DNA from: a virus
Taxonomy: Duplodnaviria > Caudoviricetes
Length of the DNA stretch: 49,631 nt
Reading direction: 5' to 3' (one strand)
IMG/VR virus record: IMGVR_UViG_3300023095_000002
Span: 1-49,631 of that record
Of the stretch, positions 1 to 49,631 are shown piece by piece. The stretch's first letter is position 1, and every line of letters starts with the position of its first letter. The position numbers and the translations under genes are program-made. Below the pieces are notes generated by a model that saw only the letters and a list, made by a program, of their open reading frames with translations, ran no database searches and was not told the origin of the DNA.

Positions 1-16
1 CGGACATCTACGAGAC

Positions 17-142
17 TCGGGGTGTTCGAGCAGGGATTGATCGACAGCGCTGCCCTCCCAGAATGCGATCAACGATTCCTCGTCGGGCGCTGCTGCCACG
101 CCAGCAATGACAGTGCCGACGAAAGCTTCGGGGTCAAATTCT
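17..142 (+). repeat. 126-bp direct repeat, left copy (assembly circular overlap)
   Basis: tcggggtgttcgag...ggggtcaaattct is identical to 49506-49631. Confidence 0.95.
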
Positions 143-858
143 TCGGGCGGCTCGGGCGGCTCGGCGCGGCTGATCTGTTGAACCACTGGGGTGACGTCGC
201 GCATTTGCTCGGTGTCCGCAATCTCGCGGGCCTCAAACTCGTCACGAATTCCGCCCAGCACGTCGCCGAACAACTCGCGCAAGCACCAGCCGGCCGCGCG
301 CCAAGCCAACATGCGCTGCGGGTAACGATACCAAGGGGAATCGTTGGGCTTTTCATAGTCGCCGTTCTTGCCTGTCTTTTTGATGATCGCCTTGTCTGAC
401 CATAGCCCAGCTCGAACGGCGTCATCCTGGCTGAACTCGACGCGCTTATCTTCGCCAGTGTCGTTGCGTTTGGCTTCGCACCATCCAACCAATCGACCGT
501 CGCGCATGTCGCAGCCGGTGCGCAGATAGGCAACCTTCCCCGACTGGCGAACGACATTGATCAGGCCGTCGCCATAGAGCGCAGGCTTGCCGTTGATCAC
601 CGTGAAGCTGCGCAGCGAAACCATCGGCTGCAAGCCCAGCTCGGCGCCGGACATGATGGCAATCGCGACGGCGCTGGCCGCATTGTCGCCAGTCAAGTTT
701 CCGATGAGCGCAGCCGGCGCCAGACCGCCAATGCAAACGGCGCGCGCGATCCGCATCGTTTCTTCAAAAGTTTGGGGGACGATTGACAGAACCTCGCCGC
801 CAACGCGGAGGGGGGCTTTCTGCTGCGGTGCAACCTGTGTTCCTGTGGTGTCGCTCAT
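17..858 (-). CDS. RecT-like ssDNA-annealing recombinase, N-terminal part (continues at 49505-49370; about 325 aa in total)
   Basis: Manual translation MSDTTGTQVAPQQ...GAELGLQPMVSLRSFTVINGKPALYGDG...SPWYRYPQRMLAWRAAGWCLRELFGDVLGGI; ATG at 858 overlaps upstream TGA; absent from ORF track because it runs off the edge. Confidence 0.75.
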
Positions 859-2078
859 TGCTCATAAATCTCCATGCCTTTGATTTCTGTTTTTGCGCGG
901 GCCAGCTTGTCGGCCTTATCCTGCAGCCAGTCCTTGAAGTCCTGACCGTCCTTGATCGCGCGAATGAACTTGGCCTCGTCGACGATGCGACCCTTGCGCA
1001 CAACAGCCTTGCTGACGGCACGGCCATAGGCGCTGGACACCTTGGGCTTTTCGACGACAGCGGCTTCGACGACGACTTCCTTGGCCTCGACGAAAACCTC
1101 TTCGGCAACAACCTCGATGACTTCGGCCTCGACCTCAACAACCTTGGCGGCTTCGCCTGCTGCTGCGGCTTCGGCATCGGCGATGGCCTGCAGTCGCTCC
1201 CGCTCAAGCCGGGCGTTCTCATCGGCTATGGCCTGGCGCCGCAAGCGTTCGACGCGAGCGTTCTCATCAGCAATGGCTTGAAGCCGAACACGTTCAACGC
1301 GCGCCTCTTCGTCGGCGATGGCCTGTAGGCGCAAGCGTTCCTGCCGCGCTTCCTCGTCAGCTATCCGCTGCAGCCGAGCCCGCTCGGCCTTCTGGAATGC
1401 GTCGATCGCATCCTTGCTGTCCTTGATGGCAAGCGAGGCTGGCTGCAGAACCGGCACCCATTTCGTTTGAACGGCTGCGGCTGCCGCATCATGCGGAGCC
1501 TTTTCAATCTTGCGGCGCGCTTCACCGAGCTTGCCGGCCTCGGTCAAGATATCGATCTGAGCTGCGACCTTGTTGGCCTTGTCCTCGGTGTCGATCTTGC
1601 CTAGCGCTTCGATTGCCTTCTGCGCATTGCCGAGCTTGATCTTGATCTGCAGCCAGAACGGATCGACGGGGTTGCCGTCCTCGTCCAGTTCCATGTTGCC
1701 GCCTTCTTCGGCGGGCGTGTCGGGAATGATGTCGAGCTTCTCGGCGGCGCTCATGTTGCGCGCTTGCTTTCCGTCCGACCAAACGCCAGACGTCATGGCC
1801 TGATTATATTCCTCTTGCGTCACGGCAATGCACTTGACCCATGTGCTTTCGCCCATGAACGCGGTCAACTCGTCTGCGCCGTCCTTGGTGCTGTTGCCGA
1901 CGCGGTGACTGGCGACGCCCTCATGATCGTACCAAATGGCAACAGGCCAGTCGGTCTTGGTCTTCGCGCCAAGATAGCGCCAGAAGCCAGCAACGGGCTC
2001 GGCTGTGTCGCGGGCATCTGGGCCGCCTGGATTTTTCAGTTCGCGGCGCCAGTAGGCGTAATCTGATTGGTTAGCCAT
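855..2078 (-). CDS. Coiled-coil early protein with 15-aa tandem repeats, coupled to recombinase gene
   Basis: 407-aa ORF, helical E/R/A-rich, ATGA overlap with RecT-like gene. Confidence 0.8.
   Translation of the reverse strand: MANQSDYAYWRRELKNPGGPDARDTAEPVAGFWRYLGAKTKTDWPVAIWYDHEGVASHRVGNSTKDGADELTAFMGESTWVKCIAVTQEEYNQAMTSGVWSDGKQARNMSAAEKLDIIPDTPAEEGGNMELDEDGNPVDPFWLQIKIKLGNAQKAIEALGKIDTEDKANKVAAQIDILTEAGKLGEARRKIEKAPHDAAAAAVQTKWVPVLQPASLAIKDSKDAIDAFQKAERARLQRIADEEARQERLRLQAIADEEARVERVRLQAIADENARVERLRRQAIADENARLERERLQAIADAEAAAAGEAAKVVEVEAEVIEVVAEEVFVEAKEVVVEAAVVEKPKVSSAYGRAVSKAVVRKGRIVDEAKFIRAIKDGQDFKDWLQDKADKLARAKTEIKGMEIYEQ
1172..1390 (-). repeat. About 5 x 45-bp degenerate coding tandem repeat (ERxRLQAIADEEARx)
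   Basis: Seen in translation of 855..2078. Confidence 0.85.
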
Positions 2079-2100
2079 GATCGTCCCTTTGTTAAATCTG

Positions 2101-2238
2101 GGACTGGAATTCTAAAGGACGCCCGTTTATGTTTGGGCTTCCAAGCAGCGCTCCAGCCAAGCTTGGTATCGGGCAGGTTGAGCGTTGACGCGCTCCCTGC
2201 CCATTCATTTGAGCGCGTTCAGCGCCCGGTGTCCAGCC
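2101..2238 (-). ncRNA. Candidate multi-hairpin structured intergenic RNA
   Basis: Closing stem GGCUGGA/UCCAGUC encloses four hairpins; no family recognised. Confidence 0.3.
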
Positions 2239-2498
2239 TAATGTGGGTTCTGTTTGCCGTAAGATTTTCGCACGAGCGGCAGATCTCGTGTGTGCGGATA
2301 TTTCGCCCGGACGTTGTGAGCCTGCTTCTCGGTGCCGCTCCAAGCCATGCCGGGATTGTCGGTGCGCTTGGTCAGGTCGACCATGTTCAAATACCAAATC
2401 TTGCCTATCGCGTCGATCAAGCGAAACTCCAGCTTCGTCGTGGCCGCCCGCCCGTTCTTGTCGCTTAGACCGTCGAGGTCCATGACGCGCATGTTCAT
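2238..2498 (-). CDS. Hypothetical protein
   Basis: 86-aa ORF with purine-rich RBS, in operon orientation. Confidence 0.7.
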   Translation of the reverse strand: MNMRVMDLDGLSDKNGRAATTKLEFRLIDAIGKIWYLNMVDLTKRTDNPGMAWSGTEKQAHNVRAKYPHTRDLPLVRKSYGKQNPH

Positions 2499-2525
2499 TT
2501 GTCGTTGCCCTTCCCTGCGGTAATT

Positions 2526-2553
2526 CCCAGCGCGCGGGGTTGTGCGCGCTGGG
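2526..2553 (-). other. Strong GC hairpin downstream of Gly-rich gene (no U-tract; stabiliser or pause)
   Basis: cccagcgcgc ... gcgcgctggg 10-bp stem. Confidence 0.5.
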
Positions 2554-2573
2554 GTAGATTGGAACTGCCCAGC

Positions 2574-2975
2574 TTAGTGGCCGACGAAGCCGATGCCGCC
2601 GCCAGCAACGCCGCCGACGCCTGCAAAGCCAGCGCCAACGCCGCCCGTCTGGTTCCAAGCTGCGCCGTTGCCGTTCACCAGCGAGCCCGAGGTCGAAGCC
2701 GACCCCGAGTTGCCGGAGAAGCCAGCCTGCACGCCGCCCATGTCGACGCGGAAGTTCGATGCTGCATTGGCAAAGGCCTCGGTCTTGCCGAAGGATTCGC
2801 CGCCGCCAAACTCGCCGCCCTGGGCAAAGGTAGCCGAGAACGTGCCAGAGCCGTCAGCCAGCACGACGCCGCCGAATGCACCGAAGGCGCCGAAATGAAC
2901 GTCGGTAGCCTGGGCAGGAACGGCAAAGGCAAGAGCAGACAGGGCAACGGCAGCGATCATGGTCTTGATGTTCAT
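2574..2975 (-). CDS. Secreted Gly/Ala/Ser/Phe-rich protein
   Basis: Sec signal MNIKTMIAAVALSALAFAVPAQA; GAGGA RBS; low-charge Gly-rich mature part. Confidence 0.85.
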   Translation of the reverse strand: MNIKTMIAAVALSALAFAVPAQATDVHFGAFGAFGGVVLADGSGTFSATFAQGGEFGGGESFGKTEAFANAASNFRVDMGGVQAGFSGNSGSASTSGSLVNGNGAAWNQTGGVGAGFAGVGGVAGGGIGFVGH

Positions 2976-3046
2976 AGTTCAATCCTCTTAACGATGGGCC
3001 AATCCCACCTCACTGGCTGCCACAGCGGACAGCCAGGAAGGCGTTA

Positions 3047-3556
3047 TCAGGGCTTGGTGTGGATCACGCCGTCTGCGGTGCGGTACTGGGCGCCGCTGGG
3101 CATGTCAGAGATACGCATGCGCTGGGTCGTGGGCGCCGCGCTGACGCCGGCACGGTCGGCATACTGCGGGCAAATGAACTGACCCGAATTGTACATCGCG
3201 ATTGCCATCTTGGGGCGTTCGCAAAGCCGGTGGATCGCGGCGACGTTCAAGCCAACACCGACCAGCGTTCGGGCGTCGAGCCGCGCGTCACAGCCTTCGT
3301 CAACGCCAGTGCTGCCGAACGAAATGCCAAAGCCTGGGCCGGAAATGCCGGACGACGCCGACGATGTGCAAGTCTCGATGCCAGCGGCGGCAAGGCCGGG
3401 GGCATAAGCGCCGGGCGCCTGCCGGGTGCTGGTGCTGTTCTGGTTGACCACGGCGCCAGACTGGGAAAGCGATTGCGATAGTGCCGTCGCTTCCTGTGCC
3501 ATGGTGGGCGCGATCATCAATGCGGAGAATGCGAGAATGGAAAAAATTTTGTTCAT
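3047..3556 (-). CDS. Secreted 4-Cys protein of unknown function
   Basis: Start at ATG 3556 (GAGG RBS); signal MNKIFSILAFSALMIAPTMA; motif APGLAAAGIETC...GISFGST..DEGC..RL.AR.L...LC...CP. Confidence 0.85.
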   Translation of the reverse strand: MNKIFSILAFSALMIAPTMAQEATALSQSLSQSGAVVNQNSTSTRQAPGAYAPGLAAAGIETCTSSASSGISGPGFGISFGSTGVDEGCDARLDARTLVGVGLNVAAIHRLCERPKMAIAMYNSGQFICPQYADRAGVSAAPTTQRMRISDMPSGAQYRTADGVIHTKP

Positions 3557-3623
3557 GGTGTGCCTCGTGATTGAGCAATAGCGCCCAGTGCATCGGCCCG
3601 CTGCGGGGTCGATGGGTTGGGTT

Positions 3624-4037
3624 CTAACGCTTGGTGCCAAGCCCGTTGTCTTTGGCCAGTTGTGAACGGACCGCCGAATAGTTTGGCGCAACCATTGGAT
3701 AGTCGGCTGGCAAGCTCCATTTTGCCCGATACTGTTCCGGTGTCATGCCAAGCTTTCCAATGTGTCGGCGAATGCTTTTGAATTTCTGCCCATCTTCAAG
3801 GCAGATGATGAAATCTGGCTGCACCGACTTCTTGATCGGCACGGCTGGCACAAGCTGCTCATCTTCCACGATAGCAGGGGCGCCCGATGTCAGCCCGACG
3901 ATGGTGGAATAGACGGACTTGATCGCGGACAGCAAGTCTTCTCCCGATGCCATGCGCCCTTGTGCGGTGACGATGGCGACAGTTGCTTCGAGCGGCCCCA
4001 TGCTGAAAGGGCCGATGTCGTCCAGTTTTTCGTTCAT
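3624..4037 (-). CDS. mucR: Ros/MucR family transcriptional regulator
   Basis: PAVPIKKSVQPDFIICLEDGQKFKSIRRH...MTPEQYRAKWSLPADYPMVAPNYS..RS.LAK..GLG signature. Confidence 0.95.
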   Translation of the reverse strand: MNEKLDDIGPFSMGPLEATVAIVTAQGRMASGEDLLSAIKSVYSTIVGLTSGAPAIVEDEQLVPAVPIKKSVQPDFIICLEDGQKFKSIRRHIGKLGMTPEQYRAKWSLPADYPMVAPNYSAVRSQLAKDNGLGTKR

Positions 4038-4177
4038 GGTTGAATGCTCCGTTCGCACACGTCATTCGAGTGCGTTTGTTGACAGGTGGCGGTTGCCTCT
4101 GTGGTGCTGGTGAAATCCCAAAGCGCCATGAAAAACAGCAGGGCGATGATTGAGACGATGATGATCTTTATGGTCAT
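4034..4177 (-). CDS. Small membrane or secreted protein (47 aa)
   Basis: MTIKIIIVSIIALLFFMALW hydrophobic N-terminus, 2 Cys; ATGA overlaps on both sides. Confidence 0.7.
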   Translation of the reverse strand: MTIKIIIVSIIALLFFMALWDFTSTTEATATCQQTHSNDVCERSIQP

Positions 4178-4365
4178 GGCAGCTTCCATCCGCACCGAGC
4201 CGCGGTAATCCGCTCGCGTCGGGCAAACTCGACCGACTTCCGAGCCGATGTCAGCCACCAAGGATCGCGAAGCTCGACCGCACAGCGCCGGTTTATTGCC
4301 GCACTATTCAGGCAAACCACGGCGCTCTGAGCTGCCTGCTTGCCAATCCACTGTAGTCCCTTCAT
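4174..4365 (-). CDS. Hypothetical protein
   Basis: 63 aa, ATGA-coupled on both sides. Confidence 0.65.
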   Translation of the reverse strand: MKGLQWIGKQAAQSAVVCLNSAAINRRCAVELRDPWWLTSARKSVEFARRERITAARCGWKLP

Positions 4366-4556
4366 TCGATCACCGCCTTAAACAGAGCCGCGACTGCAGC
4401 CTCTTTGGTTTCACCAGCGCACATCACCTCGACGCGCAGGCCATCATGGCGCACGGTTGCCCATGGCCGGGGATAGTCTGACGTGCCAGGGATGGCGCCG
4501 ACATAGACCGGGTTCCCGGCTGCGGCTTCGATTTGTTTGATCACCTGGTCCATCAT
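4362..4556 (-). CDS. Hypothetical protein, first gene of leftward operon
   Basis: 64 aa, GGAG RBS upstream. Confidence 0.7.
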   Translation of the reverse strand: MMDQVIKQIEAAAGNPVYVGAIPGTSDYPRPWATVRHDGLRVEVMCAGETKEAAVAALFKAVIE

Positions 4557-4694
4557 CGTTGCTCCAGTTCCGATGCCTGATACTGACCACCGATTTGCGG
4601 CGGCGTCAATATGTATTTTGCGGCTGATTGCATTTTACAAGCCGCAACAAATCTGCGATGGTGATTTGGCGAATTGCAATATGGAGGTCCGCTT
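4557..4694. promoter_or_regulatory. Divergent control region with leftward sigma70-like promoter and operator-like inverted repeat
   Basis: Minus-strand TTGACG (4609-4604) N18 CAGTAT; TTGCGGCT...AGCCGCAA inverted repeat near 4618-4647 and an extra TTGCGGC near 4595. Confidence 0.55.
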
Positions 4695-4847
4695 GTGGAC
4701 AAGGACGATGTGAAAATGAGCGTGCGTGTTCCGGCCGGAACGTATGATGCGCTCAAGGAACTGGCGAAGAAAGACGGGCGCACCCTGCAGGGCTATGTGT
4801 TCCGCCTGATCGACGCCCATGTTGCTCGGAAAGGTAAATCGGAATGA
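4695..4847 (+). CDS. Ribbon-helix-helix (Arc/CopG-like) DNA-binding protein, 50 aa
   Basis: GGAGG RBS, GTG start; MDKDDVKMSVRVPAGTYDALKELAKKDGRTLQGYVFRLIDAHV; below ORF-track cutoff. Confidence 0.85.
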   Translation: MDKDDVKMSVRVPAGTYDALKELAKKDGRTLQGYVFRLIDAHVARKGKSE

Positions 4848-5245
4848 GCAAGTTCAACGTCGGCGATGAGGTCTATCGCTATCGCGACCTGACCGACTCT
4901 CTGAACAAATATTTCAGAGGCTGGCCGTTCAAGATTGCAGCGGTCAACCTGGGAGGGACTTCGATCATTGACCCGGAGGCTGGCTGCCATTCGGCTGAAT
5001 ACCTCTTGCACGTCGCCGAAACCCAAGAGGCCGGGCCTGTTCGCACCGAGACTGTAACGCGCAAGGTCATCGTGCCGGGTGTTTATGGGCGTGCTGAGGT
5101 CGACAGTGTTTATGACGGTGGCGTTAACCTGAAATTCCGCACTACGTTCGGATCATCTTCCGGCATTTGGACGTTCTCTGCATCCGAGCTTCGATCTCTT
5201 GGCCGTCTCGCCATATCCCTAGCCGAAGCACTGGAACAATCCTAA
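4844..5245 (+). CDS. Hypothetical protein
   Basis: 133 aa, MSKFNVGD.V phage-type N-terminus, ATGA overlap. Confidence 0.75.
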   Translation: MSKFNVGDEVYRYRDLTDSLNKYFRGWPFKIAAVNLGGTSIIDPEAGCHSAEYLLHVAETQEAGPVRTETVTRKVIVPGVYGRAEVDSVYDGGVNLKFRTTFGSSSGIWTFSASELRSLGRLAISLAEALEQS

Positions 5246-5700
5246 TGGCTGCGGGCAAGGCTTGGACGCGCATCGGTCGCCAGAACGGCTCGGACATTGG
5301 CAAGCGGGCCGTCAAGGTTTACCGCTGCAATGGCTGCGGCGTTCATCACAAGGGCGCCAAGCCTGCCCAGTGCATGGGCTGTGGACGAATGGACTTCACC
5401 AGATTCGACAGCATCGGGGAAGCGAACCATTATTCCAAGCTGCTGCTGCGCCAGCGGGCCGGGGAAATCTCCGGCCTCGAGGCTCACGTCCCATTCCCGT
5501 TGATGACTATCGGCAAGAATGGACTCCCCTGCAAATTCGCCACTTACGAGGCCGATTTTGTCTATGTCGAGGATGGCGAGCGCGTCATTGTCGATTGGAA
5601 ATCAAGCGGCGGCATTGATCCGTCTGCTGCTTTGAAGCTCCGCGTCATGGAAGCCGCGGGCAATCCTGTCAGGATCGAAACCGATAAAGGAACGGTGTGA
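5245..5700 (+). CDS. DUF1064-like PD-(D/E)xK nuclease (possible resolvase) with N-terminal zinc ribbon
   Basis: FDSIGEA.HY..L......GEI..L..HVPFPL...YEADFVY..DG..VIVDWK; CxxC...CxxC upstream. Confidence 0.75.
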   Translation: MAAGKAWTRIGRQNGSDIGKRAVKVYRCNGCGVHHKGAKPAQCMGCGRMDFTRFDSIGEANHYSKLLLRQRAGEISGLEAHVPFPLMTIGKNGLPCKFATYEADFVYVEDGERVIVDWKSSGGIDPSAALKLRVMEAAGNPVRIETDKGTV

Positions 5701-6284
5701 TGCCAATGGCAAATGAATTCGTGAACGATGACGGCGACAGACTTACCGACGAGGCGGGCCAGCAGATCGAAGCAACGATCTTCAAACAGGGCCAGGAATA
5801 CGCGGCCCGCAACCAGCGATCCAAGATCGAGAACAAAGGTCGAGCCGAAAGCCGCGCCCGGATCAAGGAATTAGGGCTCGACAGCAACGCCTATGCGACG
5901 GCGGTTCGGCTGATCAAGGACAAGACCAAGGGCGAGCGCGACGCCTGGCTGCGCGATCTGCAACTGACGCTCAAGGTGCTTGGTTCGAAACAGGCCGAGC
6001 TATTCCCCGAGGAAGCCTTGAAGGCCGAGGCTCGAGCTGCCCGCAAGGCCGAGGCTGCAGCCGGCAAGCCCCGCTCGCAAGCCGAACTCGACGCCAAGAC
6101 CGATACAGATCCCGCGTCCGATCCAGCCAACGGCGGCGCCCAGATCGATCTTGAAGAGGCGATCGCCGCCCAGACAGCAGCCGAGCAGGCCGAAGGCGAA
6201 CAGGTTCTCGCCAAGGCTCCGAGCAATAAGAAATCTCAGTCGGCCAAGGTCGCTGAGAAGAACGCAGCAGCAGGTATCCACTAG
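5700..6284 (+). CDS. Putative GapR/DUF2312-like DNA-binding protein with acidic tail
   Basis: R.RIKELGLD..AY..AVRL.K......R......L...L..LG resembles GapR helix pattern; remote similarity only. Confidence 0.5.
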   Translation: MPMANEFVNDDGDRLTDEAGQQIEATIFKQGQEYAARNQRSKIENKGRAESRARIKELGLDSNAYATAVRLIKDKTKGERDAWLRDLQLTLKVLGSKQAELFPEEALKAEARAARKAEAAAGKPRSQAELDAKTDTDPASDPANGGAQIDLEEAIAAQTAAEQAEGEQVLAKAPSNKKSQSAKVAEKNAAAGIH

Positions 6285-6286
6285 CT

Positions 6287-6523
6287 ATGCTGCTCTATGG
6301 CGGGCTGCGAGTTATCATTGACGATGTGACGATGGCTAAGATGGAGGAGGATTGGTCGGGTGTTCGTTCGCCGTCGCGCGCCATTCGTCGCCGTCGTCGC
6401 GGCTTCCGCCAGAACGTCAAGATGGTGAAGCGGGCAATTCCTGATGCCTACCGCATGGGAGACACGCTCGTCATGCACTCGGCAACCTGGGCAAAGCTTC
6501 AACACTTGACGACGCGCGGCTAA
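6287..6523 (+). CDS. Hypothetical Arg-rich protein
   Basis: 78 aa, EDWSGVRSPSRAIRRRRRG. Confidence 0.7.
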   Translation: MLLYGGLRVIIDDVTMAKMEEDWSGVRSPSRAIRRRRRGFRQNVKMVKRAIPDAYRMGDTLVMHSATWAKLQHLTTRG

Positions 6524-6684
6524 CAGCGCAAAAAGATTGGGCGCCGAGAGTTCCACCTCCCGACGCCCTGAACCAAAGCGGATAGAAGCCGCGTTTGATA
6601 TTCGATTGCCCGATTTTATACGGGCTTCCCTTGTCCAATGCAACGCTCCCGGCTTGGTTCATCGCAAGATGGATTGGATTTATC

Positions 6685-7503
6685 ATGGCCGAGTTTCCGG
6701 CGTTTCCTTTATGGACCGACGCCTATCTAGCAGACACGACCGAGCTGACGACGCTTGAGCATGGCGCGTATCTTCTGCTGCTCATAGCGATGTGGCGGGC
6801 CGGTGGATCGCTTCCAGATGACGACGCAAAGCTCGCTCGATTTACCCGCTTGGGACCGAAGCAATGGGCATCGATGCGGCAATCAATTGGTCATTTCTTC
6901 AAGGTCGAAAACGGTCGTTTGACGCAGGGCCGACTGCTCGACGAGTTGGAAAAGGCTCGCTCTAGATCAAAGAAGGCTTCGGACAGCGCGCGTGCTAAGT
7001 ATCGGAAAACAAACACGTCACCACCTGCGAACGCTAAGTCTGAGCATAGCCCCGCGACTGCTTCCACTACCACTTCCATATCCATTACCAATAAAGAAGA
7101 AGATACCTCACTTCGTTCGGTAGCGCCGCAAGCGGCTTCAACCCGCAAACGAGGAACCCGCCTTGATGAAAATTGGGTGTTACCAAAGGCGATGGGAGAA
7201 TGGGCTTTAGAACAAGGTTTGCCACGCGACCGCATCCTACTCGAAGCCCAAAAAATGCGGGACTGGTCCATCAATGCTGGTGCCAAGGGCGCAAAGGTCG
7301 ACTGGTTCGCGGCATGGCGCAACTGGGTTCAAAAGGCGATCGACGAGCTGCCAGCCAACAAGGCAGCAGCAAAACCACTGAAAGGCTTGGCGCTCGTTCG
7401 TGAGCAGCTTCGACAGGAGATTGAGAATGAAGGATTTGGCGGCGAGGAAAGTGCAGATAACCACCCTGTTCGAAGGCTGGCCTTCAATGGCGGGGGTCTT
7501 TGA
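6685..7503 (+). CDS. DUF1376 (YdaU-like) phage replication initiator
   Basis: PAFPLWTDAYLADTTELTTLEHGAYLLLL..MW..GG.LPDDD..LAR; C-terminal RGTRL...W....KVDWFAAWRNW domain. Confidence 0.88.
   Translation: MAEFPAFPLWTDAYLADTTELTTLEHGAYLLLLIAMWRAGGSLPDDDAKLARFTRLGPKQWASMRQSIGHFFKVENGRLTQGRLLDELEKARSRSKKASDSARAKYRKTNTSPPANAKSEHSPATASTTTSISITNKEEDTSLRSVAPQAASTRKRGTRLDENWVLPKAMGEWALEQGLPRDRILLEAQKMRDWSINAGAKGAKVDWFAAWRNWVQKAIDELPANKAAAKPLKGLALVREQLRQEIENEGFGGEESADNHPVRRLAFNGGGL
6990..7110. other. Possible replication origin in initiator linker
   Basis: GCTAAGT at 6994 and 7033 followed by low-complexity CCA/purine-biased tract; by analogy to lambdoid ori inside gene O. Confidence 0.25.
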
Positions 7504-7930
7504 AATGTCGCATGTCGAAACCTATTGCGATGCGACCAAGGACGTTTCACTCGAAGCCCTGACGCGATCAGTTGAGCAATTCAAATCGGGGCGCGTGGAG
7601 CGCAATAACTCGTTCCCGCCTGCTGCGGCCGAAGTTGCCGAGAACGCCCGCCAGTGGCAGCGCGCGCTCGACAGCCGTGCCAGCAATAGCGGCCCGCCGC
7701 TCCACAACGGACTTTTGGAAATGGACTGGGGCCAAGGCATGGTCAACCTTCGCGGCCTGACCAATGCCGAGCAGGATCAGGTTATCGCAGCCAAGGGCGT
7801 CGGGCCGGATGGGCGGTCGCTGGCCTATATGCCGGTCGAGCAGATTCGCGTCGCGATTAGCCAGGGTGATATTGCGCAACTGGATGGTGGCAATTCGTTT
7901 AAGGCGCCGCGCCTCGGCCGCATTTCATGA
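7427..7930 (+). CDS. Putative helicase loader (lambda P/G39-like position)
   Basis: Overlaps initiator 3' end; FPPAAAEV motif. Confidence 0.5.
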   Translation: MKDLAARKVQITTLFEGWPSMAGVFEMSHVETYCDATKDVSLEALTRSVEQFKSGRVERNNSFPPAAAEVAENARQWQRALDSRASNSGPPLHNGLLEMDWGQGMVNLRGLTNAEQDQVIAAKGVGPDGRSLAYMPVEQIRVAISQGDIAQLDGGNSFKAPRLGRIS

Positions 7931-8223
7931 CCGGCGTTTGGAGCGACATCACCGGCACAAACCATCCCGAAACATACGAAATGGCTTTGGCGAGATCACT
8001 CGTAAACCAGCCACAAGCAGCCAAGACCGAAGCCGAGATAGCTGCGAAGCTGGTTGCGGACCGCGAGCGCATGCGGATGCACGACCGAGTGCTTGCCGAC
8101 AACTATCTGACCATCAATGAGCAGGTCATTATGTCGATTACTCTCGCTCGAATGCTTGGCTATGCGCCCCACGAAACCGCGCCAGACAATGACGGCGACG
8201 GCTGGGCAGGCGGTGACGATTGA
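7927..8223 (+). CDS. Hypothetical protein
   Basis: 98 aa, ATGA overlap. Confidence 0.65.
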   Translation: MTGVWSDITGTNHPETYEMALARSLVNQPQAAKTEAEIAAKLVADRERMRMHDRVLADNYLTINEQVIMSITLARMLGYAPHETAPDNDGDGWAGGDD

Positions 8224-8417
8224 GCCCCTCAGTTTTGCGCCGTAGCGGGCCGGATTACGTCAAGGACGGCCAGACGATCAGCCCTCGCGCCAGCATCCAT
8301 TTTTGCGAGGTATGCCGCTGGGAAGGCGCCCCGTTCGGTGACACCAAAGACGGCAAGAGATTGTATTTCTGCGGGCGGATCGATGATCGGCCGGCCTGCA
8401 TCGGGAAAGGAAACTGA
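8220..8417 (+). CDS. Small Cys-rich (zinc-finger-like) protein
   Basis: HFCEVC...APFG...YFC. Confidence 0.65.
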   Translation: MSPSVLRRSGPDYVKDGQTISPRASIHFCEVCRWEGAPFGDTKDGKRLYFCGRIDDRPACIGKGN

Positions 8418-8420
8418 ACT

Positions 8421-8612
8421 ATGGAAAGCATCAGCATGACGAGCTTTCAGGAGCAGCGCCGTATCGAGCTGCTGAACGGGTCGCCGGCCGCAACTGGATC
8501 GCCGACCAACGGCATCGGCAGTCGGCGCAACACGGCTCACCTCAACCTGGTCGGGCGCACTGAGCCAAGCCCAGATGGTCCATACACAACGAAAGCGAGT
8601 TGGGACAAATGA
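8421..8612 (+). CDS. Hypothetical protein
   Basis: 63 aa, AAGGA RBS. Confidence 0.55.
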   Translation: MESISMTSFQEQRRIELLNGSPAATGSPTNGIGSRRNTAHLNLVGRTEPSPDGPYTTKASWDK

Positions 8613-8857
8613 CGCAGGAAATATCAGGCTCAATCAACGAAGTCAGGCGGGTGTTTACCGCGGCAACCGGCGAGATCGGCAAGGTGGATTTTGGCCGCTC
8701 GTATCATTCGCGCCAAGGCTTCACCACCATCACCTGCGTTAAGATCGACATGCAGGACGGGCGCAAAGCCTGGGGCAAGTATGGCGACCCCAAGACTGTC
8801 ACGCTGACCTTGCGGGCTGGCTATGAGCGCAAACGCGTTGCCGTGGTGCGGTCATGA
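8609..8857 (+). CDS. Hypothetical protein
   Basis: ATGA overlaps on both ends. Confidence 0.65.
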   Translation: MTQEISGSINEVRRVFTAATGEIGKVDFGRSYHSRQGFTTITCVKIDMQDGRKAWGKYGDPKTVTLTLRAGYERKRVAVVRS

Positions 8858-8976
8858 GCGTTGCAGCATTCCTAGCCAAACTGCGCCGCGCCAAGCGCCA
8901 GGATCAACCCAAGGTGCGAGTGTGGATATCGGTCTGGTCGCCTGACGATCGTATTGCGGCGGAGATCAGCCAGTGA
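8854..8976 (+). CDS. Hypothetical 40-aa protein
   Basis: MSVAAFLAKLRRAKRQ..., fills the gap with 4-bp overlaps on both sides. Confidence 0.55.
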   Translation: MSVAAFLAKLRRAKRQDQPKVRVWISVWSPDDRIAAEISQ

Positions 8977-9530
8977 GCAAGCACGGTCCAGAATATGCGC
9001 GACAGCGCAATGAGAAGTATTTCACCCCGGCATGGGTGACGGAAGCGCTGCTCGATCGCGAACAGTTCTATGGCCCGATAATCGATCCGGCTGCTGGAGC
9101 GGGGCATATCCTCAATGTGCTGCAGGCCAAGGGTTATAAGGGTTGCTTTGGCAGCGACATTGAGCCGGATGCCCCGGGCATTATCCTCGCGGATTTCTTT
9201 GCTTTCGAGGATGCTGATAACATCGTCACCAATCCGCCATTCGGGCATGGCGGGCGGCTGGCCATGAAGTTTATCGAAATGGCGCTGGCTCTCACAAAGA
9301 GCAACGGCGGCAAGGTTGCAATGCTCCTGCCCTTGACGTTCGACGCGGGCAAGACTCGACAGCATGTGTTCGGCAACTGCCCGCAATTTGCCGGCAAGTA
9401 TGTGCTGACGCAGCGGATCCGATGGGCCAACCTCGAGCAGAAGGCGGCCGGTCCTATGGAGAACCATTGCTGGGCAGTTTGGGACTGGCGAAAAAATCCT
9501 GCAGCCGACCCATTCTTGCGGTATATTTGA
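8973..9530 (+). CDS. Orphan N6-adenine/N4-cytosine DNA methyltransferase
   Basis: YFTP, DPAAGAG SAM-binding motif, IVTNPPF catalytic motif. Confidence 0.9.
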   Translation: MSKHGPEYARQRNEKYFTPAWVTEALLDREQFYGPIIDPAAGAGHILNVLQAKGYKGCFGSDIEPDAPGIILADFFAFEDADNIVTNPPFGHGGRLAMKFIEMALALTKSNGGKVAMLLPLTFDAGKTRQHVFGNCPQFAGKYVLTQRIRWANLEQKAAGPMENHCWAVWDWRKNPAADPFLRYI

Positions 9531-9551
9531 TCGAAACGAGGCACATCACCC

Positions 9552-9824
9552 ATGCTTACCCACGCGCCAGCCGACGAAAAAGCCGTTCGCCTTGCCCATG
9601 AAATCAACCTCACGGTGCAAGCGGTTTTGCGAATTTCCCCGATGACGCCAGACGAGGTGATCGGCGTCCTCGCGTTCTGCGCCGGGTTCGGTATCTCGCA
9701 AGCCCCGTTCCCGCCGACCAAGGGTGAGCTTCGGGAAATGGCTGTCAGTTGCATCGACCACGGAATCCAGTCGGGCAAGGGCATGCAATCGTCCCTGATC
9801 CTACCAGTGGGGGCGCTGCAATGA
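9552..9824 (+). CDS. Hypothetical protein
   Basis: 90 aa, GAGG RBS. Confidence 0.7.
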   Translation: MLTHAPADEKAVRLAHEINLTVQAVLRISPMTPDEVIGVLAFCAGFGISQAPFPPTKGELREMAVSCIDHGIQSGKGMQSSLILPVGALQ

Positions 9825-10057
9825 TGAAAACCCCGCGCGCAACGGCTGATATCTCGCCGGCCGATATGGATGCCTGGCTTCGCGTCCATCGCCCGCTTAT
9901 GCAATCGCCATTCTTCTACAGCCCCGCGCTACTGGCCCATGCTCGCAAAGCCGGGCTCGACGTCGAAAAACTCATCGAAGACGGTGTTATCGTCGAAACA
10001 AAGCGCATCCCCGTCACCAACGGCTCAAGCATTTGTTTCAAGGGCCTCGCATCATGA
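9821..10057 (+). CDS. Hypothetical protein
   Basis: ATGA overlaps on both ends. Confidence 0.6.
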   Translation: MMKTPRATADISPADMDAWLRVHRPLMQSPFFYSPALLAHARKAGLDVEKLIEDGVIVETKRIPVTNGSSICFKGLAS

Positions 10058-10527
10058 CCGCCGCAAAGCGCAAGCCAGCCAAAACCCCGGCAACACCCCG
10101 CACAACAACCATCAAGCTCAACAAGCCTGACAAGCCCCGCCTCGCCGGACGCCCGCCATCCTACACGCTGGAACTCGGCGCACTCATCTGCCGACGCCTC
10201 GCAAACGGGGAAAGCCTGCGCCAAATCTGCGAGGATAAGGACATGCCAGACCGCGGAACCGTGTTCGATTGGTGCGAGAGGGATGCAGATTTCGCTACCA
10301 AATACGCGCGCGCACGCGAGGCACAGGCCCATTCCAACGCCGATGAGTGCCAATATATTGCTGATACCGACCCAGATCCTGCGCGGGCTCGAGTGCGCGT
10401 TGCCTCCCGGCAATGGCTGGCTGAACGCATGCTGCCTAAGAAGTACGGCGCTCGATTGGAGCATTCCGGTTCGATTGACGGCGCGATCAACGTGGTGTTT
10501 CAGGCGGCTGACGAAGGGATTATGTAG
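10054..10527 (+). CDS. terS: Terminase small subunit (Sf6 gp1-like)
   Basis: GRPPSYT.EL...IC.RLA.GESLR.IC....MP...TVF.W......F..KYARARE...RQW...RM.PKKYG. Confidence 0.88.
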   Translation: MTAAKRKPAKTPATPRTTTIKLNKPDKPRLAGRPPSYTLELGALICRRLANGESLRQICEDKDMPDRGTVFDWCERDADFATKYARAREAQAHSNADECQYIADTDPDPARARVRVASRQWLAERMLPKKYGARLEHSGSIDGAINVVFQAADEGIM

Positions 10528-10567
10528 CTAACAATTCGCTTGCTAACAAATCCAGACGTGCTAACAA
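10527..10567 (+). promoter_or_regulatory. Three direct repeats GCTAACAA (putative operator)
   Basis: Copies at 10527, 10542 and 10560, directly upstream of ATG 10575. Confidence 0.65.
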
Positions 10568-10574
10568 TTGGCGC

Positions 10575-10964
10575 ATGACCAATCAGCATCGTCTCTGCAA
10601 TATCTGCAACCATCGTCACGCTGGCGTCGCTCATGTTTGGGGCGATAGCCCTGCGCAGATCGCGGCACCTTCCGTCAAGGTGATCGATGTTGTTGCAAAG
10701 AAATCGACGGCAGCACGGAAGGACGTGCGCGTAGGAAAAATGGCGGCTGGGGATCGTGCACTGTCCCCGAGCGAGACTCCCGCGCCCCCTGAAACATCGG
10801 GACATGCGTCCGCTAAGTCAGCAGGTACTCAAGCCCTGCCCGTCGATACCAATTCCACATCAAAGCGCGGACGCAAGCCGGTCGCTGATCCGACGCCGCG
10901 GCAAATCTATCAACGCGAGCTGATGCGCAAGCGCCGCGCTGCAGCCAAGGAGGCAAATCCGTGA
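10575..10964 (+). CDS. Putative DNA-binding protein (N-terminal CxxC-H-H, C-terminal Arg-rich helix)
   Basis: CNICNHRHAGVAH; KRGRKP...RQIYQRELMRKRR. Confidence 0.7.
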   Translation: MTNQHRLCNICNHRHAGVAHVWGDSPAQIAAPSVKVIDVVAKKSTAARKDVRVGKMAAGDRALSPSETPAPPETSGHASAKSAGTQALPVDTNSTSKRGRKPVADPTPRQIYQRELMRKRRAAAKEANP

Positions 10965-11164
10965 CAGCCGAACAAGCCAAAGCCATTGCCGCTGCTCGCG
11001 CTGATCTGCAGCGTGAGCTTTATCGCAACAGCCCGCCAAACACAGCAAAGGCCGTCTCGGATAAGATAGCCGCTGCAATCGAAGCCCTGATCGATATCAA
11101 GATCGACATTGCCATCGAGGCGCTGGCCGACCGCACAGAAAATGCCTTGGGCGCCCGCCCATAA
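10961..11164 (+). CDS. Hypothetical protein
   Basis: GGAGG RBS, GTGA overlap. Confidence 0.65.
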   Translation: MTAEQAKAIAAARADLQRELYRNSPPNTAKAVSDKIAAAIEALIDIKIDIAIEALADRTENALGARP

Positions 11165-11201
11165 CTTAACCCCAACCTTTGCCGCTGGAGGGCAACGGAA
11201 A

Positions 11202-11411
11202 ATGCAAGACAACAAACCTAACTACGATCCTGGCCGCGCCGTGATGAAAGCCCGGATGACTGAAATTGACGACATGCTCGATGCCAACGGTATGACCGCC
11301 GAAGAGGCGACAGAGTTGGCTAGCCACGATCATCAAGAGGGCGCGCTTGCCCTTGGGTTTGTCGCTGTAGTGCTGCTCGTTCTCGGCGTCATCTGGTTCG
11401 TGGTGTCGTGA
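11202..11411 (+). CDS. Small protein with C-terminal TM helix
   Basis: GGAGG RBS; ALALGFVAVVLLVLGVIWFVV. Confidence 0.7.
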   Translation: MQDNKPNYDPGRAVMKARMTEIDDMLDANGMTAEEATELASHDHQEGALALGFVAVVLLVLGVIWFVVS

Positions 11412-11533
11412 TGGAAGAGTTTTATCCTCGCCCCGAAACCGATCTGTTCGGCGGCTCAATTGTGCCTGTCGTGCTAATCCTGATCGGCCTGGCCGTGCTG
11501 TGGTTCGCCGTGACAATAGCGGTGCTGGCATGA
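11411..11533 (+). CDS. 40-aa single-TM protein
   Basis: MEEFYPRPETDLFGGSIVPVVLILIGLAVLWFAVTIAVLA; overlaps neighbours. Confidence 0.6.
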   Translation: MEEFYPRPETDLFGGSIVPVVLILIGLAVLWFAVTIAVLA

Positions 11534-11817
11534 TCAAGCTCATTACCTACGCCATGATCGCTGGCTTTGTGGCTTTGCCGCCCGCGCAATACGATCACGC
11601 GCCGACTGTGGCATATACCGTCGACGTGCTGCCAAAAGAGCAATTTGATGCGACTTGCGGGGTCGAGCGCGCCCCCAGGTATAAGCTCGGATGCACCATT
11701 GACTGGCTAGACGCGATCTTCATCCGCGACGATCTGAGCGATGACGCCTTCAAGCGCGTCCTGCGCCATGAGATTGGGCACATCAACGGTTGGGGTTCAC
11801 ATCATGAACGGCGATAG
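11530..11817 (+). CDS. Small exported zincin-like metallopeptidase
   Basis: Hydrophobic N-terminus; LRHEIGHINGWGSHH (HExxH). Confidence 0.65.
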   Translation: MIKLITYAMIAGFVALPPAQYDHAPTVAYTVDVLPKEQFDATCGVERAPRYKLGCTIDWLDAIFIRDDLSDDAFKRVLRHEIGHINGWGSHHERR

Positions 11818-12598
11818 CGCGATTCCCAACCCCATCATCCCCTCCACCCCAATGCGAGGCGCTGTGAACAAGACGAGTGAACTGCAGACACGCGACGACC
11901 GACAGACAACGGTTGCGGAATGGTGCGCGGCTGCCTTCGGGGCGGACCACCAGGCTTCTGTTCCGCAGCGCGGTTTGCGCATGCTCGAAGAGGCTATCGA
12001 GGCGTATCAGGCGACAGCCGGAAATGCGGGAACAGCCCACAAGCTCATCGACTATATCTTTGCCAAGGAGCCGGGAGAGCTAGTCCAGGAATTGGGCGGG
12101 CTGGGTGTTACGGTTCTAGCACTTGCCGCCGCTGCGGGACTAAGCGCCGATGAAGCAGAAACCCGCGAAGTGAACCGGGTGCTGTCCAAGCCTCTTGAGT
12201 GGTTCCATGCCCGGAATAAGGTCAAGAACGACGCCGGGTTTGACGCAACGGCCTATCCTGTCGCCACCCCCGCTCCAGAGCCGCAGCCCGAAGTGGCGGC
12301 AGACCTAATCGAACGATGTGCAGCGCAAATTGAGCCCGGTCTCTGGCCTATGATGGACGAACACGACAGGAACTTACATCGAGCCATTGCCAAGCGCATT
12401 CTTGCCCTCGCCAACCCTCCTGTTGTGGAGGAAGCCGTAAAGGCGGAGACGGAGGCGTTGTTGGACGCACTTAAAAAAGCCCGCGAGTGGGTCGAGCTTG
12501 GGCCTGAGCTTCCAGGAATATCGGCCAAAGATGAGGCGGATGCTCGACAGACCCTTGCTGAAATCGATGCGGCCATCGCCCGGAGTGCCGCCCCATGA
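11804..12598 (+). CDS. MazG-like all-alpha NTP pyrophosphohydrolase domain protein (alternative start GTG 11864)
   Basis: W..AAFG...R.LRMLEEA.E..QA...AH.LIDYIF....GE..QELGG..VT.LAL. Confidence 0.55.
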   Translation: MNGDSAIPNPIIPSTPMRGAVNKTSELQTRDDRQTTVAEWCAAAFGADHQASVPQRGLRMLEEAIEAYQATAGNAGTAHKLIDYIFAKEPGELVQELGGLGVTVLALAAAAGLSADEAETREVNRVLSKPLEWFHARNKVKNDAGFDATAYPVATPAPEPQPEVAADLIERCAAQIEPGLWPMMDEHDRNLHRAIAKRILALANPPVVEEAVKAETEALLDALKKAREWVELGPELPGISAKDEADARQTLAEIDAAIARSAAP

Positions 12599-12837
12599 CC
12601 GATATTGCAGGACCGCGCGTGCGGGAGTTGGAGTGGGAGCCCGAAGGCGGCGATCACGGCGTCTATGCCGACAACGGGTTTGGCGAATTGTACTTCGCCT
12701 ACGATGACGGCGGGTGGTCATTCCGTAGCGACCATCAGCACGCCGAGGGTCAGACGCTCGACGCTGCCAAAGCCGCCGCTCAGGCCGATTTCACCGCCCG
12801 AATTTTATCCGCCCTATCCTCTGGAGACGCATCATGA
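12595..12837 (+). CDS. Hypothetical protein
   Basis: VRELEW...AAKAAAQADF..RILSAL, recurrent phage small-protein pattern. Confidence 0.7.
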   Translation: MTDIAGPRVRELEWEPEGGDHGVYADNGFGELYFAYDDGGWSFRSDHQHAEGQTLDAAKAAAQADFTARILSALSSGDAS

Positions 12838-13103
12838 CGACGACAGGAAGGCCCAGAGACGTTTACATCGCAATCATGGTGGCCGAAGCAAAAGGTAAGG
12901 GGCTTCACCTAACCTTTGAAGAACTGCAAGCCCTGACCCTAGACGACGCGATTGCCACGCGAGCTTCTAACGCCCTGAATACGGAAGATTGGGGTCGAAT
13001 GACAGAGAAAGGCTGGGCATGGGTAAACCCCTATGCTGATCGTGGCCTAGCAGCAAACGAGGCAACAAGGTCTGATGAAGACCGCGCAGAGGCCACCCCA
13101 TGA
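12834..13103 (+). CDS. Hypothetical protein
   Basis: GGAG RBS, ATGA overlaps. Confidence 0.7.
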   Translation: MTTTGRPRDVYIAIMVAEAKGKGLHLTFEELQALTLDDAIATRASNALNTEDWGRMTEKGWAWVNPYADRGLAANEATRSDEDRAEATP

Positions 13104-13471
13104 CCGACCAAGCCAATACCACCGTAAGCGATGAACTGCGCAAAGAACGCGGCCCTGAGTGGTGCGCCATCTATGATACGATGCGGCATCACAACCTAAC
13201 CAATATGATTTTCGTCGGCTCTGACGATCCGTTCTGCCTTGTTGATTTGGTATCGACCATCGGCACCGATATTTCGACCGGCGAAGAACAACTGCTCATC
13301 CTGGCCGACGAAATAAGCCTCGCATTGGATGCCCGCCGCGTCACAGCGGATGTGACAGAGGCTATGGTTGAGCGAGCCATGGACGAATGCGACAGGTACG
13401 GAGGCGGTGTAGGCCCTATCGCCATGCGTGACATCCTCCTCGCCGCTCTTAACCCACCAATGGGGAGATAG
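13100..13471 (+). CDS. Hypothetical protein
   Basis: GAGG RBS; VTEAMVERA motif. Confidence 0.7.
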   Translation: MTDQANTTVSDELRKERGPEWCAIYDTMRHHNLTNMIFVGSDDPFCLVDLVSTIGTDISTGEEQLLILADEISLALDARRVTADVTEAMVERAMDECDRYGGGVGPIAMRDILLAALNPPMGR

Positions 13472-13474
13472 GGG

Positions 13475-13675
13475 ATGGCAACGATCTATCACCTCAGCAC
13501 CGATGAGGCTCATGGCGAAGACGAAGTTGCCAGCGCTGCAGCCTATGCCGCCGCCAAAGCCAAGTACGATCGGGAGAACACCGACGGCCTGACATGGGAC
13601 GATCTGTCGAGACGCGACAAACTGCCGTTGTACCAGGCTGCATGGGCCGCCCTAAAACAGCAGGCACCGGAATGA
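13475..13675 (+). CDS. Hypothetical protein
   Basis: GGAG RBS, 66 aa. Confidence 0.65.
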   Translation: MATIYHLSTDEAHGEDEVASAAAYAAAKAKYDRENTDGLTWDDLSRRDKLPLYQAAWAALKQQAPE

Positions 13676-14112
13676 GGCCAGGGCACAAGGCTCGGACATG
13701 GCGCCTTGTGGCCTATATCCGAGAACTGGCAAGCCTTGGCGTTCGCGGCAAGCCAATGGCTGCGATGCTCGGTGTGGATCACGCCTATATCCGGTCGCTG
13801 GCTTCGCAGCACAAGATAGCTTTGAGCCAGGGAGATTCCGCTTTGTCGCGCGCTGTTCGTGATGGATATGCGCGACGGATGCAGCCAAAGGATATCGCAG
13901 ATGCGAACGGCACCAGTCTCAAGTCTGTTCATGTCACGGCGTGGAAGTTGGGCATAACCTCAAAGCTTCCTCGTGACAGCGCTCGATACAAACGCGGCTA
14001 TGTCGTCCCGGCTGAGTTGTGGGGTGATTACCGGGCGTACAAGCGCAAGGGCTATTCGTTCGAAGAGATTGGACGAATCCTTGGCCTGACGCCGAAGGAG
14101 AACAGGCAATGA
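13672..14112 (+). CDS. Protein with tandem HTH-like units
   Basis: MAAMLGVD..YI, KDIADANGTS.KSV....KLGI, GYSFEEIGRILGL. Confidence 0.6.
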   Translation: MRPGHKARTWRLVAYIRELASLGVRGKPMAAMLGVDHAYIRSLASQHKIALSQGDSALSRAVRDGYARRMQPKDIADANGTSLKSVHVTAWKLGITSKLPRDSARYKRGYVVPAELWGDYRAYKRKGYSFEEIGRILGLTPKENRQ

Positions 14113-14351
14113 GACTGTGGGGCAAGAGCCCGTATGATTTGGAGCTTGAACGGCAAATGATGCTGGCTCGGCGCGAGTATGAACGCACCAATCCCACGCC
14201 GGCCGATCTGGGCGCCAAGTATGCGCCGCCGATCGCGCCAATGGTTGTCGTTCCTCGCTCCGAGCCAAAGCCAATGCATCCGCTGGCCATCGTCATCATC
14301 GCCGGGCTATCCTGCTTGGGCGTGATCTGGATCATCGAGCAGATCCTATGA
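14109..14351 (+). CDS. Small protein with C-terminal TM helix
   Basis: AAGGAG RBS; LAIVIIAGLSCLGVIWII. Confidence 0.7.
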   Translation: MRLWGKSPYDLELERQMMLARREYERTNPTPADLGAKYAPPIAPMVVVPRSEPKPMHPLAIVIIAGLSCLGVIWIIEQIL

Positions 14352-14650
14352 ACTACCGGCAGCGGTTCGCCCCAATCCGCAAGCCGCCATACTGGGGCAA
14401 CATCAAGCAAGAGGCAGACACCATGGCCGACCCACTATCCCTCACGATCGACGCATGCCGTGCGCTGGAATACGCCTGCAAGGAAGCCAACGTCGCCATG
14501 CCTGAGATACGGTTTCCGACAAGCCGTGATCGCTTTAACTTCGAAGCATGCTTGAAGGCGACGCAGACGGCCAAGATGGTCTTGACGATCGACAGTCAGG
14601 GAATGACGGATTTCGGAGTGATGGGAATTCGGATAACATCGGGCAGCTAG
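14348..14650 (+). CDS. Hypothetical protein (alternative start 14423)
   Basis: ATGA overlap; GAGG before 14423. Confidence 0.6.
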   Translation: MNYRQRFAPIRKPPYWGNIKQEADTMADPLSLTIDACRALEYACKEANVAMPEIRFPTSRDRFNFEACLKATQTAKMVLTIDSQGMTDFGVMGIRITSGS

Positions 14651-14709
14651 CAACCGGACGCCTCCCTGTTTCGTTCTGAACGCCAGAGGCTCCAACAGGA
14701 GTAAAAATC

Positions 14710-15279
14710 ATGACCGACCGCAAGCCCAAGTCGACCGATACCGCCGCCCGCATCAAGGCCAATGATGTCGACCTGCAGAAGCAGGAACAGTCCAGCACCG
14801 ACGTTGGCAATCAGGTCGAGCGCACGCCGACCGCAACTGAACTGGCATCTGCCAACCCCGAAGTGTTCGGCGAGCCAACCTCGACCGAAGAGGACTCGAC
14901 CAACGAAGAAATCGTCCCGCAGGATCGCCGGCCAGAAACATCTTTCGTCACCTCGGACGAGCGCAACGCTGCCGAGAACGGCGAGCCGCTTCATGAGCCT
15001 GCCGACAAGGGCGCCAAGATCGGTCAGCGCGTTATGCTGCACACTGCAAACCCAATTGGCGGCCAAACCGTCAATCCTGGTTTCATCGTCGGTTTTAACG
15101 CGGTCAACGGCAAAGCTGCCATCCGTCTCGAGCTGACCGATGGAGCCCGAGCCAAGCCCGTCGACTTTGGTGGCGTCCCCAAGGATGCAGCCGACGAAGA
15201 GCGCGGCGCGTTCTACACCCTGCCCGCCGAAGACGCCGCCGCTGCCGAGGCCAAGGAAAAGGCTTCCGCCAAGGAATAG
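14710..15279 (+). CDS. Acidic hypothetical protein, likely highly expressed
   Basis: AGGAG RBS, biased codons, followed by terminator. Confidence 0.8.
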   Translation: MTDRKPKSTDTAARIKANDVDLQKQEQSSTDVGNQVERTPTATELASANPEVFGEPTSTEEDSTNEEIVPQDRRPETSFVTSDERNAAENGEPLHEPADKGAKIGQRVMLHTANPIGGQTVNPGFIVGFNAVNGKAAIRLELTDGARAKPVDFGGVPKDAADEERGAFYTLPAEDAAAAEAKEKASAKE

Positions 15280-15315
15280 CCGTGCTATAGCTGGGTCGCC
15301 CTCCAGCCCAGCCAG

Positions 15316-15357
15316 AAACCCACCGCACCTCAACCGTGCGGTGGGTTTTTCTTTTCT
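15316..15357 (+). terminator. Rho-independent terminator
   Basis: aaacccaccgcac-loop-gtgcggtgggttt followed by T-rich tract. Confidence 0.85.
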
Positions 15358-15422
15358 CCGAATATGTTATGAAGGCTTCGGCACATCGCGATTGATTGGT
15401 TCTCGTCCGATGGAGTCGATCA

Positions 15423-15809
15423 ATGCCCTTTGTTCTCCCGCCCAACATCGCCATCGGATCGCAAGAAGCGACCAATCTGCTGCTGCAATATCAGCTCGGC
15501 CAAGCCTCAATGGAGGGCGTGCCAGATGCGCCGCTCGTTCCGATGGGATATCAGCAGCTCACGAATGCCCAGCTAGCCACCGTGCAGGCGCTTACGGTCC
15601 CGGCTGGCGCAACCATAGCGCACATACAGAACAACGGCTCCCAGCGCTGCCGCTGGCGCGACGATGGGGTTGATCCGACCGCCACAACCGGGCGCGTGAT
15701 CTCTCCCGACGACACCGAGATTTATGACGCGGCTCTTGCGTCGGTGAAGATCATCCGCGGCGGCGACGGCGTGACGCTGGATATCTCCTATTACAAGCGG
15801 GGTGCATGA
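15423..15809 (+). CDS. Putative small virion beta-protein
   Basis: GYQQ...LTVP.GA..A.IQ......RWRDDG..PTA..G motif typical of phage structural proteins. Confidence 0.6.
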   Translation: MPFVLPPNIAIGSQEATNLLLQYQLGQASMEGVPDAPLVPMGYQQLTNAQLATVQALTVPAGATIAHIQNNGSQRCRWRDDGVDPTATTGRVISPDDTEIYDAALASVKIIRGGDGVTLDISYYKRGA

Positions 15810-16186
15810 TGCCGAAACTCTCGTTCTCCCGCCTGGGCAATCCAATGCGCGTGCCGATCTCGCCAACGTCGGGCCTCGACAAGTTTTCGACCTCCGGCAA
15901 GATCCCGATGTCGACGCAAAACCTGTCGTTCCAATTCGTGAACCCGCTCCCCTGCGATGTTCGGCTCGAAGGGTTTGCCGAAGAGGCTAGCTTTGCCGCA
16001 ATCGCGGCCGGTGTCGGTTGGCTTGTCATGGCCAGATCTGTCAGCGGCATCTATACCAGCAAGCGCCCCAAGTTCATTTCAGCCCAAGCGTTCGCATCGC
16101 CAGGCTTCCCGCTGCCGGTTGAGGGCGTCGATGGTTGGACCTGGACAAACTGCTTCCTTGAACTCGTATATGGCGAGGGCGATTGA
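15806..16186 (+). CDS. Hypothetical protein (probable virion/fibre accessory)
   Basis: 126 aa, coupled to neighbours. Confidence 0.65.
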   Translation: MMPKLSFSRLGNPMRVPISPTSGLDKFSTSGKIPMSTQNLSFQFVNPLPCDVRLEGFAEEASFAAIAAGVGWLVMARSVSGIYTSKRPKFISAQAFASPGFPLPVEGVDGWTWTNCFLELVYGEGD

Positions 16187-16710
16187 TGAGCGGCGGTAAA
16201 GGCTTCGGCTCATTTCTTTCGACTTGGGCAGCGTTGCGCGGAAAGCCAGCGACATTCCCGCCGGCTGCGCATAGCCATCCATGGGGCGAAGTAACAGGAA
16301 AGCCCAACACGTTCCCGCCTGCAGCTCATTCACACGCCTTCGCGGATATCACCGACAAGCCTTCGGCCTACCCGCCATCTGCGCACGGTCATACGATCGC
16401 CGATGTGCAGGGCTTGCAAACTGCGCTCGACGCCCAAGCGGCCAAGAACAATGTCTTGCTGGGCACGGTCAACATTGCCGAAACCGGGCTAACCCTGCTT
16501 GCGCTGTCGGTGCGGCGCGTGACGATCAATGTGACCGGCGCGGTCGTCGGCGGCAATTACAACGTCTATCCCGTCAACGCCGTACCTGCCGGCTTTGGTA
16601 TCGTCGACGCTGTTTGCACGACTGCCGGCCAGATCACGTTCGGCATGCTCGTTCCGCTGATCACCGGCAATTATTCGATCCCGGTGCGCGTCGTGCGTGT
16701 CGTCACCTGA
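16186..16710 (+). CDS. Short fibre protein with His-x-His phage-tail repeats
   Basis: KP..FPP.AHSH repeats x3 and HTIADVQGLQTALD (PTR-like), then small beta domain. Confidence 0.75.
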   Translation: MSGGKGFGSFLSTWAALRGKPATFPPAAHSHPWGEVTGKPNTFPPAAHSHAFADITDKPSAYPPSAHGHTIADVQGLQTALDAQAAKNNVLLGTVNIAETGLTLLALSVRRVTINVTGAVVGGNYNVYPVNAVPAGFGIVDAVCTTAGQITFGMLVPLITGNYSIPVRVVRVVT

Positions 16711-16771
16711 CCTTTGCGCCGCGCTGCCTTTGCGGTAATGATCGGCAACTGCTCCCAAGGAACCAAGCGCC

Positions 16772-18937
16772 ATGGCATTCGATCCGAAAACCCCGCCGTC
16801 TCTCATTGCATCTGGGATTGGCGGGGCTCGCGGGCTTCGCGCGTTCCGATGGAAGTCGCTTGCGCCTGTGGCCGAGGTGATCGGTGCCAGTTACGTGCGG
16901 ACAGCTCGCAAACTCGGCATGCGTCCTGGCGACACGGTGCTTTACGTCGATGCGGACGACAACACCCATCATCTTCAAGTCGCAAGCATTGACCCGGACA
17001 CCGGCTGGGGAACGCTTGAGTTTCCTGATCTCGCGCCGGAAGCTGCTGGTAAGGTGCTGGACGCGACCAAGGCAACGCAGCCCGAGGCAGAAGCAGGCAC
17101 TCTAAACGACAAGAGCATGACGCCGCTGCGCACTCGTCAGGCTATTGACGCCGCCAAGCAGCGCGACGCGATCTATACTCCGCAAATGTTTGGAACCGTT
17201 GCACCTGGCGTTGATTGCGTGGCGTTGATCCGGCTCGCTCGTGATGCAGTAAAGCTAAAAGGCGGTGGAGTTATTTGGCTCCCTAAAATTGGCGGTGTTG
17301 GCTATGTCGTGTCGGGTCAAATTCTGGTCGACTTTAGTGACTGCTTAGTCTTGCTGGAGGATGACATAAAGCTATCCGGTACTGCTGCTGGCAGCGTTTT
17401 CCGGTTTGCTGGGTTGTCAAACACTCAGCGCATTTCAAATGTTTCTCTGGTCGGAACGAATAAGCCAAAAATCGACGGTAATGCGCTAGGCACTGCAGGA
17501 TATGTATATAGCTTGGTGGATAATTTTTACTGCTGCGTAATCTTTTTATATTGCGACAACTGGTTGATCCAGAACGTTTATGCTTACAACGGCCTGGTCA
17601 ACTGCATTCGCACGCACAGTTGCGGGAAGGGCCTTGATATAGACTGTGACACATCGCATGCGTTATACGACAACGGGCACTCGATAGACTTTGATCCGGC
17701 CGGCACTTCCGGCTGGGTTGAAAATAACCCGGCAACCTCGGCGTCTGTTGACATTGTTCGCCCCCGCGCTTGGAATTGCAGAGGGCTTGGTGTTGCTGCC
17801 TATGGCTCGACACGAGTCCTTGTTGATAACCCTAGAATTTGGAACTGCGGCAACGATGACGCAGGCGCTTACGCAGTCACCGGAGGTGGCATTTCAATTG
17901 AGGTGGATGTTTCTAACACTATTACCAGAGATAGCAGGGTCGTGGTTAATAACCCTCAGATTGATGACTGCTATGGTACTGGCATCGCTTGCTTTGTTCC
18001 CGGCGCTGTGGTGAATGGCGGCAAAATCGAACTAATGAAAAAGGCAGTTGTGAAGGCGGACCCTACAGGGAGAACTGGCTCTGCTTTTTGGGTGACAGGT
18101 AAAGGGTCAATTGACATTCGTGGAACTGTGCTTAGCAAATGCCAAGGTCCGTCTATTTATGGGTTGGCAGTTGGTGGTTTTTATCCATCCATCACTTTTG
18201 ACGGCACCATTGAGGATGGTTTGTCCAATGCTATATTAGGCCGGGGGGTGTCTTTTATCAAACTTTCACCAAAATCTATAATTCGTCGCTGCGGAAGTTC
18301 TACGTCTAATTACATATTTATTGATAACACTGGCGCGGGGTATAACCCTCTTGGTGGACAAGTAATAATTTCTGGTACTTTTAGCGAGAACCCGGCAAAC
18401 ATTTCAATTAAGAGTGTTGGCGATGTTAGAATTAGAAATGCCGATCTTGTAAACAACCGCCTAACTGCTGGTGTGGGTGACCAGATTGTTACTGACATTG
18501 CAAATTTCGCGGCTGTTCAGGGTGTAGTAAATCGAGATGACAATGCTCAGACACAACGCATTGTTTCAATAACCGCGTTAGTCTCAGTTGGTATTGCTGA
18601 CGGTGTAGCCGGAACATCTATATCGTCACCAGTTCGTAATCTTGCTCCAAGCCAGCCCTCCATGTTTCGGCAAGGGCAGGTTAGCGCGTCAAAGGCGTAT
18701 GATCCCGCTAGTATTCCTAATGGTGCTTCCGTCAGCACTAGCGTGGCGGGGTTAACTGGCGCTGAAATGGGGGATGAAGTAGCGGCAACGTTCTCGTTGA
18801 ACCTGACGGCAGGCGTTACGCTGAGTGCTTTTATGACCGCTCCCGCTACGGCGCTGTGCGTGTTTACGAACAACTCCGGGGTCGCTGTTGATCTTGGAAA
18901 TGGGACGCTAAAAGCTATAGCTCGAAAGTCGTACTAA
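16772..18937 (+). CDS. Spike protein 1: decoration-like N-domain plus right-handed beta-helix (putative depolymerase)
   Basis: AT..EAEAGT.NDKSMTPLRT.QAI neck, TPQMFG...GGGVIWLP beta-helix entry, Asn/Gly/Ile/Val-rich body, YDPASI..G C-domain. Confidence 0.85.
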   Translation: MAFDPKTPPSLIASGIGGARGLRAFRWKSLAPVAEVIGASYVRTARKLGMRPGDTVLYVDADDNTHHLQVASIDPDTGWGTLEFPDLAPEAAGKVLDATKATQPEAEAGTLNDKSMTPLRTRQAIDAAKQRDAIYTPQMFGTVAPGVDCVALIRLARDAVKLKGGGVIWLPKIGGVGYVVSGQILVDFSDCLVLLEDDIKLSGTAAGSVFRFAGLSNTQRISNVSLVGTNKPKIDGNALGTAGYVYSLVDNFYCCVIFLYCDNWLIQNVYAYNGLVNCIRTHSCGKGLDIDCDTSHALYDNGHSIDFDPAGTSGWVENNPATSASVDIVRPRAWNCRGLGVAAYGSTRVLVDNPRIWNCGNDDAGAYAVTGGGISIEVDVSNTITRDSRVVVNNPQIDDCYGTGIACFVPGAVVNGGKIELMKKAVVKADPTGRTGSAFWVTGKGSIDIRGTVLSKCQGPSIYGLAVGGFYPSITFDGTIEDGLSNAILGRGVSFIKLSPKSIIRRCGSSTSNYIFIDNTGAGYNPLGGQVIISGTFSENPANISIKSVGDVRIRNADLVNNRLTAGVGDQIVTDIANFAAVQGVVNRDDNAQTQRIVSITALVSVGIADGVAGTSISSPVRNLAPSQPSMFRQGQVSASKAYDPASIPNGASVSTSVAGLTGAEMGDEVAATFSLNLTAGVTLSAFMTAPATALCVFTNNSGVAVDLGNGTLKAIARKSY

Positions 18938-18993
18938 TCCTTTTTTGTAGAGCTTCGCGGTTAACAGCCCGCCGTCCCTCTGCCTAGCGTTCC

Positions 18994-19035
18994 AAGCCTC
19001 CCGCGTGTATCTATCGCGGGAGGCTTTCCCATTTT
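18994..19035 (+). terminator. Hairpin terminator between spike genes
   Basis: aagcctcccgcg...cgcgggaggctt followed by tcccatttt. Confidence 0.6.
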
Positions 19036-19049
19036 ATGGACCGCGCACC

Positions 19050-20912
19050 ATGGCATATGATCCAGATACCCCGCCATCCCTTCTCGTCCAAGGCGTGGGC
19101 GGCTCTGTCGGCCTGCGCTTCTATGCTCACACTTGGCTTGATCCAATCGCCGATGTCCTCGCGCCTGGCTACATCACCAACGCGCAAGAATTGGGCATGC
19201 GTCCCGGCGATGCTTTCCGGTACACCAACCTGTCACTCGGCCAGTGGGCAGATTACCATCTGATTGTTGCCGACGTGACGGTCGACGGCATTGCAACGCT
19301 CGGTTTCCCCGATGTTCCCGAAGAGGCAATCCCCTACGCCGATGACGTTGATCCATCTGACCCCGGCAATTACGTCATCATGTTCTCGGGTGGACGGCAG
19401 GTTCGCGTCGACTCTGTGAATTTCTTGGCCGGCGAAGGCACGGTCATGACCTCATCCGAGGCCCAGGCAAAGGGAGGCACGAACAATGATACGCGCATGT
19501 CGCCGCTGCGCACCAGGCAGGCGATCAATCTAAATTTTGCTGCTGACCGAGCTGCGATCAAATTGCTCGACCCTGCTGTCGTCACTAGCGTTTCGCTGGC
19601 CGAGCCCGGACGCGAAGGCGTGTTTGTCTGGCGTGCCGGGGACTATGCCGCCCGCGTGGCCGCTGATACTGCCGAGGGCATTTACATCAAGGCGACGGAC
19701 ATTGCCGCAACTGTCGGCGCATGGGTTCGAGACTACCGCGGCGCCGTTGATATCGCTTGGTTTGGCGTTGCGCCTGGCAATAACCCGGGGCCGATGCTGG
19801 CGACGCTTTTCGCCGCATATTCGCATGTCAGCATCAGCATTCCCGGCACCTATACCAACACCACGACCGCCATCACCCTGCCTCTGGGCAAGACACTCGT
19901 TCGCGGCGCGGGAGTGGACCTGAAGCACTCGGGCTCCGGTTCGTTCAACGCCAAAGGCACCGTCGTCACATTCGGCGAGAACCCATCCGGCATCAACGCA
20001 TGGGATAACAACGGCGGCGGGCGCGGCCTCGGGTTCAACTTTACCGGCGTGACTGCGGACATTGGCGGATATGGGCCGACGAAATACTCGATCCATCCCG
20101 TTCCGTCTGCCATCACCGGCACGGTTTCGGCACCGGCTGACAGCGCTTATTGGCATGCCCAGGCAATTGCAGGTTACGCCAAGAGCGCGACCACACTCAC
20201 GCCGCCCGTTGGCGTGTATGCGGAGTCAAATGCTGGCGTGGCTGGCATCAATGTTTTTGGCATGAACCCGCTCTGCAATGACAATGGATTTGCGGCCACG
20301 CTGATCGGCATTGAGGTGGACATAAACATCAAGAATACTGCCTCCAATGCCATTGGCCTTTATCTCATCGGCGACAGTCTGGGCGAGGGGACGGGCTTCA
20401 CCAAGGCGATCGAGATTGCGCCGATCGGCATCAGCGGGCCTTTCCGGTGGGACGTTGGGACTTATATCCAGAACGGGGCTGTCAAGATCGCCCTTTCGGC
20501 CGGCGCGCTTGGACTCGCTCCAAATACCGCCAGCTCGTCTATTGAGTGGCGATATGTGAATGGGTCCGGTGCTGACAGGCTGGGTGGGCAAGTCTTTGCC
20601 GACACCATGGGCAATACCCACCTGCAGGGAAACCGGGATGGCGGCGCGCTCTATCTGGAAAGCTGGGGGTCGGGCGTCTACAAAACTAACATCGGCATGG
20701 CGGCCGGCCTTACCTCGATCAACGGCGCCCCCTTCGAGCACCCCTTGAGCGTTCTTGGATCAACCAAGCTCAACGGCCAGGTCGGCTTTCAGGGTAACAA
20801 CCCAATGGCCAAGCCCACAGTGTCAGGCTCACAGGGCGGCAATGCAGCGCTGATTTCTCTGATTGCCGCCTTGACCAATTACGGACTGATTAACAACCTG
20901 ACCACCGCATAA
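19050..20912 (+). CDS. Spike/fibre protein 2 with decoration-like N-domain
   Basis: N-terminus paralogous to 16772; MSPLRTRQAI neck; GAWVR...WFG; C-terminal GFQG..P...PTVSGSQGGNAAL.SL..AL. Confidence 0.85.
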   Translation: MAYDPDTPPSLLVQGVGGSVGLRFYAHTWLDPIADVLAPGYITNAQELGMRPGDAFRYTNLSLGQWADYHLIVADVTVDGIATLGFPDVPEEAIPYADDVDPSDPGNYVIMFSGGRQVRVDSVNFLAGEGTVMTSSEAQAKGGTNNDTRMSPLRTRQAINLNFAADRAAIKLLDPAVVTSVSLAEPGREGVFVWRAGDYAARVAADTAEGIYIKATDIAATVGAWVRDYRGAVDIAWFGVAPGNNPGPMLATLFAAYSHVSISIPGTYTNTTTAITLPLGKTLVRGAGVDLKHSGSGSFNAKGTVVTFGENPSGINAWDNNGGGRGLGFNFTGVTADIGGYGPTKYSIHPVPSAITGTVSAPADSAYWHAQAIAGYAKSATTLTPPVGVYAESNAGVAGINVFGMNPLCNDNGFAATLIGIEVDINIKNTASNAIGLYLIGDSLGEGTGFTKAIEIAPIGISGPFRWDVGTYIQNGAVKIALSAGALGLAPNTASSSIEWRYVNGSGADRLGGQVFADTMGNTHLQGNRDGGALYLESWGSGVYKTNIGMAAGLTSINGAPFEHPLSVLGSTKLNGQVGFQGNNPMAKPTVSGSQGGNAALISLIAALTNYGLINNLTTA

Positions 20913-20921
20913 GAGGACAAT

Positions 20922-21098
20922 ATGCAGATCACAACGCGCCCCGAAGACACGTATTCTATCCTGGCCAGCCAGCGCAACGCAGCGCTGGATCAGGTGGCGA
21001 CAATGTACGCCGAGATGGTCGCGCTCAAACGCGCCTTGGCCGAAGCGCTGGAATTGAAAGCCGACGACGCCAAGGCCGGAGAAGGCGAAACGCAGTGA
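20922..21098 (+). CDS. Small coiled-coil protein (possible fibre chaperone), 58 aa
   Basis: GAGGA RBS; LASQRNAALDQVA; GTGA overlap with terL. Confidence 0.7.
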   Translation: MQITTRPEDTYSILASQRNAALDQVATMYAEMVALKRALAEALELKADDAKAGEGETQ

Positions 21099-22519
21099 CG
21101 TTTCATTTCACCAAAAAGCAAATGGTCGCCACCGACATCATCGGTGGTGATGCTACTCATATCCTGCTGTTTGGCGGGTCGCGCTCGGGCAAGAGCTTCT
21201 TTGCCGTTCGCGCCCTATTCGCTCGAGCTATCTACTGCCCCAACTCCCGGCACCTGATCGCGCGCTTCCGCCTATCGCACGTCAAGGCTTCGGTCATTGC
21301 CGATACCATCCCCAAAGTCATTGAACTTTGCTTCCCTGAATTGAAGGGATCGATCCAGCACCTCAAGTCCGAGAACCACTACAAGCTGCCGAACGGCTCT
21401 GAGGTTTGGTATGCCGGCCTCGACGACAAGGACCGTACCGAGAAGATCCTTGGTATGGAGTTCGCGACGCTTGATCTGGAAGAATGCTCGCAAATCCCAT
21501 GGGCATCGCGCGAAACGCTGATCACCCGCCTTGCTCAAAAGACAAGCCGGCCAAACCCGGAAGATATGGACGGCAAGAAGGGCCTACCGCGTCTGCCCGG
21601 GCTGCGGCTCAAGGCTTATTACACGCAAAACCCGCCTAACAAGAACCACTGGACCTATAAGCTTTTCATCGAGCGCAAGTCGCCAGACACCAGCCGGCCC
21701 GTTCCTGATCCGGCAAATTACAATTTCCTCAAGATGAACCCCGACGATAATGTCGAGAACATTGCCGATGGCTATGTCGAGACGGTTCTCGGCGGGCTAT
21801 CCGAGCGCCAGCAAAGGCGATTTCGCTATGGTGAGTTCGGCGATTTGGGCGAAGCGGCGCTCTGGTCATACGAGCTGATTGATCAGCAGCGCATCGGCGA
21901 GACGGAAGAGGTCGACATGAGCGACTTCATCCGTGTTGTCGTGGCCGTCGATCCTTCGGGCGCCAGTAGTGTTGATGACGCGCATCGTGACGAGATCGGT
22001 ATCGTGGCGGCCGGACTGCGCGCCAACGGCAAGGTGCTGGTGTTGGAAGATGCCACTATGAAGGGCTCGCCTGGCGAGTGGGGCAAGACTGTCGTTCAGG
22101 TGTTCGAGCGCTGGGGCGCTGATCGCGTGGTCGGCGAAACCAACTTCGGCGGCGACATGGTTCGGTTCGTCGTCCAGTCGGCGGCGGCGGAAGCCCAGAT
22201 CACCGTTCCTTACCGGGCTGTGTTTTCAAGCCGCGGCAAATACCTTCGAGCCGAACCGATCGCCGCGCTCTATGAAGCGGCCAAGGTCGAGCATATGCCT
22301 GGCCTTAAAGCGCTCGAAGACGAAATGGTTCTGATGACGACTTCTGGATATGCCGGCGAGCGGTCCCCCAACCGCGTTGACGCTGCCGTCTTCGCGATAA
22401 CCGACCTGTTCCCAACGGTGATCAAAAAGGCTAATGCTGAGACATCGGCGCAAAGGCACACCACGCCACAAGTCAACCTCGGCCATTCTCAAGCGAAACG
22501 GGCCGGCAAAAGGAGATAG
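21095..22519 (+). CDS. terL: Terminase large subunit
   Basis: Walker A GGSRSGKS, LEECSQI Walker B, NPP, nuclease VAVDPS...DEIGI...SPNRVDA. Confidence 0.95.
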   Translation: MTFHFTKKQMVATDIIGGDATHILLFGGSRSGKSFFAVRALFARAIYCPNSRHLIARFRLSHVKASVIADTIPKVIELCFPELKGSIQHLKSENHYKLPNGSEVWYAGLDDKDRTEKILGMEFATLDLEECSQIPWASRETLITRLAQKTSRPNPEDMDGKKGLPRLPGLRLKAYYTQNPPNKNHWTYKLFIERKSPDTSRPVPDPANYNFLKMNPDDNVENIADGYVETVLGGLSERQQRRFRYGEFGDLGEAALWSYELIDQQRIGETEEVDMSDFIRVVVAVDPSGASSVDDAHRDEIGIVAAGLRANGKVLVLEDATMKGSPGEWGKTVVQVFERWGADRVVGETNFGGDMVRFVVQSAAAEAQITVPYRAVFSSRGKYLRAEPIAALYEAAKVEHMPGLKALEDEMVLMTTSGYAGERSPNRVDAAVFAITDLFPTVIKKANAETSAQRHTTPQVNLGHSQAKRAGKRR

Positions 22520-22522
22520 GCG

Positions 22523-22810
22523 ATGGGCGGCGTGAAGAACAACAAGAGCGGCGGCGGGGGCATTCTTGGCTCAAAGAGCGCTGGCGCTGTCAGCGCAGCC
22601 ATGGCGGCGGCCAGCCCAACGCCAGTGACCGGCGAATATGCCGCTGACAAGCCCGCGATCATGCCGGTTTACAACTCACCAGCCCAGATCGAGTCTGCCC
22701 GCAAGCGTCGCGAGGCGGTCATCACGCGGTCGGGTCGATCATCGACCAACCTCGTCGGCAATCCCGGCACGCAGGCGTACCAGTCCAGTTTTCTCGGAAG
22801 CACCGCATAA
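22523..22810 (+). CDS. Small virion-associated protein preceding portal
   Basis: MGG...RSGRSSTNL pattern and position typical of BPP-1-like podoviruses. Confidence 0.65.
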   Translation: MGGVKNNKSGGGGILGSKSAGAVSAAMAAASPTPVTGEYAADKPAIMPVYNSPAQIESARKRREAVITRSGRSSTNLVGNPGTQAYQSSFLGSTA

Positions 22811-24465
22811 TGTCCGACTCCCGCGCCGATGAACTGACTGCAATCTCGGGCTCGCTGTTCTCCGACAAGCGCCATTGGGATTCCATGTCGCAAGAGATTG
22901 CCGAGAACTTTTACCCCATCCGCGCGGACTTCACCTCCGAGCAGCACCTTGGCAGCGACTTCGGCGCGCATCTGTCGGACTCGTTCCCGGTCAACTCCCG
23001 CGAAACGCTGGGCAACGCCATCGACTCCATGCTGCGCCAGGGTGAATGGTTCGAAGTCGGGACCGGCGACGAAGAGCGGGACAAGCGGCCAGCCAATGCC
23101 GTAGCGCTCAAGACTGCAACGCAGGCCCTTCGCAATATCGTCCGCGATCCCCGCACTGGCTTTGATGTCGCAACCAAAGAGGCGGATCACGATTGGGTCG
23201 CGTTCGGTAATCCCGTCCTGTCATGGGAAGAGGCGCCGTCGCGCAACCATCTGGTAACGCGCTGCTGGCACCCCAAGCTCTGCGCATGGATGGTCGACGA
23301 TAGCGGCAAGGTCAACGCGCTGCATCGCAAGATGAACATGCAGGCCCGCAACATCAAACAGAAGTTCAAAACGGGAAAATGGACCGGCAAGCTGCACGAG
23401 GATATCGAGCGCTGCGCCACCAAGGAGCCGACCAAGACTTTCCCCATCGTGCATATCCTGATGCCGATCGAGGAACTGTACGGCGACGACCACAAGATGC
23501 TGCGCAAGCACAAGCATGGTTTTATCTCGGTCTATATCGACCCGACCCATCGCGAAATTCTGAACGAGCTGGGCAGCAAGACTTTCAACTATGTCGTGCC
23601 GCGGTATCGCACGCTGTCAAACCTGCCTTGGGGTTTCTCGCCGGCCGCCATCAACTCGCTGCCCGATGCCCGCATGCTTCAAGCCATGGCTATTGTCATT
23701 CTCGAGCAGGGCGAAAAGGCTGTCGATCCCCCGATGGTTGGCGCGTCCGACGTGTTCGTGCGTGATATCAACCTCTATGCAGGCGGCTTCACGTCGGTTG
23801 ATCTCGATGAAAACCGTGACATTCGCAACGCCATGCAGGTAATCGAAACCGGCCAAGGCATTCAAACCGGGCTGCAGCTCAAGCAGGACGTGCGTTCGCT
23901 GCTCGCCGAAGCATGGTTGCTGAACAAGCTCTATCTGCCCAACGTGCGCGAAATGCGCGAGCTGGAAGTCATGGTCCGCACCGAAGAGTTTCGCCGGGCC
24001 GCTTTGCCGTTCTTCAACCCCATCGATAGCCAGTACCATTCGCCGCTGCTGGGCGTGGGTTTCGAAATGGCCGTCAACCTGGGCTATATCGATCCGCGCA
24101 TTTTTCCCGAAGAGCTGCAAGAGCAGGACGTTGCTTTCACCTTCACCAGCCCGCTCAAGGATGCCGAAGGCCAAAAGGTCGTGGCATCGTTCGAGAAGTC
24201 GGTCCAGCTCGTCGCTGCCGGCGCGCAGGGCGACGCTTCCATTGCCAAGCTGTTCGACATGCGTCGTGCCACGATCGACGCTGTGCGCGGTGCTGGCGCT
24301 GAACCCGAATGGTTCAAGACCGATGACGAGCAGGAGGAAGAAAAGGTGAAGGGCGATCAGGTCAATGATCTGCTGCAGACGGCCAATGTGCTGCAGACTG
24401 GCGCCGCTGCCGCCGCTGACGTGAGCAATGCCACGATGGCCGCTCAAGCTGCGGGGCTCGCATAA
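22810..24465 (+). CDS. Portal (head-tail connector)
   Basis: 551 aa; W..IAENFYP, PRY......WGFSPA...LPDARMLQ, EKAVDPP, F.SPL..A. Confidence 0.92.
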   Translation: MSDSRADELTAISGSLFSDKRHWDSMSQEIAENFYPIRADFTSEQHLGSDFGAHLSDSFPVNSRETLGNAIDSMLRQGEWFEVGTGDEERDKRPANAVALKTATQALRNIVRDPRTGFDVATKEADHDWVAFGNPVLSWEEAPSRNHLVTRCWHPKLCAWMVDDSGKVNALHRKMNMQARNIKQKFKTGKWTGKLHEDIERCATKEPTKTFPIVHILMPIEELYGDDHKMLRKHKHGFISVYIDPTHREILNELGSKTFNYVVPRYRTLSNLPWGFSPAAINSLPDARMLQAMAIVILEQGEKAVDPPMVGASDVFVRDINLYAGGFTSVDLDENRDIRNAMQVIETGQGIQTGLQLKQDVRSLLAEAWLLNKLYLPNVREMRELEVMVRTEEFRRAALPFFNPIDSQYHSPLLGVGFEMAVNLGYIDPRIFPEELQEQDVAFTFTSPLKDAEGQKVVASFEKSVQLVAAGAQGDASIAKLFDMRRATIDAVRGAGAEPEWFKTDDEQEEEKVKGDQVNDLLQTANVLQTGAAAAADVSNATMAAQAAGLA

Positions 24466-24851
24466 TGCCCGGGCCTTACACCGACACCGAGCGGGATGTT
24501 CTTATCGATGCGATCCTTGCTCGGTTTGACCTGATCGAGCCCGACCTGTCGCAAGCCCTGCTGGATATCGGCGCGCTCCAGACGGACAACACGACCAATA
24601 TCTCCAACATTGAAATGCTGCAGACTGGTGCCGTCGATCTTTCCTCTCGGATCGATGCCGTTGAAGGCGTGACGATCCCCGCCGTTGATACGCTGCAAGA
24701 CGACATGGTGAATGTCATTCGCTCTGCGCGGCGGCGCCAAGAGAACGACCCGGCGCAACTGGGCAAGTCGCAAATCGTTCAGCGCGTGGCGATCGAACAG
24801 GTGCGTCGTCCCGATGGCAGGATGGCCCAGCGCGTGGTTAATCCCCGGTAA
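24465..24851 (+). CDS. Hypothetical coiled-coil protein
   Basis: 128 aa with heptad pattern, TAATG overlap with portal. Confidence 0.7.
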   Translation: MPGPYTDTERDVLIDAILARFDLIEPDLSQALLDIGALQTDNTTNISNIEMLQTGAVDLSSRIDAVEGVTIPAVDTLQDDMVNVIRSARRRQENDPAQLGKSQIVQRVAIEQVRRPDGRMAQRVVNPR

Positions 24852-24901
24852 CTTCCATATCCCGCCTGTTTCCGCTATGCGTTGAGACGGGAGGCCCCAC
24901 A

Positions 24902-25198
24902 TTGAAGATCGACCCCGACCTTAAAATCTCCGAAGCCGATGTGTTCGCCGTGCGCTCTTGCATGACGGGCACCGCATCCGCCGATCAGCAGCAGCGCGCA
25001 ATGCAATGGATTGCTGGCTCGGCCTGCGCCTTGTTCGAACCCGAATACGAGCCTGGCGAGCGTCCCCTTGCCAGCGCTCATCGAAGCGGTCGCCGCTATG
25101 TCGGCCTGCTGCTGTCCATCATGAAAGAACCCGCGATCTTGGAGCATGCCCAAAAGGCTGACAAAGACGCGCTCACCAAGCGAAGAGGCACAAAATGA
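24902..25198 (+). CDS. Bbp19-like small head-module protein
   Basis: A..GTA..DQQ.RA..WI......SA..SGRRYVGL; GGAGG RBS; position between portal and scaffold. Confidence 0.65.
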   Translation: MKIDPDLKISEADVFAVRSCMTGTASADQQQRAMQWIAGSACALFEPEYEPGERPLASAHRSGRRYVGLLLSIMKEPAILEHAQKADKDALTKRRGTK

Positions 25199-26166
25199 AA
25201 TTCAATATCTCACAGCCGCTATGGATGCCGGCAGATGAAGGCGCTGGCGGCGGCGAGGGTGGCGCGGAGAAGGTCGAAGGCGCTGCCGACGCTGGTGCCG
25301 ATAAGGGCGGGGCTTCATTCCTCGCCAATGCCGATGACCCTGCTGCTGTCGATAAGGCCATCGCGGCGCCGGCTGACTGGCCCGAGGATTGGCGCGACAA
25401 GCTGGCCGGCGAAGACAAGGACTTCCGCAAGCGCCTTGATCGCGTTGCCTCAATGGCTGACTTCTCCAAGTCCTACCGCGAAGCCGAAAAGAAAATCACG
25501 GGCGGCAAGAAGGGCGTCGTTGCGCTTGATGAGCCAATGCCCGACCCCGAGAAAGACCCGGAAGGCTTGAAGGCTTGGCGCGAAGCCCGCGGCGTTCCTG
25601 CTACGCCCGAGGATTACGCCATCCCCGATACCGTCAAGGATTTGGTGACGGATGCCGACAAGCCGCTGATCGCCGCATTTACCTCAAGCATGCACCAGAA
25701 GGGCATATCGGCCGCGGCTGTTGGTCCGGTCATGGAATGGTATTTCGAGCAGCAGCAAGCCGGGCTCGACGAAACGATTGCCAAGGACAAGGAACTGAAC
25801 GAGTCCTTGCAAGAAGAGCTACGCGGTGAATGGGGCAGCGAGTTCCGAGCCAACTCAACATTGGCGAAGCGCATGGGCGAGAAGCTGTTCGGCGATCTGC
25901 CATGGACGGAAGCCCGTATGCCAGATGGTCGACGCCTCGGCGATGTTCCAGCCATGCTTCGCGCCCTGGCTTCCGCTGCGACTGCAGAATTCGGCGACGT
26001 GTCGTTTGCCGGGGAACAAGCCGCGAGCAAGACGGTCGCGCGTGAAGCTGAAATCCGCGAAATCATGCGGACGGATTTTGATCGATACGACAACGACCCG
26101 GCAATGAAGGCTGAGTTTCAGCAGATCACCGAGGCCAAACAGAAGCGCGACGCAGTTCGCCGCTAA
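25195..26166 (+). CDS. Capsid scaffolding protein
   Basis: Acidic, DWPEDWR, GVP.TPEDY, L..EWG..F..N; directly upstream of capsid gene. Confidence 0.85.
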   Translation: MKFNISQPLWMPADEGAGGGEGGAEKVEGAADAGADKGGASFLANADDPAAVDKAIAAPADWPEDWRDKLAGEDKDFRKRLDRVASMADFSKSYREAEKKITGGKKGVVALDEPMPDPEKDPEGLKAWREARGVPATPEDYAIPDTVKDLVTDADKPLIAAFTSSMHQKGISAAAVGPVMEWYFEQQQAGLDETIAKDKELNESLQEELRGEWGSEFRANSTLAKRMGEKLFGDLPWTEARMPDGRRLGDVPAMLRALASAATAEFGDVSFAGEQAASKTVAREAEIREIMRTDFDRYDNDPAMKAEFQQITEAKQKRDAVRR

Positions 26167-26329
26167 GCCGTATTGCCAAAACAATGAGCATCGCTTAATG
26201 GTGATGCTCATTAACGCCCCACGTCAGCGCCGAGGCGCTTGCCAGACAACCCGCAATGCGGCGCTGGCTAAACCCGGACAACCTGCACAGCACGGCTAAT
26301 CCCCCTGTTCATGCCAAGGAGTCCGGTCA

Positions 26330-27169
26330 ATGACCGTCCAAGCTCAAGTAGCAACCTACCGCACCGAATACGTTCAGGCTTTCGAAGCCCGCAAGTCGGA
26401 TCTCGCCGCTCTCGCCACGACCAAGGAAGTCATGTCCTCGGGCCTGACCGCAACGTTCCTCGTCGCTGGCTCCGGTGGTGCATCCGCTGTTACCCGCGGC
26501 CAGAACGGTCTGATCCCATACGGCGCCAACGCCAACAACCAGATCACCGCGACGCTGGTTGAAAAGCATGCCCCGTTCGAAATGACCGGCTTCGATATCT
26601 TTGCCTCGCAGGGTGATCAGAAAAAGATCATGCGCGACAACTCGATCGCCGTGATCAACCGTGAAATCGACGACACCATCCTTGCCGAGCTGGCCAACGC
26701 TACGCAGGACGTCGGCACCGGCACGATGACCCTGGCCACCATTGCGACGGCTGTTGCCGTGCTTGGCCAGAACGACGTGCCGATCGAAGAAGAAAACAAC
26801 ATGTTCGGCATCATGTCGCCGGGCGCCTGGGCCTATCTGATCCAGCTCCCGACGTTCTCTTCGTCCGATTACGTCGACATGAAGCCGCTGTCTGGTCCTG
26901 CCCGCAAGATGGTTCGCTGGGCCGGCGTGAACTGGATCCGCTCTTCGCGTGTTCAGGGCCTCGGCACTGCAAACGAATTTCTCTACATCTGGCACCGCAA
27001 CGCTCTCGGCTATGCAGTGAACCTGGGCGAAGAGAAGATCACCCTTGGCTACGAGGAAAAGCAGCAGGTTTCGTGGACCAACGGCACGATCTACCATGCG
27101 GCCAAGATCCTGCAGAACTCGGGCATCATCAAGATCACCCACAACTCCAGCGCGATCGTTGCCACCTGA
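26330..27169 (+). CDS. Major capsid protein
   Basis: 279 aa, AAGGAG RBS, strong codon bias, INREID..I...L, W.G..WI, WH..A.GYA. Confidence 0.88.
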   Translation: MTVQAQVATYRTEYVQAFEARKSDLAALATTKEVMSSGLTATFLVAGSGGASAVTRGQNGLIPYGANANNQITATLVEKHAPFEMTGFDIFASQGDQKKIMRDNSIAVINREIDDTILAELANATQDVGTGTMTLATIATAVAVLGQNDVPIEEENNMFGIMSPGAWAYLIQLPTFSSSDYVDMKPLSGPARKMVRWAGVNWIRSSRVQGLGTANEFLYIWHRNALGYAVNLGEEKITLGYEEKQQVSWTNGTIYHAAKILQNSGIIKITHNSSAIVAT

Positions 27170-27184
27170 TCGGTTCTGATCATC

Positions 27185-27210
27185 GCCTCGGCCTTCGGGC
27201 CGGGGTTTTC
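27185..27210 (+). terminator. UUCG-capped hairpin with short U-tract between capsid and decoration genes
   Basis: cctcggcc TTCG ggccgggg tttt. Confidence 0.65.
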
Positions 27211-27243
27211 AACTGAACTGGCTACCGAAAAGGAAACATGGCC

Positions 27244-27519
27244 ATGGCTTATAGCGTTCAAAATCCCCCAGCTCTCGTTTATCAGGCCGTTGGCGGCATG
27301 GTGCGTCACTGGGTTTACAAGTCTCCCGATGCTGCTGCTGTCGTTGCCGCTGCCGGTTATTTTACCAACGGTCAGAAGCTCGGCCTTAAGATTGGTGATC
27401 TGATTGAAGTCATCAACACCACTGGCAATATCTCCACGCTGCATCAGGTTTCGGCTGTTGGCCTGACCACGACCGACATCAACGATGCGACCGTGATCAA
27501 CCAGACCGACACCAACTAA
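27244..27519 (+). CDS. Putative capsid decoration/cement protein (91 aa)
   Basis: Immediately after MCP; W.YKS.D....V..AGYF....KLGL..GD.I; function inferred from synteny and size. Confidence 0.65.
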   Translation: MAYSVQNPPALVYQAVGGMVRHWVYKSPDAAAVVAAAGYFTNGQKLGLKIGDLIEVINTTGNISTLHQVSAVGLTTTDINDATVINQTDTN

Positions 27520-27576
27520 CAACCCGGCTTCGGTCGGACGCTTTCGATCGTGGTGTGCCTCTGCTACAGATCGAAT

Positions 27577-27610
27577 GGCCAGGGTTCCGAAAGGGCTCTG
27601 GCCTATTTTC
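27577..27610 (+). terminator. Rho-independent terminator with GAAA loop
   Basis: ggccagggttcc GAAA gggctctggcc tattttc. Confidence 0.7.
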
Positions 27611-27627
27611 ATTAAGAGGTCGCTGCA

Positions 27628-28173
27628 ATGTCCAACACCCCCAAGCTACTCTCGGCCCGCTACATGGGCTCTGCTGAAACCGAGCGCTCGTATTTCCATG
27701 TTGAGGTCGATGCCGACGTTTCGCTGCAAGATATCCTGACCCCTGCATTTTGGGGCCACCACGCTTCTCGCGTGAAGCGCGGCACGCTGATCGATGTGAT
27801 CCGCCGCGATCTGACCCTTGATGTGCAGCTCCGCGTTCTCGAAACCGGCAAGGGCTTCGTCAAGGTTCGCCCCATCCGCGTTTATGAAGATGAGGCCGCT
27901 GCTGCCCAGATCGCCGAAACTGCGGCGCGCATTGAGCAGATCAATGCCGATGACACCGTAGAAAACGAAATCTTGCCTGCTGATTTCTACAAGATCAGCC
28001 ACGTCGCGCGCGGCGCCAAGGCTGGGTTCGTCGTGATCTACAAGCCGACCGACACTCGCATTGCCGAGGCTGTTGCGCTGCGCCCCGACGCCGTGCGCCT
28101 GGCGCTGGCCCATGCCAAGCAGCTCGGCATTGATCTCACTCCTGTCCCGAAAGCCGAGGAAATGGTCGAATGA
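27628..28173 (+). CDS. Hypothetical protein between head and tail modules
   Basis: 181 aa, DILTPAFWGHHA, GAGG RBS. Confidence 0.8.
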   Translation: MSNTPKLLSARYMGSAETERSYFHVEVDADVSLQDILTPAFWGHHASRVKRGTLIDVIRRDLTLDVQLRVLETGKGFVKVRPIRVYEDEAAAAQIAETAARIEQINADDTVENEILPADFYKISHVARGAKAGFVVIYKPTDTRIAEAVALRPDAVRLALAHAKQLGIDLTPVPKAEEMVE

Positions 28174-28796
28174 CGACAAAGCTCAAGCTCTACAATCTCG
28201 CGCTGGGGACGTACATCGGCACCCAGCGCCTCGCCAACCTGACCGAGAACGTAGCATCGCGCTACGCTCTCGACGACGTATTCGACAGCAGCGTTCAATA
28301 CATGCTCGAGCAAGGGCTGTGGAAATTCGCGCTCAAGACGATCAACCTCACTTCGCTTCGCGTTGAAGCCGCTGCCCATCGCTCTTGGGTCTATCCCCTG
28401 CCCGCCGACTTTGTACGCCTGGCCCGCATATCGAACGACAAACGGCTCGACGTGAATGGCCAGCTCGAAGATTTTCTTGAAGAAAACGGGTTTGTTTACA
28501 CCGACAGCGATCGGCTTTGGATTCAGCACGTCTCGAATGACGAAACGCATGGCCTGAACTTCGACCTGTACCCAGCCAATTACGAGCAGGCCGTCGCGTC
28601 CTGGCTGGCCTATCAGTCGCTCTTGCCGGTCAACAAGGATCGAGGCGACCGCGCCGATCTCCTGAAACTGCATGAACGAACCTTGAGCAATTCGCGCCGG
28701 CTCGATGCTGTCGACGAAGCGGTCAAGGCCAAGCCCAGTGGCCGGTGGCCCGCGGCGCGCGGTCGCGTAAGCGGCTATCTCGGAACGACCCGCTAA
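28170..28796 (+). CDS. Tail tubular protein A / adaptor (T7 gp11-like)
   Basis: KL.LYN.AL..., L..G.WKFA.K, Y.LP.DF.RL, F..A....LA. Confidence 0.82.
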   Translation: MTTKLKLYNLALGTYIGTQRLANLTENVASRYALDDVFDSSVQYMLEQGLWKFALKTINLTSLRVEAAAHRSWVYPLPADFVRLARISNDKRLDVNGQLEDFLEENGFVYTDSDRLWIQHVSNDETHGLNFDLYPANYEQAVASWLAYQSLLPVNKDRGDRADLLKLHERTLSNSRRLDAVDEAVKAKPSGRWPAARGRVSGYLGTTR

Positions 28797-28813
28797 CCCA
28801 AGGAGCGCACGCT

Positions 28814-31555
28814 TTGCCCGAAATCCTTTATCACTCAATGGCTGTGGGCGTGGTGGATGCTGACAAGCTCCATCGTGTGGATCTTGAGCGGATGCGCTTG
28901 GCGGCCGAAGAGCAAACCAATCTGGTCTGCGATGTCGTCGGCAAAGCGTTTCTCCGGCCCGGGCTGCAGCATATCGGGATGGCGCATAGCGCGGGCTATC
29001 AGCGATTGATCCCGTTCTATGCTGGCGAGCTGCAAGGGTATGGGCTTTGCCTCACGGCCAACGCGCTCAAGATACTGGATGGCGACGCGTTCGTTTCCCG
29101 GCCCGCTGTCACGACAGCCGTGGTGAATGGGGATTTTACCGGTGCGGGCGGGTGGACGCTCGGGACTGCGGCGGGAACGTCGGTGAGCTACGTGTTCAGC
29201 CAGTTCTTGCGCATGGCTGCGTTCGGGCGGGGGGCGCGAGCCACGGCTCGGCAAGAGGTTTCCGTCACTGGGGCCAATATCGGCAAAGAGCATGGCCTGC
29301 GTATCGATATGAATATCGGCACGGTTCGCATCCGTGTCGGTTCGACTTTGGGCGGGCAGGAATACGTTCGCGAAACGCCACTGCGCCGAGGCTTCCATTC
29401 GCTGGCTTTTATCCCAACGGGCAATTTCTTCATTGAATTTTCAATGACCAGTCCTCGCCCGATCTACATCAACGCTGTTACGGTCGAGCCTGCCGGCGAC
29501 GTTGTGCTACCCACGATATGGGCCGAAGACGATCTGCAGTATATCCGTCATGACCAATCGCTCGATGTGATGTTCCTCGCCTGCGAAGGGCGAATGACCC
29601 AGCGCATTGAAACCCGCGGCGACAATTCCTTTTCGGTCTGCGACTTCATCACCGATGACGGCCCGTTTGCTCTTGGCCAAGTGACCGGCGTGAAGCTAAA
29701 GCCCAACGTAACTGAGGGGGAAGGAAATCTGGATTCCAATATCCCGTTCTTCACCCCTGACCATGTTGGCACGCTGTTCCGCGTTTTCCACGAAGGCCAG
29801 AAGATCGACACCTATGTTTCGGCCGATGGCGAGTTCTCTCCGACGATCATGGTGACGGGCATCAATGAGCCCGATTACAACGAACGCGGATGGAGCTACA
29901 CGATCAGCGGGACGTGGGCCGGCACGCTCAAAGTGCAGCGCTCGTTCGATGGCGATGATGTCGAATTCCACAATTTCCGCAAGGCGTCTGGAACGGCTGA
30001 TCAGAACATCACCGCCAACGTCGCCAACGTTTCGAACGACGACAACGAAGACAACGCGATCGCCTATTATCGCATCGGGTTTGAGCCTGGCACCTATGTC
30101 AGCGGCACTGCCCATATCGAGATCTTCTACAATGGCGGCGGCGGTTTTGGTGTTTGCCATGTGGGTACTTACGTTTCGCCAACGCAGGTCAATATCGACG
30201 TCATCAAGCCATTCAAGGGCACGACGTTCTCTGACAACTGGCGTGAAGGCGCGTGGTCCGAGGCACGCGGCTGGCCGACAAGCCTTGCCTTCCATGAGGG
30301 ACGGCTGTGCTTGGCTGGCTATGACGCCTTTTGGGGTTCGGTGTCTGACGCATACGAATCCTTTGACGAGGATTATGTCGGCGATGCTGGCCCGCTCCTG
30401 CGCTCGATCGCCTTGGGTGGGCGCAACACGGCGCGCTGGCTGGTGTCGATGGGCAATCTCATGCTCGGCACAAGCAGCCTAATCGCTTCGGTGCGCGGAT
30501 CTTCCCTTGACGAAATCATGACCCCGGAAAACTTCGGCATCCGCAAGCAGGATAAGGTCGGCGCTGCTCGCGTCAGCCCGGCGCTGCTGTCAGATGATCG
30601 GGCGCTGTTCGTCGAGTCCGAGGGACGCGCGTTGTTCGAGCTGACCTATGCCTCGGACAAGGGGAAATACAGGGCAACCGAGTTCTCGCGCCTCACGACC
30701 AATCTGTTCAAAACCGGCGTCACCGATATCGCCGTGCAGAACCGGCCAGATCAACGCATCTGGATCACAACCGGGGGCAGCGATACCATCTGCATCGTGT
30801 TCAATCCCGGCCAGGAAGTGGTGGCCCATGTCGTCGTTGCGCTCGACAGCCCGCAAGACCTGATCGAAAGCGTCATGACCCTGCCGGGCACGGCTGGCCA
30901 GGACCGGGTTTTGATGTCGGTGCGCCGCGTGGTCAACGGCGTCACGACGCGCCGGATTGAGCGCATGGCGCTTGATCTTGAGACAGTGCCGGCCGCCATC
31001 ACCAAATGCCTTGATGCTCATGTCGTGTTCGGCGCTGGCAATGCGACAGTTTCGCTGCCCCATTTGATCGGGCGCACGGTCTGGGCGTGGGTCGATGGTC
31101 ATTATGTGGAAGACGAAAGCGGGGCGCCTGTGCCGTTTGTCGTGTCCGGGGCTGGGACTATAACCCTGCCGTCCGCTCCCGCCGTGGGCGGCTGCGCTGG
31201 CCTGCCCTATCGTGGCCGCTACAAATCGGCGAAGCTTGAATACGGCGACGGCGGCAACACATCGGTCATGCGCAACAAGCAACTGACCAGCATTGGCTTG
31301 CTGCTTGCGGATTATTGCCGATCAGGGGTCAGGTTTGGCAGCGAGTTTGATAATCCCAATCATCCGCTCTTCAACCTGCCGTCGACTTACAACAGTGTGC
31401 CGATACCCTCCGACATCATTCTTGGGCCTGGGCCAACTGAACTGACCAATCCCGTTGACGCGCCTGTCACGCTCGACGCTCGCATGTGCATCGAAGTCAC
31501 GAAGCCCGCATCCATCTTGGCGCTGGTCATGGGCTTCGGCGGGCATGGCGGATAA
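28814..31555 (+). CDS. Tail tubular protein B / nozzle (T7 gp12-like)
   Basis: TTG start after AAGGAG; LRPGL, QS.DVMF.AC, W.EGAWS..RGWP...FHEGRL, L.HL.G.TV. Confidence 0.88.
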   Translation: MPEILYHSMAVGVVDADKLHRVDLERMRLAAEEQTNLVCDVVGKAFLRPGLQHIGMAHSAGYQRLIPFYAGELQGYGLCLTANALKILDGDAFVSRPAVTTAVVNGDFTGAGGWTLGTAAGTSVSYVFSQFLRMAAFGRGARATARQEVSVTGANIGKEHGLRIDMNIGTVRIRVGSTLGGQEYVRETPLRRGFHSLAFIPTGNFFIEFSMTSPRPIYINAVTVEPAGDVVLPTIWAEDDLQYIRHDQSLDVMFLACEGRMTQRIETRGDNSFSVCDFITDDGPFALGQVTGVKLKPNVTEGEGNLDSNIPFFTPDHVGTLFRVFHEGQKIDTYVSADGEFSPTIMVTGINEPDYNERGWSYTISGTWAGTLKVQRSFDGDDVEFHNFRKASGTADQNITANVANVSNDDNEDNAIAYYRIGFEPGTYVSGTAHIEIFYNGGGGFGVCHVGTYVSPTQVNIDVIKPFKGTTFSDNWREGAWSEARGWPTSLAFHEGRLCLAGYDAFWGSVSDAYESFDEDYVGDAGPLLRSIALGGRNTARWLVSMGNLMLGTSSLIASVRGSSLDEIMTPENFGIRKQDKVGAARVSPALLSDDRALFVESEGRALFELTYASDKGKYRATEFSRLTTNLFKTGVTDIAVQNRPDQRIWITTGGSDTICIVFNPGQEVVAHVVVALDSPQDLIESVMTLPGTAGQDRVLMSVRRVVNGVTTRRIERMALDLETVPAAITKCLDAHVVFGAGNATVSLPHLIGRTVWAWVDGHYVEDESGAPVPFVVSGAGTITLPSAPAVGGCAGLPYRGRYKSAKLEYGDGGNTSVMRNKQLTSIGLLLADYCRSGVRFGSEFDNPNHPLFNLPSTYNSVPIPSDIILGPGPTELTNPVDAPVTLDARMCIEVTKPASILALVMGFGGHGG

Positions 31556-31917
31556 TGGACGTCATCAAGCTCTCGCCAGACATCATCGGGCAATACATTG
31601 ACGGGGGAGTCGACTTCCCCGTCATCGTTTATGGGGGCGTTGAAAATCGATCCGTCCTCGGGGTCGGCGGGCTGTGCTGGACGGACGGGCAATGCTTCGC
31701 CTGGCTCGACGTGTTCGGCGATATGTCCGCTCATTCATTGGTCCTGTTTCGCCAAGCGCGCCGCATGCTAAAGGTGGCGAGGCAACTGGGTGAAACCGAA
31801 GTGTTCGTCTATCGTGATGAGCATCCCAATTCGGCAAAGCTGCTGGCCATGTTGGGGTTTGAACCAGCCGGGTTCCATGAAGCGATCGGCAAGGAGATTT
31901 TTCGATGTCAGGTCTAG
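31555..31917 (+). CDS. GNAT-fold virion assembly protein (T7 gp13-like position)
   Basis: GVGGL.W, SAKLLAMLGF; follows nozzle gene. Confidence 0.65.
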   Translation: MDVIKLSPDIIGQYIDGGVDFPVIVYGGVENRSVLGVGGLCWTDGQCFAWLDVFGDMSAHSLVLFRQARRMLKVARQLGETEVFVYRDEHPNSAKLLAMLGFEPAGFHEAIGKEIFRCQV

Positions 31918-32357
31918 AAGTTGTAGCACTCGGTGCATTGGTCGGCGGCGTCGCCAGCGCCGGGGCGACAATCTATGCCGGCAACGAAACCCGCAAGGCG
32001 TCGAACGAAGCGGCCAAGCGCACGGTGACGGCGGGCAAGGATGAGTTTGCTGCATCCCAGCGCGAGGCCGAAGAGCGCAAGCTTGAAGGCGCATTGGTCC
32101 TGTCTCGCCAGCAAGCGGCAGCGGCGGCATCGGGCGGCGGCGGCGAGGATGACGCGCCGACAATCAGCCGCATCATGACCGAAACCCGCAAGCGCATTGA
32201 TTATGGCGTCGCCTCTACCCTGGCCGGGGGCCGCAATCGTCAGCAGAACATGCTCGACCGGGCGGATGCGACGCGCAAGAGCGGCAACGCCTCGTTTCTT
32301 GGATCGATCTTCACCGGAATTGGACAGGCTTCGGAAGCTGTCGCAGGAGCATATTGA
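31905..32357 (+). CDS. Small ejection/internal virion protein (gp14-like)
   Basis: Hydrophobic Ala/Gly N-terminus, QAAAAASGG, helical. Confidence 0.75.
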   Translation: MSGLEVVALGALVGGVASAGATIYAGNETRKASNEAAKRTVTAGKDEFAASQREAEERKLEGALVLSRQQAAAAASGGGGEDDAPTISRIMTETRKRIDYGVASTLAGGRNRQQNMLDRADATRKSGNASFLGSIFTGIGQASEAVAGAY

Positions 32358-35032
32358 TGGCCAAGATACCCTCGCCGTATTCGATCTCTGGCCCGGAGAG
32401 CATGCGCCCGCAAGCGCCCGCGCCTGTCGCCGACACGTCTGGCCTGACTGCTGGTGTGCAAAACCTGATCGGCTCCGGGCAGCGGATCATTGCCAAAGAG
32501 CAGGAAAAGCAAAGCCTGATCGATGTGGCTGCTGCCGAAGCCTACTCGACGAAAACGTTCTTGGAGATCGAGAACGAATTTCAGCAGGACGGCGACTATG
32601 CCACGATGGGCGATCGGGCAGCGGCCAAGACGCAGGAGGCCACCAATGCGGCGGCCGAGCTGATCCGCAACCCACAGACCCGGCAGCGCTGGCTTGCCCA
32701 GTCCGAGCCTGAACGCCTGCGCCGCGCCGACTCCATTGGCGACATCGGACGCAACAAGGCCAACGAAGCCGAGCGCGTGAACTTCCTGGGCTCGCTTGAA
32801 AGCTATGGCACCGTGCTTTCCGAGCCGACCATTGACCCTGCGATCAGGGACAAGGCGCGGCGCGATTTGGACGCGACCATCACGGAAGCTCAAACGAGCG
32901 GCCTGCTCGACGCATCGCAAGCGGCTCAAGCTCGCGACACTTACATCAAGAAATCCGAGCAGCAGCTTTCGATCAATACCGCCGACATGCTGATCCGCTC
33001 TGGCCGTCAAGACGAAGTGCTGTCCGGCACCGGCATTGTCTCGACCGGCGACCCCCTGACTGACGCCCGCACGCAAGTCTCGCTGCCCATCGTGACGGGC
33101 GAGGGTGTCAATGTCGCCGACGTCAATCCGGTTGTGCTGACGCGCTTCGAGCAGGTGCAGTCCACCTTCGGCAAGCAGGTTCCGATTATCTCCGGGGTGC
33201 GCTCGCCAGATCATAACGATGAGGTCGGCGGCGCCAGCAACTCGCGTCATGAGCAGGAGAACGGCGGCGACGCGATCGACCTCGACGTTTCGAACCTGTC
33301 CAAAGAGGAGCGGGTCAAGCTGATCGAAACCGCCTCGGCAATGGGCTTCAACGGAATCGGCGTCTACAACAATTCCATCCACCTCGATACTGGCGCAAAG
33401 CGCGTTTGGGGTCCGTCCCATCATGGCGATAGCGTGCCAGCCTGGGCCAAGGATGCGCTCGACCGGCACACTAGCGGCGCCATCACCGAAGTTCCTGTCG
33501 GCGTTGCGGCCAATGTTGATCCCCGATTTGCCTCACTGGACTATCAGCAGCGCTCGGCCCTGTTCGATCAGGCCAAGCAAGCCCGCGTTCGCGAAGATAT
33601 GGAAATGCAGACTGGCCTCGAGCTGACAGCCGAGAACGCGCCGGCCGCCATTGCCCGAACCGGCACCTATGAGAATGGCTTGCCCACGGCCAACGAATAC
33701 GTGCGGGCATATGGCGCTCAAGAGGGCATGCAGAAATGGGAAGCCTTCGACGCTTCGGTCAAGGTTGCGCAGGACTCGTTCTCGATGCGAACCATGTCCG
33801 ACGAGCAGATCAACGCTCTGGTCGAGCAGGCGACGCCAACCGACAACGGCGACGGCGCGGCGCTGCAGGAAAAGGTCTTTCAGCAAACGGCGGCAGCGGC
33901 CAAGGCCACGCTCGACGCCCGGGCTGAAGATCCCAACCTCTATGTCCAAGAGGTCTTTCCCGCTGTCGGCCAAGCATGGGAGCGAGCGACTGCCGACGAT
34001 GCCACGCCGGTTGCATTCAGCCAGGCGCTGACGGTGACGGCGCTGGCGCAAGAGCAGCTTGGCGTTTCCCAGCCTCAATTACTGCCCAAGGCCATGGCGA
34101 CCAATGGCGCCAAAATGTTCAATGACGCCACGCTGACCGACGAAGAACGTCTCGGCGCGCTGACGGGGCTGGTCATGGCAACGAACAAGCCCGAGCAGCA
34201 AGCCCAGATATTCGAGCAGATGGTCGCGGCCGGCGTGCCGGAAACCACGCGCAAGGCGATGGATGCTCTGGCCCGCGGCGATCGGGGGGCAGCGCAGCGC
34301 TTGTTCGCCGCTTCGATGGTCAAGGACATGCCCAACAAGGTCGGCGATATCACCGACGCCCAGATCAATCAGGAAATTCAAAGCGCAGTTTTCGACACCG
34401 GCCAGATCGGCGATGTGGCGTATGACCTGACCTATGGCGCCGGCCAGAATTTCAATGACGCCATCACCGATACCTCGCTCATGACCAACTCGGTCAAGAT
34501 GCGGCTCATGGATGGAACCGCGGGCGGCAATCTCCAGCGAGCGATCGACATGACGGTCAAAGACGTGTTCGGCGATGTGCAGGTTGTGACCGGCTCGTCA
34601 TCGGGCGGCAAGGCCGGCATGAAACTCCTGCTGCCCAAGGATGCCGAAGTCGCCACCTATCAGGCCGGGTTCGATGCCCTGCTCGGTGAGGTCGGCGAAA
34701 AGCTGGCGATTGATCTTGAGCGCGACGCGGGCGACGCCCCAACCGAGGGCAGCCAAGCGGCAATCGCCGATGCGGCCATCAGCAACTATGTCGAGCAAAC
34801 TCTGTCGTCGGGCTATTTCACCGGGGCCGGTGACGGGCTGTTCAAGTTCATGGACCCCAATGCTGGTGCTCCAGTAGAGAACCAAGCGGGCGAGCCGCTG
34901 ACGTTCACGCTTGATGAGGTGTTGGCGGCCGGCGCTACATCGGCGACACTGGCCGCGCCCCGTCGCAATCCTGCTCAAGCCGCTGGCGCCGCTGCTGGCG
35001 CTGGCGTCATCCGTCCCCCCGAGGTTCAGTAA
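32357..35032 (+). CDS. Ejection protein with Peptidase M15-type (Zn) peptidoglycan hydrolase domain
   Basis: ISGVRSPDHN..VGGA.NSRH....AID...GFNGIGVY...IHLD at about 33185-33430. Confidence 0.82.
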   Translation: MAKIPSPYSISGPESMRPQAPAPVADTSGLTAGVQNLIGSGQRIIAKEQEKQSLIDVAAAEAYSTKTFLEIENEFQQDGDYATMGDRAAAKTQEATNAAAELIRNPQTRQRWLAQSEPERLRRADSIGDIGRNKANEAERVNFLGSLESYGTVLSEPTIDPAIRDKARRDLDATITEAQTSGLLDASQAAQARDTYIKKSEQQLSINTADMLIRSGRQDEVLSGTGIVSTGDPLTDARTQVSLPIVTGEGVNVADVNPVVLTRFEQVQSTFGKQVPIISGVRSPDHNDEVGGASNSRHEQENGGDAIDLDVSNLSKEERVKLIETASAMGFNGIGVYNNSIHLDTGAKRVWGPSHHGDSVPAWAKDALDRHTSGAITEVPVGVAANVDPRFASLDYQQRSALFDQAKQARVREDMEMQTGLELTAENAPAAIARTGTYENGLPTANEYVRAYGAQEGMQKWEAFDASVKVAQDSFSMRTMSDEQINALVEQATPTDNGDGAALQEKVFQQTAAAAKATLDARAEDPNLYVQEVFPAVGQAWERATADDATPVAFSQALTVTALAQEQLGVSQPQLLPKAMATNGAKMFNDATLTDEERLGALTGLVMATNKPEQQAQIFEQMVAAGVPETTRKAMDALARGDRGAAQRLFAASMVKDMPNKVGDITDAQINQEIQSAVFDTGQIGDVAYDLTYGAGQNFNDAITDTSLMTNSVKMRLMDGTAGGNLQRAIDMTVKDVFGDVQVVTGSSSGGKAGMKLLLPKDAEVATYQAGFDALLGEVGEKLAIDLERDAGDAPTEGSQAAIADAAISNYVEQTLSSGYFTGAGDGLFKFMDPNAGAPVENQAGEPLTFTLDEVLAAGATSATLAAPRRNPAQAAGAAAGAGVIRPPEVQ

Positions 35033-38000
35033 TGGCCACATTCTCCCGCCCGCCTGCCAGTCGCTCCGTTGATCGTATGGCGCGGCTGCAGCGCGTCATG
35101 GAAATGCCTTTCGGCGGGGAGGGCTTGGGCGGTGAGCTGCGTAACGCTGTCGATCAGATCATCCCCGGCGCGCTGACCACGCCAGGGCTCGGCACCGTCG
35201 TTCGTGAGGCCAGCATCCCCGCTGGCAATACCGCGCCGAACATGGGCGGCGTCGTTCCCAATCCGGTCGATACGCTGGGCCGGCTGGCGCAAAACGTGGG
35301 TGGCATGATCCGCGGCGACGAAGCCCAGCCATCCATGAGCCAAGAGGATTACAAGGCGTCCCCCTACTTTCGAACTGAAATCCCGTTCGAAGAGGGCATG
35401 ACCGAGGATCGTGCGGCGGCGCTGTCCACGTTCTACGACAAGCGCAAGGTCGCTGAGTTCTTCGCGAGCAAGCGTCCGATCTCATCGTTCCTCGGCCAGT
35501 TCGCTGGCCAGGCGCTCGACCCTATCAACTATGTGCCGGTGTTTGGTCCCGGCGCACAGACAGCGGCCAAGGCTCGGCTCGGCACCATAGGCGGGCGGCT
35601 GCTGGTCGGCGCGTCCGATGCGGCAATCAACACGGCAGCGTTCAGCGTTTTGACCTCGGGGCTGCGCGAAGAGTTCGGCGATGATGTTTCATTCGGCGCC
35701 ATCGTCAATGAAGTGGCCATGTCGGCGCTGGTCGGCGGCGTGTTCTCTGGCATTTCGCCTGTCGTCAAAGCCGCATGGGGCGCAACGGCTGGCCGGGGCA
35801 AGGCGCAAGCGCTGGCCAAGGAAGCATCCCGCCTTGCCGATATCCGTTCCATGCAGGAAAGCCGGGCGGTGCTGGGCGAGGTCGCCGGCTCAATTGCCGA
35901 GACTGGCGACATTGCGCCGCTCACGCCCAATAGTCAGGCTGTCGTCGACCGGATCACAACGGAAGTTTCTAGCCGTGCGGCGGCAGCGCGGGCGCTGGAC
36001 GGGCAAACGGCCTCTGTCCGCACCGATGCCCCGGTCGCCATCACTCCCAGCGGCCAGCGCGTCAATGTGCAGCCGGAAGTGGTCGACGCTTCAACCCTCG
36101 TCCGCGCCTCTGGCGATCTGCAGGTTCGCAACCGATCGACGGCGGCCAGCTCGCGCCAGGTTGAGGATATCGCGATCAATCTCGACCCGGCCCGGCTCAT
36201 GCCTTCGGTCGATGCTGACAGCGGGGCGCCCATCGTCGGCCCAGACAATATCGTCGACAGCGGCAATGGTCGGGTCATGGCGATCAACCGGGCATATGAT
36301 GCCTATCCCGATCGGGCCAAGGCGTATCGGGACTCGCTGATTGCTGCTGGCTACAATCTCGACGGCATCGAACGCCCGGTGCTGATCAATCGGCGCACGA
36401 CGGATTTGACGCCAGAAGCGCGGGCGCTGTTCAATGCCGAGGCCAACGCGCCGCGCGCCGCGCAAATGTCGGCGGTCGAGCTGGCGTCTATGGATCGCAA
36501 TGCGCTCGACGGCTCGCTTGATATCCTCGACGCCTCGCCGCTGTCGTCTGCCGGCAACCGGGCGTTCACCTCGCGCTTTCTCTCCAACCTGCCAGTGTCG
36601 GCGCGCGGCGCACTAGTCGATGGAAACGGCAATCTTAATGCGGATGGCTTGCGCCGCGTCGAAAACGCCCTGGTCGCGCTGGCTTATGGTGACGTCGATG
36701 CCGGCGTGCTGCAGCGGTTCGCCGAATCCGTTGATGACAACACGCGATCGATCGTCGGCGCCATGTCCGACGTTGCCGGCCAGTGGGCTCGCATGCGCCA
36801 GGCCATCAAGCGCGGTGATATCTCCCCCGAATTCGACATGACGCCGGAGCTGACCGAAGCGCTGCGCCGCATCGGTGCTTGGCGCGAACAAGCCAAGGCT
36901 GAAAAGCGGCCAGTAGGCGTGGTGATCAAGGAAGGCATGGGCCAGCTCGATATGCTGTCGGGCGAAGTCTCGCCGGAAACGCAGGCCATGATCGCAGCGT
37001 TCTACAAGACCAACGCCTTTAACCAAGCGCAGGGCCGCGAGACAATCGCCACGTTGCTTGGCCGCATGGTCGAAGCCGCCGAAGAACTGGGCCGCCCGCA
37101 ACTGTTTGAAACCGCCGACGTCGGCAAACTGGAGATCATTCGCAATGCAGCAGTCAATGAACAAGGGAACCTCTTCACGCCTATCGGTGCTGTCGATGGC
37201 ATTGAAGCGGACGGCAGCCTCGACCGGGCAGCTTCGAATGCAGCGGATCGCCAAGACAATCGATCAGGAACTCCAGAAGCGGGATCAATCGCCGCCCGCA
37301 TGAAGGATCGGTTCTCGGCTGCTGGGCGTCCTGCCGATGAGGCGCGCGCCACGGCCGAGCTGGTAGATGCGTTCTATACCCAGCAAGCGGATCGTCTGGG
37401 CATATCGGTTGATGAGCTTGAGGCACGGTTCGGTTTGCCCGAAGTGCGGGGTGGCGGCGACGTTCCTGCGGCTGCACTAAACCAGCCCGCCTATCACGGC
37501 ACGCCGCACCTGTTCGAAAGCTTCTCGACTGAGAAGATCGGGACGGGTGAAGGCAATCAGGCTTACGGCTGGGGGCTGTATTTCGCGAGCAGCAAGGAGG
37601 TTTCGCAGTGGTATCGCGAGACTCTTGCAAAAACGATTGTGAAATTCGACGGAAAGGCTTTTGACGCGGAGGCGTCTATTGATGATTGGTCCCTTGAAAA
37701 TGGCGCCCTTTCTGAGATTGACGCATTTGGCGGCGATATAGACGTCGCGCTGGATAGTTTACGCCGCGATGCGGAATATAATTCCGGCACACCTCGCGGC
37801 GACAGGAAAGCGGGCGTTGCTGGCTGGATCGAAGCTAATCGAGGAAAAATCGAGGTTGTGAAACAAGGGCGTCTATTTGAGGTAGATGTTCCAGACGATG
37901 ATGACCTCCTGAACTGGGATGGGTCTTTGGGCGAGCAGCCTAAAAAGGTTCAAGCCATTCTTGCCGATTTTGGAATTGTTCCGCGCGGCGCGTCCGAGTG

Positions 38001-39255
38001 GAAAAACTTTGATGGTGAGGCCGATGCGCCGATCATTGTTGATCAGTATGGATCCGAAATTGTCGATAAGGGCGATAAGTTTTCTGTCTATGGGATGACT
38101 AGCGATAATCGCGCGGTTCATTTGGGCGATCCTAAGACACTCGATAAGGCAAAAAAACTTGTTGAGGATCAATATTCATTTGACCGGGGGATGACCGGCA
38201 AAAAGGCATATACCGCAATAGGGGACCGCTTACTCGCTGAGCGACCACAAGAGGAACGCGGGTGGAGTGTGGCTCGCGACCGATCGTATGCCGATCAGCT
38301 TGCGACGGAAGCTCTTCGCGCTGCCGGCATTCCCGGCCATCGCTACATTGGGCATGAAAGCAGTTCCAAGAACTACGTCGTTTATGACGATAAAAAGGTT
38401 CAGGTTCGCTCATTCGAGCAAGGCGGCGAAAACCCACGCGGCTCCATCGTCCTTGGCGACACCCCGATCATCAGCTTGTTCGAAACTGCCGACGCTTCGA
38501 CGGCCTTGCACGAAACCGGGCATATGTTCCTATCCATGCTCAAGGGTATGGGCGAGGCAGCAGACGCGCCGACCGATGTGCGGGCCGACTGGCTGGCTGT
38601 GCGGGCATGGTGGGAAACCAATGCCGATGCTGTCGCCTCCGATGCCAATGGTTCTGGTCGGGCTGCTGGCATAACCGCCGATGACGTGAAGGCTGCTATC
38701 AACGAAGGCACAAGCGGCGACGCGGCCAAGGATCGGGCAATCGACGTTGGCATGCAAGAGCAATGGGCGCGTGGGTTCGAAGCCTATGTGCGAGAAGGCA
38801 ATGCGCCATCGACTGCGCTGGCTCGGGCGTTCGATCAGTTCAAGCAATGGTTGACGGATATCTATCGCCGGGCAACCGACCTCAACGTCAACCTGTCGCC
38901 TGAAATTCGTCAGGTGTTTGACAACCTGCTTGCTCCACCACGCCAGCCTGACCTTGGGCTTGATGGTGCGCCGGCTCCCCGCGTTCGTTCGGACAAGTCG
39001 ACGATCAAGAACGATACGGTCGGCGAAGCTGCGGCGCGCGTCGGCAAGGATGAGAGCATTCGCGAACTGGCACTTGCTCATGGCGTCGATCCTGCGACGG
39101 GCGACTTTGCCGAGATGGCTGATGTTGCGCAGATCCGCGAGGAAGGTCGTTTGACCGAAGCCGATGAAGCGGAGTTGGATGCGGCCGATAAGGCGTTCGA
39201 TACTGCCGAGGCGTGGGGCCGTGCGCTAGACGCTGCTGTTTCGTGCATCCTGTGA
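35032..39255 (+). CDS. Large polyvalent ejection protein (ddrB-like ParB, ART-like and zincin domains)
   Basis: LQ.R.RS...IA..LDP.RL...GAPIVG.D..V.SGNGR; AYHGTPH.F..FS..KIGTGEG.QAYG.GLYF; ST.LHETGH...EQWARGFE.Y. Confidence 0.85.
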   Translation: MATFSRPPASRSVDRMARLQRVMEMPFGGEGLGGELRNAVDQIIPGALTTPGLGTVVREASIPAGNTAPNMGGVVPNPVDTLGRLAQNVGGMIRGDEAQPSMSQEDYKASPYFRTEIPFEEGMTEDRAAALSTFYDKRKVAEFFASKRPISSFLGQFAGQALDPINYVPVFGPGAQTAAKARLGTIGGRLLVGASDAAINTAAFSVLTSGLREEFGDDVSFGAIVNEVAMSALVGGVFSGISPVVKAAWGATAGRGKAQALAKEASRLADIRSMQESRAVLGEVAGSIAETGDIAPLTPNSQAVVDRITTEVSSRAAAARALDGQTASVRTDAPVAITPSGQRVNVQPEVVDASTLVRASGDLQVRNRSTAASSRQVEDIAINLDPARLMPSVDADSGAPIVGPDNIVDSGNGRVMAINRAYDAYPDRAKAYRDSLIAAGYNLDGIERPVLINRRTTDLTPEARALFNAEANAPRAAQMSAVELASMDRNALDGSLDILDASPLSSAGNRAFTSRFLSNLPVSARGALVDGNGNLNADGLRRVENALVALAYGDVDAGVLQRFAESVDDNTRSIVGAMSDVAGQWARMRQAIKRGDISPEFDMTPELTEALRRIGAWREQAKAEKRPVGVVIKEGMGQLDMLSGEVSPETQAMIAAFYKTNAFNQAQGRETIATLLGRMVEAAEELGRPQLFETADVGKLEIIRNAAVNEQGNLFTPIGAVDGIEADGSLDRAASNAADRQDNRSGTPEAGSIAARMKDRFSAAGRPADEARATAELVDAFYTQQADRLGISVDELEARFGLPEVRGGGDVPAAALNQPAYHGTPHLFESFSTEKIGTGEGNQAYGWGLYFASSKEVSQWYRETLAKTIVKFDGKAFDAEASIDDWSLENGALSEIDAFGGDIDVALDSLRRDAEYNSGTPRGDRKAGVAGWIEANRGKIEVVKQGRLFEVDVPDDDDLLNWDGSLGEQPKKVQAILADFGIVPRGASEWKNFDGEADAPIIVDQYGSEIVDKGDKFSVYGMTSDNRAVHLGDPKTLDKAKKLVEDQYSFDRGMTGKKAYTAIGDRLLAERPQEERGWSVARDRSYADQLATEALRAAGIPGHRYIGHESSSKNYVVYDDKKVQVRSFEQGGENPRGSIVLGDTPIISLFETADASTALHETGHMFLSMLKGMGEAADAPTDVRADWLAVRAWWETNADAVASDANGSGRAAGITADDVKAAINEGTSGDAAKDRAIDVGMQEQWARGFEAYVREGNAPSTALARAFDQFKQWLTDIYRRATDLNVNLSPEIRQVFDNLLAPPRQPDLGLDGAPAPRVRSDKSTIKNDTVGEAAARVGKDESIRELALAHGVDPATGDFAEMADVAQIREEGRLTEADEAELDAADKAFDTAEAWGRALDAAVSCIL

Positions 39256-39294
39256 TCGTGCTAATCCTCGGCAACACCTGCCGGGGATTATTCT

Positions 39295-41961
39295 ATGAAC
39301 TACGTGCCAGATGCCGCTTGTATGGCCGCCGCCCGCGCCGCTGCTGGTGAGGGCAAGCTAACCGAAGCCGAGATCACGGCGGCATTCCAAGACGTGGCAG
39401 ACTATCGGGACCGGCTGGTTGCCGAGGGCAAGACAACTGGCATGGCAGAGCGTTTGAGGCGCTATGCCGAGGGCAAGGCCGAACGCACTCGGATTGCAGC
39501 GGCCATGCAGCGGCGACATGCTTCGATCAGTGCCATCATCCGTGACAAACTTTCAGAACACGTCGACAACATGCTCGACGCGGGCATTCATCCCAAGAAA
39601 GCCATGCTCGCCGTTCTCGAGGGAACGCAGATCGCCGTCAAGAACGGGCGTAAGTCTGTAGCCGCGACGCGCCAGGCATATGAGGCGCGCTATCTGGGCT
39701 CGCTGCTGGCGGCGCTGGACCGTGACGTTCCGCACGCTGTCGCCCTGCTGCGCGATGCAAAGCTCGATGCGGACATCATGCGCGAAATGATGCAGCTCGG
39801 GCCGGATGGGAAACCGGGCATCACCAAGAACAGCGATGCACAGAAAGTCGCCAAGATATTCTCCGACCATGCGGAGCTATCGCGCGGCGATCTCAACAAG
39901 CTGGGCGCCTCAATCGGTAAGCTTGTGGGCTGGGCCGGCCCACAAACCCACGATGATCTGAAAATGATCCAAGCCGGCAAGGATGCGTGGATCGGGTCTA
40001 TCGTTACCAAACTCGATCTGGAGCGCACGTTCTCGGAAGGCTATGAGCCCGGACAGGTCGCGGACATGCTGGGCGATATCTACGACACCATCATCACCGG
40101 CTTTCCCAACAAGGCCAATCCAGCCAGCAAGGGGCAGCGGGTCAACCCGGCCAATCTGGCGAAGTCGCTTGGTGCGTCGCGCGTCCTGCACTTCAAGGGA
40201 CCAGAAGAGGCGCTGGCGTATCGCGAGCAGTTTGGCTTCGGCAATACCGTCACCGGCATGATCGGGCATTTGCGCAAGTCCGCGCAGGTGGCGGCCAACA
40301 TGGAAGTGCTGGGGCCAAACCCGCAAATCATGTTCGACGGGCTTGCCGATACACTCAAGCGCCGGATCAAGGCCGACACGAAACTGACCGATACGCAGAA
40401 GGCAAAGCAGATCGCGTCCCTCGATACGCAGGCGAGCGGGCTGCGAACGGCCATGGATATTGCGAGCGGGCTGTCGAGCCGGCCGGAGAATGTGACCTTC
40501 GCCAAGATCGGTGCCGACATTCGCGCGGTCGCTTCCATGTCCAAGCTGGGCGGCGCGGTCATTACCTCGATCCCATCTGATACGATCTCGGTTGCGGCTG
40601 CTGCATCGTTCCGCGGCAATAACGTTCTCACTGCGACGTTCAACCAACTGGCCGGGATTATGGAAGGGCGACCCAAAGGCGAGAAGGCGCAAATCTCGTA
40701 CCTGCTGGGCGAAGGGTTCGACTCCATCCTCGGGTATATCAGCAACCCGCAAGCGGCGAACGATGGTCCGGTCGGGGTCATGGCGAGCTGGCAGCAATCG
40801 TTCTTCAAGTGGAATGGGTTGGCCTGGTGGACCGACGTTTCGCGTTCTGTGGCCGGGCGCACTGTGGCGGCCGAGCTGGGTTCTCATGCGACGAAGGCAT
40901 GGGGGAAAGTGCCGGAACGCTATCGGGAATTGCTCGGGCGCCACGGCATAACCGAAACTCATTGGGATGCAATTCGCCAGTCCAAGATGCGGAACGCCAA
41001 TGGCCGGGACTACATCACACCCGACCGTGTTGCTGCCCTCCCCGATTCCGCAATCGAACCTCTGGTTCAAAAGCGCATTGATGCTGCTCGCAAAGCCTCA
41101 AAGGTCGATGAGGCCAAGACGGCAACGCAGCAGGCAGAACGCCAAGCCGACTTCGATGCGCGCAAGGCTTCGATCATGGAAGATGGGCGCCGCGATTTGC
41201 AGCTCTCAGTGCTTCGTTTCGTGGCTGACGAAACCAGCTATGGCGTTGTGGAAACTGACGCCAAAACGCAGCGCTATATGATGCTCAACAAGACGCTCCG
41301 GCCCGGGTCACCCTCGGGCGAGGTGATCAAATTTATCGGGCAATTCAAAAGTTTTCCGGTGGCATTTACCGAGCGCGTTCTAGGGCGGGCGATCATTGGT
41401 CAGCGCAAGGGTGCAGGCATCGTTGAGCAGGGCGCCCATATCGGCACGCTGCTCGCCGGTATGACGATCGCTGGCTATATGGCGATGGTGGCCAAAGACA
41501 TGATCAAGGGGAACTGGCCGCCGCGCGATCCTGCAGACTGGCGCACTTGGCTCGCGGCATTTCAGCAGGGCGGTGCGGCCGGCATTTATTCCGACTTCCT
41601 GTTCTCCAAGACAAACCGTTTCGGTGGCGGCTTGGCTGAAACCGCCATCGGGCCAACTATCGGAACGGGATTTGATCTTGCCGACATCGCAATGGACGTT
41701 CGAGATTCTGCTATGAGTGGCGGGGAAGATACATTCGGCACGGCCAAGGCTTTTTCGACAGGCGTTCAAATGGTGCCATTTGGGAACATCTATTTCGTAA
41801 AGCCAGCTCTCGATTATCTGATCCTAACGTCGCTTCGGGAGGCGTTGTCGCCAGGGTATTTGCGAAAGCAGGACAAATCCCGAATGACCGAATACAAGCA
41901 AACCCGCATGGAACCGTTCGGTGCGCCGCGCGACCCGATGGATTTAACGAGCGCATTCTAG
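39295..41961 (+). CDS. Large ejection/internal virion protein (gp16-like)
   Basis: 888 aa helical; PQ.HD, R.LHFK, QFKSFP, GG..GIY.DFLF. Confidence 0.8.
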   Translation: MNYVPDAACMAAARAAAGEGKLTEAEITAAFQDVADYRDRLVAEGKTTGMAERLRRYAEGKAERTRIAAAMQRRHASISAIIRDKLSEHVDNMLDAGIHPKKAMLAVLEGTQIAVKNGRKSVAATRQAYEARYLGSLLAALDRDVPHAVALLRDAKLDADIMREMMQLGPDGKPGITKNSDAQKVAKIFSDHAELSRGDLNKLGASIGKLVGWAGPQTHDDLKMIQAGKDAWIGSIVTKLDLERTFSEGYEPGQVADMLGDIYDTIITGFPNKANPASKGQRVNPANLAKSLGASRVLHFKGPEEALAYREQFGFGNTVTGMIGHLRKSAQVAANMEVLGPNPQIMFDGLADTLKRRIKADTKLTDTQKAKQIASLDTQASGLRTAMDIASGLSSRPENVTFAKIGADIRAVASMSKLGGAVITSIPSDTISVAAAASFRGNNVLTATFNQLAGIMEGRPKGEKAQISYLLGEGFDSILGYISNPQAANDGPVGVMASWQQSFFKWNGLAWWTDVSRSVAGRTVAAELGSHATKAWGKVPERYRELLGRHGITETHWDAIRQSKMRNANGRDYITPDRVAALPDSAIEPLVQKRIDAARKASKVDEAKTATQQAERQADFDARKASIMEDGRRDLQLSVLRFVADETSYGVVETDAKTQRYMMLNKTLRPGSPSGEVIKFIGQFKSFPVAFTERVLGRAIIGQRKGAGIVEQGAHIGTLLAGMTIAGYMAMVAKDMIKGNWPPRDPADWRTWLAAFQQGGAAGIYSDFLFSKTNRFGGGLAETAIGPTIGTGFDLADIAMDVRDSAMSGGEDTFGTAKAFSTGVQMVPFGNIYFVKPALDYLILTSLREALSPGYLRKQDKSRMTEYKQTRMEPFGAPRDPMDLTSAF

Positions 41962-41970
41962 GAGCGACCC

Positions 41971-44211
41971 ATGGCTTGGCTTACACGCGCGCAAGCGGCG
42001 GCAATGTCCGAAGAAGAGCGGATCGATTATCTCACGAAAACAGTGATCGGTGAAGCAGTCGGCGAAGGCGAAATCGGCATGGCCGTTGTTGCCCAGGTCA
42101 TTGCCAATCGATCGGGCGACGCGCGCTGGCCATCGGATCCCGTCGCTGTCGCCGGCCAGAAATTTCAGTTCTCGACGAACAACCCGTTCGGTTATGAGGG
42201 CGGCAACGAAGATATGGTTCGGAAATATGGGCCGAACACGATCCAATATCAGCAGGCGCGGGCCGCGGTGCAGGCGGCGATCATTGACAAGTCGCTGCCC
42301 GACATCACCGGCAATGCCAAATATTACCACACCTCGGCGATGGGCTATCCGTCTAGCTGGGGCTCGTCGATCAAGAAGAACGGCTGGGTCGATGTCGGCG
42401 GCCATCGTCTCTATCCCGACCGGCCCGTTGCCGTTGGCGAGATCCCTGCCAACATCGCAAAGGTGCAGCAGTTTGGCGTCGGCACCATGCTCTCGGTTCA
42501 GCAAGCCGCGCTCGCGCCGATCCGCCCGGCCAAGCTTTCGGCCAGCCTGACACTCCAGCGCGAAGTCAATCGCGTGGCCGGCCAGCGCGCCAATGCCAAG
42601 ACGACAATCCGCACGGCCCGGGCTCTGGCTTTCTCGGCTGTGGCTGATCCGTTCGATATGGCGCGGCCGGCGCGCGGGTCCGATCCGATCATCAACCGGC
42701 CTCAACCGGCCATGCGATCAAGCATGCAGTCGCGATTGAAGGCGACGGGCACACCGACGACAACCGAGCGCACGTTTGCCCAGATGAACCGGGATGCGTC
42801 GATGGATGGTGACGGCACTCTGCGCGTCAGCACTGCGGCGCTGCGCACAAAAGCCCCTCCTGTCGCTGCGGCGCCTTGGGGCGTGCGCGAAACCGTCGCC
42901 GCTGCGGTGGCTGCTGCCGATGCCGAGGCTGGTCGTGGGCAACTGGTGATGGATGGCAACCCCAATGCGGCGCGCTCGGTTGTGTCCTGGCTCTATCCCG
43001 CAATCAAAGAAGGCGAGGGCGAAGGCAATCAGGTCGGCAAGGGTCCGCGCGCTGTCGCCGCCAAGCAGGCTCAATCCGCTGGTGCCAATCGTCAAGCACA
43101 AGCCGACGAGCAACGTGATCAGCCTCGCGTCGTAGTTCAGAACGGGCGCGCTCGCGTCGTCACCGAGGCAGCGACATTGCAGGATGCGATCATTCGGGAA
43201 TCGATGGACAAGGCGAACGCTGCCGAGTCATCGCCTGGCGCTGCTGCGCTGGCCACACAGATTGCAGCGCGGCGCGTTGCCGCTAATACGCGAACGATTC
43301 GGACTGCCAATCAAGCGGCTGCGCCTGTCGCGCGCCCGGCCATGACGGCTGCGGCCCAGCGCGTGGCGGCTGACACCCGCACCATGCGCGAAGCCAACCA
43401 GAACGCCAAGCCCGCTGTCGCGTCGGCGGTAACTGCGGCCAGCACCAAGACTGCCGCCGATGTCAGAACGCTGCAAGCGGCCAACCAAGCGGCCAGCGCC
43501 AAGGCGGCAACACCAACGGCGGCCCGGTCCACGCCGGTCAATGAAGCGCGCCTGCCAACGGGCTCGGCGGTCATCACACCGATGGCCACACCCGCCGCCC
43601 GGCCAGCGTCAAGGGCGGCGCCTACCCAGCTTCCGGCTATACGTTCAGCGCAAACCGATCCAATCGGCTCCATGCCTCGCCTTGGCGATTTGGCAGCGCT
43701 ACGATCTGATCCGCTGCAGCCAACGGCCAGGACGGCAATCACCACGACGGCCAAGCCCGTCACGCCGAAGCCCGCCGCCCAGGCCGTTCCTGCGCCTGCT
43801 GTCCGGCCCGCCGCGCCGGCTGCGCCCAAGGTTTCCGCCGCTGTCGTTAAGCCCACGACGGTTGCGCCGGTCACTGGCCGTCCTGTTGTGGTGCGCCCGC
43901 CTGCCGCTGCCGTGGTCAAGCCTGCCGCGCCCGCGCGCAAGCCGCTCGAGATTGTCGTCTCCGGGTCCAATACTGTGCAGCCCATGTCGGCGGTCGATCG
44001 CCTGCGGGCGCAAGGTCTGTCGCCGTCCGAGGCTTACACCGAAGCCAACTCGCAGGCGCGCAAGCGGGCCGAGTCCAATTCGACATCGGGCGTCTCGACC
44101 AGTGGGCGGCGGTACGATGCGGGCACCAACACATGGTCGGATGGAAGCGGGCGCAAAACGTCCAGTTCCAAGAGCGGCGGGGGCGGCGCGCCGGATTCGC
44201 TGTCATCGTAG
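41971..44211 (+). CDS. Hydrolase_2 (SleB-like) cell wall hydrolase with long Ala/Pro-rich tail
   Basis: L.KT..GEA.GEG..GM..VA.VI.NR...QFS..N...D.T.NA.YYH...VGGH.LY; about 590 aa low-complexity C-region. Confidence 0.85.
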   Translation: MAWLTRAQAAAMSEEERIDYLTKTVIGEAVGEGEIGMAVVAQVIANRSGDARWPSDPVAVAGQKFQFSTNNPFGYEGGNEDMVRKYGPNTIQYQQARAAVQAAIIDKSLPDITGNAKYYHTSAMGYPSSWGSSIKKNGWVDVGGHRLYPDRPVAVGEIPANIAKVQQFGVGTMLSVQQAALAPIRPAKLSASLTLQREVNRVAGQRANAKTTIRTARALAFSAVADPFDMARPARGSDPIINRPQPAMRSSMQSRLKATGTPTTTERTFAQMNRDASMDGDGTLRVSTAALRTKAPPVAAAPWGVRETVAAAVAAADAEAGRGQLVMDGNPNAARSVVSWLYPAIKEGEGEGNQVGKGPRAVAAKQAQSAGANRQAQADEQRDQPRVVVQNGRARVVTEAATLQDAIIRESMDKANAAESSPGAAALATQIAARRVAANTRTIRTANQAAAPVARPAMTAAAQRVAADTRTMREANQNAKPAVASAVTAASTKTAADVRTLQAANQAASAKAATPTAARSTPVNEARLPTGSAVITPMATPAARPASRAAPTQLPAIRSAQTDPIGSMPRLGDLAALRSDPLQPTARTAITTTAKPVTPKPAAQAVPAPAVRPAAPAAPKVSAAVVKPTTVAPVTGRPVVVRPPAAAVVKPAAPARKPLEIVVSGSNTVQPMSAVDRLRAQGLSPSEAYTEANSQARKRAESNSTSGVSTSGRRYDAGTNTWSDGSGRKTSSSKSGGGGAPDSLSS

Positions 44212-44267
44212 CCAGCGCCTCGGTTCTCTATTAAAGGTGGGGATGAAACGAAGCCGGGAGAGGCCCG

Positions 44268-45248
44268 ATGCAAATCACCACAGACGTGCTTTCGAAGATC
44301 ACCGGCAAGCCCGGCAATGCAAACATGCGCTCGGTCGCGGTCGCTCTTGAAGCCTATGGCCGATCGCAGGGCTTGGATAAGCCGCACCGGCTGGCCCACT
44401 ACATTTCCCAGCTCGCGCATGAAAGCGGCGCGTTCCGCTACGACAAGGAAGTGTGGGGGCCAACTGCTGCACAGTCGCGATATGACACTCGCGTCGACCT
44501 GGGCAACTCGCCGGCTGTCGATGGTGACGGCAAGCTCTATGCTGGCCGCGGGCCAATCCAGATCACCGGCAAATCGAACTATGGTCAGTTCCGGGACTGG
44601 TGCCGCAAGCAGGGTATGAGCTGCCCTGATTTCGTCCTATCGCCCGAAGCGGTCAACACCGACCCATGGGAAGGCTTGGTCCCGATCTGGTACTGGTCGA
44701 CGCGCAACCTCAATCGCTACGCCGACACCAATGACATCGAACAGATCACCAAGAAGATCAACGGGGGTCTGAACGGGTTTCCCGATCGCATCGACTGGTA
44801 CGTCAAGGCAGCGCTGGTGCTGGCTGGGTACAAGCCCGACAGCGTGAAGTCATTTCAGATCGCCGCCCAACGCGCGGGCTTGTTGCCTGCCGGCGAGGAT
44901 CAGATCGACGGCGATCCCGGTCCCAAGACGCGCGCCGCGCTGCACATGACGCTGGCAAAGTCAGCGCCCGCCTCGGTAGCCGTTGCCGTCAAAGCATCCC
45001 CCGTCACCGAAGAAACCGAAGTCGTCGTCGCCCCGCAAGGCGCGGACAAAACCTTGATGAGCCGTGTATCTGCCGTGGCCGCTATTGCCGCACCGACATC
45101 GGGTTTTGTCTTGGACTTCGACCAGACTGGCCGGCTGATCATGCTGGGCATTGGAATCGTGGCCGTCATCGTCATGCTGTGGAAAGGCGAGCTTATCGCC
45201 GCCCGCGTCCGCTCCGTCATCGACAGCTTTGATGGTGACAAGAAATGA
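44268..45248 (+). CDS. GH19 endolysin with PG-binding motif and C-terminal hydrophobic helices
   Basis: AHYISQLAHES, DG..Y.GRG.IQITG..NY, ITKKINGG.NG..DR; FQ...GL..DGDPGPKT. Confidence 0.92.
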   Translation: MQITTDVLSKITGKPGNANMRSVAVALEAYGRSQGLDKPHRLAHYISQLAHESGAFRYDKEVWGPTAAQSRYDTRVDLGNSPAVDGDGKLYAGRGPIQITGKSNYGQFRDWCRKQGMSCPDFVLSPEAVNTDPWEGLVPIWYWSTRNLNRYADTNDIEQITKKINGGLNGFPDRIDWYVKAALVLAGYKPDSVKSFQIAAQRAGLLPAGEDQIDGDPGPKTRAALHMTLAKSAPASVAVAVKASPVTEETEVVVAPQGADKTLMSRVSAVAAIAAPTSGFVLDFDQTGRLIMLGIGIVAVIVMLWKGELIAARVRSVIDSFDGDKK

Positions 45249-45550
45249 TCGATTTCCTTTTAGGCGCCGTGCCGTCGTGGGTATGGATCGCGCTTGGGTT
45301 CATGATCATTGCGGTGATCGTCGGTGTTCTCAAGGGTGATGGCTGGAAGTGGGCATTCGCTGTGGCTGGCGCTGCTGCCTTGGCGTTCTTTCAAAGCCGT
45401 GCGCATCAACGCGGCGCGGCGGCCGAGCGCATCAAGCAAGCGAACGCCGACACCAAGGCGCGCGAAACTATCTCCGAGAACCGTGCCGAAAACCTCGCCA
45501 AATCCGATGATGAACTTGATCGGGAAATAGAAAGATGGACACGCCCATGA
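45245..45550 (+). CDS. Inner-membrane spanin-like protein
   Basis: N-terminal TM helices plus coiled coil, follows endolysin. Confidence 0.65.
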   Translation: MIDFLLGAVPSWVWIALGFMIIAVIVGVLKGDGWKWAFAVAGAAALAFFQSRAHQRGAAAERIKQANADTKARETISENRAENLAKSDDELDREIERWTRP

Positions 45551-45747
45551 TCAAACTTCTCGCCGTCGCCGCTATCCTCTTGACGCTGGCTGGATGCCAG
45601 ACCACCACTGTCACCGGGTCGCTTTGTACAGTTGGCCCGATTGTGTTGGACGCGAACGCCACGATCCGGCTGACCCGTCCTGAAAAGCAACAGATCGCCA
45701 CGCTCAACATGAGCGGCGAACAACTCTGCGGATGGGAAGCGCCATGA
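45547..45747 (+). CDS. Outer-membrane spanin-like lipoprotein
   Basis: Lipobox LAGC, extra Cys, ATGA overlap with i-spanin. Confidence 0.7.
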   Translation: MIKLLAVAAILLTLAGCQTTTVTGSLCTVGPIVLDANATIRLTRPEKQQIATLNMSGEQLCGWEAP

Positions 45748-46058
45748 ATACACACAACGCGGTCGAGAAGATCGCAAACACGATGGCCGAGATCGAGCGC
45801 CGCAATGCGCTCAACGCTCGGGACGCTCGCAATCTGCGGGACGAGTTCAAGGCAATCTCCGAAAACGGCGACGCGCCTCCCCTGCTGACCAGCGCGCTCT
45901 ATGCTCGCTTGGTTGCGCTGACTGCTACGGCCGGCGCCGACGTGCTGGAACTGCATCACCAGATGACCGAGCATGCCAAGGTTCTGAACATCGACGTTCC
46001 GCCTGCGCAGGAAACGCAGGAAGGCGAGATCGGCATCTTGGGTGGCGGCGGAAGATGA
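45744..46058 (+). CDS. Small helical protein ending in GILGGGGR
   Basis: 104 aa, ATGA-coupled on both sides. Confidence 0.75.
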   Translation: MNTHNAVEKIANTMAEIERRNALNARDARNLRDEFKAISENGDAPPLLTSALYARLVALTATAGADVLELHHQMTEHAKVLNIDVPPAQETQEGEIGILGGGGR

Positions 46059-46543
46059 GCCTCATCGACAAGGCTTTCATCGTCCTCTTAGTGGCGGCTG
46101 TGGGTCTTAACTCTCACAATAGGCGCGGGCTGTTATGGCTCGCGCTTTTGGCATTTAACTATGCCGTTTCCACTGTGCTACATCGCGCCCATGTTTGGCA
46201 TCCCGAGTTCTGGGTTGCCCTTCTCGACTTCTCGGTGTGTCTGTCGATTTTCCTCTGGGCTCGGCAGCGTTGGGAAATGTGGGTGTGGATGCTGTTTCAA
46301 ACCTCAATGCTGGTCGGCATCCTCTATTTTGTGAACAACAATTGGGCGCTGGGGTTTATATCCCACGACGCATACTCAACGGTTCTCGAGGCAATCATGG
46401 CGGCGGCACTGCTGACAATCAGCGGCGTTGGTGCCTGGCAGAAGGCCGGTCGATTTGATGCTGTGGCTTTCAATCCTCGTGTTTCTATTTTTGGCCCTGT
46501 GCTTCCTCTACACGGAAAAGCAGCGGCGTATCGCAGCCGATAG
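46055..46543 (+). CDS. Multi-pass (about 5 TM) membrane protein
   Basis: Hydrophobic segments with embedded Asp, Gln and Glu. Confidence 0.78.
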   Translation: MSLIDKAFIVLLVAAVGLNSHNRRGLLWLALLAFNYAVSTVLHRAHVWHPEFWVALLDFSVCLSIFLWARQRWEMWVWMLFQTSMLVGILYFVNNNWALGFISHDAYSTVLEAIMAAALLTISGVGAWQKAGRFDAVAFNPRVSIFGPVLPLHGKAAAYRSR

Positions 46544-46557
46544 GCAGGCCAGTCAAC

Positions 46558-46851
46558 GTGGATTGGATTCTCGCAAGCGTCGGTAAAGGGTTCGAGCAGT
46601 TGTTTGCGCAGGGGCCAGTCGGGCTCCTGTGCTTTTTTCTTTTGATCGGCATGGTGGGCGTTTGCTTGGTTGTTCGCGTTCTGTGGAATGAGTTGAAGCT
46701 TGAGCGCGCTGCACATTCGGCAACTAAGGATCTTCGGGCGTTGGACTTGACGTCATCGCTCAACGTGGTGAACGAAATACGGACGGTGTTCGAGGCATTT
46801 GAGCAGCGTGTGATAAGCAGAGACGACGATCGCCGCGGCGGGCGGAGATAA
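46558..46851 (+). CDS. Putative holin
   Basis: QGPVGLLCFFLLIGMVGVCLVV TM plus coiled coil and charged C-terminus. Confidence 0.5.
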   Translation: MDWILASVGKGFEQLFAQGPVGLLCFFLLIGMVGVCLVVRVLWNELKLERAAHSATKDLRALDLTSSLNVVNEIRTVFEAFEQRVISRDDDRRGGRR

Positions 46852-46854
46852 CAG

Positions 46855-47040
46855 GTGTTTGGCAAGATGTTTCAAGCTATGGCTTTTTGGCGGCACCCTT
46901 CGCAGGACGATGCGATTGATGCTAAGAACGAAGCATTGGCAAGTGAACTTCACACCCAATTAAGAGAACTGCGCAAATCAGGGCACGAGCTGCGCAACAC
47001 GCTATCCCAAGCGGTTGTTAATGATTTGCGGAGAAAGTGA
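46855..47040 (+). CDS. Small coiled-coil protein in lysis cassette
   Basis: GGAG RBS, 61 aa. Confidence 0.6.
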   Translation: MFGKMFQAMAFWRHPSQDDAIDAKNEALASELHTQLRELRKSGHELRNTLSQAVVNDLRRK

Positions 47041-47044
47041 CGTG

Positions 47045-47545
47045 ATGAAAGTCGGGGCCAGCCTAGCAGCGTTCTTTCGCAATGCCGCTTTCCATATCGG
47101 CTTCATCTGGATTCTATTGTTTTGGGCTGCGGTCTGGGCCTTCGGCGGCGGTGTAATCAAGACGTCCACCGACTGGGCATGCCTTGCTGCTGCGACCATG
47201 CTGTCGCTCAAGTGGGCGCCGAACTCCTTCGAAGGCTTCATGGCGCAACTGAGCGAAGGCCGACACCGGCTGGCAATGGGCCTCAACCTTGTGTTCATCG
47301 GCATCGGACTCCAGTGCCTCTATGTCCTGTGGCTGGGCGATCAGGGCTTAACCAGCATCCGACTCGACAACACGATCTCTGGTTTCATCCGCGCAATCAT
47401 TCTGGGCGGCATGCTGCTCTGCCTGTCGGCCGAAGCCGACGTCAAAGAGTTCGTCACGCGCCGCCGCTGGTACTATCAGGTTGGGCTTGTCGCCTGCGGC
47501 ATCTTCATCGGTGTGGCGATAAACCGGCTGTTCGGTTTCAGCTAG
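47045..47545 (+). CDS. Multi-pass (about 5 TM) membrane protein
   Basis: GGAG RBS; five hydrophobic segments. Confidence 0.75.
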   Translation: MKVGASLAAFFRNAAFHIGFIWILLFWAAVWAFGGGVIKTSTDWACLAAATMLSLKWAPNSFEGFMAQLSEGRHRLAMGLNLVFIGIGLQCLYVLWLGDQGLTSIRLDNTISGFIRAIILGGMLLCLSAEADVKEFVTRRRWYYQVGLVACGIFIGVAINRLFGFS

Positions 47546-47591
47546 CCAACTTAGAACCATAAGCGCTTCGGCGAGTTTGAATGCGTCCATA

Positions 47592-47630
47592 AGAAAATGC
47601 CCCGATTGTTGGTCGGGGCATTTTGCATTT
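47592..47630. terminator. Bidirectional terminator between convergent late and early operons
   Basis: aaaatgccccga...tcggggcatttt with A/T tracts on both sides. Confidence 0.85.
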
Positions 47631-47647
47631 CAGAGATTGAGGAACGG

Positions 47648-47863
47648 TTAAAGCAACAGGTCAGCCGCGCGACGCGCCTCAATTGCCTGCTCGCGAGCCT
47701 CTCGCTTTTCCATAGCCTCGGCCATGCGCTCGAACGACGTGGCCAGACGGTCTATCAAATCCAGCGCGTCGATGTCGAGCGTGTTGTCTTCCAGCACTTC
47801 TCGGGCATGACGCACCTTCTGGCGCTTCTCGCGGGCTGCTTCGTATTCGGCTTTACTTCCCAT
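47648..47863 (-). CDS. Hypothetical helical protein
   Basis: ATG 47863 after AGGAG RBS. Confidence 0.7.
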   Translation of the reverse strand: MGSKAEYEAAREKRQKVRHAREVLEDNTLDIDALDLIDRLATSFERMAEAMEKREAREQAIEARRAADLLL

Positions 47864-48329
47864 TGTTGTTCTCCTGCAAGCCATCAATGACGGCGGCAAA
47901 TGCGTCGGCGGCCCGCTGGCGATCATTGCGCCGAGCTTCGACAATGGATCGAGCCTCGGCATGCGCCTCGTTCAACTGCCGCAACTGCTGCTGATATTGC
48001 TCTTCGAGGTACGTCAGCTCGCCTTCGTCTTCGCGAACCAGCGTCTGCAGCATGTCGCGCTTGCTGATCAGCTCGCGGGCGGCGTCGGTTGTGGCTGTCC
48101 GATAGACGAACGGCGCGGGCGGCGCGTCTGTCCGAACTTGGTCGATGATGGCGGAATCGATTTCTGCCAACTCACTCCAAGAATACACGGTCCCGGTAAT
48201 GGCGCTTTCCTCTACGCCGTGAACCCCCGTCTTGCCCAGCCCCTTTGTGGCCTCGGCAAAGTTGTCGGCAATGTCTTGGTCGGTCCAAGGGCCATCGGTG
48301 GCGGGTGCGTGTTCTTGTGTTTTGGTCAT
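47853..48329 (-). CDS. Hypothetical coiled-coil protein
   Basis: ATG 48329 after AAGGAG, ATGA overlap with HNH gene. Confidence 0.75.
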   Translation of the reverse strand: MTKTQEHAPATDGPWTDQDIADNFAEATKGLGKTGVHGVEESAITGTVYSWSELAEIDSAIIDQVRTDAPPAPFVYRTATTDAARELISKRDMLQTLVREDEGELTYLEEQYQQQLRQLNEAHAEARSIVEARRNDRQRAADAFAAVIDGLQENNNGK

Positions 48330-48682
48330 GTCGTCTTGCTCCTTTGTTGAAACGGGCGGCTCGCCCACGGTGTCTTGCGTGAGCGAATAGGGTGCTTCGT
48401 CTTGCGGCGCGTCTCTGGATCGGCGGCGCGCTGCAGGCGGTTGGATTTGGCGATCATCGCCACGTCCAGTTTTGATTTGGCCTTGTGGCAATCCTTGTGT
48501 GCCGGCGCCAGGTTGTCGTCGTCATCAGATCCGCCCAGCTCACGGCTGACTTGGTGGTCGATATCGTACAGCTCGGCCGCGCCGATCTTGCATTTGCATA
48601 GCCAGCACACGCCATCATGAGCGACAAAGATGCGGGCTCGCTTGGCCTTGGTCATGGATGGTCGCTTGGCGGCGTAGCTCAT
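48326..48682 (-). CDS. HNH endonuclease
   Basis: CWLC...IDH......GG.DDD.NL.PAH..CH..K. Confidence 0.9.
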   Translation of the reverse strand: MSYAAKRPSMTKAKRARIFVAHDGVCWLCKCKIGAAELYDIDHQVSRELGGSDDDDNLAPAHKDCHKAKSKLDVAMIAKSNRLQRAADPETRRKTKHPIRSRKTPWASRPFQQRSKTT

Positions 48683-48930
48683 TTCTCGAGGCTGTCGAAA
48701 CGTGGATCAATAAACCTTTGAACCGGCAAAGGAGTTGATTTCAGCATCGCTGCCCATGCGTCGCCTCTTGGCGTAGATCGAAGTATGCCCTGCTCGTCTG
48801 CGGCAAGCAGATCATATTTCATCAGCCGACTTAAAGCAGGCATGTATGCAGGCGCGTCGTCGCGATCAAATGGCGTCGGCGAACAGGCGTGATGGATAAA
48901 GATTTCCAAGTCGTAAAAAGTCCACATCAT
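48679..48930 (-). CDS. Hypothetical (winged-helix-like) protein
   Basis: TPRGDAW..ML..TPLP; ATGA overlaps. Confidence 0.65.
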   Translation of the reverse strand: MMWTFYDLEIFIHHACSPTPFDRDDAPAYMPALSRLMKYDLLAADEQGILRSTPRGDAWAAMLKSTPLPVQRFIDPRFDSLEK

Positions 48931-49373
48931 GGCTTCATTGCCTCCTGCTGATCTTTCCAAGTCTGGAACGGATCGAAGCCCAGCCGCCCAACGCAGAACG
49001 CCGCTGCCTTCTCGAGTAGGATCAGAAACTCGGCATCATCCATTTCGGCTTCGCTGGTGCTGACTGGCACCATGTCGTAGGCGCCATCAACGCGGAACCT
49101 GGGGCGCACGAAACCCAAACCCATCAGGATAAACTCATGCGCTTTGCGGGGCGTGTCGAACATGGCGTTGTCGCTGTTGTCGGCGAGCAGGGCCATCGCG
49201 GCCCACCATAGCCCGCGCAGCCCCTCGCGTTCCTCCCGGCCGGCGCGGGTGACTTTCGCCATTCGCATATTGTACCGACCGTTTGGCAGGTTCGCCAATT
49301 GCTCGGCGGCATAGGCATCGGCGGCCGACACGCGACCGCCCTGCACTTCCACAAAGATCGGCGGGCGGGTCAT
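48927..49373 (-). CDS. DUF1367/NinB-like recombination-associated protein
   Basis: Follows RecT-like gene; P.STS..EMD..EF motif. Confidence 0.55.
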   Translation of the reverse strand: MTRPPIFVEVQGGRVSAADAYAAEQLANLPNGRYNMRMAKVTRAGREEREGLRGLWWAAMALLADNSDNAMFDTPRKAHEFILMGLGFVRPRFRVDGAYDMVPVSTSEAEMDDAEFLILLEKAAAFCVGRLGFDPFQTWKDQQEAMKP

Positions 49374-49631
49374 TCGTCATCGCCCCCTTGGTCTGGATTC
49401 ATGGCATCCTGCGCGTCGTCGCGCTGCTGATCTGGGTCTGGCTCGGCTTCGCCATCGAACACGGCCAGGCGCCGGTTACGCACTTCATAGACTTCATCAA
49501 GCAGATCGGGGTGTTCGAGCAGGGATTGATCGACAGCGCTGCCCTCCCAGAATGCGATCAACGATTCCTCGTCGGGCGCTGCTGCCACGCCAGCAATGAC
49601 AGTGCCGACGAAAGCTTCGGGGTCAAATTCT
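49370..49631 (-). CDS. RecT-like recombinase, C-terminal part (joined to 17..858)
   Basis: Frame continues through terminal repeat ...AAAPDEESLIAFWEGSAVDQSLLEHPDLLDEV. Confidence 0.75.
   Translation of the reverse strand, partial: EFDPEAFVGTVIAGVAAAPDEESLIAFWEGSAVDQSLLEHPDLLDEVYEVRNRRLAVFDGEAEPDPDQQRDDAQDAMNPDQGGDDE
49506..49631 (+). repeat. 126-bp direct repeat, right copy
   Basis: Identical to 17-142. Confidence 0.95.

Follow-up and report, generated by a model that had tools for sequence, protein, structure and literature searches.

Receptor-binding proteins of podophages are assumed to be tail-borne, and both host-range prediction and phage engineering depend on this. Capsid-borne host-recognition proteins would be unusual. 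Podophage spikes with tail anchors, as in T7 gp17 (PF03906) and P22 gp9 (PF09008), have a conserved N-terminal module, followed by a neck and exchangeable bodies. Anchor-branch spike systems are found in Klebsiella KP32-type phages. The head can also carry projections; gp8.5 of phi29 is a head fibre with a trimeric, decoration-type base, located at quasi-threefold sites of the capsid, from which the fibre points outward. In Shigella phage B2, gp45 and gp46 are reportedly head fibres on a decoration-type base, and the paralog is said to have the same anchor. In these systems, the cargo is a thin fibre or a knob instead of an enzyme-type beta-helix spike, and the phages retain tail-borne receptor-binding proteins.

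The closest described structure belongs to Legionella phage LME-1. Its head decoration protein (ALK43931.1; 9EG4 chain H) is encoded between the coat and adaptor genes (PMC12407071). As described there, the trimeric base joins two hexons and one penton. The distal part points outward and was left unmodelled. Hence, a base-plus-cargo protein of this fold has already been seen on a capsid. The cement protein of Phi-Xacm4-11, which is described as dimeric and 148 aa long, was considered as a counterpart and set aside as being of a different kind. Among titles and abstracts, we found no account of capsid-borne depolymerases, or of an anchor shared between decoration proteins and spikes.

Here, we describe a locus of an uncultured, short-tailed phage on IMG/VR record IMGVR_UViG_3300023095_000002. 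The whole 49,631-nucleotide stretch was analysed and is called the window. LME-1 is described as having one decoration gene and a separate T7-like tail fibre. Conversely, the window has three copies of a decoration-like sequence, two of them on 620–721-aa spike bodies elsewhere in the genome, and no T7-like fibre gene.

Results

Two spikes begin with a diverged copy of a small protein from the capsid module

Both spike genes are 5' of the large terminase gene, and so outside the coat-to-adaptor interval. The features of the spike cassette are as follows.

16183..16710, + strand: small tail-fibre-like gene g175, directly 5' of spike 1 (many PHROG tail-fibre families; PF12789 PTR below cut-off)
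16772..18937, + strand: spike 1, 721 aa, with decoration-like N-domain, neck and right-handed beta-helix body
16772..17032, + strand: spike 1 N-domain, aa 1-87, sp1-type anchor (phrog_18004 match aa 1-64; family profile match aa 1-87; sp1 subclade in tree)
17096..17146, + strand: spike 1 neck motif GTLNDKSMTPLRTRQAI, aa 109-125 (spike 1/spike 2 BLASTP and motif scan)
19050..20912, + strand: spike 2, 620 aa, with decoration-like N-domain, inserted hairpin region, neck and a body of unclear family
19050..19331, + strand: spike 2 N-domain, aa 1-94, sp2-type anchor (BLASTP match with the 91-aa protein, E 5e-12; AF2 model)
19476..19526, + strand: spike 2 neck motif GTNNDTRMSPLRTRQAI, aa 143-159 (spike 1/spike 2 BLASTP and motif scan)

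The capsid module, with the small protein of interest, is arranged as follows.

26330..27169, + strand: major capsid protein, 279 aa (PF19821 E 2.7e-19; phrog_3437 E 1.6e-46)
27185..27210, + strand: GC-rich hairpin then UUUU, 3' of the capsid gene (-25.6 kcal/mol, z -3.1; absent from the terminator scan list)
27244..27519, + strand: free 91-aa decoration-like protein, DEC (phrog_18004 E 7e-20; AF2 fold match to 9EG4_H; position 3' of the capsid gene)
27577..27613, + strand: terminator-like hairpin and U-run 3' of the DEC gene (terminator scan; -19.7 kcal/mol, z -3.25)
27628..28173, + strand: 181-aa protein, flanked by DEC and adaptor (phrog_26742; in many, not all, relatives)
28170..28796, + strand: tail adaptor, T7 gp11-like 'tail tubular A' (phrog_394 E 3e-26)
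28745..31555, + strand: nozzle, T7 gp12-like 'tail tubular B' (phrog_376 E 7e-91; homologs annotated tail tubular B)

Alternative starts are available for spike 2 (GTG at 19005, 5' of the ATG, adding 15 aa) and for the 91-aa gene (ATG at 27238, adding 2 aa). An N-terminal M-[ASTPV]-[YF] is common to 145 of the 149 listed relatives, which supports the start codons listed above. These starts had been chosen in an earlier, sequence-only reading of the same DNA.

In BLASTP comparisons, the 91-aa protein matched spike 2 (26/62 identical, E 5e-12) and spike 1 (22/72 identical, E 2e-9). The two spikes matched each other over the N-domain and the neck, ...GT.N...M.PLRTRQAI (63/174 identical, E 1e-23), and their bodies were unrelated. 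An N-terminal arm, M-A-Y-x-x-x-x-P-P-x-L, is common to the free and spike forms. All three proteins matched phrog_18004, with E-values of 7.3e-20 (91-aa protein), 4.1e-5 (spike 1) and 5.7e-5 (spike 2). The free protein spans the whole 92-position profile of this family (PHROGs v4, function unknown); the spike forms cover the first 54–62 positions. Exactly three copies were found in the whole 49.6-kb record. These alignments indicate that both spikes start with a diverged copy of the 91-aa protein, the matching part being the first ~60–90 residues. The sequence-only reading had given the same positions for the three open reading frames, had noted the resemblance to both spike N-termini, and had described a common neck followed by unrelated bodies. 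All of these points held. A loose pattern for the neck motif was found in 6 of 42 longer family members scanned, including the two spikes of the window.

The free protein very probably decorates the capsid

A profile search placed the 91-aa protein in a family of 853 cluster representatives. At 80 of 80 related IMG/VR loci, no recognised gene separates the coat gene from the family member 3' of it, and the adaptor and nozzle genes come after. Hairpin-plus-U elements are located 3' of both the coat gene and the 91-aa gene. The AF2 model of the protein (pLDDT 77) is a small beta-barrel with PUA/ASCH-like neighbours. Its outstanding structural match was the LME-1 decoration base, 9EG4_H (VIA; Z 9.6, rmsd 2.3, 77/89 residues); the second match had a Z of 5.8. 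Foldseek also recovered 9EG4_H (E 1.1e-3, probability 1.00, TM 0.65–0.67). Taken together, the predicted fold, the synteny and the hairpin-plus-U elements make a capsid-decorating role very probable for the 91-aa protein, as had been proposed from its position after the capsid gene.

The gene order is also that of LME-1, as described, where the decoration gene lies between the coat and adaptor genes of a T7-like module. This likeness applies to the free 91-aa gene and not to the spike genes. Sequence similarity to LME-1 is low; identity was 14–22% in the structural alignment, and PDB searches with family profiles A1 and A2 (E up to 10) list no 9EG4 entry. The only solved structural relative of the family dates from 2025.

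Other searches returned few relatives. A tblastn search with the 91-aa protein against 50,697 phage records gave no match, and the coat protein gave one weak match in the same records. Hence, we found no cultured, annotated relative. PDB sequence searches returned nothing for the family profiles, either spike, or the 888-aa, 746-aa, 181-aa and coat proteins. A word-index protein search recovered only 3 near-identical small proteins, and a scan of GTDB genomes with family alignment A4 found no relative. When the spike 1 N-domain, P0036 and P0017 were used to scan viral sequences further, a single weak locus emerged (L103, 26% identity).

The spike 2 N-domain has a predicted decoration fold, and the spike N-domains form a separate clade

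We compared the spike 2 N-domain with solved structures using an AF2 model (pLDDT 82). The order of strands and helices is as in the 91-aa model. The model of aa 1-175, aligned over aa 1-87, again matched 9EG4_H (Z 9.9, rmsd 2.1, 78/89 residues; Foldseek E 8.6e-3), and the second match had a Z of 6.0. Thus, the models of the free copy and of the spike 2 N-domain predict one fold, and each has 9EG4_H as its single strong structural match, at ~78/89 residues and rmsd 2.1–2.3. The expectation that the N-domains fold like the 91-aa protein is therefore borne out for the spike 2 model. LME-1's decoration protein is also described as a base bearing an outward distal part, in that case its own.

No solved tail-fibre anchor resembled either model; Carin-1 (8ck1_B) and Kp7 (7y22_Y) reached only Z 3.0–3.1. 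A Pfam scan (E up to 0.01), which weak matches could escape, assigned no anchor-domain family to either spike, including PF03906 and PF09008. The window resembles KP32-type and similar tail-anchor systems in having two spikes with related N-termini. It differs from podophage tail anchors in that its module is a paralog of a capsid-module gene, with T7-type tail complexes matching at only Z 3.0–3.1.

A FastTree tree of family members placed 40 of 42 long-protein tips (5 are duplicates of database entries) in one 43-tip clade (support 0.85). This clade has conserved residues of its own, and more invariant positions than the free proteins. Between the window and the related loci L084 and L085, identity was 57–66% for spike N-domains, 40–45% for free proteins and 70–73% for coat protein. 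The portal (59–64%) and nozzle (61%) gave values like those of the spike N-domains. The spike N-domains thus appear to be a separate, old clade that did not arise by recent copying of the cognate free protein. Within it, sp1 and sp2 anchor subtypes can be distinguished. The window and L084 each hold one of each; L085 and L089 show the sp2 type only, adjoining the terminase gene.

An old, separate clade with its own conserved residues and this level of identity fits a changed partner. Two co-retained subtypes are also easier to reconcile with two distinct docking places than with one shared socket. These observations favour an explanation in which an old decoration duplicate switched partner and now docks both spikes on the adaptor–nozzle of a T7-like tail, leaving the free protein alone on the head. 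Each subtype would then have its own kind of position there, or spike 1 would be carried by spike 2. The pace of N-domain evolution, matching that of portal and nozzle and unlike that of the free protein, points the same way. However, the sole solved protein of such a fold is described as being on a capsid (PMC12407071), and the models lack likeness to solved fibre anchors. Furthermore, no insertion of at least 5 residues specific to spike-bearing genomes, which might form a new dock, was seen in the nozzle (61 sequences), adaptor (75) or portal (59); the coat protein (87) also had none. Overall, we regard this tail-anchor explanation as a serious possibility, although not the leading one.

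The free copy is retained in all four spike-bearing loci where the capsid region is visible (window, L084, L085 and L086). Retention is compatible with indirect mounting, where the N-domains would join the free 91-aa protein, forming mixed trimers with it or stacking on its own trimers, or would bind a different small protein of the virion, for example the 181-aa product. The shared N-terminal arm could be an oligomerisation element in such an assembly. However, beta-helix spikes are normally homotrimers, and in mixed trimers the bodies would have no partners. The free protein also changes much more quickly than the spike N-domains, an odd pattern for proteins that depend on each other, and the 181-aa gene is present in relatives that have no such spikes. 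Indirect mounting is improbable.

Family members carry many different bodies

The best 150 family matches include 36 long proteins that have the domain at their extreme N-terminus, followed by many different bodies. A survey of relatives for the same fusion had been suggested with the sequence-only reading. A widespread small capsid-module family gives its N-terminal module to dozens of different spike or fibre bodies. That one anchor clade bears many unrelated bodies supports, only indirectly, the view that the bodies are exchangeable. Spike-form genes are in the structural operon, adjoining the terminase gene, at 5 loci. It could be argued that the N-terminus has no mounting role, being a recombination leftover or an aid to folding or secretion for spikes that are soluble enzymes. 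The recurrent N-terminal position, the operon context and the greater conservation of the spike N-domain compared with the free form all speak against this, and we consider it very unlikely.

The family also has independent cargo fusions. A 1320-aa protein of locus L024 ends in 86 residues that are closely like the free copy of that genome (phrog_18004 match aa 1234-1319). In L086, a 1132-aa N-terminal fusion is directly 3' of the free copy and falls outside the main spike clade. In L039, L058 and L071, the decoration locus itself holds forms of 184–187 aa.

Both spikes had been proposed to bind or degrade polysaccharide. The spike 1 body would suit degradation. It matched PF13229 (Beta_helix; E 1.7e-4) at 21.7 bits, below the 25.9-bit cut-off, and its Atlas model aligned over aa 130-627 with GH28/pectate-lyase-like clusters (TM 0.55–0.65). 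The spike 2 body had no Pfam family (E up to 0.01) and gave weak structural leads only. The bodies are of ordinary tailspike type, and the nearest Atlas structure cluster of spike 1 has members with a T7 tail-fibre N-domain. Both facts sit well with docking on the tail.

A fibre module of relatives is missing from two spike-bearing genomes

All 13 of the records in which only the free form occurs contain the N-terminal fibre module A5. It is absent from two near-complete spike-bearing records, G000 (96% complete) and G005 (100%), both of which have one sp1-type and one sp2-type anchor. Hence, the spikes look like replacements of the main fibre. Beyond the two spikes, the window has no large receptor-binding candidate; its other larger ORFs gave replication-type matches or no match. 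Both observations favour docking of the spikes on the tail. The sequence-only reading had offered re-use of the decoration fold as a tail anchor as its alternative, which has gained support from the separate old clade and the absence of A5. There are two counterarguments. First, A5 is itself unproven as a tail anchor; among PDB sequences it matched best a chain with the name 'Capsid decoration protein' (9nx3_A, E 3e-10) and second a stretch inside the LME-1 tail fibre (9efk orf22, aa 306-386, E 8e-5). Second, spike cassettes have small fibre-like or lectin-like genes with neither module, namely g175 in the window and 560-aa and 327-aa genes in G005. Their products could be tail-borne binders.

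Docking on the capsid is tentatively favoured

Since a diverged copy of the probable decoration protein forms the N-terminus of both spikes, we predict that they are mounted via a head-type socket. Our tentative first choice is that the spike N-domains form a trimeric socket, through which the spikes would sit next to the free decoration protein at quasi-threefold capsid sites. We favour this over docking on the tail. In support are the homology of the three copies, the LME-1 fold, the precedent for a base with cargo, the synteny, the cargo fusions, retention of the free copy and the lack of likeness to any solved fibre anchor. Against it, LME-1 and the present family are linked through predicted fold alone, and it would be unusual for a phage to lack any tail-borne receptor-binding protein. 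The concept is that of the phi29 gp8.5 and B2 gp45/gp46 head fibres, which, as far as known, differ in fold and family.

If the spikes are on the capsid, the free 91-aa protein would be made abundantly along with the coat protein, and its trimers would fill most sites of the expanded head. The two spikes, from their separate cassette 5' of the terminase gene, would occupy a minority of sites. Alternatively, they may occupy a special class of site, such as those nearest the portal vertex. Trimers of 620–721-aa proteins at full occupancy would outweigh the shell, so the capsid model would require low, regulated occupancy. Both spikes might bind surface polysaccharide, which spike 1 would cut, and binding would keep the particle attached to the cell long enough for the short tail to arrive at the envelope. 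A bolder version, which we think rather unlikely, is that the lineage gave up the fibre of its relatives. Its only enzyme-type receptor-binding spikes would then be on the capsid shell, via decoration sockets, with the two subtypes representing two quasi-equivalent site classes (e.g. a portal-vertex ring versus the rest). The head would thus be the primary organ of adsorption and polysaccharide degradation.

Spikes on the capsid would amount to a natural display of large enzymes on phage heads, with a different adsorption geometry. Spikes on the tail would be a clear exaptation of a decoration protein, and a new class of receptor-binding protein anchor for annotation pipelines. With either docking site, phrog_18004 and its fused forms gain a testable role.

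Other genes of the spike-bearing loci

Two genes at the T7 gp17 position were considered as fibres and rejected. The 888-aa gene matches phrog_684, and related proteins carry annotations as internal virion or structural proteins. The 746-aa gene begins with a cell-wall hydrolase domain. A Ros/MucR gene hints that the host may be an alphaproteobacterium. The product of g175 has three '..PP(A/S)AH(S/G)H' repeats, and homologs of g175 stand before spikes with a decoration-type N-domain (DEC-N) in L089 and L090.

Two spikes share an N-terminal domain with the 91-aa protein

The window covers one IMG/VR virus record (49,631 bp) from end to end; its completeness is estimated at 96%. Pfam and PHROG matches identify a structural module of podophage type, in T7 gene order. 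The relevant genes are as follows:

16772-18937: spike 1 gene, away from the tail genes
19050-20912: spike 2 gene, away from the tail genes
21095-22519: large terminase
22810-24465: portal (PF12236)
25195-26166: probable scaffold
26330-27169: major capsid (coat) protein (PF19821; phrog_3437)
27244-27519: 91-aa gene (phrog_18004)
between the 91-aa gene and the adaptor: 181-aa gene
28170-28796: adaptor (phrog_394)
28745-31555: nozzle (phrog_376)
as far as 44211: several internal virion proteins in a row
after the internal virion proteins: GH19-type endolysin

The spike gene pair is immediately upstream of the terminase gene, and a small fibre-like gene (16183-16710) lies ahead of the pair. The product of this small gene has three ..PP(A/S)AH(S/G)H-type repeats and a C-terminal domain; its N-terminal region is nearly absent. 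The ATG of this gene is overlapped by the stop (TGATG) of a 126-aa gene that belongs to no known family (both within 15806-16710, + strand).

The sequence-only reading had aligned the 91-aa protein with the N-termini of both spikes, and this likeness holds. By BLASTP, 26 of 62 aligned residues are identical in the 91-aa protein and spike 2 (E 5e-12); for spike 1, the figure is 22 of 72 (E 2e-9). The claim of a common neck followed by unrelated bodies was also borne out. The spikes share 63 of 174 residues from the N-domain through the neck (E 1e-23); beyond it, BLASTP detected no similarity. All three proteins match phrog_18004, and a search of the whole record found exactly three family copies.

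A Pfam scan found no anchor-domain family in either spike. The body of spike 1 is predicted to be a right-handed beta-helix; the scan gave a Beta_helix match under the cut-off (E 1.7e-4), and the Atlas model has a TM of 0.55-0.65 to GH28/pectate-lyase-like clusters. For the spike 2 body, the tailspike-like leads are weak.

The free protein and the spike 2 N-domain resemble the LME-1 decoration protein in predicted fold

We ran the Foldseek search that had been proposed on an AF2 model of the 91-aa protein (pLDDT 77). A single structure matched strongly: chain H of the Legionella phage LME-1 capsid (PDB 9EG4; E 1.1e-3, TM 0.65-0.67). VIA-align gave a Z of 9.6 (rmsd 2.3, 77/89 residues); the next chain scored 5.8. 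Spike 2 was modelled over residues 1-175 (AF2, 46-row alignment, pLDDT 82). Its N-domain has the same predicted fold: residues 1-85 keep the strand and helix order of the 91-aa model, and a hairpin and helices are added thereafter. Again, 9EG4 chain H was the single strong match (Z 9.9, rmsd 2.1, 78/89 residues, next Z 6.0; Foldseek E 8.6e-3). With both models, solved T7-type tails (Carin-1, Kp7) scored only Z 3.0-3.1.

The LME-1 report (PMC12407071) names chain H the head decoration protein, and describes it as unlike any earlier decoration protein. A trimeric base joins two hexons and a penton, and the distal part, left unmodelled, points outward. The gene lies between the coat and adaptor genes, as does the 91-aa gene of the window. 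The family profiles did not find 9EG4 among PDB sequences, so the link to LME-1 rests on predicted fold and gene position. By these criteria, the free protein is predicted to be an LME-1-type decoration protein. The coat gene and the 91-aa gene are each followed by a GC-rich hairpin and a U-run, a placement that would fit expression of the 91-aa gene together with the coat protein.

The spike N-domains form a separate branch of the family

A HMMER profile of six N-domains, searched against 1.84 billion representatives, retrieved 853 proteins at E <= 1e-3 and 241 at E <= 1e-10. Among 150 listed family proteins, 108 have 79-131 aa, six have 186-251 aa and 36 have 348-992 aa; the match begins within the first four residues in 148. 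Four of 30 long members scanned have a Pect-lyase_RHGA_epim, Beta_helix or phage tail tip domain, and the others have no Pfam match. Relatives are encoded in 150 IMG/VR stretches. In all of the best 80 of these, the next recognised gene after the coat-gene homologue is a family member, and the adaptor and nozzle genes come after it wherever the contig continues. At one locus, an 82-aa decoration-like gene occurs twice in tandem after the coat gene (L059:7008-7517, + strand).

The suggested survey of relatives for the spike fusion uncovered five further loci (L084, L085, L086, L089 and L090). In L084, part of a 54.9-kb record that is 100% complete (G005), two decoration-type spikes are encoded upstream of the terminase gene, and the coat gene is followed by a free 91-aa copy. 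L085 combines a free copy with a single spike adjoining the terminase gene. In L086, a free 89-aa copy is followed immediately by a 1132-aa fusion. Homologues of the small fibre-like gene precede the spikes in L089 and L090.

We built a FastTree phylogeny of 159 N-terminal segments, leaving out P0001-P0006 (duplicates or near-duplicates of window sequences) and P0128 and P0150 (domain not N-terminal). Proteins longer than 260 aa contribute 42 tips, five of them duplicates of database entries, and 40 of these 42 group in a single 43-tip clade (support 0.85). This spike clade splits into two subclades, each with one member in the window and likewise in L084. The L086 fusion and P0153 fall outside it. 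The spike N-domains are an old, specialised paralogue of the free protein, probably serving as a virion anchor. That the N-terminus is shared without any role in mounting is very improbable. In the literature searched, we found no description of a decoration-protein paralogue as a spike N-terminus.

Proposed docking of the spikes on the virion

With a little under even confidence, we lean towards docking on the capsid. Our reasons are as follows. LME-1 itself offers the example of a capsid-bound base that carries cargo. Forms of 184-187 aa occur at the decoration locus itself in L039, L058 and L071. The free copy is retained in 4/4 spike-bearing loci showing the capsid region. L086 is another independent fusion. 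Finally, L024 encodes a 1320-aa protein between the free copy and the adaptor gene (L024:5266-9228, + strand). Its final 86 residues, preceded by PKD-like sequence, closely resemble the free copy of the same genome, and would be expected to attach at whichever sites the free protein occupies. Here the cargo is N-terminal and the anchor C-terminal, the reverse of the window spikes.

Docking on the tail via the anchor is a credible, somewhat less probable alternative. Consistent with this, some residues are conserved specifically within the clade of the spike N-domains, and more of their positions are invariant than in the free proteins. Between the window and L084/L085, spike N-domains are 57-66% identical and free proteins 40-45% (coat protein 70-73%, portal 59-61%); the nozzle and adaptor of the window are 61% and 53% identical to those of G005. 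Furthermore, relatives with the free protein only encode a 390-960-aa fibre or spike starting with another module, A5. This module is present in 13/13 such records (G001-G004, G006-G010, G013-G016), each with one family copy, and is missing from the window and G005, both spike-bearing. Hence, decoration-type spikes and the A5 fibre are mutually exclusive in this sample, although the window is related to G005, with 72% identity between their coat proteins, and the exclusivity may reflect a single evolutionary event. The A5 fibre gene follows the internal virion proteins in three fully annotated records (G002, G006 and G007). However, the top PDB sequence match of A5 (L093:1155-1574, L099:947-1336, L096:3214-3603) is 9nx3_A, 'Capsid decoration protein' (E 3e-10), and A5 also matches the LME-1 tail fibre over an internal segment (9efk orf22, E 8e-5). 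Given these matches, A5 is a candidate, not proven, tail anchor. We found no papers citing 9NX3. Adaptor, nozzle, portal and coat proteins contain no insertions of at least five residues specific to spike-bearing genomes. Indirect mounting of the spikes is unlikely.

In the G005 spike cassette (L102), a 560-aa SGNH-esterase-like protein (12872-14554, - strand) and a 327-aa Laminin_G_3 (lectin-like) protein (9439-10422, - strand) flank both decoration-type spikes; each is without decoration-like and A5 modules. In G006, an O-antigen acetylase (AT3 and SGNH) gene, likely a lysogenic-conversion gene, adjoins the tailspike gene (L099:3490-5418, - strand).

Other features of the window

A Ros/MucR-family regulator is encoded at 3624-4058 (- strand, E 4e-38). 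Its family tentatively suggests that the host is an alphaproteobacterium and the phage temperate; we recognised no integrase. A tRNA-Ala(GGC) gene is at 2544-2635 (- strand). The 1407-aa 'polyvalent' internal virion protein (35032-39255, + strand) has a DdrB-like ParB domain (E 5e-32) and a weak ART-PolyVal ADP-ribosyltransferase match, under the cut-off. Three distinct cell-wall-degrading domains are encoded at 32354-35032, 41971-44211 and 44268-45248 (+ strand): Peptidase_M15 and SleB-like Hydrolase_2, within two presumed ejection proteins, and the GH19-type endolysin.
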